Source of the DNA: Octopus bimaculoides
Taxonomy: Eukaryota
Direction: 5' to 3'
Assembly (NCBI RefSeq): GCF_001194135.2
Contig: NC_068990.1
Coordinates: 19,626,272 to 19,690,271 of the forward strand
DNA length: 64,000 bases
Position numbers and translations under genes: made by a program. Below are positions 1 to 64,000 of this stretch, in pieces (position 1 is the first letter of the stretch; each line of letters opens with the position of its first letter). Below the pieces are notes generated by a model that was not told the origin of the DNA, did no database searches, and saw only the letters and a list, made by a program, of their open reading frames with translations.

Positions 1-291
1 GTGACTGACATCAACTTGTTCTGCTATGTCAGAGGTCTTGCAACGAAGATTGTCCTCCACACTTCTCTTAGCAAATAGAAGGGTCCTGTCAGAGGGCCCT
101 GGTTGATTTGCACAAGGTGATGTGAACTCCTTCCCCTCTCTGGTGAATTGCACAATCACTCTATGAACTGTAGAAAGAGAGATCCCAAGGTTTTCTGCGC
201 GTTTACGCTGACTATGCCCACCTTCAGAATGACCCACAATACGGCCTCTTTGAAATTCAGACAGTTCCAAGGCTTCTTTTGTACATGGCAT
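1..291 (-). mobile_element. Tc1-like transposase, N-terminal DNA-binding (HTH) region; frame open to the window edge
   Basis: Manual translation of the minus strand from ATG at 291: [55 protein letters not shown]... (97 codons, no stop). It matches the typical Tc1 start (LS-F-RGRIVG...S-R-A-LG-S-STV-RV). Absent from the ORF track because it runs off the edge. Confidence 0.85.
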
Positions 292-1870
292 AATTAAACA
301 GTCACATATAGAACCTGAAATATAAAAAAAATATCAATTAATAAGAAATAGGAACCATTACAAGTTAGAATAAACATAAAACAATGTTTTATGTGGTGTC
401 TATTATGTGGTGTTATTTCTTGTAAATTGCCATAAAGGCATTACACAGAGGGGGACGCTACAACACATGTGGGATCATATAACAATTAAAAATATAAAAA
501 TCATCTCCGCGACCTCAGGAAAACTCCTTGTATTCTCCAAAGCTCCGTCCATCTTTATGACCCCCCTTACATGCTCCTCCTCTGCTGAAGACAACTCAGA
601 CCCGCTAAAGTCTGAGTATATTGTCTCTACCCTCAAAGGAGCAAAAAAAAAAAAAAAAAAAACGTCTGACACAAACGACAAACCAAATGCACTCTGATTG
701 ACGCATGCGCGGAAGCAAGCTTTTTGCCACACAGCCACGCCTGCATATATTAACTATTTAATAGCTTGGTTAATTATAGAGGTGCCCTACTTGGCTTGCA
801 ATTTGTCCTGAGAATGTGTGTTGAAGGTAAAGCGATTGCAGTGTAGAAGACATATTAGCCAGTCAAAAACACACTAAAACAGCAAACTTCAGTATAATAA
901 ACAATAAATGTTTAAGATCGGTTAATCTTAAAGCAATTGAAGGCGTTTCACTGCTATTTATAGCGAGTCGGTCGACCGCTTGGATTTAATTTATAGCTAG
1001 AAGAGGACAGAACGGTAGAGTATCAGTTAATTACGCTGTATTGCTTACTACACTAAATATTACAAGCATTTATAGCATAAGATTTATACGTTAAAATCAT
1101 CGTTGGTTTGAGAGACCACAGCAGTTAGCAAGAGAGGTAAATAATGACTGGTGATATCTGAGACGACACAAATTACCGTTAAAACCATTAAAAAACAAAT
1201 CCACTTCTTCATGTTCTTTCTTACATTCATTCAACATCGTTTAACCTTATTTCATGAAATTCTTATTCTCCTTTCCCCAATTATTATAGTTCCTTTCCAA
1301 CATACTCTTGTCTTCTCAAATTACATTGCTTCATATTGGGGTCGTCCTACGTTCATTTATTTAACGGGTACAATTTAGTCGTTGCATCATTCATTCAGCG
1401 TGAATGATTGTCCATAGTATCAAAATTTACCTCATGGCTGGATGCCAAGATTCTATAATGCAAACGTGCGTGTCATACCTTCTGAGTGTGTGCGTAATTG
1501 TCTTAGAGATATTGTTTTATATACATACATANNNNNNNNNNNNNNNNNNNNNNNNNNNNNNNNNNNNNNNNNNNNNNNNNNNNNNNNNNNNNNNNNNNNN
1601 NNNNNNNNNNNNNNNNNNNNNNNNNNNNNNNNNNNNNNNNNNNNNNNNNNNNNNNNNNNNNNNNNNNNNNNNNNNNNNNNNNNNNNNNNNNNNNNNNNNN
1701 NNNNNNNNNNNNNNNNNNNNNNNNNNNNNNNNNNNNNNNNNNNNNNNNNNNNNNNNNNNNNNNNNNNNNNNNNNNNNNNNNNNNNNNNNNNNNNNNNNNN
1801 NNNNNNNNNNNNNNNNNNNNNNNNNNNNNNNNNNNNNNNNNNNNNNNNNNNNNNNNNNNNNNNNNNNNNN

Positions 1871-1911
<41 letters not shown>

Positions 1912-3996
1912 ACATGTGTGATTATCTATGTGTCTCTTTGTGTCTTCATCACCCCTTTGAGATCGGTGTTGGTGTGCTTACGTCACCATAACATATTTTC
2001 TCTTATATATATATATTCTCTTACACATACAAACACACACGTATATATAAGCCCTAGAATTCGCAAGGCCGGCAATTCAGTTTCTATGACGCATAAGTGA
2101 CCACAACGTTCCCCATGAACGGGATAATGATTCGTTGTAGAGTGCAAAATTAGCGATCTTGTTGAGAGGGGCGGGGCAGGGACAGACAGGTCGATTACTT
2201 CGACTCCAGTGCTTGTCTTGTACTTTAATCTATTGACACTAGAGGGATAGAAGTTGACCTTTGCGGGGCTTGAACATCAGAACCTAAATAGCTGCAAGAA
2301 ATGTCGTTAGACATATTGCTCGACGTACAAACGATATTACTAGCTCACCTTATATATGTGTGTGTGTGTGTGTGCATTGATAGATAGGCATGTGTGTGTA
2401 TATATGTATATGTATGTATGTTTGTATAAAGAAATCATTTCTATTATTCATCTACTTAACCTCTCTTAGAGAAACGAATTTTCTTTACAATTTCTCTACT
2501 TCATACTGTCTTGTATTTCTATATTTTTGATTTTAAAAGGTAGACTGAAGAGAACAAATTCAAAATTAATATATTATTATTATTATTATTATTATTATTT
2601 ATTATTATTATCAGGAAATATATCAATGCAATTAATTAGTAAACACATGTATCTTAGGTATCTAATAGCATCAGTACATTTATCATACAGAATTTTTTAA
2701 AGAAAATCATATTAGTCTTAAAGAATGCTATATTCTTCACAAATTAAAAATATTGTATCTAATTTGTTGAAACTAAAATAGTTTCTTTTTCTCTGAGGAT
2801 TTACTGACATTTTTCTATCTTTTTCAATTGCCGCATTTTCATTCTATATATAACTACTTCCACCCTCTTTCTTTTTCTACTTACATTTCTTCTCCTTTTC
2901 CTTTCTATATAACTCCTGATCGTAACCATGTTACTGTCTATACTGTCTCGTATTCGCTTTCTACCTGATACCTTCTCTCACTCTGCTACTCATCCCCTCT
3001 CCTACCCCACTTCTCTCATTTATCCTGTATCATATTCCGTTTTTTTTTGTTTTTGTCTTTCAATATAACTACTTTCAATATTCAGAATATCTACTTCAAA
3101 TTTTATCTTAAAAGCAGTAACACAGTTTAATGTAGTGAAAAAGATTTACATTAGCAATACATGTTTATTTGCTATGAAGAGAAAAGAACATTGGAGTCTG
3201 TTGAGATTTTGATAAACAACAATTTATTCTTTTCGTACACAAGAAATGACAGTTGTTGTTACAACGAACGACAAAACATCGAGAGTTTTTGTTCTTGGTG
3301 TAGTGGCTGCAGCAGTTAAAGTGTCGTTAGTTGCTTGCCGGCTACTGACTTCTAATGTCGTTCGTCCTCCGACTGTTCATTGCCTTTCTGTTGTTAGCTG
3401 CTGTCAGCCGACTTTGTTTGTCAACTCCGACGTTGTCTGTCACTGCTCTCTCAGCTGCATCCCAAAGCTCTGTGTCTAGTAGTCACGATGTACTGCATTT
3501 ATGCCGGACGGTAGGTTCAAATGGAAGCGCGCCAAAAGAAAGCGATCCTATTTGACACGATGCCGTGTTTGGTCAGAGTTTGTTGATCATGTCGGCAATA
3601 TCTTAGTGAATTGTGATATCGAGCAATGGCTGAATATTCCGGCTACAACTATAATAAATTTATTTTACCTTGCGAAAAAATTGATAGTTATAATAAAGTA
3701 TAACCATCAAGTTAACTAGAGAAAAAGCCGACATGTCATTCACCAATTTTAAAGATTTACTTTTAAATGTGGTTGGTAAATATTTGGGCTGTTATACCCT
3801 TTCCCCCGCCCTCGATGTATTTTAAACGTCTTTCGTTGCCTTCGTTGCATGTTAAGCAGCAGTAGCTCGAAACTTATAAGTGCTAATCTGTTCACTCAAG
3901 ATCATGGCATATTTCTTCTTGGTAAACACGTACTCTGTCAGAATTCCAACTAGGTTTAATTATTTGAAGCATTGATCTACTATCGAGATCTGTACT

Positions 3997-4092
3997 CGTG
4001 TTCCACTACACTCAGGTCCGCGACCGAGGCTTACGCTTTTGACACTTAATGATGTGATACCCATGCACCTAGTAGTGTACACAGACGATAAT
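3997..4092 (+). mobile_element. Very old LINE reverse-transcriptase remnant (tentative)
   Basis: In-frame RVPLHSGPRPRLTLLTLNDVIPMHLVVYTDDN aligns with the spacing of the CR1/L2-type RT motif GVPQGSVLGPLLFLLYINDL...YADD. Identity is low. Confidence 0.35.
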
Positions 4093-4619
4093 AATATCAG
4101 TATAGTTTAGTATAATAATGAGAGCAATTTGCATCTGACGAATGCTTTCTTATTGAATAATCTTACGATAGTTACTGCTATGTGATTACATAATGATAGA
4201 TGGTCATAGGGTTGCATGATGAAGCTGGTCTTAGATCAATGAATAACATCAGCAGTAAGAGAGCAGGTAAGTTAACGTAGGCTAAACTACGGCTCAGAAA
4301 TTTATGTGTGGTTCCTAAGATTATATTGGATTCCATAGCCATTGTTCTTAATCTTACCAACCAGATTTCAACATTTTACTTGCCAAAATGAAGACTCTTT
4401 AAAAGCATTCAACAAGCAGGGATTAAACAATCTTTCTTAGCGAGTGAAAAGTAGGAACTGTATATTTAACTTTTATCGTACGCCTTGAATAATTTTCAGT
4501 CGACTAAATCGACGCTAACACTTTTTCATGCCTACTACTTACTCTATTAGTTCCTTTTGCCGAACCGCTCGTTTGCAGCGTCTGATACCCACCATCACCT
4601 GTTGTAAAGCGGTGTAGTG

Positions 4620-4825
4620 GAGGAGAAATACTGACACAAAGAAACACAAACACAAAATAACACAAACACGACGGGCTCCTTTCAGTTTCCGTCAATCAAG
4701 TTCACTCACAAGACTTTGGCTAGCCCTAGGCTATCGTAGAAGATACTTGCCCAAAGTACAACGCAGTGGGACTGAACCGGGAAGTATGTGGCTGGGAAGC
4801 AAACTTCTTACCTCACAGCTATGCT
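4620..4825 (-). mobile_element. tRNA/CORE-type SINE (family C, octopus OK-like), degenerate
   Basis: Reverse complement matches the GCTGTGTGGTAAGAAG..CTTCCCA..CAC..GGTTCAGTCCCACTGCG..CTT.GGGCAAGT.TCTTCTAC.ATAGCC consensus seen in other copies in this window. Confidence 0.7.
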
Positions 4826-5290
4826 TAAAGATATTTTTGTGGCTGAACTTATGAAACACCTTGGCCACTCCTAGTCTATAATCGTTAGGCCTTCAAGAAA
4901 TAGCTGCCAAATCTCCATCAAAGTGTACCCGATCATCACAGAAAGCAAAACACACAAAATAATCTATCCCTGTGTATTTTATGACTGCAAATCGAAAAGT
5001 AGGATGGCTATTGTGGCATTCATTATCATTCTCTATTGTCGGTGCCGCCTGGTATTAAACAACAAAACAATAACATAATACCGAACAGCCACTAACGCGA
5101 CCGGTAACCACAACAAAGACGAAAATCATCTGCCGCATTCTATGTTAACCGCAAATTCCTGATTTCAGGGTTCAGTAAGTGAGTGGCAGGCAAGGTATGG
5201 CTGTTGCTCACTCAACGTCTACAATGTATCACAATTGTTGGGAAAGGTATGCTTGCAATGGGCGAGCCATCCTACATCGGTAAATGATAA

Positions 5291-5369
<79 letters not shown>

Positions 5370-5539
5370 ATAGATAGATAGATATACATGCACACATACA
5401 CACATATATATAAGTCTTTGAGAGGAAGAAGTGTTTATTATATAACAAAGCGTAGGAGAAAAGTAAAATAAATATATAAGATGTTAGCAGAAAAAAGGTG
5501 TATGTGTGTGAAGGTGTGTTTGTATGCTTAAGAAGCACG

Positions 5540-5790
5540 CGTTGAAGTCATGTACTTTCAGATTTCCATATTCTGTCCCACTATGTGGCACCTTAGGCAA
5601 GTGTTTTCTCCCATAGCCTCGGACCTTGTTAGTGAATTTGTTAAGCGGAGACTGCGTTAAAGCTTATATGTAGGTCAAAATGTGTGTGTATGTTTCTTTA
5701 TACTTGTCATTCTCCCATCGGTTTGTTGGTTTGTTTACGTGCCAATGACATAGCGCTTCGCTAAAAGTGACCGACAAATCAAGTACTAGA
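5540..5790 (+). mobile_element. Family C SINE, degenerate
   Basis: CACCTTAGGCAAGTGTTTTCTCCCATAGCCTCGG core, plus the GTTTACGT...ACCGA...AAGTACTAG tail segment. Confidence 0.6.
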
Positions 5791-6599
5791 TTTTAAAAGA
5801 GATATTTTGTTATATGAAATACACTAACGGCTTATTAACTGTTGAATAAACTGAATTTCAAACATAGTATTCGTTTGTGAGCGAAATTGATGAAAACTGA
5901 CGGAAGAAGGTGTATTGGAAAGTTTATTTTGATTTATTTTAAAATAAGATCAATAAAGAATGATTCTTTAAGAATGTTACATTTTACAAATAGACATGTA
6001 AACAATTTAGATTATTTTAAGAAGGAAAAATCTCTTAAAATATCTGTATTATAATATGTATTAAATTTAAATAGAATTTACTACATATTTGTTTCCACTA
6101 TTCAAAGCACAGAATATTTATAAATCAGATTGATACTCACGTGTAATTTCTTTAATAAGAATTACACAAGGCGCTGTCTCTCCAAATGTTACTAACGTGA
6201 ACGAAATTTTTGCATTGATTGAGTAGTACTGTGTAGCATATCAGCATTATTTTATTAATTTAATCCAATTGTTCTGTAATTCTGACTGAATTTTACCTTT
6301 GTTACAATCGCGTACATAGGAGAATTTATTTATTTATTTGAGAAATAAATGCAAAAGCAAAGAACAAGAAAAGGGCTGCCTTTTGTTAATTTATTAATTT
6401 TTAACATACGACTTACGTTTTTAAATAATTTGAAATAGACGGAAATATATTTATTTTTACATGTATTTTATGAACTGTTTTTATAAGGATTTAGCTTATA
6501 AAGGTTAATTAAGGAATATGATATTCGATAAAAAATTCTTCTTTAAACTTTGTTTTCTTTAAAGAAGCATATTTTCTATTATAATAATGATTTCAAATT

Positions 6600-6800
6600 T
6601 TAGGCACCAAGTAAGTAATTTGTGGAGAGGTAGTAAGCCAATTACACCCCGCCCCATCCCAGTACTCAACTGATACATATTTTATCAACCCCGCCAAAAG
6701 ATAAAGTCAACGTCGGAAGAATTTGAACTCAGAAGGTACAGAGGGATAAAAAACGTTAAACAGTTCGCCAGGTGTCCTAACGATTCTGCCAGCTCACCGA
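6600..6800 (-). mobile_element. tRNA-derived SINE family A, degenerate
   Basis: Reverse complement of the GAGCTGGCAGAATCGTTAG...TTCTGAGTTCAAATTC head and the central domain. Confidence 0.75.
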
Positions 6801-6898
6801 TTCCGTTCCCTAGACTAAAAATGGTTTCAAATTTCGGAAGTTATTGAGGGGAAGAGGAAGTCGATGATATTGCTTCTATAATATTTTTAATCTTTTAA

Positions 6899-7211
6899 GG
6901 CGGCGAGCTGGCAGAAACATTAGCACACCGGGCGAAATGCTTAGCGGTATTTTGTTTGTCTTTACGTTCTGAGTTCAAATTCCGCCGAGGTCGACTTTGC
7001 CTTTCATCCTTTCGGGGTCGATAAATTAAGTACCAGTTAAGCACTGGGGTCGATGTAATCGACTTAATCCGTTCGTCTGTTCTTGTTTGTCCGTTACGTT
7101 CTGAGTTTAAATTCCGCCGAGGTCGATTTTGCCTTTTATCCTTTCGGAGTCGATTAAATAAGTACCAGTTACGCACTGGGGTCAAGATAATCGACTTAAT
7201 CCATTGTCTGT
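6899..7211 (+). mobile_element. tRNA-derived SINE family A with an internal ~130-bp tandem duplication
   Basis: GGCGGCGAGCTGGCAGAAAC (A box TGGCAGAAAC), GAGTTCAAATTCC (B box), central GTCGACTTTGCCTTTCATCCTTTCGGGGTCGATAAATTAAGTACCAG. The body from TTACGTTCTGAG repeats at ~7094-7211. Confidence 0.92.
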
Positions 7212-8073
7212 NNNNNNNNNNNNNNNNNNNNNNNNNNNNNNNNNNNNNNNNNNNNNNNNNNNNNNNNNNNNNNNNNNNNNNNNNNNNNNNNNNNNNNNNN
7301 NNNNNNNNNNNNNNNNNNNNNNNNNNNNNNNNNNNNNNNNNNNNNNNNNNNNNNNNNNNNNNNNNNNNNNNNNNNNNNNNNNNNNNNNNNNNNNNNNNNN
7401 NNNNNNNNNNNNNNNNNNNNNNNNNNNNNNNNNNNNNNNNNNNNNNNNNNNNNNNNNNNNNNNNNNNNNNNNNNNNNNNNNNNNNNNNNNNNNNNNNNNN
7501 NNNNNNNNNNNNNNNNNNNNNNNNNNNNNNNNNNNNNNNNNNNNNNNNNNNNNNNNNNNNNNNNNNNNNNNNNNNNNNNNNNNNNNNNNNNNNNNNNNNN
7601 NNNNNNNNNNNNNNNNNNNNNNNNNNNNNNNNNNNNNNNNNNNNNNNNNNNNNNNNNNNNNNNNNNNNNNNNNNNNNNNNNNNNNNNNNNNNNNNNNNNN
7701 NNNNNNNNNNNNNNNNNNNNNNNNNNNNNNNNNNNNNNNNNNNNNNNNNNNNNNNNNNNNNNNNNNNNNNNNNNNNNNNNNNNNNNNNNNNNNNNNNNNN
7801 NNNNNNNNNNNNNNNNNNNNNNNNNNNNNNNNNNNNNNNNNNNNNNNNNNNNNNNNNNNNNNNNNNNNNNNNNNNNNNNNNNNNNNNNNNNNNNNNNNNN
7901 NNNNNNNNNNNNNNNNNNNNNNNNNNNNNNNNNNNNNNNNNNNNNNNNNNNNNNNNNNNNNNNNNNNNNNNNNNNNNNNNNNNNNNNNNNNNNNNNNNNN
8001 NNNNNNNNNNNNNNNNNNNNNNNNNNNNNNNNNNNNNNNNNNNNNNNNNNNNNNNNNNNNNNNNNNNNNNNNN

Positions 8074-8137
<64 letters not shown>

Positions 8138-8519
8138 CACACTTAAATGTGTGTGTGTAATATATATGTTCAATCTCATATTATGAACCTGGTTATCCGT
8201 TTGCTGCAACTATTTTCCTTCCACTTCCTTCTGTTAACTTCATCACATGTATAAGTCAATGTTGTTTTACAATAGAATTTGGAGTTTATTTTTCAGCTGC
8301 TCAAATATATAACATATCTTTCTTGTTCTTGTTGTTCGTTGTGTTGTATATTTATAATAACTGTTCTTCCATGCCTCAGAGATTGATAAAATATTTCAGT
8401 TATGAAATATGACGTTGCAACTTGACTAAATACAATCTGAATTATACAATATATTATGTTGTAATGTAATATAATATAATATAATATATTATATAATATG
8501 ATATAAATATTAATGTGCT

Positions 8520-8557
<38 letters not shown>

Positions 8558-9092
8558 GACGCTGACAACTGTACGTTTTGCCACCAGAGGTAAACACGCA
8601 TACAATATACACGGCTACACACGTATGTGAGCACTGAAATATACTCATATAGAAAGAGTTGGAGGGAGAGAGAGAGAGGAGTGGAGAGAGACAGATATAG
8701 ACAGATAGACAGAGTGTCAGTGAGAGATGTAGGCTCAGGAACAGAGGAGTGCAGCAGGTGCAAGCACACTCCCGAAAATTGTTTTGTGAATGTAGACAAT
8801 GAAAATTCTTTGAACATCTTTAATTGGACGTGGGTTCACATCCCGCTAAGCAAATTTCATTCCTGCACTTCTGGAGACAGAGACAGAAAGAGACACAAAC
8901 ACACACACACACAGACCAAAAGGGAAAATCATTAAAACGGCTGATGTGAAACAAGTCAGCGTTTCGACGCAGCAATGCCATACATAATCGCCGAAACGTC
9001 TCTTACTCTAGCTATATATATTTCTGGTTTTGTCTCCTTTCCTTTTAGATATTGCCTTATACAATAAACATTATCACGCTTTATTCTTTCAG

Positions 9093-9350
9093 GATCTCAC
9101 TGTGACTGTGGCCTCCGAGCTTCCCTCATATGAAGTTGAATTGATTGAAGACATAGATGAACATCATGTAGTCAATCGACAGTCTTTTGTGGATGAACAA
9201 GAATGGCATCTCTACATGCATACGGAAACTGAGAAGAAAGAACTGGCCATAGACCAAGCAGATGCTACTGTTCGGAGGTCAGCACTCTCTGTGAAATGTC
9301 GAGCAGCGCGGCGACCCGGTTATTTTGTTTGGAATATATTTATGGTAACG
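9093..9350 (+). CDS. Internal exon of a Cys-less (Pro-loop) pentameric ligand-gated ion channel: beta7 to beta10, pre-M1 and first half of M1
   Basis: Acceptor ttattctttcAG|GAT at 9092/9093 and donor ACG|GTGAGT at 9350/9351; 258 bp, phase 0/0. Protein DLTVTVASELPSYEVEL...FVDEQEWHL...ALSVKCRAARRPGYFVWNIFMVT. EW (beta9 start) and RRPGYF.WN (pre-M1 Arg and M1 start) are pLGIC hallmarks. Joins in frame to the exon at 61788. Confidence 0.92.
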
Positions 9351-9501
9351 GTGAGTGTTAACCTACGTTACACCTATGTTACACCTTTTATGTGATTCCC
9401 TATTGATAATGAACTGTCTTTCCCAGCCCCACATCTGGCCATACTTACAGAATTACAGTCAAACTAACAAGGAACACTACAATACAATTATGAATAACTG
9501 T

Positions 9502-9985
9502 AAAAAAAAGCACTAGTGATGGTTCCACATAAAAAGCATTGGTGCTTGTGCCACGCAAGAAGTACTGGCACTCGTGCCTCTTAAAAAGCACTGGTGCGTG
9601 TGCTACACAACAAGTACTGGTGAGGGGCCACGTGAAAAGTATTAGTGATAATTCCACGTAAAAAAGCACTGGTGCGTGTGCAACACAAAAAGCACTGATG
9701 CGTGTGCAACACAAAAAGCACTGGTGTGATTCCACATTAAAAGCACTGGCGATGGCACCACATAAAAAGCACTGGGTATGGAGCCACGTAAAAGGCATCC
9801 AGAACGCATTGTAAGGTGGTTGGCTTTAGGAAGGGCATCAAGCTGTAGAAACCAAGCTAAAACAGACTGTGTAACCTGTATCATCTGGGCTTGCCAGTTC
9901 CTGTCAAACCGCCCAAACCATGCCAGCATAGAAAACTGACGTTAAATGTTGTTGATGTTGATGATAACGTTGATCATCATCATAC
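9502..9985 (+). mobile_element. SINE-like element with an internal ~26-bp minisatellite and an RTE-type 3' end
   Basis: About 11-12 units of AAAAAGCACTGGTGCGTGTGCAACAC-like sequence (9502-9795), then GGCTTTAGGAAGGGCATC.AGCTGTAGAAACC and CCATGCCAGCATAGAAAACTGACGTTAAATG with a degenerate (GAT)n tail. The RTE-type assignment is recalled, not searched. Confidence 0.65.
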
Positions 9986-10539
9986 AGTTAAAAGTGGCCA
10001 AATGGCGGTCAAAGTCCTTAGCTTTGAGAAATCGATAAAAAGTAAACGATTAAAACAGCAAGCATTGCTTAGCAAAACCTACTTCATAATGTAAAAGAAT
10101 GAAAATAACAATTTATATCATAGATTTACTTTCTCTAGTAAATGTAACACCGTAAGTGATTTTTTTCTTCTTTTCTCCGGCTTATATGCAGTGCGTAGAT
10201 TAGAAAGAAAACTTATTTAGTGTGACCAAAGGCTTACATGTTCAACAGAATTTTACATGAGCATGCAAACATATCTGATCGTTTAGCTTACGCAACGGTT
10301 AACAAAATATTGATTGTGTTTTTAACCAAATACAGTGCCAGAACAGATGGAATAATTAGTTCTAGAAACAATTCTTTCTAAATGTGTGTGTATGCGTGCG
10401 TATGTAAGTGTGTTTGTATTGTATTGTGTTTGTCTATGTGCATGTGTGCGTATGCAAGGGAGTTAATTGCTTATCCGATGCCAATTTACATAACTTCATT
10501 TATTGGTTTCTCTTTCTCTTTTTACACGCACGCACGCAT

Positions 10540-10579
<40 letters not shown>

Positions 10580-10601
10580 GCAAACATAGACACACACACG
10601 T

Positions 10602-10635
<34 letters not shown>

Positions 10636-11488
10636 NNNNNNNNNNNNNNNNNNNNNNNNNNNNNNNNNNNNNNNNNNNNNNNNNNNNNNNNNNNNNNNNN
10701 NNNNNNNNNNNNNNNNNNNNNNNNNNNNNNNNNNNNNNNNNNNNNNNNNNNNNNNNNNNNNNNNNNNNNNNNNNNNNNNNNNNNNNNNNNNNNNNNNNNN
10801 NNNNNNNNNNNNNNNNNNNNNNNNNNNNNNNNNNNNNNNNNNNNNNNNNNNNNNNNNNNNNNNNNNNNNNNNNNNNNNNNNNNNNNNNNNNNNNNNNNNN
10901 NNNNNNNNNNNNNNNNNNNNNNNNNNNNNNNNNNNNNNNNNNNNNNNNNNNNNNNNNNNNNNNNNNNNNNNNNNNNNNNNNNNNNNNNNNNNNNNNNNNN
11001 NNNNNNNNNNNNNNNNNNNNNNNNNNNNNNNNNNNNNNNNNNNNNNNNNNNNNNNNNNNNNNNNNNNNNNNNNNNNNNNNNNNNNNNNNNNNNNNNNNNN
11101 NNNNNNNNNNNNNNNNNNNNNNNNNNNNNNNNNNNNNNNNNNNNNNNNNNNNNNNNNNNNNNNNNNNNNNNNNNNNNNNNNNNNNNNNNNNNNNNNNNNN
11201 NNNNNNNNNNNNNNNNNNNNNNNNNNNNNNNNNNNNNNNNNNNNNNNNNNNNNNNNNNNNNNNNNNNNNNNNNNNNNNNNNNNNNNNNNNNNNNNNNNNN
11301 NNNNNNNNNNNNNNNNNNNNNNNNNNNNNNNNNNNNNNNNNNNNNNNNNNNNNNNNNNNNNNNNNNNNNNNNNNNNNNNNNNNNNNNNNNNNNNNNNNNN
11401 NNNNNNNNNNNNNNNNNNNNNNNNNNNNNNNNNNNNNNNNNNNNNNNNNNNNNNNNNNNNNNNNNNNNNNNNNNNNNNNNNNNNNNNN

Positions 11489-11556
<68 letters not shown>

Positions 11557-12377
11557 TGTGTGTGTATACACATAGACACACTTATATGGAAATGTTTTGT
11601 TAATGTATATATGGCTATATGTAGGATAATATAAATGTATTAATGTATAATATATAAATATAATAGAATATTTATGTGCGTATGTGCGTATATGACTGTC
11701 TATTAAGAAAGCTAATGGGATAAATTCTGAATAGAATGTTGTGTATTTTGCAGAAACATAAATTTAGCGTCGTTCACATAAGGAACTACAAAATTCACAA
11801 TGATCCAAAGAAGTACATAAGTGTGAATTGTTTCTTAGGTGCTCATTATGAATAATTAGGTCGTCGGTGAATCATACATATTGCCAATTAAGATTCGAAG
11901 CAATGTCTGTCACCAATGGCATTTACCATATGTATTACTGTTTTTTTTTTTGCTAGCAATTATCTCTGTTTCTTTGAAGAAGTTATGCAGTAAACAGTTC
12001 TGATGAGACGGTAAAATTAGTCGAGTAATATAGCGATCTACGTACATACATACCTTCCCACCTTCATATATATGCATTCATTAATACATGCATAAATAGA
12101 TACATACACGTATAAGCGCGGGCTGATGTGTTTTTCATAACTAATTATACATTTATATAGGTATGGAGACGTATATGTAGAGAAGGATAGAGATAGATAT
12201 ATATGCGTGTACATATCGTGTAATTATTTCGTTACTATGGCGACCAGTTCTCCAAGCTTTGGTTAGGTAAAATTATTCGGCACATATGGATGGGTGTATG
12301 AAAGTGTGCATAATTACACACACATGTAAGAACACCGTATTTCGTTATACATTCATGATATACTATAAAAGTATATT

Positions 12378-12424
<47 letters not shown>

Positions 12425-12429
<5 letters not shown>

Positions 12430-12592
12430 GCACAGAAGAGGCTGTGTGGTAACTAGCTTGCTTACCAACCACATGATTCCGGATTCAGTCCCACTGCGTG
12501 GTAACTTGAACAAGTGTCTTCTGCTATAGCCTCGGACCGACCAAAGCCTTGTGAGTGGATTTAGTAGACGGAAACCGAAAGAAGCCCTTAGC
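12425..12592 (+). mobile_element. Family C SINE, 5' half
   Basis: GGCTGTGTGGTAAC..GCTTGCTTACCAACCACATGATTCCGGATTCAGTCCCACTGCGTGG...ATAGCCTCGGACCGACCAAAGCCTTGTGAGTGGATTT.GTAGACGGAAAC. Confidence 0.9.
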
Positions 12593-12619
12593 ATATATAT
12601 ATATATATATAATAATATG

Positions 12620-12734
12620 ATTATTACCATTATCATTATTAGCATTATCTTTATTATTATTATTATTATTATTATAGTTGTTGTTGCTATTATCATCATC
12701 ATTGTTATTGTTATTATTATTATTATTATTATTA

Positions 12735-12782
<48 letters not shown>

Positions 12783-12807
12783 CTATTATTATTATTACTA
12801 TTATCAT
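12620..12807. repeat. Imperfect (ATT)n microsatellite running into a gap
   Basis: Directly visible. Confidence 0.95.
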
Positions 12808-13027
12808 NNNNNNNNNNNNNNNNNNNNNNNNNNNNNNNNNNNNNNNNNNNNNNNNNNNNNNNNNNNNNNNNNNNNNNNNNNNNNNNNNNNNNNNNNNNNN
12901 NNNNNNNNNNNNNNNNNNNNNNNNNNNNNNNNNNNNNNNNNNNNNNNNNNNNNNNNNNNNNNNNNNNNNNNNNNNNNNNNNNNNNNNNNNNNNNNNNNNN
13001 NNNNNNNNNNNNNNNNNNNNNNNNNNN

Positions 13028-13066
<39 letters not shown>

Positions 13067-13087
13067 TATATATACTCAAGTTTTGAG

Positions 13088-13131
<44 letters not shown>

Positions 13132-13526
13132 TCAAGTTTTGAGTTAAATATTTCCTGTTTGTATCATCAAACCTATGTACACACAGATACACAGTATATA
13201 TACACATGCACATATATCTTGGTTGTTTAGTTATATGTATACAAACTATGGTATGAGTTTGAGTTATAGCTTCATATAGATCATCATTATCCATTCGACT
13301 TCGATTAGAGGGATTATTCGGTTGGTGTACGAAGCGTTGTTACTACTTATAAGATATGGAGAATGTGTTGTAGAAATGAAAATCAGCACCAGTATAAAAA
13401 TTTTGCTTCTACGTACGTTTCAGCATTGTTGTTAACTAGTTAATTGGAACTCAGCATTGGCTCCTCCGATTGCTTTTGGACGCCTAACCGCAATGGATCA
13501 TCAAGGAAACACTTTATTGCATAACG

Positions 13527-13619
<93 letters not shown>

Positions 13620-13891
13620 GTAGTCAGTGAGCGAGACGAGGAAGAGAGAGGGAGAGAATGAGAGCAATATTTACTGAGAAGGATTTAACTAGTTCTAATC
13701 AATTTAAAAGCATTTCAAATTTCTGCTGTCAGTCACCTCCTCCCTCCTTCCCTCCCTCTCTTTCTCTCCGTCTGTCTGAGAAATCTGAACGTCTCAATAA
13801 TAGCTTATGTCTCACCATCCATACTTGGTAAACTGCTTCGTCTATTGTCCATTGCGTTCGTTTATAGCTTCATTAAAACTTATTCTTCTTA

Positions 13892-13929
<38 letters not shown>

Positions 13930-14931
13930 AAAGCTGAATTTGCATTTAAAATTGCAAGTTTTTGACATATCTGAAGGACAAATTATTTTTACACTGACCA
14001 TAATTAGTTCTATTCAAAATCAGTCACAGTCCTCCAGGGAATACAGCATTCATTAGTTGAACGTTCCATCGTTGTGTTTGATATGCTCTATAGAAATCGA
14101 AATACCTGAATACTATTACTAAATGGCCTTCAAGTAAAACATTTCATTCACATCAAATGGCATGCAATGGTTACTCGGTTCCATTTGTTCCTATTGTCAT
14201 TGTTGTTGTTGTTTTCATTGTTATTGTTTTTGTTGGTATTATTAATCATTATTGTTGTTAATTCTGCTATTAATCATTCTTCTTCATCTTCTTCTTCATC
14301 TTCTTCTTCTTCTTCTTCTTCTTCTTCTTCTTCTTCTTCTTCTTTGCCTTTCATCCTTTCAGGATCGATAAAATAAGTACTAGCTGAACGTTGGGGGGGG
14401 GGGGGTGTCAATGTAATCGACTCATCTCCACCCACCAAAACTGCTGTCCTTGTGGAAAAATTTGAAACCGTTATTATTATTATTATTGAGCGAGAGAGAG
14501 AGAGCAGTACACGCCATCAAAATGACACAGCATTCAAATATACGAAGCTCTATATACCCATCATGAATAACCGACTGGCAAGGTTACACCAGGCGCATGC
14601 ATCACAAACATATGAGCGTGGAATATCAAGTTAAGCAGTGTATGACCTTGCAGTGGGGTCCACTGAGAATTTTCTTCAGGTCGATTATCCTATCCCACAG
14701 CAAAAGCTTCCTGAATAAGAGTTGTTTAAGGATGATGAACAACCAGCCATATTTCTAGAAGTGAATTTTTCAAACCCAAACATTTTATTTATTTACTTAG
14801 ATAAGTAAGGCTCTGTTATCAGGCTCCATTTAAAAATTACCATATCGATCATGTCTGCACAATTATTATGTAATCATGAAAACGAAAAAAAAAAAAATTT
14901 ATTATTATAATTATTATTATTATTACAGTTG

Positions 14932-15115
14932 GCTGGCGAGCTGGCAGAATCGTTAGCACGCCTGGAAAATGCTTAGCGGCATTTCGATTGACTTTACTTT
15001 GTGAGTTCAAATTCTGCCGAGGTCAACTTTGGCTTTTATCCTTTCGGCGTCGATAAAATAAGTCGATTACATCGACTTACTCACAGTCCCGAAATTGCTG
15101 GGCTTGTACCAACAT
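14932..15115 (+). mobile_element. Family A SINE
   Basis: GGCGAGCTGGCAGAATCGTTAGCACG...GAGTTCAAATTCTGCCGAGGTCAACTTT. Confidence 0.88.
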
Positions 15116-15122
15116 TTTAAAC

Positions 15123-15139
<17 letters not shown>

Positions 15140-15156
<17 letters not shown>

Positions 15157-15720
15157 TCAAAATAACATCGACCAAATGGAAACTTCCTTATAGAAGGAAT
15201 GGACAAATACATTCCTTCTGTTGCCCGAGGTGACGATTGCCTGTCGAGAATCAGCCATTCTTTCCTTTGTTTCAAACTGTCATCAATTTTTATAGTCGTT
15301 GACATTGCAGTGATGAAGTCTTTGTGTTCACGATGAGACAGGTGAGAAGGAATCATATTGATAGCGACAGGTTAGCAGCTCTGAAGTTTGTCTCTTTCGA
15401 TCAGTGGATGTGGCAATCATGCACCAAGTGGTTGGACCTTACCTATCAAGTGAATGTGACAGATGAGGATATCATAGAAACATCTTATCTACTGGACAAC
15501 TTCCATGGTCAACTGGTGAGGATCTTCATGAATGAACATGTCCAGTCGATCCTCATTGAACTGAACGGAGAGTCTGTTATTTCGGAGTTCCTCTCTTGTA
15601 GCATGCAGGCAATTTACTGTGCTGTTCTTTCAGTAATAGCGTCGGTACACAGCAGAAATGTCACGCATAGCTTTGACAGCTTTCGACCTTCTCGACACAC
15701 GTCGGTCTAGATATTAGACG
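15140..15720 (-). mobile_element. Decayed mariner transposase fragment
   Basis: Minus-strand frame reads QFNEDRLDMFIHEDPHQLTMEVVQ*...HIHLIGKVQPLGA*LPHPL...KQRKEWL. It matches mariner FDEDRL...EDPRQTT.E, GKV-KLG-WVPH and KQRKEWL, with in-frame stops. Confidence 0.85.
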
Positions 15721-16679
15721 TTGGTAAACTTTTAAGTACACATAACACTGCGCATATCGCTTGCACTATCACACACATATCATGTGCAATATTTTATGTT
15801 TGTAAAATAGTAAAATTGAAGCCAATAAAAAGTCTTACTTTTACGTTTTTCGTAATAAAAGTAAAAACAAAATAAAAGCATTCATCATTCAGGGAGGATT
15901 AATTCTGCATTGTGGTATATGAATATCTTAGACTTCAACAGAATAATGATTTATCAAGACTTGGCAAATGACCAGTATCTCTGGTGATACCGAATAGTTC
16001 TTTAGGTAGACACAAATATATAATTGAAAACCCTTTTATCGATTTATGTACGACTACATTGTGACTTAAACTCCTAATGCACAGAATAGAGATTAGAGGC
16101 TCGATATACGACGCGTTATTGCTATATCGCGCTATTTCGTGGAAGAATAACAATTTTTAAGATGGTAGTCTTTATGAAGTATCTTCATTTTTGCCCTTCT
16201 CTGTCGTTGGTCGACGCTAACGCAGGGGCTGTAACTGTATTTCTTACTCTTGATTTCTTCCTTTCATTTCTTCCTGAAGAGCATCTTTCGTGGCTGGTGA
16301 GTCACACATGCGCTTGATTAACAGCGTTGTGATAACCTTTAAGATAAATAAGCGTGTGTTTAGGGCACCAGTGTTATTGGGGCACCACAGATATGGCCAA
16401 TGGTTTACTGTCGAAAAGAAATCAATTGAAACTTGTTAAAATAATATATGCGAAGTGACTTATATAATTGGAAATATAATTTCGAAGTGTTTATGGTGTC
16501 ATAGTGAAAATCTGATGAAAGACTTTGCAATTAAAAAAAATGGAGAATAAATCTTTTCAAATATAAATAAAGTTGATGTATACAGAAATATACATTGTTT
16601 TCCATCATACGGTTAGTTTCGTAATATAAAAATTTATTCTATGGTTTATTATTGTGTATATTTGAATTACATATGTATG

Positions 16680-16975
16680 GGAGAACCCAAATCTTTTAAG
16701 AACTTAAGGGTTGTATATGTCTTAGTGCGACCATGGCTTCTGTCCCTACCTGCTGAACAGTTGAAGCAGCAGTGTCTTCCATTGTTGTACACTTATATTC
16801 TTGTCTTGCCTCCTCAGCATTTTGAATGCAGGTATGATCATAAGCTTTGGCTCCTCTGTTCACGGTTAAACTCCACTCGCTGCGGTCCTTTGCCGATTCT
16901 TTCCACCTTCTTTTTATCGATGGAGGACTCTTTTCATCAATGTCCTATGCTCCTTTCATCAGTTAATCCCCCGTA
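16680..16975 (-). mobile_element. RTE-clade LINE, C-terminal/3' remnant
   Basis: Minus strand RWKESAKDRSEWSLTVNRGAKAYDHTCIQNAEEARQEYK resembles the RTE C-terminal WE-LA-DRS-WR--V--GA--FE---I--AEE-RQ-RK motif; frameshifted. Confidence 0.7.
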
Positions 16976-16981
16976 GTAGGA

Positions 16982-17126
16982 GCAGGCATGGCTGTGTGCT
17001 AAGGAAGTATATTTTGAAACTACATGGCTCCGCGTTCAGTTTCACTGCGTGGCACCTTGGGCTATAGTCTCTGGCCAACCAAGGCCTTGTGGGTGGATTT
17101 TGTAAACGCAAACTGAAAGAAACCCG

Positions 17127-17162
<36 letters not shown>

Positions 17163-17345
17163 ACACGCTCGCGCGCTTGTGCGTTTGTCTTTGTGCTTTT
17201 TTGTTCCTCACAACCACCTGACAACCGGTGTTGGTGTGTTTACGTTTCTATAATCTAGTGGTTCGGCAAAAGAAACCAAGAGAATGAGTACCAAGCTAAA
17301 AGGCGTTGCTCCAGCATGGCTGCAATCTAATGACTGAAGTAAGAT
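16982..17345 (+). mobile_element. Family C SINE, near full length, with an internal (TG)n
   Basis: GCAGGCATGGCTGTGTG head, CACCTTGGGC core, (TG)n at ~17127-17161, tail ACAACCGGTGTTGGTGTGTTTACG...GCTCCAGCATGGCTGCA.TC.AATGACTGAA. Confidence 0.9.
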
Positions 17346-17545
17346 AGTCTCTGAAGTATGTTGCTAGCATACAAATAAATGAAACTTTTCCTGATAAGGC
17401 AAGATTTCTGTAAGGAAGACAATGGAGGCAATGAATAAGGAAAATCCAGGTGAATTTTATCTGACCAAATTTTATTTTTATCTGTCTCGCATTTGGAAAG
17501 CTAAATTATTGAAGTGAATTTATTCAAGATTTGAATTCAGATTAG

Positions 17546-17893
17546 ATGTTGGCACTCCGTCGCTTGTGATGACGAGGGTTCCAGTTGATCCGATCAACGG
17601 AACAGCCTGCTCGTGAAATTAACGTGCAGGTGGCTGAGCACTCCACAGACACGTGTACCCTTAACGTAATTCTCGGAGATATTCAGCGTGACACAGTGTG
17701 ACAAGGCTGACCCTTTGAATTACAGGCACAACAGAAACAGGAAGTAAGAGTGAGAGAAAGTTGTGGTGAAAGAGTACAGCAGGGTTCGCCACCATCCCCT
17801 ACGGAGCCTCATGGAGCTTTAGGTGTTTTCGCTAAATAAACACTCACAACGCCGGGTCTGGGAATCGAAACCACTGGGCCATTGCGCCTCCAC
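17546..17893 (-). mobile_element. tRNA-derived SINE family B with a 9-bp target-site duplication
   Basis: Head GGAGGCGCAATGGCCCAGTGG and B box GGTTTCGATTCCC on the minus strand; flanked by TCAGATTAG at 17537-17545 and 17894-17902; internal deletion between the A and B boxes. Confidence 0.9.
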
Positions 17894-18443
17894 TCAGATT
17901 AGTATGCTTCGAAAATAAAATGAAGCAGTCACTCAAGACTGCCTGACATCTCTATCTTTCTATCCTTATAGGGTTAGGAGAATATTTCGCTATACAGAAC
18001 AACATGAAAGTCGCGAAATAGTAATAATTAAAATAAAAGTACATCACTTGTGAGCTTAATTAATAATGACACAAACTAAGTTAAAATACTACAATATTCA
18101 ATCGAGGAAACTTAATGTGTAAAGTAATTAGACACATTACTATAGTTTTATCAGAGTCGAAACTTCACACGTTGGCTTTGCAGCTAACTTACTTATGACC
18201 TTATAGGTTATAGGCATCAAGTCGGCCAAAACACTTTTATTATGATATTTTGCCAAAACTTCTTCCCTATGTCATTTACAATGTTTTAATTATTGAGAAA
18301 ATAGACAGGAGTTTACTCTTCCTTTAGAGGTCAAGAAAAAAAGTACTTTATAATTTGACAGCTGCTGTGTTAATAAAATAATAAATACAATTTTCAATGC
18401 TATCAACACAAATTCGCTCGTCTTCACGTTTCCATGGGAGGTA

Positions 18444-18489
<46 letters not shown>

Positions 18490-20715
18490 CTAAAGTTTGG
18501 CGTTGTTCGTAAATTATCCGGAATATCTATGTCGAGGGTTACTACATGAACACAAACAAACAACGAATTCAGTTTTGTTGCTTTGAGTAAATGAGAAAGG
18601 AAAGCAATGTCGCCCCGAATTAAACTTGCCATCGATATGCCTGCTTTGAAAATAATATCAATAAGATTGCTTACCTGATATCTGTATGTATCTCTCGCTC
18701 TCTCTCACTCTCTGTCTACACATGTGTGAGTGTATGCGTGTGAAGAAATATATGTGTATGTCTATATGTATGTCTCTTTCTCTCCCCCTCTCTCTCTCAA
18801 TATATATATATATATATATATCTATTATATATATATATATGTCCATGTACACGTAAATGTATTAGGTAGCTAGTTTCGAACTGAAATTATTCAATTCTGT
18901 TAGTTAAAATTCTCTCCTCAACTTGACATGTTTTCATTTGCTCGCTATAGTTTGTGTCCAGTATCAGAGTTATTCCCACAGTATTGTAGACTAATTACAG
19001 ATTTGCAACATCGGAGCAGTTAAACCTGCACCCCGTGCATAATTATGTGCTTGCATAAATTACAGTAAAAGAAATCTATTTTGAATCTTTGCTCTTGGAA
19101 ACAGAACACTTGGTAGTCAAGTCGGAGGTAACAAAAAATAGCTTTTCTCTGACACTTCATAGAAATGAACAGTTAACAACAATAATTGCCCAAAAACAAC
19201 GGAGCATTTAAACATCATTTTGATGGTGTTTTTGATGTCTGGTTTTATGACTTCATTCTAGCCTCTTCTTCCTCTCTCTACCTCTAATGATTTATTTCTC
19301 TACTACACTAATTATAGATTGTGACAGTTCAATTCTTATTCTCCGACCTGCGATACAGTGACGACCCATAAAGTTAGCATTAATTTGTAAGAGTACAACA
19401 AGCGAACTGTTGACCATAAATCGTCCTTTATACAATGTTATCTTTCTGCTGAATCACAGTTTATTCCCATATTTATCACAATACCAGAAGACAACCACGC
19501 AATCTTATGGTTCAATCTGTCAACACTTACAGTATATGTGTGCACTCATGTATTTAGTGTTTCGAGCTGTGGTCTCCTTGATATCTTCACTTCTTAATCG
19601 TGAGGCGTCGAAGAATTACAGAAAAATACACATTTGCCTGTATACATAAATCAAGAGATATAAACATACGTTGATACATACATATCTACAGATACATTGA
19701 TGTATAAATATATGTGACAACGAACATTGATAATTCTCTCACTTTTAATTCTGTGGCTTAATTTATCTACATACATTTTCTACAAGCTTTGGAATTAAAC
19801 GTGCATTTCTTAATTCCGCAAATTAAGTACTTTCTTTGGGTTTAGAGATATGATTGAAGTAAAGTATTATTGATTAGCGATAGAAACTACACAGCTTTTT
19901 GAAACGACATTTTTACAGTCATTTAAAATAAATGTCTTTTTTTATACATCTCTTACTATAATCACAATTTCTATGTATTTTAAGTTTGAAAGCGATAAGG
20001 AGCAGAGTGCATTATAAACGTTTTCTCATAACAATGTAGCTGAAGATGTCGAATTCTATAATTAAAATCTTTGATTAAGACTGAAAAGAATTTTAAAGTT
20101 TTCGAGAAGTCTTTGTTCAATATTTTTAATCGTTTGCATATATTTCTCAATCAATCAAAATCCGTGATCTTTCGGAGCTCTAAACTTTAAGCAGAAGTTA
20201 CTTAGCTCCCACTCTTTCTAACAAGTCATCAACAAAACTTCTTTTTTCCAACATCATCTCTCTGTTAAATTCTGGAATTAACACACAGAAATATGGATAT
20301 ATTTAAGTCAAAATATATGGATTCAACTAATTCAGAGGTGCTTATAAAAAAAAAGAAGCTCCTTCATGTAGCATTCTACAAATCATATAGAATATATACA
20401 ACGATACAAGAGAAAAGCATAAGGAGTAAAAACGTCATGTCCAGTGATTATTGGTCTAACGTAGATCCACCCCCCCTACACACACGCACACGCACACACG
20501 CGCGCGCGAGGAGCTAGCTTAATATCTGCATTAATTTAAAGATTGTTTATATGCATACAGAAATGTAAGTAATTTAATTTTTATAAAATATAATAAAATA
20601 ACTTATCTTTGCATGTTTTAAGTCGGGAAACAATTGTTGTGATATGAGAATTTCCAATGACTAAATCAATTTCATCAAACTATTTTCACTCGATATTTAT
20701 AACTTTATATTATAT

Positions 20716-20758
<43 letters not shown>

Positions 20759-20897
20759 GAACAGCCCTAATCTCTCTCTTTCTCACTATCTATCTATTTT
20801 CATATATGTATTTGTATGTGTGAATGTAGGCATGTACGTATGTATGGGCATATACCTGCATGTATATATATTTGTATATACACATGTATCTGTGTGT

Positions 20898-21378
20898 GGA
20901 GGCGCAATGGCCCAGTGGTTAGGGCAGCGGANNNNNNNNNNNNNNNNNNNNNNNNNNNNNNNNNNNNNNNNNNNNNNNNNNNNNNNNNNNNNNNNNNNNN
21001 NNNNNNNNNNNNNNNNNNNNNNNNNNNNNNNNNNNNNNNNNNNNNNNNNNNNNNNNNNNNNNNNNNNNNNNNNNNNNNNNNNNNNNTGAGCGAAACACCT
21101 AAAGCTCCACGAGGCTCCGGCAGGGGATGGTGGCGAACCCTGCTGTACTCTTTCACCACAACTTTCTCTCACTCTTACTTCCTGTTTCTGTTGTGCCTGT
21201 AATTCAAAGGGTCAGCCTTGTCACACTGTGTCACGCTGAATCTCCCCGAGAACTACGTTAAGGGTACACATGTCTGTGGAGTGCTCAGCCACTTGCACGT
21301 GAATTTCACGAGCAGGCAGCCCCGTTGATCAGATCAACTGGAACCCTCGTCGTCGTAAGCGACAGAGTGCCAACAACA
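20898..21378 (+). mobile_element. Family B SINE, spans a gap
   Basis: GGAGGCGCAATGGCCCAGTGGTTAGGGCAGCGG[N]...AAAGCTCCACGAGGCTCCGG...GGAACCCTCGTCGTCGTAAGCGACAGAGTGCCAACA; near-identical to the 17546 copy in opposite orientation. Confidence 0.92.
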
Positions 21379-23199
21379 TCTGTGTAGTCGTGTGTGCGAG
21401 TATGTGTGTGTATGGTTTTGTGGAACAAGTGAGTTGCTGGTTTCCGGGTTCCGATTACCATCAAAATGGGTCATTTTTCTCGATTCTCCGATAAAAGCTG
21501 AACAAATGACTGTATAATAATAGATTATCAGTTGTATCATAAATCAAAACTCTCCACTTGACGCTACTCCAGTCCACTGACGTAAGAATGATCACCGTTG
21601 AGTGTTGTGTGAAACGATAAGCCTTCAATTGACTGGGGTTCCATTCACGATGAAGCTTTCTACTCTTAGTCTCTTAAACGCAACGAGAAGCTCTCAACTA
21701 ATGGATTTATATTTGCGAAATCTCAGATTACAGTACGCACATATTAGTGTGTGTGTGATTTGTGCACATGTAGTTATATATATGTGTGTGTGTGTTTTGA
21801 TGCAAACACACAAATGCACACACACACTCATTCGTAGATATATAAACATATCTTGCAAGGTGTCTGCGAGCGTGGCTATGTACCTATGTACGTGTGTTTA
21901 TTTGATTAAGTGTACGTATATTTCTATATATATGTATATAAATATTTAGAAAAATGTGTCTGTGTGTATTTAGCTACCTATATTTATAAGTATGTTTATC
22001 ACTATTTCTATTGACATTTGCCCAGGCACAGAGATACCTTCATAGATACACAAGCTTACATATAAAGATACGTGCGTATATATACATATATATACATATA
22101 TAGACGTCTGTGTAATGAATGTATTTATAAGATATAGAGGAGTGAGTGTCAGAGAGAAATTGAAGGAGAGAATGCGAGTTAGAGGTAATTTTCTTTATGT
22201 AAATTTAATTTGCATGAAGTATTTTCCATTTCACATTGGCACTCAAACGCTTTCAGTCAACAATATCTATGAAAAATAAAGAAATATATATGTAAAGTAT
22301 ATATTAAATGTTTGGTCTAATTAGTGTGAAGTTTCAAACAATTTATCTACACTTTTTAGATAAGTATTTACTCGAGGCTAGGATTTTTAGAAATAAATCT
22401 ACAATATATTTTATTACATTTTCTATGTTGATTAGATTTTCTTGTATTGACAAGAGAGTTACTCTTATATTTCTTCCTTCTTACTATGTTTAAGTTCTTA
22501 GCTGTTTTTCTTTCTTTGCTTGTTGTAACAAAATTCTGATATAAACTCTGGAAAATTATATGAATATATGAATTCTTCAAAGGAAGAGAACAAATATATT
22601 TTTTAAAGATATAATTGACGAACATTCATTCCTAATACCAATCAACTCTGTATATATCGAATATACCGGCTTTATGTATTCGTATATTTCTTTTATTATT
22701 CTTGATATTAACCAAATTACATACTGATATCCTAGCTAATACTGATGCCATATTTTTTGGAACCTAATTAAAACGATCAAACGTTGAGAATTCTACATCT
22801 CTGTACAACCCACAAGGATTAACAGCATATCTGCATCTATGACACCTTGTTTAACAAGCTTATTACATATTTTAAATCTACATATTCTAAAATAGCCGAT
22901 GGTTATCACTGGAATTACTTTGATCATAAGTATTCTAGATTATGCTAGATTTCGTCCTAAGCATGAACGATACGATTTTCATTCAACATGTTTTGCACAA
23001 GCTTGTAATCAACAGATATATTTTCACCAGATCATACGTATATTTACTCTTACATCATTTAGCATATCTTATGATTTAGGAATAGTTGCAAATTAACCTC
23101 GTTCGAGCATACCACAGTTATATTAGGAGGACAAAGCACTACGTATGAGCTACAGATCCATCATTTCTGATATGCGCCGAACTATCACAATCCTATGAA

Positions 23200-23545
23200 G
23201 GGGCGTGAGTTAGTGTTTAGGGTGTTCGTTTGCTTTTATTTATGTCATCAATCTAGGTCGTAAGGTGGTGAGTTCAATTCCCAGTGATGCGTTGTGCCCT
23301 TGAACAATACGCTTTATTTCACGTTACTCCATTCCACCCACCTGGAAAAAAATGAGTTCTACCTGTATTTCAAAGGACCAGCCTTGTCATATTCTGTGTC
23401 AGGCTGATTCTCCCTGAAAATTATGTTACAGGTACACAGATCTGTGGAGTGTTCAGCCACTTGCGCGTTAGTTTAATGAGGAAACTTTTCCCTGGATCGG
23501 ATCAATTGGAACCATTGTCGTAACAGACGGAGTGTCACAACAATC
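23200..23545 (+). mobile_element. Family B-related SINE, older copy
   Basis: GAGTTCAATTCCC B box; TGTGCCCTTGAACAA..CTTTATTTCACGTT.CTCCA core; CAGCCTTGTCA...CAGCCACTTGC tail. Confidence 0.8.
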
Positions 23546-23624
23546 CTGAAAAAAACTGAAATCAAGTAAGTCAAGAATGATGGATTTGTAGGACATCGGC
23601 TTCCTAATATAACTGTGCCCGAAA

Positions 23625-23765
23625 GGCGGTGAGCTGGCAGAAACGTTAGCACGCCGGACGAAATGCTTAGATGTATTTCGTCTGTCTTTACGTTCTGAAT
23701 TCAAATTCCGCCGAGGTCGACTTTGCCTTTCATCCTTTCGGCATCGATAAATTAAATGCCAGTGG
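23625..23765 (+). mobile_element. Family A SINE, 5' part
   Basis: GGCGGTGAGCTGGCAGAAACGTTAGCACGCCGGACGAAATGCTTAG...GAATTCAAATTCCGCCGAGGTCGACTTTGCC. Confidence 0.9.
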
Positions 23766-24699
23766 CGTACTAGAGTCACTCATCAAATTGCGGTCATCCT
23801 GGAGCACCACTTTGGAGGGTTTCGTCCAGCAAATTGACCTCAGTACTTATTTTAAATCCGGTACTTATTTTAAACACTAAGTTATGAGGACGCAAACAAA
23901 TCAACAATGTGTGTTGTGCTATGGGATGAGACCAATACAAATACACACATGCACACATATACACATATACATACACACATATATACATACATGAAAGGTT
24001 TACGCACAGTTTCTGTCTACCAGCATCACTCTTAAGCCATTGATCGGACCGGAGCTAGAGTTATCGCACAGGGGGACTGAATTCAAAACCTCGCGGTTGC
24101 AAATCTACCTTCTTAATCACAAAACCATGCTTGTTAATTTTTTATTGAAGTAACTATAAGGAAGTCTTATCAAATGAAATTACGTTGTACCTTGGTGTAT
24201 CACCACTCATGATACCGTACATTGATATGACGAAGTCAAATTCTTATCCTGGCAAAGGGGGAAGAGTAAGGTTTTGTTTTTTTTTAAAGACACTTTTAAG
24301 CTATAAGTAATGTACCCAGTTGAAATAATTTATATTAGAAAAAGTCAGACCGTGTGTAAAAGACCAGTGTTTTACCTACCTATTATAATGCTCCCTTGAC
24401 ACATGGCACCCTTTTCAGCTACAATACAGAACGAACGCTTTTATTGATTACCATACTGTATCTTCTGAAATACTGTAGTTAATTTCATGTAGAACCGTAG
24501 TGAGCAGAAACTCGATAGGGGTCGAGCGAAGAGCAAAGGAAATCTTTAGAGGAAGAAATCCTATCAAACAGATTCCAGCCCGTTACCTCCTGACATTGTA
24601 AGAGAGCCGAGTCAACCTTGATAGTGCTCGTGGGTGTTGTCCTGCTGTTATTCAAATACTTTCTTCGGTGGGGATTGAACTCACTTTATTTGTGAGTAA

Positions 24700-24915
24700 T
24701 ATTGGTTTCAAACTTTGGTACAAGGCCAGCAATATCGGGGAAGGGAATAAGTCGATTACATCGACCTCAGCGCACAACTTGTACTTATTTTATCGACCCC
24801 CGAGAGGATGAAAGGCAAAATAAACGTCGGCGCAATTTGAACCCAGAACGTAAAGGCAGACGAAATGACGCTAAACTTTTTGTCTGGCCTGCTAACGATT
24901 CTGCCAGCTCGCCCC
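24700..24915 (-). mobile_element. Family A SINE
   Basis: Reverse complement matches the family A head and central domain. Confidence 0.85.
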
Positions 24916-25139
24916 CTTATTTGTGAGGAATATTAACATATTTTAATCACAGAGATAACTAACGTTTAAAAAGATGAAAGGGGAAACAAGTTGTCAATAT
25001 CAGATAATGCATCATTACATTTAATGGCTTTAAGTTCTTTAAATGCTTATGTTTATCATTTTGAAGAAGGCCGGCTGCATTTGACAGATAAATAGAATGG
25101 TTCCTCAACATTTGCTGTCGTAATCCTCAATGACGTAAA

Positions 25140-25900
25140 CCCGATACTACAATTTCTGCTGATGACAATGGGCGTAATGATTATGATGAGGATGTTGAAA
25201 ATTAATGATCATGCGGATGTGACGGAGTCAGTGATTATGATTATGGAAAACGTGCTCATGCTGATGGTATCCTGATGGTATGGCGATTACGATGATGATA
25301 TTGACAAATTTTAGTGACGATGACGATAAATATGAGTGCCTTGGCAATCATCTTCAATATTATCATCATCATCATCGTCACCATCATGGTGATGGTCATT
25401 GTCGTCGCCCAGGTCATCGCCGTCGTCGTCATTATCATCATCATCACCATCATCATCGTCACCGTCATCATCATCACCACTGTTGTCGCCATCGTCGTTG
25501 TGATCATCGTCATCGTTGTCATCCTCCTCCCCATCATCATCATCATCATCTTGATCCTCACAACCATCACCATCACTAGCACAAGCACCGACATCATCAT
25601 CATCTCCTCCTCCTCCTCCTCCTCCGTATCATCAGCATCGTCATAACTAAACTTAACGTTGTGACATCAAAATTGAACCTGGCAACAATACTATGTAAAA
25701 GGAACATAATGAGGATAATTGTGATTAAAGCAATAATACGGATTAAGGTAAGAATATCAGTGAAAGTGAAAGTGAAAATAACATAACCCCGCCCCACCAT
25801 CATTGTTCATTGTTGCAGCCAAAAAAATTTATATGAAACTAAATGATGATGATGATGGTCATGACGATAAGAAGGAGGAGGAGGTCTACGAGGAAGAAGA
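25140..25900. repeat. Degenerate (CAT/CGT/GAT)n trinucleotide low-complexity tract
   Basis: Directly visible; produces spurious poly-His/Ile/Met ORFs in several frames. Confidence 0.9.
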
Positions 25901-25997
25901 ATATAGCGACAAAAATGGTGTCGAATCCGATAATTTTGATGACGTCAACGATAAAAACGAATTTCTCATACTAAAGTAAATGTAGCATGTATGTATT

Positions 25998-26042
<45 letters not shown>

Positions 26043-27749
26043 NNNNNNNNNNNNNNNNNNNNNNNNNNNNNNNNNNNNNNNNNNNNNNNNNNNNNNNNNN
26101 NNNNNNNNNNNNNNNNNNNNNNNNNNNNNNNNNNNNNNNNNNNNNNNNNNNNNNNNNNNNNNNNNNNNNNNNNNNNNNNNNNNNNNNNNNNNNNNNNNNN
26201 NNNNNNNNNNNNNNNNNNNNNNNNNNNNNNNNNNNNNNNNNNNNNNNNNNNNNNNNNNNNNNNNNNNNNNNNNNNNNNNNNNNNNNNNNNNNNNNNNNNN
26301 NNNNNNNNNNNNNNNNNNNNNNNNNNNNNNNNNNNNNNNNNNNNNNNNNNNNNNNNNNNNNNNNNNNNNNNNNNNNNNNNNNNNNNNNNNNNNNNNNNNN
26401 NNNNNNNNNNNNNNNNNNNNNNNNNNNNNNNNNNNNNNNNNNNNNNNNNNNNNNNNNNNNNNNNNNNNNNNNNNNNNNNNNNNNNNNNNNNNNNNNNNNN
26501 NNNNNNNNNNNNNNNNNNNNNNNNNNNNNNNNNNNNNNNNNNNNNNNTATAGTTAAGTTAGTGACGTTACTGTTGTTGTTGTTGCTGTTGCTGTTGATGA
26601 TTTTGTTGTTGTTGTTGGTGTTGCGTTTGCTTCTACTGCCTTTGTAGTTGCGGTGGTTGCCGCCATCGTTGTCGTCACTGTTGCTACTGATAATGATGAT
26701 GATGACGACTATGATAATGAGGATGATGACCATGACGATGACTCGGTGGCTTCTTTCATCGTTTTTGTTATCTAATTTTCAGGTGTTAGACTGCGGCCAT
26801 GCTGGGGCACCGCCATGAAGAATCTTAGTCGAATGAGTCAAACCCAGTACGATTTCGTTTTCTTAAGCCTGGTTTAACCAGTATCATCGTCATCAGCAGT
26901 AGCAGCATCGTCGTCGCCGTGAACATCCCTCCGTTCCTCCCTCTCTCCTCCTCATCCTCTTCCTTATCTCCTCTCCTCCCCTCCTCTTCCTGTCTTAAAT
27001 CTCTAACAGTACCGATCAGAAAATTTTATTTTCAAACAGAATGTGGTAGTCCTACACAGGACGATGTTACTATTGTGTTTAGACCCGAGAAAACATCTTT
27101 TCCAGCTGGCTACCGATATAGTATGAGCAAGGGAGTTCATCTTTTCCATCTCTATCCTTCGTGATACTCACAGACCAACGTTTCTGAGTTGTTTCCCGTC
27201 TTCCGTGTGAGACAATCACAGGTCAGTGTGATTGCCGAACCGCTATGTTACGGAGACGTCGCTGCTTTTAGCGAAGCTGTTTCTTGTGCAAGCGTTCACA
27301 GAAGGTCTCTAGTCTGACAAACTGAAAGTAACTTCCCTTTTCGTCAGTTAGCACTTCTACAAAAATCATGCTCTCTGATTAACGCATATAAAAGGAAAAT
27401 GATTAATGAAAATGATTTCAATATTTGGCAAAAGTCCAGCAATTTTTTTCAGGGAGAAATCGATTACATCAATACCAGTATCAATGAGTAATAAGAGAAA
27501 ACATGAAAAGTTGAGAAGGAAGAGAAATAATAGAGAAGGGGTTTCAATTGAAGGAGGGGCAGAGGGTGGCAGAAATCAAGGAAGGGACAGTCGTGAAAAC
27601 ATTAGTGTTTGTAACTGGGTCATCAGACACGAAAGTATTCCTTCGTCTCTTAAAATACGAGGAGCGTTAGAAAATACGCGAAAGATTAGAAAGTCATCCT
27701 GTAATTACTATACTAATATACAAACTGATAATTAAGTTAATGTTGGTTT

Positions 27750-28512
27750 CAAATTACATCGAACTCATTATTCAAGTGGTGCTAATTCTATAGACCGCGA
27801 GAGGGTGAACGGCAAAGTCGACCACGGCGGTATTTGAACTCAGAACATACAGACGGACGAAATACTGCAAAGTATTTTGCCTGAAGTGCTAACCATTCGA
27901 CCAGTTCGTCGCTTTACCGATAAGAAATATTGGTTTCAGTTTTTGGTACAAGGCCAGTAGGAGCTAAGACAATGAAATCGACCCCAGTGTTCAACTGGTA
28001 CTTATTTTATCGATCTCCAAAGGATGAAAGGCAAGGTCGAACTGTTGTTCGTCGTATTAGCAACTCCGCCTGCTCGCCGCCTAATAATGATTAATAGTAA
28101 TGAATATTTTACTTCTGTCTTTATGTTCTGAGTTCAAATTCCGCCGAGGTCGACTTTGCCTTTCATCCTTTCGGTGTCGATAAATTAAGTACCAGTTGCG
28201 TACTGGGGTCGATCTAATTGTGCCTAGAGTAGAAAATAATGATAATGGATATTTTGTTGGTGATAGCATCATTTTTGTTGGTGGATTAAGCGATAACATT
28301 CTTTTCTACTTTAGGCACGAAACCCGAAACTTTTTGGGAGGGGAACAGTTGATTAGATCGACCCCAGTATGCAACTGGTATTTAATTTATCGTCCTCGAA
28401 AGGATGAAAGACAAAGTCAACCGCTGTGGAATTTGAACTCAGAACGTAACGGCAGACGAAGTACCGCTAAGCATTTCGCCCGGCGTGCTAACGTTTCTGC
28501 CAGCTCGCCGCC
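27750..28512. mobile_element. Cluster of four family A SINE pieces (-, -, +, -)
   Basis: Minus ~27750-27915 and ~27930-28040, plus ~28113-28225, minus ~28300-28512. Confidence 0.85.
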
Positions 28513-28739
28513 GATTAAGCGATAATATTCCCAACATTTAAAATGGTTCTCATTGTGTTGGTTGTGATGGAACGGTGAAGGTAGTTAATATCATAGTGGT
28601 GGTTTTGATAGTGATAATAATGTTTTTAGTAGTTATTGGAGTTAAATATTATGGTGTTTGTAATGGTCGTCGCGTTAGGAAGAAATTGGATAATGTTGGT
28701 TGCATTACTTGTAATAAAAAAATGGAGCTTGAGATCTTC

Positions 28740-29870
<1,131 letters not shown>

Positions 29871-30654
29871 TACCTATGTGAAGAAGATGAATATAAAATT
29901 CATCAAAATTTGTTAAGAGCCATTCCAGGCTCAGCACACACCTGCTGCTGTCTTTTGACATCACAGACATACATACACACACACACACATACACACATAC
30001 ACACACACACATATATATGCACATATAGGATATGCTTTGATCTGATGAGCTAGCTTTTTTACCTGTATAGTAATCCCTCGACTATCGTGGATATTACGTT
30101 CAAAACCCCCCGGTGATAGGTGAGAATCCGTGAAGTAGAAAGAGTTCTTTATTGCATACATATTTTTTAGTCATTTTTGTAATTTGTATATATTTATTGT
30201 ATTATAAATGCAAAACAAGGTGTTTATAAGCCATTTAAGAAACACACAAAAACCGTTAGATTCACTTCAACATTTAAATTTAATTTGCTAAAATATTTTC
30301 GTCGCTTTGAGACTGCGACCTCTTCACAGACAAAATTTGTGAACCATGCGGTTGGTAAGCAAGCTATTTACCATACAGCCACGCCTGCGCCTATGTTCGA
30401 TATTTTAACATTAATGGCAATCTAGTATCAACAGATTGATTCATATAAGGCGGCCATTAAGAATATAACAAATACTTGTATAACAGGCATCCATCACACA
30501 AATCTCTTTCTCACAATTACTTCTGCACTAACACACGTGACCGCTTACTTTTACCCCCACCAGCACTCATATATGTACACACACACACACACATACACGC
30601 ACACGCACACGCACACGTACACGCGCGCGCGCGTATATTATTTTATTCTTTTAT

Positions 30655-30850
30655 ACTTTTACTTGTTTTAGTGATTTGACTGCGGCCATGCTGGAGCGTC
30701 TCTCTCACTCGAATAAATCAACTCCAGGACTTATTCTTTGTATGCCTAGTACTTAATCCATCGGGCTCATTACCGAACCGCTAAGTTACAGGGACGTAAA
30801 CACCCCAACATCTGTTGTCCAAGCGATGTTGGGAGCACAAAAACAGACAC
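30655..30850 (-). mobile_element. Family C SINE, 3' half
   Basis: TTTTACTTGTTT.AGT.ATTTGACTGCGGCCATGCTGGAGC...CCAGGACTTATTCTTTGT..GCCTAGTACTT...CCGAACCGCTAAGTTAC.GGGACGTAAAC. Confidence 0.88.
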
Positions 30851-30868
30851 ACAAATACACACACGCAC

Positions 30869-30910
<42 letters not shown>

Positions 30911-31485
30911 GGACAGACGCGTACACACATGCAAGTTTTTATATATTTATTTAAACACTTCATTTTTTTTCTTGCGACTCGAATTCCACTGTCAGGCGTT
31001 CGTTTCTTTTGGGAAATATATCTCCCACTGGTTTGATATACCATAATTCGGAATATTCATTTTGTATGTCGCTAGAGGTCTAATTGGCTATTTTCTAATT
31101 ATTATTTTGTCAGAGTGCCACATTTTCTCTTCTTTCTCTATGTTCTTTTACCCAAAATTTCCCAAGCGTTATTTGCATTTAATTGTTACCACTTTGCAAA
31201 TTGTGGAATTTTTTACAGGTTTGTCTGGCCAGATAATCTTTGGTCGATTTCGTTATTATATCTGCTTATCCGAGTTCTTATTTTATTGATGGTTGTACTA
31301 ATTGTGTGACGATTTCTGCCCGATGCCACTGAATTTTCTAATTCTCGTGTTCTCTTATTTGTTTATTGCTCTTGTAATCTCAGTCTGGTTAAGTTGAGGC
31401 GCTGTAATCTCGAACAAAAAACCAAACAACCTTGTAAACAATACAGCTATGCATACGTTTGTATAATAGGCGTGGCTATGCAGTT

Positions 31486-31860
31486 ACAGGTGTGGCTGCG
31501 TAGGCGCAGGTATGACTGCGTAGGCTGTGTAGTAAGAAGTTTGCTTCTCAGCCAGATAGTTCCGGGTTCAAGCCTATTGCGTGGTAAGTCGGACTAGTGT
31601 CTTCGGGCCTACGAAAGTCCCATGAGATGATTTGATAAACGGAAACTGAAAGAAGACCGTCATATATATGTGTTTTTGTGTGTGCCTTTGTGTCTCCATT
31701 CGTCACCCAAAACTGTTTGATGATTATTGTTGGTGTGTTTATTTCCCTATAAGATAACAGTTCGGCAAATGAGGCTGATAGAATAAGTATCGAGCTTTAA
31801 AAAGTACACGGTAGTGCCCCAGCATGGCTGAAGTCTTATGATGAAACAAATAAAACATAA
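31486..31860 (+). mobile_element. Family C SINE with a reiterated head
   Basis: Several short GGC(G/T)TGGCT-like starts, then AAGAAGTTTGCTTC...GGAAACTGAAAGAAG...CCCAGCATGGCTG. Confidence 0.75.
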
Positions 31861-31948
31861 AAGATATAGATGAGTATGTACCAACAAACGAAAGAAAGAA
31901 GCGCTCAACACATTTTGTAGTAGTTACTAATATTTAGGTACAGTTTGC

Positions 31949-32860
31949 GGGCGGCGAGCTGGCAGAAACGTTAGCGCACCGGGCGAAGTGCTAGGCGGTA
32001 TTTCGTCTGCCGCTACGTTCTGTGTTCAAATTCCGCCGAGGTCGACTTTGCTTTTCATCCTTTCGATGTCGATTAAATAAGTACCAGTTACGCACTGAGG
32101 CCGATATAATCGACATAATCTGTTTGTTTGTCCTCTCTGTGTGTAGCCCCTTCCGGGCAGTAAAGAAATTAGAATCGTGAGCACTCCGGGTGAAATGCAT
32201 AACGGTGTTTCATCTGCCTTTAAGTTCTGAGTTCAAATTCTGCCGAGGTTGACTTTACTTTTCATTCTTTCGGAGTCGGTAAATTAAGTACAAGTTGCAA
32301 ACTGAGGTCAATCTACTGGACTGGCCCCTCACCAAAAAATTTTGGGCCTTGTGCCTAAAGTAGAAAAGAATATTTAGTAACAGTTTTGTTCAGCTTCGCA
32401 TAATCTAAAGTTTTGTGAACGTGGTGGACTCGTCCACCTCATCAGATGCTGAAATGCATCTGATGTTATGTGGAGATGAGTCAAACTGCTCTAAGTATAA
32501 CCATAGACATTGATATTTTATTTACATACATAGGAGGTGGGGGAGACAGGGTCGTTATCACGCCGGACAAAATGCTTTGCAACATTTCATCCGTGTTTAC
32601 GTTCCATAGGTCGACTTTGTGTTTCAGCCTTTAGGCGTCGATAAAATAAGTACCGAGTAATAGGGTCGATGTAATCGACCTACCTCTTCCTTGAAATTGC
32701 TAGCCTTGTCCGTCTTTACTGAGTTCGAAATCTGCCGAGGTCGACTTTGCTTTCATCCTTTCGCTGGCGATGAAATAAATACCAGTTGATCACTGAAGCC
32801 GATCTAATCAACTACTCCCACCAAAAAACAAAATTGATTCAGCCCCTATGCGTATAGGAC
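31949..32860 (+). mobile_element. Tandem cluster of family A SINEs (one full copy ~31949-32170, then several partial copies)
   Basis: Full head, central domain and tail GTAGCCCCTT...GGCAGTAAAGAAAT; further copies at ~32180-32370, 32540-32710 and 32710-32860. Confidence 0.88.
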
Positions 32861-33359
32861 AAAATATATCACTTTACATTAGAATTCCATTAACTTAGAT
32901 TGAAAGAAGGTATGTTTACAACCTGCTCATGGAAAGAAATCAGTTGTTACTATCTGAACTTTAGATAATTTATGCGGGTGAAGGGCACCAAGAAAACTTA
33001 AGTTGATGTAATTCTCGGTGCTTCTATTTCTCGTAATATCGTAGTATAAGAAGAATGCGTCATCAGGCAATCCATCTATTGATTTGAAGCTTTTAACATG
33101 ATAACAGTATTCTAAAGTATACTGGTATTGTACAAGAGATGTGTTTTATCGCTCAATCTTCTTGACGCCATTAAAGAGACACTAAGCTCGGAGACTTAAA
33201 TCGGTTTCAGGGTCTACAAGAAATTTACATAATATCCTGACTAAATCATTATTAGTTTTATTTCAAACTCTATTTTCATGCCATTTTCTTCCGTGTTCGT
33301 TGCTTTTACTTTTTTGCTTTGTGATTCGAATAGACTTCAAATCCTTCTTTTACTTAATC

Positions 33360-33478
33360 GTTTTCTTCTTCTTCTTCTTCTTTTTTCTTCTTCTTCTTCT
33401 TCTTCTTCTTCTTCTTTTTTCTTCTTCTTCTTCTTCTTCTTCTTCTTTTTTCTTCTTCTTCTTCTTCTTCTTCTTCTT
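33360..33478. repeat. (CTT)n microsatellite running into a gap
   Basis: Directly visible. Confidence 0.95.
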
Positions 33479-34496
33479 NNNNNNNNNNNNNNNNNNNNNN
33501 NNNNNNNNNNNNNNNNNNNNNNNNNNNNNNNNNNNNNNNNNNNNNNNNNNNNNNNNNNNNNNNNNNNNNNNNNNNNNNNNNNNNNNNNNNNNNNNNNNNN
33601 NNNNNNNNNNNNNNNNNNNNNNNNNNNNNNNNNNNNNNNNNNNNNNNNNNNNNNNNNNNNNNNNNNNNNNNNNNNNNNNNNNNNNNNNNNNNNNNNNNNN
33701 NNNNNNNNNNNNNNNNNNNNNNNNNNNNNNNNNNNNNNNNNNNNNNNNNNNNNNNNNNNNNNNNNNNNNNNNNNNNNNNNNNNNNNNNNNNNNNNNNNNN
33801 NNNNNNNNNNNNNNNNNNNNNNNNNNNNNNNNNNNNNNNNNNNNNNNNNNNNNNNNNNNNNNNNNNNNNNNNNNNNNNNNNNNNNNNNNNNNNNNNNNNN
33901 NNNNNNNNNNNNNNNNNNNNNNNNNNNNNNNNNNNNNNNNNNNNNNNNNNNNNNNNNNNNNNNNNNNNNNNNNNNNNNNNNNNNNNNNNNNNNNNNNNNN
34001 NNNNNNNNNNNNNNNNNNNNNNNNNNNNNNNNNNNNNNNNNNNNNNNNNNNNNNNNNNNNNNNNNNNNNNNNNNNNNNNNNNNNNNNNNNNNNNNNNNNN
34101 NNNNNNNNNNNNNNNNNNNNNNNNNNNNNNNNNNNNNNNNNNNNNNNNNNNNNNNNNNNNNNNNNNNNNNNNNNNNNNNNNNNNNNNNNNNNNNNNNNNN
34201 NNNNNNNNNNNNNNNNNNNNNNNNNNNNNNNNNNNNNNNNNNNNNNNNNNNNNNNNNNNNNNNNNNNNNNNNNNNNNNNNNNNNNNNNNNNNNNNNNNNN
34301 NNNNNNNNNNNNNNNNNNNNNNNNNNNNNNNNNNNNNNNNNNNNNNNNNNNNNNNNNNNNNNNNNNNNNNNNNNNNNNNNNNNNNNNNNNNNNNNNNNNN
34401 NNNNNNNNNNNNNNNNNNNNNNNNNNNNNNNNNNNNNNNNNNNNNNNNNNNCACACACACACACACACACACACACGAAGGGGTGCTGAAAAGTTT

Positions 34497-34765
34497 CTTA
34501 TTTCTTTATTGCCCACAATGGGCTAAACATGGAGGGGACAAACAAGGACAGACAAAGGGATTAAGTCGATTACACCGACCCCAGTGCGTAACTGGTACCT
34601 ATTTAATCGACCCCGAAAGGATGAAAAGCTAAGTCGAGCTCGGCGGAATTTTAATTCAGAACGTAACAGTAGACGAAATACGGCGGAATTTTAACTCAGA
34701 ACGTAACAGTAGACGAAATACCGCTAAGTATTTCTCCCGACGTGCTAACGTTTCTGCCAGCTCGC
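34497..34765 (-). mobile_element. Family A SINE, full length, with a ~40-bp internal tandem duplication
   Basis: Tail ATTTCTTTATTGCCCACAATGGGCTAAAC; CGGCGGAATTTTAA(T/C)TCAGAACGTAACAGTAGACGAAATA occurs twice; head CTGCCAGCTCGC. Confidence 0.92.
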
Positions 34766-35559
34766 TGCATGGCAGAAAAGTTTCTGGTCTTTGAGGTATA
34801 GCGAAAAGCCTGATTAGAATCCCAAATTTCCGAGTTCTTGTACAGGGCTTAGAAAAACTGAAGGGTCGCTGCAATAAGTGTGTGAATCAGACAAATATGT
34901 TGAATAAAATCGTAATTAAGTGATTTTCTTTTACCTAAAGCCAGGAAGCATATATACAAGCTAAGGAAGTTGAGCTTTAGTAAAATTTGCACAAATATAT
35001 TAAAAATAAATTTAAATATACTTTAATAAATTTCCAAATATAATAAACGTTTGGAATATATTCTAAAATGCTTCCTTATTGTTAAAGAAAATATTTTCTC
35101 TTATTTCAAAATGTTATCTACATAAATATATGGATCTGTAGCATGAGAAGGCGTTTATTTAAGAATATATTCCTGATATTAGGAAATTGGCGCGAAGTTA
35201 ATTCATTATTAAATACAAATATTTGGCACCAAGCTCGGCAATTTGGTTTGGAATAAAGCCATTAATAACTCAATAATCTTTCGGTAATATTAAATTAATA
35301 CAAGCATTTTTTCTGTATGTATATAAGTATGTATATATGGAAATAAATGTACATATATGCATACGTATATTTGAGCATATTTATGTATAAACATATATAC
35401 GTATACTAGAAATTCATAGAATATAAATGTGGATTTACATTCTCTATGCCTCTGAAATTTGCTTCTGTGTGCTTATATTATCCTTCTTTATATCCTTTAT
35501 TAGTTTCAGGCTGCCCCAGCATGGCCGCAGCTCTCAGCCTGTAGCTACTATGCGATGTC

Positions 35560-36430
35560 CTGAACGATGTCCGTATTTTTTTGTATTTTGTCCTGTAATT
35601 ATCACTCATTGGTGATGTCCTGTACTTAATGTGCAATTTTTTTTATTTATTTATAATTGAACGCCATGCAGCCTTGTCCACAGCAAGTTCTTACATTTAT
35701 ATATAATTTCGGCGACTCCACACTCTCTTTTCTTTCTTTCTCCCCCCCCCACTCTATAATCATCTATATTTTCCGTTTCTCCCTTCTTTCTTTGCTGTCC
35801 TCTTTCTTCCACTCCTTACCAGTTTTCGTTACTTCTCTCTCTTCTCCTCACTCCCTTTGTTCCTTTCCCTCATCCCCTCTCTTGTCCCCTTACCCTCTTT
35901 CTGTTGCTCACTCGTGACTACAGGCCACTTCTCTCGCCTCTGTCTTTTCTGAATGAGACGACGTCCTCCGAGCTGGAAGGCATTTCTCTCGCCTCTCGAG
36001 ACTTTTTCTCTTCTAATATTTTCTTCTCTCCTATATATTCCATATCCTTTCAAAATTTCTCCCGGGCGTTACCCATTACAATTCGTCTTTGCCCAACGGC
36101 TCTTAATGTTTGTGTTCGTCGATTGGTTACTCTGTATGTCCACTCTGTTGTTGTTTGTTCGTCCGAGGCCCTAACGCTCCATAAATTCTATATTAAAAAA
36201 AATTCCTGAATATTGCTATCTTATGAAGTTTTACTAACACGTCATTGAAAGCATGAAATAGGGAACATTAAAGCAGTCGACAACTGACGAGAAGTTAGCT
36301 TCTTTTCGTATTTTATCCTGTACTTATATCTCGTGTGTTAACGTATTTGTGACCCATTGGTGATGTCCTTACGAAATGTGTGTTTTAATTAATAGTTGAA
36401 TACCACGCAACCTTGTCCACAGTAAGTTCT
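35560..36430 (-). repeat. ~750-bp terminally redundant repeat unit (unclassified family X), copy 1
   Basis: CATTGGTGATGTCCT..AC...CCA(T/C)GCA(G/A)CCTTGTCCACAG(C/T)AAGTTCTTA occurs at ~35608-35695 and ~36356-36432 (period 748). Shares the GTACAGGACATCA anchor, GTGAGCAAC and AAGT(A/T)ACGAAAACT with the copies at 38.5-40.8 kb. Confidence 0.65.
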
Positions 36431-37460
36431 TATATATATATATATNNNNNNNNNNNNNNNNNNNNNNNNNNNNNNNNNNNNNNNNNNNNNNNNNNNNNNN
36501 NNNNNNNNNNNNNNNNNNNNNNNNNNNNNNNNNNNNNNNNNNNNNNNNNNNNNNNNNNNNNNNNNNNNNNNNNNNNNNNNNNNNNNNNNNNNNNNNNNNN
36601 NNNNNNNNNNNNNNNNNNNNNNNNNNNNNNNNNNNNNNNNNNNNNNNNNNNNNNNNNNNNNNNNNNNNNNNNNNNNNNNNNNNNNNNNNNNNNNNNNNNN
36701 NNNNNNNNNNNNNNNNNNNNNNNNNNNNNNNNNNNNNNNNNNNNNNNNNNNNNNNNNNNNNNNNNNNNNNNNNNNNNNNNNNNNNNNNNNNNNNNNNNNN
36801 NNNNNNNNNNNNNNNNNNNNNNNNNNNNNNNNNNNNNNNNNNNNNNNNNNNNNNNNNNNNNNNNNNNNNNNNNNNNNNNNNNNNNNNNNNNNNNNNNNNN
36901 NNNNNNNNNNNNNNNNNNNNNNNNNNNNNNNNNNNNNNNNNNNNNNNNNNNNNNNNNNNNNNNNNNNNNNNNNNNNNNNNNNNNNNNNNNNNNNNNNNNN
37001 NNNNNNNNNNNNNNNNNNNNNNNNNNNNNNNNNNNNNNNNNNNNNNNNNNNNNNNNNNNNNNNNNNNNNNNNNNNNNNNNNNNNNNNNNNNNNNNNNNNN
37101 NNNNNNNNNNNNNNNNNNNNNNNNNNNNNNNNNNNNNNNNNNNNNNNNNNNNNNNNNNNNNNNNNNNNNNNNNNNNNNNNNNNNNNNNNNNNNNNNNNNN
37201 NNNNNNNNNNNNNNNNNNNNNNNNNNNNNNNNNNNNNNNNNNNNNNNNNNNNNNNNNNNNNNNNNNNNNNNNNNNNNNNNNNNNNNNNNNNNNNNNNNNN
37301 NNNNNNNNNATATACACACACACACATATATATGTATATATAAAATCTGTTATCATTTCCTTTTTTCAGTCATTAGGTTGTGGTCAAGCTGAAGTCATCT
37401 TCAATAATTTCTTTGGGCTTAAAATAGATGACTTCACGAAAATGAAATCCTTGTGTTTAG

Positions 37461-37496
<36 letters not shown>

Positions 37497-38479
37497 CTTC
37501 ACAACATGCATATATATAGATAATTTATACCGCATATGATTTAAGCTCGTTAATAAGATCTCTTTTCGGAAGTGACAAAATCACTAAGCATTGATAACAC
37601 CTACTAACTGCGAAATGCGTATCTGACTGTCCTATCGTTGCTTCTGGAACGAATTCGTTTTGTCTACCATATATTTGCTTCTATAAACTTCATATACATG
37701 AGTATATATATATATATAAAAATGCACTCTGCTTTGTAATTTTTTTTTATATTGTTTAATCTATTACTTTATTTCAATATTTTTGCCTAAATACATTTTG
37801 CAAGTGCGCGCACACACACACAAATACACAAAAACGCTCACAAAACACACACACACACACACACATATACAAACACACAAACACGCAAGCACGCACATAA
37901 TTCTTTCCCTCTGTTATTTGTACATTTTAATGGTGACCTCTACATGTCCACTCTCGCTTTATAATAACAATTGCAAGCCTTTTAACATAAACTTTTAACA
38001 TAAACGTCGATGTGAGATAAAAAAAAAAGTTTACTTGCATTGTTCAAAGTATACTTCGTTAATCTTCTCTTCCAAGTGAAATACACATGGTATATTATTA
38101 ATTAAATAGCGCTATACTAACATCAGCAAGTATTTCTTTCTTTACGGCTGTCAGAGCTCAGGTGTCATGTCGTTGATTATATGTCAGAAGTGCTTATTTC
38201 TTTAATATATTTCTTACTTCTATACAAAAGACACGTCATTTTCTTTATGTCTACAAGGTGGGTTTTTCTCTTCGACATCACGTGAACAAATATAGATATA
38301 TTTCTTCGAAACTCATTGGGGCGTGGTCTCTCTTTAACACACACACACAGACACACACACATATATATATGTATGTATATGTATATACTTATATAACATA
38401 AATAATATATATATGTATGTATATGTATATACATATACAACATAAATAATATACATATGTATGTATATGTATATACATA

Positions 38480-40805
38480 TATAACATAAATAATATATAA
38501 ATATATGCATATATCCATACATATATGTACAAACCTAATCTATATGTATACATGCATGCATATATGGGTACAGGACATCACAAAAATCTTAAACACAATG
38601 AGAAACGAAAACATAAAGACGAAGACAGAAAACGAACATTTTTTCGAACAACGAAAAAAACAAACAGAGAAATGAGACATGCAACATAAAGAATATTTCC
38701 CTTCTTCTGTTGTCCCTGTTCCAACTACCTCGCGTCTCGAAGGCAAGGACAATACGCGACTTCGTTGGAACAGTCCTTCTCGCAAAGTAAATTAAATAAA
38801 ATTTAGAATTTTTTGCGGAGGGTGAAAGTGTAAACAAGAACAGGACAGTGAGAACAAGACAGTAAAAAACAGTAAAAACAAGACAGAACAGTGATAACAA
38901 ACAGTGAGGTCTGTTAGGCCAAGACGATAGAAAAATTATTTTGAACGCTAGTTAGATGTGAAAGAGAGATAAAAATTCACGTCTTCTCTAGAGGAAGGCA
39001 GGAAATAGAAAGAAAGAATCCCTTTCATCACGTGTCAGCGACGAGAGGGTCTAGGATGAGGAGTGAGAGAGAGGGACCGGTGAAAGGAAGAGAAGAATAG
39101 GGAGGGGTTGGGAGAGAAAAACAGAAAGGATGAAGAACAAGAGAGGGAGTGAGACAGACAGGGAAGTAATATTTGTAGAGTGCGCAGTAGTAATTATTAA
39201 GATAAAACATACTTGGGAGGATGCGTGCCGTTCGATCATATAATAACATAAATAATATATAAATATATGCATATATCCATACATATATGTACATACCTGC
39301 ATCTATATGTATACTTACATGCATATATGGGTACAGGACATCACAAAAAAAAAATACAATGAGAAACGAAAAAATGTTCGTTTTCTGTTTTAGTCTTTAT
39401 GTTTCCAAATTTTATTTAATTCCAAATTTTATTTAATTTACTTTGCGGGAAGGACTGTTCCAACGAAGTCGAGGAATATTCAGATAATATGAGAAATGCT
39501 ATTGAAAATTGATAACAAATGAAACGTCTTTTATTAAAATATGTCAAAATTGCTGTTTTATATAATTTAATATTTATTATATAATTATCCAAAGGGTGTT
39601 CCGAGGTTTTGGTTCCCCCCCTCCCGTGGTGTGCAGATATTGTATACTGAGAAAAAGGAATCAGTAAGAATTTTGGATAATTCTTTATTTGCGCGTTTTT
39701 ATATATCTATCTATCCTTTCCCCATCCTTTATTATTTTGTTCCTCTTTCTTGATTACCTTAAAATCCCCCTCTCTCTGTGTATTACCCCACTCTGCTTTT
39801 TTTTCTCTCTTTTCCCCTTTTCGCAACAAAACAAAAGCATTTTTCTCCCATTCTAAACAAAGCAAAAAAAGCATCCGATTCATATAAATGAACTACGAAA
39901 CGGTCTGTTTTCCCCATTTTGATTTTGGTTTCGTCTTGACGAGTACGATAAACGAACGAAGGCGCTAATAAAGAATTATCCAAAATTCTGACTGCCTCCA
40001 CTTTCTCAATATATATATATATATATATATATAAACAAATAGTAAATGAGTATATGCATATATACGTACAGGTATGTGCATACCGACATCCACCTGTATG
40101 TATAGGTGCATATCTGGGTACAGGACATTGCAAACAAAACAGAGACGAGAAAACACACAAGCCACATAGAGAACATTCTACTTCATCAGCTACCCCCGTT
40201 TTAACACCGGCGTTTCGAAGAGCTGGGCAGGACGCATCGTTAAAACGGCTCTTCCCATGGACAGCAAATTAAATTTGTATACACAAATTAAATCTTGCCA
40301 TGGAGGAATGTAGTGGCGGACAAAAAACAAGACAGGAAAACAAACAGAAAAGGCTTTACGGCCAGACGAGAAAAATTATGTGTGTATGAACGCTGTGAGG
40401 CACGAACTTGAAAGTAGGGACGAAGTGGTTCACGTGTTTGCTCGGCGATAGCCAAGGAAGAAAAGGATTATTGATCGGAAGCATGTGACCATGCCGGTGT
40501 AAGGGGAAGAGAGAGAGTGGTAGAGGGAGAAACAAAGGGAGGAAGTAGAAGAATAGGTGAGCAACGAGAGGAAAAGAGAAAGAGAGGAAGTACGAGGGGG
40601 AAAAAAGAGATACGTAGTAGTAACAGAGGAAAAACGAGAGGAGGAAAAATGATAGAGAAAGAGAAAGAGAAAGAGATAGAGTAGCGTCGGAAAATATGAA
40701 GTTACGAAAACTACTTACAATTGGAGACGCTGCGTTCAGTCATGTAAAAACAAATAGTATGTGCATACCGACATCCACCTGTATGTATAGGTGCATATCT
40801 GGGTA
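38480..40805 (+). repeat. Cluster of family X units (direct plus inverted)
   Basis: GGGTA(CAGGACAT) anchors at 38566, 39329, 40116 and 40801. 38480-38610 is nearly identical to 39240-39370. 40050-40120 is nearly identical to 40750-40805. Both long units share GGCCA(A)GACGA..AAAAATTA..GAACGCT. Confidence 0.7.
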
Positions 40806-40892
40806 GACTCTCAAACATACATAATACATCCATACATACATACAAATATATGTGTGTGTGTGTGTGTGTGTGTGCGCGTGTATATATATGTA

Positions 40893-40929
<37 letters not shown>

Positions 40930-41669
40930 ATAAATGTATGTACACATTTAGACCATATACATACATAGATTGGACCAAGCGAACACATAAACACACATAT
41001 GCATTAATATATATTACGGAGAATAGAGATTCGGCAAATCGAAAAGTACAATTGAAAATAGAATCACACGGAAAGGAAACACTGGCATACATATAATGAT
41101 GTAAAACTTGTGCAAATATTGAAAATGTCTAACATCAGTTACATTCTAGAAGCTTCTAAACCTTTTGCGGTGTAAGTATGTAATTCGAAATGTAAAACTT
41201 TATACCATAAAATAGTTTAGAAATACGTCCCACTCATTGTCAAAAAAGGTCAGAAGATACATAGAAAATGGCGGAAAGCATCTAACATACTTATGTTTAA
41301 TCGTTCTAACTCGAACTACTTCCGATTTCGATGAGTAAGAATAGTAGATCACAATGGTTCAACATGCAACGGATGACAGCGTTAGTTTCGATTTTTAGAT
41401 ATAAAGCTGATTTAAATTGAAAGACAATGAAAAACATGAAACATGAAACACAACAGATATTTTGACTGATGTAAAGGAAGATGCGAATATCGAAAGGTTT
41501 ACTGTTACTAAACTTATTTAGTGCGTTGTTAAAGGAGACGAGTCAGCTCCCTTCAGATGTCACTTCTAATCCTACTGATTCGTGCGAGAGCCATTTCCAG
41601 GATAATTTAGTTTGCCTACATTTTTGTACGTCTTGTACACTAGGCTGTTGTCGGTTTGCACATTATTGT

Positions 41670-41675
41670 TGCTGC

Positions 41676-41745
<70 letters not shown>

Positions 41746-41790
41746 GTTGTTGTCGTTGTTGTTCTTGTCCCTGTTGTTGTTGTTGTTGAC
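41670..41790. repeat. (ATT)n/(GTT)n microsatellite
   Basis: Directly visible. Confidence 0.95.
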
Positions 41791-43849
41791 GAGGAGGAGA
41801 AGGGGAGGAAGTGGATGAAGAGGAGGTAAAGGACGAGGAGGTGTAGGAGTATTACGTTACTTTTAAGTGGTCGCAGCTACAAAATGACACAAAATGACAC
41901 AAGCTCTTTATATCGTCTGCCAATTGAAAATAGTAAGATATATATCTATTTATTTATTTCTGCTCATTCTGTACTTTCTACCACAGCTCTCTCTCTCTTT
42001 CGCTTTCTCTTTATTATTAGTTAATAAATCGTATGGTATACACCTGGTAAATTACTGCTAAAGCACGGTCACTTGGTTAGTATTTGATTAATGGGTATTT
42101 GATAAATGAGATGGATGATGGAAAATACGAGAATGTTTGTTGATCACTACAATTGTTTCCACTCATCTAACATCGATACTATGGGATACTGAAGTCTGGT
42201 TTAGGTGTATCTGTCGGTGTAGATGTGTCTCCTCGGGTGACAACATGTACCTCGTTAAAATATGAGTATAGTAATGTAATCCGGTATACAATAGCACACC
42301 ACCACCACCACATCTCACATGCATTTATACATACATGCATGCACGTGTGTGTATATATGTGTGTTTGTTTGTGTCCATTTGATATGCACATACTATTTCT
42401 AGAGCCGTTTATCGGTTTGAATCAGTGATAAATGTACATGTTATAAACTTTTTATGAAATTTGCAAACTGAGACGACGTAGTTTAATCGCGAGCTGTTTC
42501 ATCTTAAATGTCAATGCAAACATGCGCACTGATGAGCTGAATGATTGAACTTGAACATTGCAGCATAAAGTATAAAGAGTAAATTAAAAAGAATAATAAG
42601 CTTGATGTCTTTAAATTCAGAGCTTCTAATTAGCGGATTGACGCATGCATTAATCATCTCCGTCTACAATGTCTCTGTTACTGAGCTAACTTTAATACAT
42701 CCTTTTAACGTATAGTAATCTACTACTGTATATAATTGGTATGTAGTTACGTAGATGTTTATGGCGAGGCCAAATTGGCCGACATCTCATAGAATGTACA
42801 TACACAAGCCCGTTATATATTCCACATGTTCTGATTTACATAAAAAGGAAAAACGCTTGGAATCCATTAGCTGTCACCTCAAGAGGCACCAACTTTTCTT
42901 TGATCAACACAATCTCACTAACCAGTATAGTCCACGATACTGCTATCAAGATAATTACTGTTTTATGATCTTGCATTTCTGAACTCAGTAATATCACTCA
43001 CATGATGTCGCTGATTTGCTTATTCGTTTTGACTGAAATGAAGTGGCTTCTTATATATACGGCATTTGATGTGAAACGAACGATATACGTTTGATATGAA
43101 ACGAATCACATATTCAAAAACATTACAGAGATAATGTTAAGTACGTGCCATTGTCTTAGGAATGTTTATAGTTGGAGATATGTTAATGCATTAATATANN
43201 NNNNNNNNNNNNNNNNNNNNNNNNNNNNNNNNNNNNNNNNNNNNNNNNNNNNNNNNNNNNNNNNNNNNNNNNNNNNNNNNNNNNNNNNNNNNNNNNNNTT
43301 TTTAGTGAAATTCCCTTAACTGAGGCGAAGCCACTTAGAGAATTTTGATAACTTACGAGAAATGAATATTATGTTTGCATAAAGACAGCGGGATTAGAAA
43401 GAGTGTTCATATTAAACCAGGAACAAAACAATATGTTGACGAAAGAAATACGTGTTATTTTACCTTGTATAGATATTAGATTTATTTAGGCTTACGGAAA
43501 AGCTACTCTGTTCATTCAAGGCCGCAGGGAAGCTTGAAGTTAATTTTACTTTTACACGATATCAGAGAAACAAATTCAATCCAAAAGCTGGGAGCAGTGA
43601 GCAGTCTAGTTTGTCCTTGAAACATAAAAGCATTTTTAAAGCAATGACGGATATTGGGACGCAACAAAAACAGCATTTTTTTCCTAATTACTTCCAAAAG
43701 CTCAAAGCAGGCTTGTAATGCCACACGATTCAAATGGGATGTCACCTCGACACGATATATGTTAAAAATTTATAAAAGACCTACCTGTCTAATAATTTTG
43801 GACATCGTGCACAGCAACTTAATCTCTTCAACTCTAAGTACAAGGCATG

Positions 43850-44035
43850 ACATTTTTGGGGAAGCGGCCAGTCGATTAGATCGACCCCAGTACGCAAATG
43901 GTACTTAATTTATCGACGCCGAAAGAATGAAGGGCAAAGTCGACCTCGGCGGAATTTGAACTCAGAACGTAAAGACAGAGGAAATACTGCTAAGCACTTC
44001 ACCCGCGGGCTAACGTTTTTACCAGCTCGCCGCCT
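43850..44035 (-). mobile_element. Family A SINE
   Basis: GATCGACCCCAGTACGCAAATGGTACTTAATTTATCGAC...GGCAAAGTCGACCTCGGCGGAATTTGAACTCAGAAC...CCAGCTCGCCGCC. Confidence 0.9.
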
Positions 44036-44157
44036 GGCACAACAACAGGATATAATCCATTTTTGTGGTGAAATCAACATTACTCATTGTTATTCAACAT
44101 TAAACTGTGTAAGAACATCAGCTATATTGTGCTGCGTGTTCTTTAGATAGTGGTTGG

Positions 44158-44193
<36 letters not shown>

Positions 44194-45289
44194 ATGTATA
44201 TATAAATGTGGATATATANNNNNNNNNNNNNNNNNNNNNNNNNNNNNNNNNNNNNNNNNNNNNNNNNNNNNNNNNNNNNNNNNNNNNNNNNNNNNNNNNN
44301 NNNNNNNNNNNNNNNNNNNNNNNNNNNNNNNNNNNNNNNNNNNNNNNNNNNNNNNNNNNNNNNNNNNNNNNNNNNNNNNNNNNNNNNNNNNNNNNNNNNN
44401 NNNNNNNNNNNNNNNNNNNNNNNNNNNNNNNNNNNNNNNNNNNNNNNNNNNNNNNNNNNNNNNNNNNNNNNNNNNNNNNNNNNNNNNNNNNNNNNNNNNN
44501 NNNNNNNNNNNNNNNNNNNNNNNNNNNNNNNNNNNNNNNNNNNNNNNNNNNNNNNNNNNNNNNCACGTATACATATATATCATGTCACACACAGAGTCAC
44601 AAAGACAGGCAATTAGACACACACATACACATGTTTTGTTTGATTTCGTGTGAATGTCTGATGGTGTCGATGGTTGCGCTGGAGGTGGTGGTAGTGGTGC
44701 TATGGTGTGTGTATGTGTACATATGTATACACACACACATACATAAAATACCACTTCTGTAATATAAATATATTATTGATAGCGAACAACGTTTTCTCTT
44801 TTCTTCCATTTCTCTCTGTCTGTTTTTCTGAAGAAGGACTTACATATGAAACGTTAAAAATATTTCTTTCAGTTTTAGCATGAACCTAAAAAACATTTTG
44901 TCGTTTGTGTTGTTAATTTTAATATATCATTTTGTTTTTACCAATTTCCGTCTATCTACTTGCCTACCTCTTTATCTACTTCCTCACTCGTGGATAAGAG
45001 CGTATGTTCTAATGTATTATGAGTGTATGCACATGTGCTTTGTTAGTGATATATTTGATTTGCTGTTTACAGTAGCCACATCAATAGCGTTTCAAAATAA
45101 ATTAGATCTTTATTATAAAAATATCAAAGCAGACACATTGAAATATTAACGGTATTTGAGCTAATAAACTATGACATAGGTTTTAATCTTGTATCGCTTC
45201 AGTAACACAAACTAATTATATAAGCCTAAGAAATTGAAAAAATAAATGAATAAATAAAATAGCGTGTGCATATGTGCATATATGTGTTT

Positions 45290-45420
45290 CCCAACCACAT
45301 GGTTTTGAGGTTCAGTCCCACAACGTGACGCCCTGGGAAAACGTTTTCTACTGCAGCCTCAGTCCGACCAAATACTTGTGAGAGGATTTGATTGACAGAA
45401 ACTGAAATACACTCGCCGTA
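45290..45420 (+). mobile_element. Family C SINE, 5' half, followed by a long (TA/TG) low-complexity tract
   Basis: CCCAACCACATGGTTTTGAGGTTCAGTCCCAC...GCCTCAGTCCGACCAAA..CTTGTGAG.GGATTTG. Confidence 0.8.
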
Positions 45421-46424
45421 TGTATATATTTAAGTGTGCGTGAGTATGTGTATACATCACTCACACAAGCACACATATATATATGTATATGTACATACAT
45501 AAGTGTATGCAAACACACACACACACACATATATATATGCCTGCATATATAGACATACAACTATATATATTTGTATATCTATATGTGCCCACACATGCAC
45601 ATACATATACGTGTAGATGTGTTTATATACATCCATATATATATATATATAATATAAATAATATCTATAAATATGATACTATATATATAATATAAATAAT
45701 ATATATAGATATGATAATAATAATAATAATAATTAATTCGTTTTATTGGCCACAAGGGCTAATATCAATTAAAGACATATAAGGACAAAGACAGGACGAA
45801 GGTTACAAAAGGTTTTGTCCGAAAAGGTAGGAAAGTTCGTCTAAACAGAGGAAGAAAACGGAGAAGGATATAATAAATAAATAGATAAATAAATAGATAA
45901 ATAANNNNNNNNNNAGTTCGTTTTGGCATTTTTATTTTCTGCGGAGTGAAACTGCGTCTGCGCAGTGGATTTTGAAAAAAATTATAATGTATATCTGGAA
46001 GACATGTGCATTTGGCCGTTTGTCTCGTAGTTATACGATAATCCTTGGCGGCTGGTTACTGAAAAGAATTTGCCTAGTAATTTTTTTTTATTTACTAAAA
46101 AATTCGAAACCAATAGGACGAACAGTTAAAAATAAGATAAAAATTTTAAGTTTTTCTTCCCTTTGAAATGTTTTAACTTTGTGGTTTTCGGTCGTTTTTG
46201 ACTGCCTTCTAGCGTGTAGAAATTGCCTATAATAGGTAATTTCTCTTATATTTTATATTGAATATGTTGTCTATTGACTTTTTTACACGCAAGGCCACTT
46301 GGTAGTAAAATTTTGTATAGTTTTGCTGCTCTTTATATATATATACTTAAGTATATAGATATATATATAGATATATATATCTATACTTTGATACTTTGAT
46401 ATGTTTCGGCCAGTCTAACTTAAT

Positions 46425-47225
46425 AGGTTATGTCTAGCTTAATAGCACCAGTTTGCAAAGTCATTCAAACCAAGAAACATGGGCCACTCGAGGAGAGAGT
46501 TATTGTTTATGGAGATATACCCGAGTGTAGGACGTCTATCCGGGATTTTTTGAAGGAATTTATCCAAAGACTTCTTGAACTTTATGTGGTCTGTTTCTGC
46601 TTTAATGTGTTTTGGTGTAACGTTAAAAAGAGCGGGGCGAATTGAGGTGAAATAATTGTGCCGTATAGTTATGTAATGTGAGTACGATTTATGTTGTGGG
46701 CGGATAACACGCGGTCGATATCTTGGGAGTATCATAAAGGCGATTCCAACATCATTTGAGCAATGCTGGTGGAATATTTTCCACATCATGCAGATGATGT
46801 AGCGCTCATGGCGGCGTTGGAAGGAATAAATCTTGAGCTTCTAGTCGACTCCAATACTCAAGGCCTGTCATGCATCTATCTTCTTTGTAATTGACCTTTG
46901 AGGTTGCTTCAATTTTCATGATAATTTATTTCGTATGGGGAGACCACAGTGGACAACAGTATTCAAGGTGGTGTCGGGCAAACGTAGAGAAGAATAATGG
47001 TGTGGACATCTCTCGACTGTAAAGTTCTGAGAGTCCAGGAACACATTCTGCGAGCCATGCCATTCTTCTGAGCGGCCCGGCTTATTTTCTTGTCCACAAT
47101 TACTCCCAAGTCTCTGATGCTGTTGGATGCCATGAGAGTTTCACGTGAAGGAAGTGGGTATGGTAGTTTCAGGGTATCTTCTTTTCCGAAGTAGGTTATT
47201 TCAAATTTGTCCTCGTTCAGCAGCA
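46425..47225 (-). mobile_element. CR1-like LINE, 3' portion (late RT and C-terminus), frameshifted
   Basis: ORF-track pieces LNEDKFEITYFG...IRDLGVIVD...ARRMCSWTLRTLQSRD...LY and FTSIRPALFNVTPKHIKAETDHIKFKKSLDKFLQKIPD match CR1 motifs (LN--K, -DLGV-vD, GP-LFN-LP, FK--LDKFL--IPD). Confidence 0.88.
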
Positions 47226-48109
47226 TATATATATAAACGTTTATACACGTACATGAATATGAACATGTATATACAGACACACACTTAGACACATAAATAT
47301 GTATAAGGGATCAAATTTTGTTGAAATATATATTCATTAAAATTCATTTTAATGTTGGTGTTTAGCGCCAGACAATCATCGTTCCAGCATACAAGGTTAC
47401 GGTTGAATGAACATGTCTAGTGACACTCACTAGCTGTCAGGGCTGTCTGAATTTTATCTGTCAAATGTAGGAGAGGAAGATCTCGTGTTTAGTAGTCTTA
47501 GAAATTTTGTAGTTCCCCCACTACGACCATGCGTTAATATGTGACATTATCTTTTGCGGCGACAATGATGGCTGGCACAGTTGAATGAATATGTCTAGTG
47601 ACAGTTCCAAAATAAAGTTCTCAAAATTTAATCTATCGAGTGGTAGAGCGGACAAGAGTTATTTCTATGTAGTCTAGTCGTTGAATAGTAATAGTTTGTG
47701 CTTATGTATGCAGGAATCAAATTTAGCTATTAAGTGTTTTAGTTTTTCTAACCATTCAACACTTATGTATATGTAGAATCTGCCAATTAGCAGTCATGAT
47801 TGTGTCCAATGTTTAGGTTGTTAACTGTATAAATTCAACATGTCAAACAGTAGAATGAGTTTGTGTGTGAAAAACTGTTCGTGAATGGAGCTTGTTAAAG
47901 TTTATTTAGTCTTGGTTTGTCCTTTTCTATGAATATATTTTCTTTGTTTCTCTGTGCTTGATCTGTGGTATTGACTGAACAACGGTAAATGGAAAGACTT
48001 GGAACATGGGAGACTTAATTTTTGCACATATGTCTGTGTGTCCATAACATGGTATCTACCTCGTACTGCGGTTCCGTGTTTGTTGCTTACTCTCTCTCTC
48101 TCTCTCTTT

Positions 48110-48260
48110 TTTACTCTTTTACTTGTTTCAGTCATTTGACTGTGGCCATGCTGGAGCACCGCCTCTAGTCGAGCAAATCGACCCCAGGACTTATTCTTTG
48201 TAAGCCTAGTACTTAGTCTATCGGTCTTTTTTGCCGAACCGCNNNNNNNNNNACACAAAT

Positions 48261-48297
<37 letters not shown>

Positions 48298-48445
48298 CGA
48301 CAGGCTTCTTTCAGTTTCCGTCTACCAAATCCACTCACAAGGCTTTGGTCGGCTCGAGGCTATAGTAGAAAACACGTGCCCAAGGTGCCACGCAGTGGGA
48401 TTGAACCCGGAACCATGTGTTTCGTAAGCAAGCTACTTACCACAA
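48110..48445 (-). mobile_element. Family C SINE, near full length
   Basis: Tail TTTTACTTGTTTCAGTCATTTGACTGTGGCCATGCTGGAGCACCGCC through head CCCAAGGTGCCACGCAGTGGGATTGAACCCGGAACCATGTG; central (CA)n(TA)n. Confidence 0.92.
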
Positions 48446-49474
48446 GAGTGAGTTTTGTTTGACCTATGTAAACTTAGTTACACCCTTTACATTTAATCGT
48501 ATATATTACATTTTTTGATGATCAGATAAAATGATCTTTTTTTATGGTAAAAACATGTCCTGCCTGGAAATTATATATATCGTCTTCAATGAGGTTGATG
48601 CAAGTCCCGCATTTAGGACGGCCACACATTTTGAAAGTTGGTGTGAGGTTTGTGGAGGGTAATTTAGAACTGGTGAGCAATTTCTTGAGGGATTTTGATT
48701 GTTTTTTATTTTAAATTATTTTTTGTATTTCTAGTGTTTGCTTCATTCTTGGGTCTTGGCTCAAAACCCGCGTTCTTGGGTCTTGTCTTGGGTCTTCTTC
48801 TGGTAGATAATGTTTCAGAACTCTGTTTTTTGGGGGGGAGGGGTTGTGTGTTGTAATGAAGGTAAGAGTATTGGGTGTATCAGAAGAGTTTTTTTTTTGT
48901 TTTTTCGCAATTNNNNNNNNNNTGAAGGTAAGAGTATTGGGTGTATCAGAAGAGTTTTTTTTTTGTTTTTTCGCAATTCTCGAATATTTATTGCTTTGGT
49001 GCGCTCTTTTCGGTTGACTATTAACATTAGCGGATATTTTCTCTCGTGTAGTTGTTGTTTATTTTTCTTGAAGTCTTTTGTTACTAGTTTTAGCGTCTAA
49101 AAAAGAACTTGCTTGACAACCGGTGTTGGTTTGTTTACGTCACTGTATCTAGCACTTCGGCAAATAGAAACTGATAGACCAAGTACTAGGCTTTAAAAAA
49201 TTGAGTAATGTGATTGATTCATTCGACGAAAAGTTCTTCAATGCGGTGCCCCAGTATGGACAGTCTAATCTTCGAATGGAGTTGAACAAGCATCTCTACT
49301 CCCACACCTCACTTCTCTTATCTGCGCTTAATGTAAGATCTGCTTCATACGTTAAATCTCTACTACTACTACTACTACTACTATATAAATATATACTCAC
49401 ACGCACATATATACACACGTATATATGTATGTATTCATGTATGTATATATATGTATATGAATAAATAGATAAAT

Positions 49475-49525
<51 letters not shown>

Positions 49526-52166
49526 AAGAGATGTAGCAATGATCATAATAAATATAATTGAATCCTATGTGACATACTGACACTAGCAAAATCTTTCGCG
49601 TTGATGTACAAAATGTACTTAAAAAATAATTACCTCTTAGGGATATTTGATTATTTCATATCAGCTGCGCCAGAAACTTCCTGAGAGAATTCAATATCAA
49701 ACATATTGTTCTGTTTTATTGCCTGTAGGTTCTAACAATGCTATTTGGTTTAAGATTGATAGTACAATATTAAACATAGCTGGAATCATTACAACAGTTT
49801 TCTTTGCATTTTGTAATACCTCTAACATACTGAAACACGCAATATATTTCTGTTCGAATAATATTCAAAATACACACACATGCACACACAAACACGCACG
49901 CACAACCACATACTCATATATATATATTAGAATATACATACTGCTTATTTAATTCTGCACCAAAATACTTGAAGGATTTATTACACTTAGTTACATCAGA
50001 GCTTGGATCTCACACTAACATGTGCGATTCAGTAATTGCTATGCTCTACGTCATTATCAATCACTCATTCAGGAGATCACTTTTGAAGCTCACTCTCTGT
50101 TTCTGAGATTCTCTAACAGGTGACAGAAATTAATTATCTGCCTATATTAGTTTCGGATTCTATTATAAATATACCATTTCAGTCCGAACATCTTTTATTC
50201 GGTCTAATATATTTAACATTTTATTTTCCTCTTTCGTTCTTTAATTTGGTTTGCAAGGTTCTTGATGTGAACTCTTGTGTTGTATTATTTTTTGTATTAT
50301 TTTCTCACATCTATTTAAATGTAGATATAATTTCTGTAATCTTGGCGATTGGCAGAAAGACTTGAAGTAGAGCTGGAACGGAGGGGGTATGGCATTGATG
50401 AGGTCACGAATGTCAACGAAAGGACTTTGATCCACAAACTGATTAACCGACCGAACGATGACTCAAATAATCGATCAATTAATTGGTTAAATAGATAATC
50501 AACTGACAAGGACAAATAAAGAAGTAAAAAAAAGACAGGGCGTGTGTTCATTATTGACATAATGATCTTTATCAAAGTTGTATATTTAATTTCAAACTAC
50601 ATACTAAATTTAGTTGCATCCGTTCCTATATTTCACAGTGCGATATGTGATTCAGCAATTGTGATGTTTTGCTCCATCCGCAAACATTAATTTAGGGGAT
50701 CTGTTGTGAACACAACCCCCATTTATGAAATTCTTTGCTAGGTGATATGAATGTATGACCGGATTATATTAAACACATGTGGCTCCCCTATTAGACAACT
50801 ATTACAAAGGAAGAAATTTGAAGTTAATTATAGTAGTTTTGTATTAAATGAAAACACTATTTTATCTTGAATATATTCAATTCGCCTCAATTTTTTTCAT
50901 ATCTCCTTTTCTTATTCCTTTCTTACTTTTTTTCTCCTAGGATTTGTGTCTCGATTCTTTTAACGATTTTATACAAACACTTTGATCGTCATATGGGCTG
51001 AATTGCGTATAAATTCAATTGATAATACTAAACTAATAGTTTTCATGATTGGGACAACACTAGATATTTTAGAGGAAATAATCAACGATGATGATGATGA
51101 TGATGATGATCGTGATGGTGGTGATGATTTATCTCATTTGCGACGCAGTGCATCCGAATGCAATGGGATATTATAAGTACAAGTTAGAATTCATGTTGAG
51201 GTTTATATGAAACAGAGAGTAGGGAAAATGAGACGTAGGAGAAAAAAAATAAATTTTTTTCGTATTTTGCAAATCATACAAATGCTTGGATGATAAAATC
51301 ATCTTGATACAAGAGAGCATCCACCGCCAGTCAAGGAACCCCACAGGTGCAGTGTAATCGTGAACAGAAAAGGGGCGAGATCTCACCCAGATTTTCTCTA
51401 ATCTACAAACACCTGCATAAATTATTTACACGCGCCCTAATCATTTTCGTCACAGGCGCCGAACACTTGTGAAATTCACTGGAGAATAACACCTCTCACT
51501 CTATCGTCACTTGCTCTTTCAAATAGAGCTTGAACAAAACAAGTTCATGGGGGCTTGACGAAAGGGGCATATTGCTCAATCTTTTCAGCCCCGTCCATCA
51601 TGTGTCTTGCTATAGTCACCTGAATAGGTGAACATTACATGCTGAGCCTCTTTCATTAATAGAAGTTGGTGGTGTGCTCTTCACAATAGTTGGATCCGCC
51701 CTACACAATACAAAAGCGATTCGACATATCTCCACAACTCAACAATGCTCGGACAACCCTTTACACTACTGTGCTGTTGCTCTATACACATCGCTAACAT
51801 TTCCATAAGCAAATATTTTCGGTGAAAATTGTTATTTTTTTAATTATCTCAATCATTGAACTTCTAAACCTTTAAGTTGCAGGGATATAAACAAACCAAT
51901 ATCGCTTTTCAAGCAGAGGTGGGGGTCAAACATGAATACATAAACATAGATACGATAGGCATCCACATATATTAATAAGGTATTGATCGAACCGGGGTTA
52001 TTGTAGAAGATTTTTGCACAATGTACCGTCTAGTGGGACTGAATCTAACACCAAGTAGTTTCAAAGTGAGATTTTTAACCGCACAGCAATGCCTACCCCT
52101 AGGAACAAAGCATTCTTTTATCTATCAGTCCGCCTTTTCATCCAGCTTCCCCCAAATTTCATAATA

Positions 52167-52349
52167 TATTTCTTTATTGCCCACAGGGGCTAAACATAGA
52201 GGGGACAAACAAGGACAGACAGAGGGATTAAGTCGATTAAATCGACTCCAGTTCGTAACTGGTACTTATTTAATCGACCCCGAAATGATGAAAAGCAAAG
52301 TCGACCTCGGCGGAATTTGAACTCAGAACGTAACAGCAGACGAAATACC
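52167..52349 (-). mobile_element. Family A SINE lacking its 5' ~45 nt
   Basis: Tail ATTTCTTTATTGCCCACAGGGGCTAAAC through AGCAGACGAAATACC; no head. Confidence 0.9.
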
Positions 52350-53067
52350 AATTTCTTTATTACCCACAAGGGGCCAAACACAGATGGGACGATACACACA
52401 TGCGGGGACAATTAACACATGATAGAATGGAACAATGAAATTAAACAATGNNNNNNNNNNNNNNNNNNNNNNNNNNNNNNNNNNNNNNNNNNNNNNNNNN
52501 NNNNNNNNNNNNNNNNNNNNNNNNNNNNNNNNNNNNNNNNNNNNNNNNNNNNNNNNNNNNNNNNNNNNNNNNNNNNNNNNNNNNNNNNNNNNNNNNNNNN
52601 NNNNNNNNNNNNNNNNNNNNNNNNNNNNNNNNNNNNNNNNNNNNNNNNNNNNNNNNNNNNNNNNNNNNNNNNNNNNNNNNNNNNNNNNNNNNNNNNNNNN
52701 NNNNNNNNNNNNNNNNNNNNNNNNNNNNNNNNNNNNNNNNNNNNNNNNNNNNNNNNNNNNNNNNNNNNNNNNNNNNNNNNNNNNNNNNNNNNNNNNNNNN
52801 NNNNNNNNNNNNNNNNNNNNNNNNNNNNNNNNNNNNNNNNNNNNNNNNNNNNNNNNNNNNNNNNNNNNNNNNNNNNNNNNNNNNNNNNNNNNNNNNNNNN
52901 NNNNNNNNNNNNNNNNNNNNNNNNNNNNNNNNNNNNNNNNNNNNNNNNNNNNNNNNNNNNNNNNNNNNNNNNNNNNNNNNNNNNNNNNNNNNNNNNNNNN
53001 NNNNNNNNNNNNNNNNNNNNNNNNNNNNNNNNNNNNNNNNNNNNNNNNNNNNNNNNNNNNNNNNNNT

Positions 53068-54032
53068 GCATGTTGTGTCTGTGTGTCTGTGTTTTCAGGT
53101 TCTGTGCTTTTAGGTTTCTGTAACTCTGCGTTATCTTCTTCGCTTCCTAGTGTATGTATGTCTGTGTGTTTATGCATCTGTGTATCTGTATGTCTGTGCG
53201 ATTGTGAGACTGTATGATTCTGTGGTAATGTTCTGCTGCTATTATCTTCTTTCCTCAGTGATCCCACTTGATCCTGTGATTTGCATTTTTTCCCTTGTTC
53301 GACTTTCGGCGATGAACTCCTCCTTTCTTTCTTCCTTGATTTAGCTTCCTCAAAATCAGCTATCTGCTCCTCTACCTGTGACTGTTTCTTCTCCTCTATC
53401 ACGCCTTCTTGCGTTTCCATTATTTCTGGGCACCTTCTTCTAATGTGACCTCTTTTATCACATTCGTAGCACTTTGGAGGTCTCCCCTCCAACATTATCT
53501 CCAGTTTGTCCTCGTTAGGCAGCTCCAGTGTCTCCGGTATGTCACTATAAACTTTCTGACTTGCTATAAAAAGCACATTCAATCCATACCCCCAGCAATT
53601 TATTTGTTGGGTTCTGCTTATCATAATTATCCTTACATCTTCTCTTTCTCTTTCAGGAAAAACTGCTGCCATTACCCATTCCAACTCTATTTTCGGTGGG
53701 ATCCTACCCACTCTAATCCACGTTGGACGTCTACCCAACTTATTGGGAAAGAACATCCAATTTCCTTTAGTTAATGTTTTATTGGCGTATTTCTTTGCTG
53801 CCTCCTCCGATACAAATGTGATCTCTACAGACGCGTATGTCTTGCCTCTTGTAAAAAACGACACATCTTCTTGCAATTCCTTCAAACACTCCTCCACCTC
53901 CTCCTTCGTTGCACTCTCTATTCTTTTATTTTTCCTTGAAAAGGATTTATATTCCACGACTCCAATTTCCATTTTCGTCTTTTCCTCCTCTGATGGGGTC
54001 AACTTTACGTTTGGCCCCTCCTTCTTTATCAT
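53068..54032 (-). mobile_element. LINE ORF1 (gag-like; RRM-like region and CX2CX4HX4C knuckle), probably L1/Tx1-type, antisense to the host gene
   Basis: More than 320 uninterrupted codons between two gaps; ASVEITFVSEEAAKKY and WIRVGRIPP (RRM-like); knuckle CYECDKRGHIRRRC at 53430-53471; K/E-rich low-complexity C-terminal part. The clade call is inferred from architecture. Confidence 0.8.
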
Positions 54033-55129
54033 TTCTTTATATTTNNNNNNNNNNNNNNNNNNNNNNNNNNNNNNNNNNNNNNNNNNNNNNNNNNNNNNNN
54101 NNNNNNNNNNNNNNNNNNNNNNNNNNNNNNNNNNNNNNNNNNNNNNNNNNNNNNNNNNNNNNNNNNNNNNNNNNNNNNNNNNNNNNNNNNNNNNNNNNNN
54201 NNNNNNNNNNNNNNNNNNNNNNNNNNNNNNNNNNNNNNNNNNNNNNNNNNNNNNNNNNNNNNNNNNNNNNNNNNNNNNNNNNNNNNNNNNNNNNNNNNNN
54301 NNNNNNNNNNNNNNNNNNNNNNNNNNNNNNNNNNNNNNNNNNNNNNNNNNNNNNNNNNNNNNNNNNNNNNNNNNNNNNNNNNNNNNNNNNNNNNNNNNNN
54401 NNNNNNNNNNNNNNNNNNNNNNNNNNNNNNNNNNNNNNNNNNNNNNNNNNNNNNNNNNNNNNNNNNNNNNNNNNNNNNNNNNNNNNNNNNNNNNNNNNNN
54501 NNNNNNNNNNNNNNNNNNNNNNNNNNNNNNNNNNNNNNNNNNNNNNNNNNNNNNNNNNAAAAAAAAAAAAATAATAATTTCATTTAATTTCTATGCTGCA
54601 AAATATAAAAGACTGAAAAATATTTTTAACCACAATAAATTGTTCAATTTAGTTTCAAAGAAAAGAAAAAAAGTGTTTTAAATAGAAAGGACATACTTAA
54701 GGAAAGAATTGAAAATCTTAGAAAAAAGGTCTTATTGAAAATCAATTTAACAGACGTTTATTGCAACACAAAGAGTTGAAAAGCAGAATAATGGTCTTAA
54801 AATGTTATCATTTGAATTTATATTATTTGTGTAAACAAAATATCATTGGCAGTAATTTAGACAGATAATGGCTATGAGGAGATATTTCATAAATGAAATA
54901 TCATTTTGTGGACAATTGAACGATGATTTTCATTAATATTATGATGGATGGAGTGACAGAATTGTTAAACCAGCAGAAAATATTCGTTGTGGTTTTGCAT
55001 TGCGATAGTTTACAAGAAGAGATCGACTTTACTCTTTACCCTTACAAAGGCTGTTAAAATATGGAATGTTGCCTTTTCCCTATAAATGTGTAACATTAAA
55101 ATCCTTTATTCTTCTTAATATGAGGAGAT

Positions 55130-55680
55130 TGGTGAAGTAGTGGAATCGAGCGTCGCGAAAAATATTTATTGCGGCATTTTACGCTCTTAGTTCGAATCGC
55201 GCCGATGTCAAATTACCTTTCATCATTCCATGGTCGATAAGATAACGTACCAATCACAAAGTGGAGCCAGTTTAATTGGTTAGCCATCTCCATTAAGTAA
55301 CCTGCCAACTGTCTCTATTAGTAATTCTTATTATTAGGAGAGTGAATACTACACAGGTCTTCTGTATCATCCATCCTTGCCGGGTCGATAAAATAATAAG
55401 CCGTAAGGCGCAGGGATCGATATCAAGTATTTCCCCTGCCATCAAAATTGCTGGATTTGTGCCAAAAATAGAATTATTCTAAGAATTGTAAGGCGGTGAA
55501 GCAACAGAATTCTTGAAGCGTCCGGTTTGCTATATCTTTAATTCAAATCACGCTGAGATCAAATTTGCCTTTGATTCTTTAGGCTTCGATAAAATAAAAT
55601 ATCAGTCAAGTACATGTTCCAGTGATAACGACTGAAACTCCCCTCAAAACTGATGTCTTTGTTTCTAAGTAAAAACCATT
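55130..55680 (+). mobile_element. Three degenerate family A SINE pieces
   Basis: GTTCGAATCGCGCCGATGTC..TTACCTTTCATC; CATCCTTGCCGGGTCGATAAAATAA; AGGCGGTGAAGC.ACAGAAT...AATTCAAATC. Confidence 0.65.
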
Positions 55681-57364
55681 ATTAGAAAATGGTGATGTGT
55701 TCGCATCAATGAAGCGGTGTATGAAATGTTTAGTGGAATTTTGATACGCTTATTTACAATAATTTCGTGTTTGCGTCACACCAAAATGCACCTTGTCGTA
55801 CGTGTATTGCCGTCTGTGAAAAAAAATCAACCGATAATACATACTCGAACCCAAACTGAGATTGATTTACTCACTAAAGCCCATCTCCAAAATGCATACC
55901 GTGCTGGGATATTTTTAAATGATTTCATTTTATTATTAAAGCTGCGAACATGAGAATCGGTATTGTAACGGACAATGTTCCTTTACATTCTGAGGTCAAA
56001 TCCTACCGAATATAGCATAGCAATACGTCCTATTTCCGTATTTAATAAACACTTCGCAAATAAGCACCACAGATATGATATTCATTTGCAGATTCTGAAA
56101 ATAATTCGATCTTTCTTCAGTTTCCAATAACTACTATTCCTCTACAAAATCTATATGAGTTCCAAATGCAGTTCTACCTCTACGTCTGCAACGGTTTTGC
56201 TGAAAGGCATTTGCAGTCATCGAGAGGAGGGCTACTTGGGTGATTGTCACAAAGTCCCTCGGAAACAGTTTTCCGTCTCTACCACATATACATGTCTTTT
56301 TTTGTTCTCTCTTAAATTTTCTACCTTAGTTTCATCCCCTAGCGTCAGATCGTTTCTTACCTACCTCCAAAGACATATTTTTCCTGGAGCCGTTGACCTA
56401 TTACAGTTTCATGGTAATTTTAATGGCACCAGTATCAGTGTTTGCAGAGGTCTGCCAAAGCCATGAGTACTGGCCCACATCGAAGACTTCGTTGGTACAA
56501 GAAGCAAAATGTACCAAAGTCACACTATAGTAGGCTCTTATTTGCTACTTTTATTAAATAGATAACAAATAAGTACCGCAGCCGATTATTTTCTAAACAA
56601 TTATGGGTTGCCAATGTTAAAACTTCGAAAACATGTGAGCAAACACAGAATTGGCAGAGAATGAAACCATTAAGATATTTCCAAGAATATTTCTTTTACG
56701 TTCACTTATGTTTTGCGGTCAAATTACACACGATGTAATTTTGCATTTTTTTCCTTCAAGTGTCATAAAAACGAGTTCATTAAAAGAGATCAAAGTGAAA
56801 TGAGTTAAATGCCTTCTGTCGAATCCAAAACTTAGATGAGTCTCATGATGCAATTCTGCTTCCACATGAGTAACGGTAGTCCAATGGGTTGAATGCTTTG
56901 CTATCCTCAAAAGGGTCATCTCACGTTTGGAATTCAAAATGATTTTCATTTTATGGAGCCGACATAATAATGACAACAAATATACGGGAGTCGTTTTATA
57001 TTCCCCTCATCACTAATGGAATGTGTAGGACTCATATAAAGAATAGTTTAAGTTGTTATAGCGTGTTAGGAACATTGCATAAAGTGGTGTGTTAATTCGA
57101 ATGCTAAATGGACAATACATTTTGAAAATTTGAACGTAACGAAGATGTTGGTGCGTTACCTCTCATTTTATGAATCTCGCCTAATATTTCGAGATTAAAG
57201 TCCCTCCGTCAGAAGTCTACGGTGAGGAACTGTTCGGAGCTGCGTGTCTCTGTTGATATAGACTCGCTAAATTACTTTCCTTGTCAGTGAGTTGTGTTTT
57301 ATTTGTAGTTACTGGAAATAGAATGGGGATGACATCGTAAGGTGACTGACATATGTAAAACAAA

Positions 57365-57810
57365 ATGGCACTCCGGTGGTTAAGACGATGAGGGTTCCAA
57401 TTGATCTGATTAACCGAACAGCTTGCTCGCGAAATTAACGTGCATGTTGGTTGAGCACTCCACAAACACACGTGCCCCTAACATAGTCTTCGGCGAGATT
57501 CAGCGTGGAACAGTGCGTTATTTCTTTACTACCCACAAGGGGCTACACACAGAGGGGACAAACAAACACGGATTAAGTCGATTATATCGACCCCAGTGCG
57601 TAACTGGTACTTATTTAATCGACCCCGAAAGGATGAAAGGCAAAGTCGACCTCGGCGGAATTTGAACTCAGAACGTAGCGGCAGACGAAATACGGCTAAG
57701 CATTTCGCCCGGTGTGCTAACGTTCCTGCCAGCTCGCCGCCTTAGCGTGGAACAGTGTGTGTCAAGGCTGGCCCTTTGAAATACAGGTACTACATTTTTG
57801 CCAGCTCAGT
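57365..57810 (-). mobile_element. Family B SINE interrupted by a family A SINE
   Basis: GGCACTCCG...GAGGGTTCCA.TTGATC...GAGATTCAGCGTG[insert]AGCGTG..CAGTGTG..CAAGGCTGGCCCTTTGAAATACAGG. Confidence 0.88.
57516..57743 (-). mobile_element. Full-length young family A SINE with a 14-bp TSD
   Basis: AGCGTGGAACAGTG at 57502-57515 and 57744-57757 flanks a complete head-to-tail copy. Confidence 0.95.
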
Positions 57811-58235
57811 GAACTGAGTGACTATCATATGAACAATGTTGAATATCTGTTCACGCTTCTCTCAAGTATTGTACACCTTTGTATATGTTATCGTGTTAAA
57901 ATTATTTAAATAAGAACATGTGAAAATGTCTTCGATATCAAATGCTATGCGTGGCGTTGTAATCGCTTTAATATGTGAAATATTTGGAATTGAGTTACAT
58001 GTTCGGCCCATATGTGCGTGCGCTCCGTGCATGCGTGTTTACGTTAAGTATAGTGTGTCTAGTTTCAATTACCTGTCTACGTTGGCTACTCGTACTCATG
58101 TATATATGTACACATGCACAATCATATATACGTGTATTTGTATGTATTATCGTCCCTGTATACCTTGCATACATACAAACACACATACATATACATGCAA
58201 GTATGCATGCACACACACATATATATATATATTCT

Positions 58236-58575
58236 TTTACTTGTTTAAGTCATTTGACTGTGGCCATAATGGAGCACCACCTTTTTGCCGAGCTAATCGA
58301 CTCCAGGATTTATTCTTTCTAAGCCTAGTACTAGTTGCATCGATCTCTTTTGCTGAACATCGGTTGTCAAGTGATGGTGAGGGGACAAACACTGACACAC
58401 ATACACTCACACAAAAATATATACATATAAACGACTGGTTCCGTTCAATTTTCGTCTATCAAATCCACTCAGAAGGCTTTGGACTGCCTGAGGCTATAGT
58501 AGACACCTACCCAGGGTGCCACGCAGTGGGAGTCATTCAGGAACCATGTGGTTGGGAAGCAAGCTTCTTACCACA
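58236..58575 (-). mobile_element. Family C SINE, near full length
   Basis: TTCTTTTACTTGTTT.AGTCATTTGACTGTGGCCAT...CCCAGGGTGCCACGCAGTGGG...GAACCATGTGGTTGGGAAGCAAGCTTCTTACCACAC. Confidence 0.9.
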
Positions 58576-58658
58576 CACTTCTTATAAATTTTAACTTGTT
58601 TCCTCCATTTTTTAACGAATCTGACGGGTTTTATGGAACATCAGTCCATAAATTCATC

Positions 58659-58689
<31 letters not shown>

Positions 58690-59618
58690 AACACATATGC
58701 ACACACATGTATATATAAACAGATGCATACATAACTACATACATAAACAAATATATATATATATATTATACACACACACATATATATAGATAAATACATA
58801 TATATATATATGTATTATGCATATGTACTTATGTATGTATATGTTGGGAAGGTTACTTATTTATCAAACTATGTCGTCATGGTAATTTTTACTGAAACTT
58901 ACAGGTATAGTCGTGAAGAAACATAAAGTTTCCAGCTATTATGCATACGTACAGAAACACACACACACATATATTTATATATAGAAACACACTCACACAC
59001 ATAAAATGCTCACTTGCCATGCAGGTAGCTCTGGTTCGATTCCCGACCGATGTACATGTTTTTTCACAGCCGGAGCTCCAGCATGGTCACAGCGTTACGG
59101 CTGAAATGCTTGACAGAATAATAGAGTACATATGTGTGTGTATTTATATATATATATATAATATACATATGTACGTGTATACAATACACACATATGAATG
59201 TATAGATAAATACATGTAGTGTGTTCACAATAGATATTTTATCGCCTTTGTTGTGTATACGATTACTGTTTCAGATGTATCGTTTCTCAGCGTAAGACGT
59301 CCGTGTGTGAATTTTGACAGATTTTGCAATTTATTTTTGGCAGGTTGAACGACAACTGAATTGCTGTCTGGTTTCAGTATATCGTGATCGTCAGCTTTTA
59401 AAAGTGTTTGGTGTTGAAATTGTATTTGTCGCAGATTTATTACATATGTTCTGTTATTTATCTCAATATACATTTCAGGCGAATCGAAAACAGATAAAAT
59501 AGTGTCAAACTGCATGAAATGACAATACAAATATGTATTTTCAACAAAAAAATTACGCCGTAGAAAACTAGCTTTTAGAATTTTTTTGCATCTGAGTTAT
59601 TTGTCTATTTTCTAAGTT

Positions 59619-59964
59619 AAGGGTTCTCTACTATATTTTTATCTTTGGACACCTTAGATTACTATTTTATTCTGGTGGACCCCCGATAGCCATCCGATGT
59701 TTAAAAACTAGTTTTATGGAAACTTCTTTCGAAATTCCCATTTTGTTTTTCACACATTAACTTGTGTAGGTTGAACTATTTAAAATTAGAGAAAGAAGTT
59801 TAGCTGTTTTTTGCAATGCATATTAACACATATGTCTAAAGCAAATTTCTTTTCATTTGTCTTTAAAATTCTACTGTGGATCCCTAATTTACTATTATGC
59901 TGCGTTGATCCCATAAGGCTTATATAGCCCCTTAGAGACAATATGGATCTCGGTTGTGAACCAC
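59619..59964. mobile_element. Possible decayed hAT-type MITE
   Basis: Ends AAGGGTTCTCTAC and GGTTGTGAACCAC resemble the CAGTGGTTCTCAACC terminal repeat; internal TGGACCCCC and TGGATCCC motifs. No TSD recognised. Confidence 0.35.
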
Positions 59965-60195
59965 ATTTCTAAATTATTCAAACTGCTTACTTAGAAAATA
60001 TAAACATAATATACGATTGTAGGTGAACATCCTAAGAAGAAAGTTTTATCAATAAAACTTCTCATGCGTTTGTTAATGTGACGCTTTAAGAGATCTAATA
60101 GAGTTATCTGTCACCACGGCTTGCTTTCACACCAAAGTAATTGTAGTCCAATCGTGCAGCTCTTTATGCACGTGACTTTTACTATTGCTCCGGAC

Positions 60196-60530
60196 CTCTA
60201 GTCTTCATCAAGTGTCTTGGGGGAAATTTCGAACCTGAGTCCTCATTCCTAAGGTATTTTCGATGTTGTTGTTATTATTATTATTACAATTATTATTCAG
60301 GTCACTGGCGTAGTGGTTAAGAGCGCGGGCTATTAAAACCAAGATTCCGAGTTCGATTCCAGGCAGTAACCTGAATAATAATAGCGAAAAATACCTTAGG
60401 AATGAGAACCCTGGTTCGAAATTTCCCCAAGACATCTGATGAAGGCTGGAGGGTATATCAGCCAAAACGTTGTTAACAACAAACAAAATGAGGACAAATA
60501 TCCGTCAAATGTAAATAATGTGCATAAGTC
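60196..60530 (+). mobile_element. tRNA-headed SINE (family D) with a hammerhead-like 3' region, preceded by an inverted partial copy
   Basis: A box TGGCGTAGTGG and B box GAGTTCGATTCC (~60307-60360); CTGATGA-A-GGCTG-loop-CAGCC-AAAAC-GTT at 60436-60471; 60196-60308 is the reverse complement of 60364-60452. Confidence 0.8.
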
Positions 60531-61787
60531 CTCATCTCTTAAATATAGAACTGTATTAAAGTAACAGACTTAAAAATAAGTACTGAGGCTCGATTTTCCC
60601 CCGAAAGATATTGCAGGCTGCGTTATGCACAAGCTAATAATTCCAGTTGAATTTTAAAGCCCAGAATTGATAGAAAGTGAACCATCCATATATGTTCAAG
60701 TGTACCTTTGAAATCCAAACACAAGAGATAAATGCCTATAGAAAGACGTACCACAATAGCAGATTCCCTTCACTTTTTATCCTATAAAATTATAACACTG
60801 TCATAAATACCCTCACCGAAATATTCAATAAGTAGCGACTCGTAGAATTAAATATCTAATTCAGAAAGAAATCATCGGCTGTAAAATAATTTCCTGCTGT
60901 CGTATGATTTTTTTACGTATCTCTGTTCGGTCATTTTTAACCACAAATTTGATATCTGCTCGCCATCAATAGACAGAAATACAGTATTTTTTCTGCTTAA
61001 TTTCATTGGAAAGGTCACAAGTGGTGATGTCTGCCTTCATAAATTAATCTGATAGAATTTCTTTGATACAATTTTACGAATTTCTCTTCGTAAATTGAAT
61101 TTTACTTCGGGTAATCTCTCATAATACTGAAATTATCAACACATAAAATAAAATAAATAAACTTATTAGCCTGTTGACTCTCCCGATAGAATAGAGTTCT
61201 TTTTTTAATAAAATAAACAAAGTTTGAAATAATTTGATGAGATAAATTAATTTTCTTTTTTTTAAGAAATATTCATAAGCTAGAATATGATAAACTCTGC
61301 CACGCGCGCGCGTCTGCGTATGTTCGTATGTGAGCAAGTTTAAAACGATTTTTCATTTCTTTCTTGGTAACTTCTTTCTACATTTTTTAAACAGTAATGT
61401 CAGATTTCTTTATTTAATCTAGTTCCACATCACAATTGCTGAAATACCTATTTATCATTCCTGATAAGAAAATCTGTGGATAGTATGTCTCTCTTAGTAT
61501 GATTCGCTCTGTATGATCTTCCGCCTTGGAGAGATAAAATCCAATATCCTTTAGCAAATATTGAACTAGCTCAGTGAAATCTATACTATATCAATAAAAA
61601 CATACAAATATCACACTATCGCACAATCACATTTTCCCTTCTTTACAAATTCTATCCTCTTCTTTTTGTATTCTATTGTTTTGCATTTTTATTGATTTAT
61701 ATTATGTCTTCGATTTATTTACTATTGTTTAAAGCAATGCCACTTCTGGCAGCTTATTTTCGATCCTTTGCTGCTATTCTATTCCAG

Positions 61788-61943
61788 TTTTTAATCTGCA
61801 GCTTGGCCTTCACTACATTCTCAGTGGATAAGAAATACCCACAAAATCGACTTCAGCTTTCTTTCACACTCGTCCTCACGGCAGTGGCCTTCAAATCTGT
61901 TGTCAATCAGAGTTTACCGCGGATATCCTACCTCACATATATG
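61788..61943 (+). CDS. Internal exon of the same pentameric ligand-gated ion channel: second half of M1, M2 pore helix and M2-M3 loop
   Basis: Acceptor ctattctattccAG|TTT at 61787/61788 and donor ATG|GTAAGA at 61943/61944; 156 bp, phase 0/0. FLICSLAFTTFSVDKKYPQNRLQLSFTLVLTAVAFKSVVNQSLPRISYLTYM contains R0', T6', L9' and the LP-x-x-Y-x-T M2-M3 motif. Confidence 0.95.
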
Positions 61944-62047
61944 GTAAGAAATGAAACATTTTCCTTGTCTAATACTTCTTTAATTGTCCATAATTTGTAT
62001 ACCAGATGTCCCGTACTTTTGAATACCATGATATAAGAATATTAACA

Positions 62048-62650
62048 CGGCGAGCTGGCAGAATCATTACCGCACCAGTAAATGCTTAGCGGCATTTCTT
62101 ATGGCCTTACGTTCTGAGTTCAAATGCCGCAGACTTCGACTTTATCTTTCATCGCTTCGGGCTCGATAAAATAAGTACCAACAGAGCGATGGGGTCGATG
62201 TAATCAGCATGCTCTTTCCCTAAATTTGCTGGTTTTGTGTTAAATTCGAAATAATTGTATATGAATACTTATATATGATTTTAATGAGTGCGGAGTGCTG
62301 ATAGAAACGTTAACAAGTCTGACAAAAGACATTATGTTTTTTCTTTTGGCTTTGTGCTCTTAGTTCAAATGCTGTTTCGGTCTAATTTTCCTGTCTTTCT
62401 TTCAAGGATCGATAAAGTAAATACCAGCTGAGCATTGGGATTGATGTAATCGACTTACCGCTAAGGCGGCGAGCTGGCAGAATGGTTAACATGCTGGGCG
62501 AAATGCTTAGCGGTATTTCGTCTGTATTTATGTTCTGAGTTCAAATTCCGCCGAGGTCACCTTTGCCTTTCATCCTTTCAGGGTCGATAAATTAAGTACC
62601 AGTTGCGTACTGGGATCAATCTAATTGACTGGCTCTCTCTCCCCAAATTT
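62048..62650 (+). mobile_element. Three tandem family A SINEs just downstream of the M2 exon
   Basis: Copies at ~62048-62240, ~62290-62460 (decayed) and ~62465-62640. Confidence 0.88.
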
Positions 62651-64000
62651 TGGGCCTTGTGCCTAAAGTAGAAAAGGATCGACTTACTACTCCTCTCATA
62701 ATTTCTAGCTTTAAGCTAAAATTACAAACGATTATGTTTGAATATCCACCATTCAGACAAATGATTGTAAATGAAGAATTCATATAATTATGAAGAGTGC
62801 GATTGTGTTCTGGTATTTCGCTGATCTTCTTTAACCATTTCTTTGTCTTGCAGCATATTTCTTTAGAATGTAATGATATATATTAATGATACAAACTACC
62901 TTTTTTCTCTGTCTGTATATATTATCTGGGAAAGTAAATATATTTAAATAATGTTTTAAAACGAATGGATTAATATACAGAATGATAAATTGTTCGTCTG
63001 ATTATAAAAAAAAAAAAAAAACTTTCATTGTAAATAATTATGCTGAAAGCTTACACAGGTGCTAAAGAAATAATGGTATCGAAGGAGCAAATAAACTGAA
63101 AGGTGAATTGTGTTTTTTTTTTTTTTGTTTTTCTGCAGAATGAAACGTTACCTTTAAGATGACTTGTGGTTCAATTTATATGATGTGTACAATAAATACA
63201 CACACACACACACCGGTTAAAAAAGATTAGAGATTTTATACAAAATCAAATTCCTATATATAAAAGATGGAGGTGGAAATAGCAGAGAAGTAAGTCTAAG
63301 ACTTTTCAATTTAAGAGGGAATTTAATAAAAATTACTAAAATATTATATAAAGAAAATATTACCGGTTTCGATATATCTCATCTTATCAAATATGTGTAA
63401 AAAATTATTAAAATTTGGAGTAAAAACAGCTTCTCTTCTGTCTGGGGAGGGGTCAAGTGCATGTCTTGACCCTAGGCAGAACATAAACAATCTCTCTCTC
63501 TCTCTCACACACACATATATATATTTATGTACGTGTTACATATGTCATGCAAGAGATGAGCACTTGTGCATTTGAGTATGAAAGAGAAAGAAAGAGAGAG
63601 AGAGAGGCATGGCAAGTTCTTCTCTATGGTTCCCTCTGTTTCTCTTAGTTTTATGAATGCATTAACTGCGGTCAGTTTTCTGAAATTCACTTAACTGTCT
63701 TGTCTAGTCACGTGAACTATTTGAATAACATTCAAGTACATTTGACCTGACATAGAAAGCTTAATATATATTGTCCCCCGAATGAAGATACGACTGGTAA
63801 CGTATTAAAATGATATTTGTTTCCTTTACACAATTGCTTCTGAAATTAACTTACCAGTCACCGTGGTAATTCTATGCTTTCATATATATATAATCGGTCA
63901 CACAAATATAGTGTATGTACGCCGATACAATTTACATACTCAGAAATGCTTGTAACTTGTAACGTAATTTATTATTATATATATATATATATATATATAT

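Follow-up and report, generated by a model that had tools for sequence, protein, structure and literature searches.

A Cys-less pentameric ligand-gated ion channel gene of Octopus bimaculoides with a locally ELIC-like pore helix, and family-wide signs of a possible reversed membrane orientation

Introduction

The window analysed here, a 64 kb stretch of the genome of Octopus bimaculoides, contains at positions 61788-61943 a segment that a first-pass annotation, made from the DNA letters, took for the pore region of an orphan pentameric ligand-gated ion channel (pLGIC) and likened to the bacterial channel ELIC. The locus raises the questions of which gene this segment belongs to, what the likeness to ELIC means and how the encoded subunit is inserted in the membrane. 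A Cys-less ('Pro-loop') clade of eukaryotic pLGICs dominated by lophotrochozoans was described by Jaiteh, Taly & Hénin 2016 (PMC4795631), with cephalopods absent from the molluscs listed, and the schistosome 'Cys-less' LGICs belong to the same clade (Johnson et al. 2023, PMC9874803). The family is missing from the standard model animals (PMC9874803), and according to both papers no ligand is known for the clade and its biology is unknown, which matches the statement of the first-pass annotation that such receptors are reported from molluscs and other invertebrates and are mostly without a known ligand.

The exons and their gene

The segment at 61788-61943 (exon B) is very probably a constitutive coding exon of the Octopus Cys-less pLGIC gene LOC106884076, 'cys-loop ligand-gated ion channel-like'. 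The product of this gene is a pentameric ligand-gated ion channel subunit of the Cys-less ('Pro-loop') eukaryotic clade, and exon B supplies the end of M1, the pore-lining M2 and the M2-M3 loop. A second exon of the same gene (exon A) lies near the left end of the window. The relevant features are as follows, with exon boundaries marked by a slash.

9093..9350, + strand: exon A, 86 codons, with acceptor tttcag/ and donor ACG/gtgagt; it runs from DLTVTVAS..., just past the Pro-loop, through the DEQEW strand and the pre-M1 segment KCRAARRPG to the start of M1 (YFVWNIFMVT)
9278..9283, + strand: internal alternative donor in exon A, AG/gtcagc; the O. vulgaris protein P0028 diverges after RR
9351..61787, + strand: intron between exons A and B, 52,437 bp
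61782..61787, + strand: acceptor of exon B, ttccag, with a pyrimidine-rich tract 5' of it; cDNA position 1097 corresponds to window position 61788
61788..61943, + strand: exon B, 52 codons, phase 0/0, translation FLICSLAFTTFSVDKKYPQNRLQLSFTLVLTAVAFKSVVNQSLPRISYLTYM, which includes the 31-residue string of the first-pass annotation; these codons specify the second half of M1 (FLICSLAFTTFSV), the M1-M2 loop (DKKYPQN), M2 (R0' L Q L S F T6' L V L9' T A V A13' F K S V V N Q20') and finally the M2-M3 loop (SLPRISYLTYM)
61944..61949, + strand: donor after exon B, gtaaga, as ATG/gtaaga

The boundaries originally given for exon B are thus exactly those of the exon, down to acceptor, donor and phase; the observation of a channel exon is confirmed, and the interpretation placed on it is supported. 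When relatives were compared with the window by tblastn, exon A was read from DLTVTVAS… through KCRAARRPGYFVWNIFMVT, with 100 % identity over 63 aa to O. vulgaris P0028, and exon B gave 100 % identity to Octopus proteins and 87 % to a land snail fragment. The peptide encoded by the two exons together is 100 % identical to RefSeq/GenBank proteins of O. bimaculoides, O. sinensis and O. vulgaris named 'cys-loop ligand-gated ion channel-like', which is also the database name of ELIC, and it matches cephalopod and other mollusc proteins with E-values down to 1e-48. The gene is therefore already annotated by RefSeq in three Octopus species, and is a new cephalopod member of an uncharacterised family.

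No other exons of the channel gene were found in the 64 kb window by tblastn with full-length relatives, nor was there a match to M3 or M4 anywhere within it; the N-terminal exons lie upstream of window position 1 and those for M3, M4 and the tail lie past 64000. Within the 52,437 bp intron lie a gag-like ORF, 12 of the 15 assembly gaps of the window and roughly 17 copies of its SINE-like repeats. For O. bimaculoides, the 2015 model XP_014790781 (LOC106884076, P0351) reads through the end of exon A and terminates with VSVNLRYTYVTPFM, the exact translation of the window beyond 9350; the O. vulgaris model P0349 likewise stops in the intron past exon A, with a different read-through sequence. Both models are truncated because they read through into a gap-rich intron.

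The Octopus locus is heavily alternatively spliced, with six N-termini, at least four C-terminal tails and, in the β-sandwich domain, three alternative micro-inserts following GQTHT. The internal donor at 9278..9283 appears, from its sequence, to be the one used by the truncated O. vulgaris isoform X3 (…ATVRR/LFAQKIK…), which would encode the β-sandwich domain only; the terminal exon of this isoform was not found within the 64 kb window.

With just two exons in the window, 52 kb apart, and with two gene models (P0351 and P0349) that stop in the intron after exon A, it might be supposed that exons A and B are chance ORFs or parts of a decaying, non-expressed pseudogene. Both exons are nevertheless intact with canonical splice sites, are 100 % identical in protein across three Octopus species and, in the case of exon B, retain 92 % nucleotide identity to the orthologous cDNA of another cephalopod, and we give this reading practically no credence. 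Two cDNA contigs from the related cephalopod (L006 and L007, from runs SRR3011300 and SRR21372860) each contain a complete 450 aa ORF in which exon A directly abuts exon B, at positions 1096/1097. The nucleotide identity is 80 % in exon A and 91.7 % in exon B, and the homology stops at the exon edges. Since these contigs abut the two exons at the boundaries inferred from the genome, exons A and B are joined in transcripts, as the first-pass annotation had supposed.

Fold and Cys-less character

The full-length O. bimaculoides protein P0078 (418 aa) passes the Pfam model of the ligand-binding domain, PF02931 Neur_chan_LBD, with 30.1 bits against a cut-off of 26, and falls just short on PF02932 (27.2 bits, cut-off 28.1); exon B alone scores 20 bits on Neur_chan_memb, under the 28.1 bit cut-off. 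An AlphaFold model of P0078, built with a 69-sequence alignment (pLDDT 82, pTM 0.74), is that of an ordinary pLGIC subunit, with 10 strands followed by helices at residues 212-234, 240-264, 271-298 and 302-365, and it matches structures of GABA-A, GlyR and ELIC with Foldseek E-values of about 1e-19.

The Pro-loop of P0078 is ENLELNDFPFDVQDL, in which E124 and L138 occupy the two positions of the Cys-loop cysteines. E124 is invariant in the 69-sequence alignment and L138 is conserved in at least 90 % of its sequences; between them lies FPFDVQ (residues 131-136), of which F131, P132 and D134 are invariant. Across the 69 sequences the β-sandwich domain has no conserved cysteine pair. The window itself shows the second cysteine position only, as the Leu of DLTV at the start of exon A; the FPFD motif and the first cysteine position are encoded upstream and were read on full-length Octopus proteins. 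With both cysteines replaced, FPFD kept, the Pfam ligand-binding domain model passed and the predicted fold in agreement with known pLGICs, the description of the protein as a Cys-less 'Pro-loop' pLGIC is borne out.

The pore and its resemblance to ELIC

The residues predicted to face the pore are Q2', T6', L9', A13', S16' and Q20'; M2 is preceded by P-Q-N-R, and the Lys at 15' is invariant. R243 (0'), L252 (9') and the pre-M1 residues R209 and R210 are likewise invariant in the 69-sequence alignment. By homology and from the model, five subunits would form a pore lined by Q2', T6', L9' (as the hydrophobic gate), A13' and Q20', and gating would pass from the β-sandwich domain to the pore by way of the β1-β2 loop (GEIDT), the Pro-loop (FPFDVQ), the pre-M1 arginines (RR) and the M2-M3 loop (LPRISYLT), all of which are invariant or nearly so within the family.

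The first-pass annotation compared M2 and the M2-M3 loop with an ELIC sequence that is correct and agrees with the ELIC chains in the PDB. Our references for GLIC, GABA-A β3, GlyR α1, GluCl α and nAChR α7 were confirmed against the PDB over their full length (690-1138 bits), and that for ELIC over residues 7-269 of the PDB alignment. Over the 31-residue stretch, and with the family HMM, the comparisons are as follows.

ELIC: 16/31 identical, no gaps; BLOSUM62 sum 76; family HMM 79 bits
GlyR α1: 12/31 identical; BLOSUM62 sum 48; family HMM 58 bits
GluCl: 11/31 identical; BLOSUM62 sum 51; family HMM 46 bits
GABA-A β3: 10/31 identical; BLOSUM62 sum 48; family HMM 51 bits
GLIC: 8/31 identical; BLOSUM62 sum 41; family HMM 38.5 bits
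nAChR α7: 7/31 identical; BLOSUM62 sum 34; family HMM 29.5 bits, the lowest of the references
Bradyrhizobium-type homologues: 6-8/31 identical; family HMM 33-41 bits (bacterial homologues other than ELIC match the whole of exon B poorly, at 6-8/52)

The claim that this region is closer to ELIC than to nAChR or GABA-A pores therefore holds, with a gapless alignment and 16 identities of 31 as against 7 for α7 and 10 for β3. When the PDB was searched with the two-exon peptide, ELIC came first (E=2e-9), followed by GABA-A γ2 (7e-7), and the similarity of this peptide to pLGICs is well beyond chance. The family profile gave the same order, with 82 bits for ELIC, 68 for GABA-A γ2 and 60 for GlyR.

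The resemblance is nonetheless a local one. Over 302 well-aligned columns the whole protein is 19.2 % identical to ELIC and 19.0 % to GABA-A β3, Foldseek leaves ELIC and GABA-A/GlyR equal (all E-values about 1e-19, TM 0.62-0.75), and a sea-urchin relative has RLSVTVTL in place of the octopus RLQLSFTL. Octopus and ELIC have RLQxSFTLxLTxVA and LPR in common, are both Cys-less and both have an M3-M4 loop of about 10 residues, but they differ at −1' (Glu in ELIC, Asn in the octopus protein) and at 16' (Phe and Ser, respectively); ELIC is bacterial and has no tail after M4, whereas the octopus protein has a long post-M4 tail and its gene has spliceosomal introns. The 'ELIC-like' half of the original description is accurate, and the 'bacterial-type' half is no general property of the octopus protein.

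At the mouth of the pore the octopus sequence Q-N-R-L-Q stands against S-E-R-L-Q in ELIC, and N242, at −1', is conserved in at least 90 % of the family. There is neither the Glu ring of cationic channels nor the Pro-Ala-Arg motif of anionic ones, P-Q-N-R being found instead. Because the residue at −1' is Asn, with neither Glu nor Pro-Ala-Arg, the sequence gives no call on charge selectivity. The local likeness to ELIC is real, yet neither a bacterial origin nor an ELIC-like selectivity should be read from it.

Family, phylogeny and origin

The family is not lineage-restricted; it is large and very conserved in Spiralia, with echinoderm relatives. A library clustered at 50 % yielded 669 representatives at E <= 1e-30, and among the matches listed all 150 (E <= 4e-66) are family members. 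In alignment A1 the octopus protein has 64-71 % full-length identity to gastropod and bivalve proteins (71-79 % in BLASTP local alignments with a composite octopus query) and 40-55 % identity to those of annelids, nemerteans, brachiopods, flatworms and rotifers, with relatives also in sea urchins and sea cucumbers. There are 48 invariant columns, mostly in the β1-β2 loop (K-x-GEIDT), the Pro-loop, the DEQEW strand, pre-M1 (C-x3-RR), M2 and the M2-M3 loop, parts which in a pLGIC subunit lie around the domain interface and the pore. Such a pattern is what might be expected of a functional gated channel that has diverged at its ligand site. The strong conservation across molluscs, the 48 invariant columns and the 669 representatives imply that the protein has a function.

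In a neighbour-joining tree of 302 columns (200 bootstraps, with few outgroups, all animal or prokaryotic, and α7 as the only nAChR reference) the octopus protein groups with Cys-less metazoan sequences, with bootstrap support of 86-91 % for a spiralian-dominated core and 73 % when the echinoderms are included. This clade lies outside the 100 % supported clade of GABRB3, GLRA1 and GluCl and apart from α7 and the prokaryotes. The protein is thus not in the GABA-A/GlyR clade and is set apart from the sole nAChR reference, α7, which also has the lowest HMM score. ELIC falls with the prokaryotes at 38 %, the deep nodes have values of 38-54 % and the octopus protein is not robustly joined to ELIC.

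A further possibility is that the protein is a secondarily Cys-less member of the anionic Cys-loop clade (GABA-A/GlyR/GluCl) whose M2 is ELIC-like by chance, the nematode 'secondary' Cys-less receptors being a precedent for loss of this type. The anionic receptors are indeed the next-best sequence matches (46-68 bits), with GABA-A γ2 and GlyR following ELIC in the PDB; RefSeq calls some family members 'GABA receptor subunit γ-like'; and SLPK/R-x-SY is common to both in the M2-M3 loop, where octopus SLPRISY resembles SLPKVSY of GlyR. Anionic Cys-loop receptors, however, have signal peptides, a Cys-loop disulfide, a PAR motif and short post-M4 ends, none of which is found in the octopus protein, with its long post-M4 tail, and the M3-M4 loops of GABA-A β3 and GlyR α1 are 80-118 aa long compared with about 10 in the octopus family. 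The tree likewise separates the family (73-91 %) from the anionic clade, and the lophotrochozoan Cys-less group was placed with protist Cys-less channels, outside the Cys-loop clade (PMC4795631). Secondary loss of the Cys-loop within the anionic clade is, on this balance, very improbable.

ELIC being the single best match among solved structures, and the protein having prokaryote-like traits (a short M3-M4 loop, with the Cys-loop disulfide and the N-terminal helix both missing), a recent horizontal acquisition of an ELIC-type bacterial gene or a bacterial contamination of the assembly must also be considered, and lateral transfer has been raised as a possible source of the metazoan Cys-less clade (PMC4795631). 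Against this, spliceosomal introns interrupt the coding sequence, including one of 52 kb that is full of octopus repeats, and the gene is spliced in transcripts; it is found across Spiralia and in echinoderms; and its whole-protein identity to ELIC is just 19 %. When 185,579 prokaryotic genomes were scanned by pattern, just five relatives came up, with 24-27 % identity over the N-terminal domain; all five carry signal peptides, and no close bacterial donor is among them. We consider a recent bacterial origin extremely unlikely, and the five distant relatives, the introns and the wide distribution in animals together exclude it for practical purposes.

Membrane orientation

The family differs from known pLGICs in its termini, and these differences bear on how the subunit is inserted. 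Signal-peptide-like hydrophobicity was scored as the maximum Kyte-Doolittle mean over nine consecutive residues among the first 45 that precede the domain; this score and the charge counts given below are crude heuristics of topology. The values obtained are as follows.

Family (227 sequences starting with Met): 218 below 2.0 or with fewer than nine residues there; median 0.94
Five bacterial homologues: 3.4-3.7
Signal peptides of three human receptors (controls): 2.1-3.2

ELIC too has a signal peptide. Nine of the 227 family members have moderately hydrophobic N-termini, eight of them at 2.0-2.4, the other being P0315, with a clear extra hydrophobic segment. The six alternative Octopus N-termini contain no hydrophobic signal sequence. 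The N-terminal extensions of the family range from 0 to 190 residues and are hydrophilic and often polybasic (KRRRSRKKS, RRYS). A helical motif, L-x-ALE-x-TI for instance, occurs in some of them; no informative domains were found fused to the long N-termini, and one leech model has a DUF4706 domain after the channel, probably as a fused gene model.

At the other end, the M3-M4 loop has a median of 10 residues and is followed, past M4, by a tail of 15-142 residues (median 48), as compared with 0-9 residues past M4 in canonical receptors, ELIC and GLIC. The first 15 residues of this tail average 6.2 K/R, and a conserved motif, C-K-[KR]-R-R-x-M-x-x-K-D-[KR]-E-Y, follows M4. A helix past M4 is predicted with good confidence (pLDDT 86-93). 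When the flanks of the membrane helices are compared, K+R amount to 12.1 on the β-sandwich side and 3.4 on the other, the former being larger in 68 of the 69 sequences. There is no conserved N-x-S/T sequon in the domain, no column having one in more than 5 of the 69 sequences.

The lack of a signal peptide, the positive-inside rule as applied at M4 and the lack of a disulfide and of conserved sequons are the grounds for a reading in which the octopus subunit has both termini inside (N-in/C-in), so that the domain of ligand-binding type and both regulatory tails would be cytosolic; judged from sequence features, we put the chances of this at about one in two. The same even chance attaches, separately, to the broader suggestion that the whole bilaterian Cys-less pLGIC family may be inserted opposite to every characterised pLGIC. 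In such an arrangement the cytosolic parts would be the β-sandwich domain, the variable extension at the N-terminus and the long tail past M4, and only the 8-residue M1-M2 loop and the M3-M4 loop of about 10 residues would lie outside or in a lumen. An intracellular ligand or ion would gate the pentameric channel from inside, and regulatory, alternatively spliced sequence would have been shifted from the M3-M4 loop to the two termini.

To our knowledge, every pLGIC characterised by experiment carries its ligand-binding domain outside the cell, and the same gene and family may have this canonical orientation as well, with the β-sandwich domain extracellular or luminal without a cleavable signal peptide and the post-M4 tail extracellular; M1 might then act as a reverse signal-anchor, or insertion might be achieved in another way. 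Consistent with this are the AlphaFold model, which is that of an ordinary pLGIC subunit, the pre-M1 arginines, which are also found on the extracellular side of canonical receptors, and the few members with hydrophobic N-termini (P0315, P0140, P0175 and P0135). A post-M4 extension alone is no proof of a cytosolic location, because the 'latch' helix that follows M4 in the α7 nAChR is extracellular. The canonical orientation would nevertheless require 170-400 residues, often polybasic (KRRRSRKKS), to be translocated without a signal peptide, which is missing in 96 % of the 227 sequences, from at least seven animal phyla, and from the products of all six alternative Octopus first exons. It would also place outside the cell 5-7 K/R directly past M4 and then 40-140 aa of alternatively spliced sequence rich in Ser, Lys and Arg, and would leave the extracellular domain with no conserved N-glycosylation sequon or disulfide. 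We regard the canonical orientation as quite possible, at somewhat less than an even chance.

Our literature searches on these channels found no statement on topology or a signal peptide. Neither PMC4795631 nor PMC9874803 uses the term 'signal peptide', and in PMC4795631 'topology' refers only to the TMHMM validation of matches and to the shape of trees; the missing signal peptide, the basic tail after M4 and what they imply for topology are undiscussed in both papers.

Relation to other channels and significance

The octopus protein has the marks of the published Cys-less clade, which lacks the Cys-loop cysteines, keeps the FPxD Pro-loop and occurs in molluscs, annelids and flatworms, with echinoderm relatives. 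The subfamilies differ at the mouth of the pore, Glu at −2'/−1' being reported for schistosome members as against Q-N-R in the octopus subfamily.

The chemotactile receptors are, like the product of this gene, divergent subunits of the pLGIC superfamily in cephalopods. In the passage of PMC13174522 that cites them, they are placed in the nAChR branch, with the Cys-loop kept, and are reported as intronless, whereas the octopus gene has large introns and no Cys-loop; the comparison is by description, with α7 as the sequence proxy. No chemotactile receptor is among the best 60 PDB matches to the family profile. The statement that the gene is not one of these receptors thus stands by way of α7 and the published descriptions, the missing Cys-loop and the 52 kb intron both setting it apart. 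Two other candidates came up as possible relatives. Alpo4 of Alvinella was rejected, being nAChR-like and having a Cys-loop, and the MolluscaGenes preprint uses 'Cys-less' for a clade within the nAChR superfamily, defined by the loop-C YxCC motif, that is not evidently the family of the octopus gene.

The planarian genes gabrg3L-1 and gabrg3L-2 have been described as Cys-less LGIC homologues of the flatworm Cys-less clade. Putative mechanosensory neurons express them together with pkd1L-2, and when they are knocked down by RNAi the animals make seizure-like movements and change their fission behaviour (PMC9874803, PMC8602322). Their naming as 'GABA-γ-like' mirrors the automatic names of some members of the octopus family, of which they are candidate relatives only.

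The first-pass annotation correctly identified a cephalopod member of a family known from sequence surveys. This family merits more attention, being highly conserved and large, with possible planarian relatives that are needed in mechanosensory neurons. What deserves follow-up, in our view, is the pattern of signs across the family that hints at a reversed orientation. We found no screen of external ligands in the literature examined, and a reversed orientation, if true, might help to explain the family's missing ligand. It would make these channels the first pLGICs with a cytosolic ligand-binding domain, and would alter both the choice of ligands for screening and the side of the membrane on which to apply them.

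Truncation of the 2015 gene model and state of the assembly

Reading through the donor site of exon A, the upstream of the two channel exons in the window, gives a short open extension:

9345-9392, + strand: read-through of the exon A donor, encoding VSVNLRYTYVTPFM followed by a stop codon

The sequence VSVNLRYTYVTPFM, ending at this stop, is the exact C-terminus of XP_014790781 (LOC106884076), the 2015 O. bimaculoides model of this gene, which shows that the model ends early, truncated at the gap-rich intron 3′ of exon A. The match also assigns the window to O. bimaculoides. The assembly across the window is of draft quality, with 15 runs of N (each 10-973 bp, 6,376 bases in total), and parts of the 52,437 bp intron between exon A and exon B, which encodes the M2 region, are thus missing from the sequence. 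TA and CA microsatellites and AT-rich trinucleotide repeats are plentiful throughout.

Repeats and mobile-element-like frames

Some 21 full or partial copies of a SINE-like repeat, about 170 bp long, are scattered over the two strands of the window. They are 73-93 % identical to a reference copy at 62440-62640, and two of them lie close downstream of exon B. The 21 places include:

6656-7196
23623-23790
28114-28512
43867-44035
57576-57747
62048-62180
62440-62640 (reference copy)

Two open frames have similarities to mobile-element proteins:

53067-54044, - strand: 326 codons, inside the large intron and flanked by two assembly gaps
1-333, - strand: 111 codons, continuing past the window start

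The first encodes a zinc knuckle of the CCHC type, CYECDKRGHIRRRC, which scores 19.1 bits on Pfam zf-CCHC, slightly below the cut-off; this frame looks like a retroelement gag remnant. The second encodes a helix-turn-helix similar to that of homeodomains, with 27.6 bits on Pfam HTH_23, and is like the DNA-binding region of transposases of the Tc1/mariner type.

Protein variants

The Octopus isoforms of the channel locus (P0346-P0365) have variants that all lie outside the window: six alternative N-termini, at least four alternative post-M4 tails and, within the β-sandwich domain, three alternative micro-inserts that follow GQTHT, namely TLQ, LGGKTGEEHLCTRE and FDSDEGRMASVSRGRKSSK, the last of which contains a basic, serine-rich motif that is kinase-site-like.

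Among members of this Cys-less family, P0315 (an unnamed database protein of 454 aa) has a strongly hydrophobic 20-residue segment N-terminal to the β-sandwich domain, preceded by basic residues, and its C-terminal tail is acidic, not basic. P0315 might adopt the canonical orientation, with an extracellular or luminal β-sandwich domain, by means of an additional N-terminal anchor.
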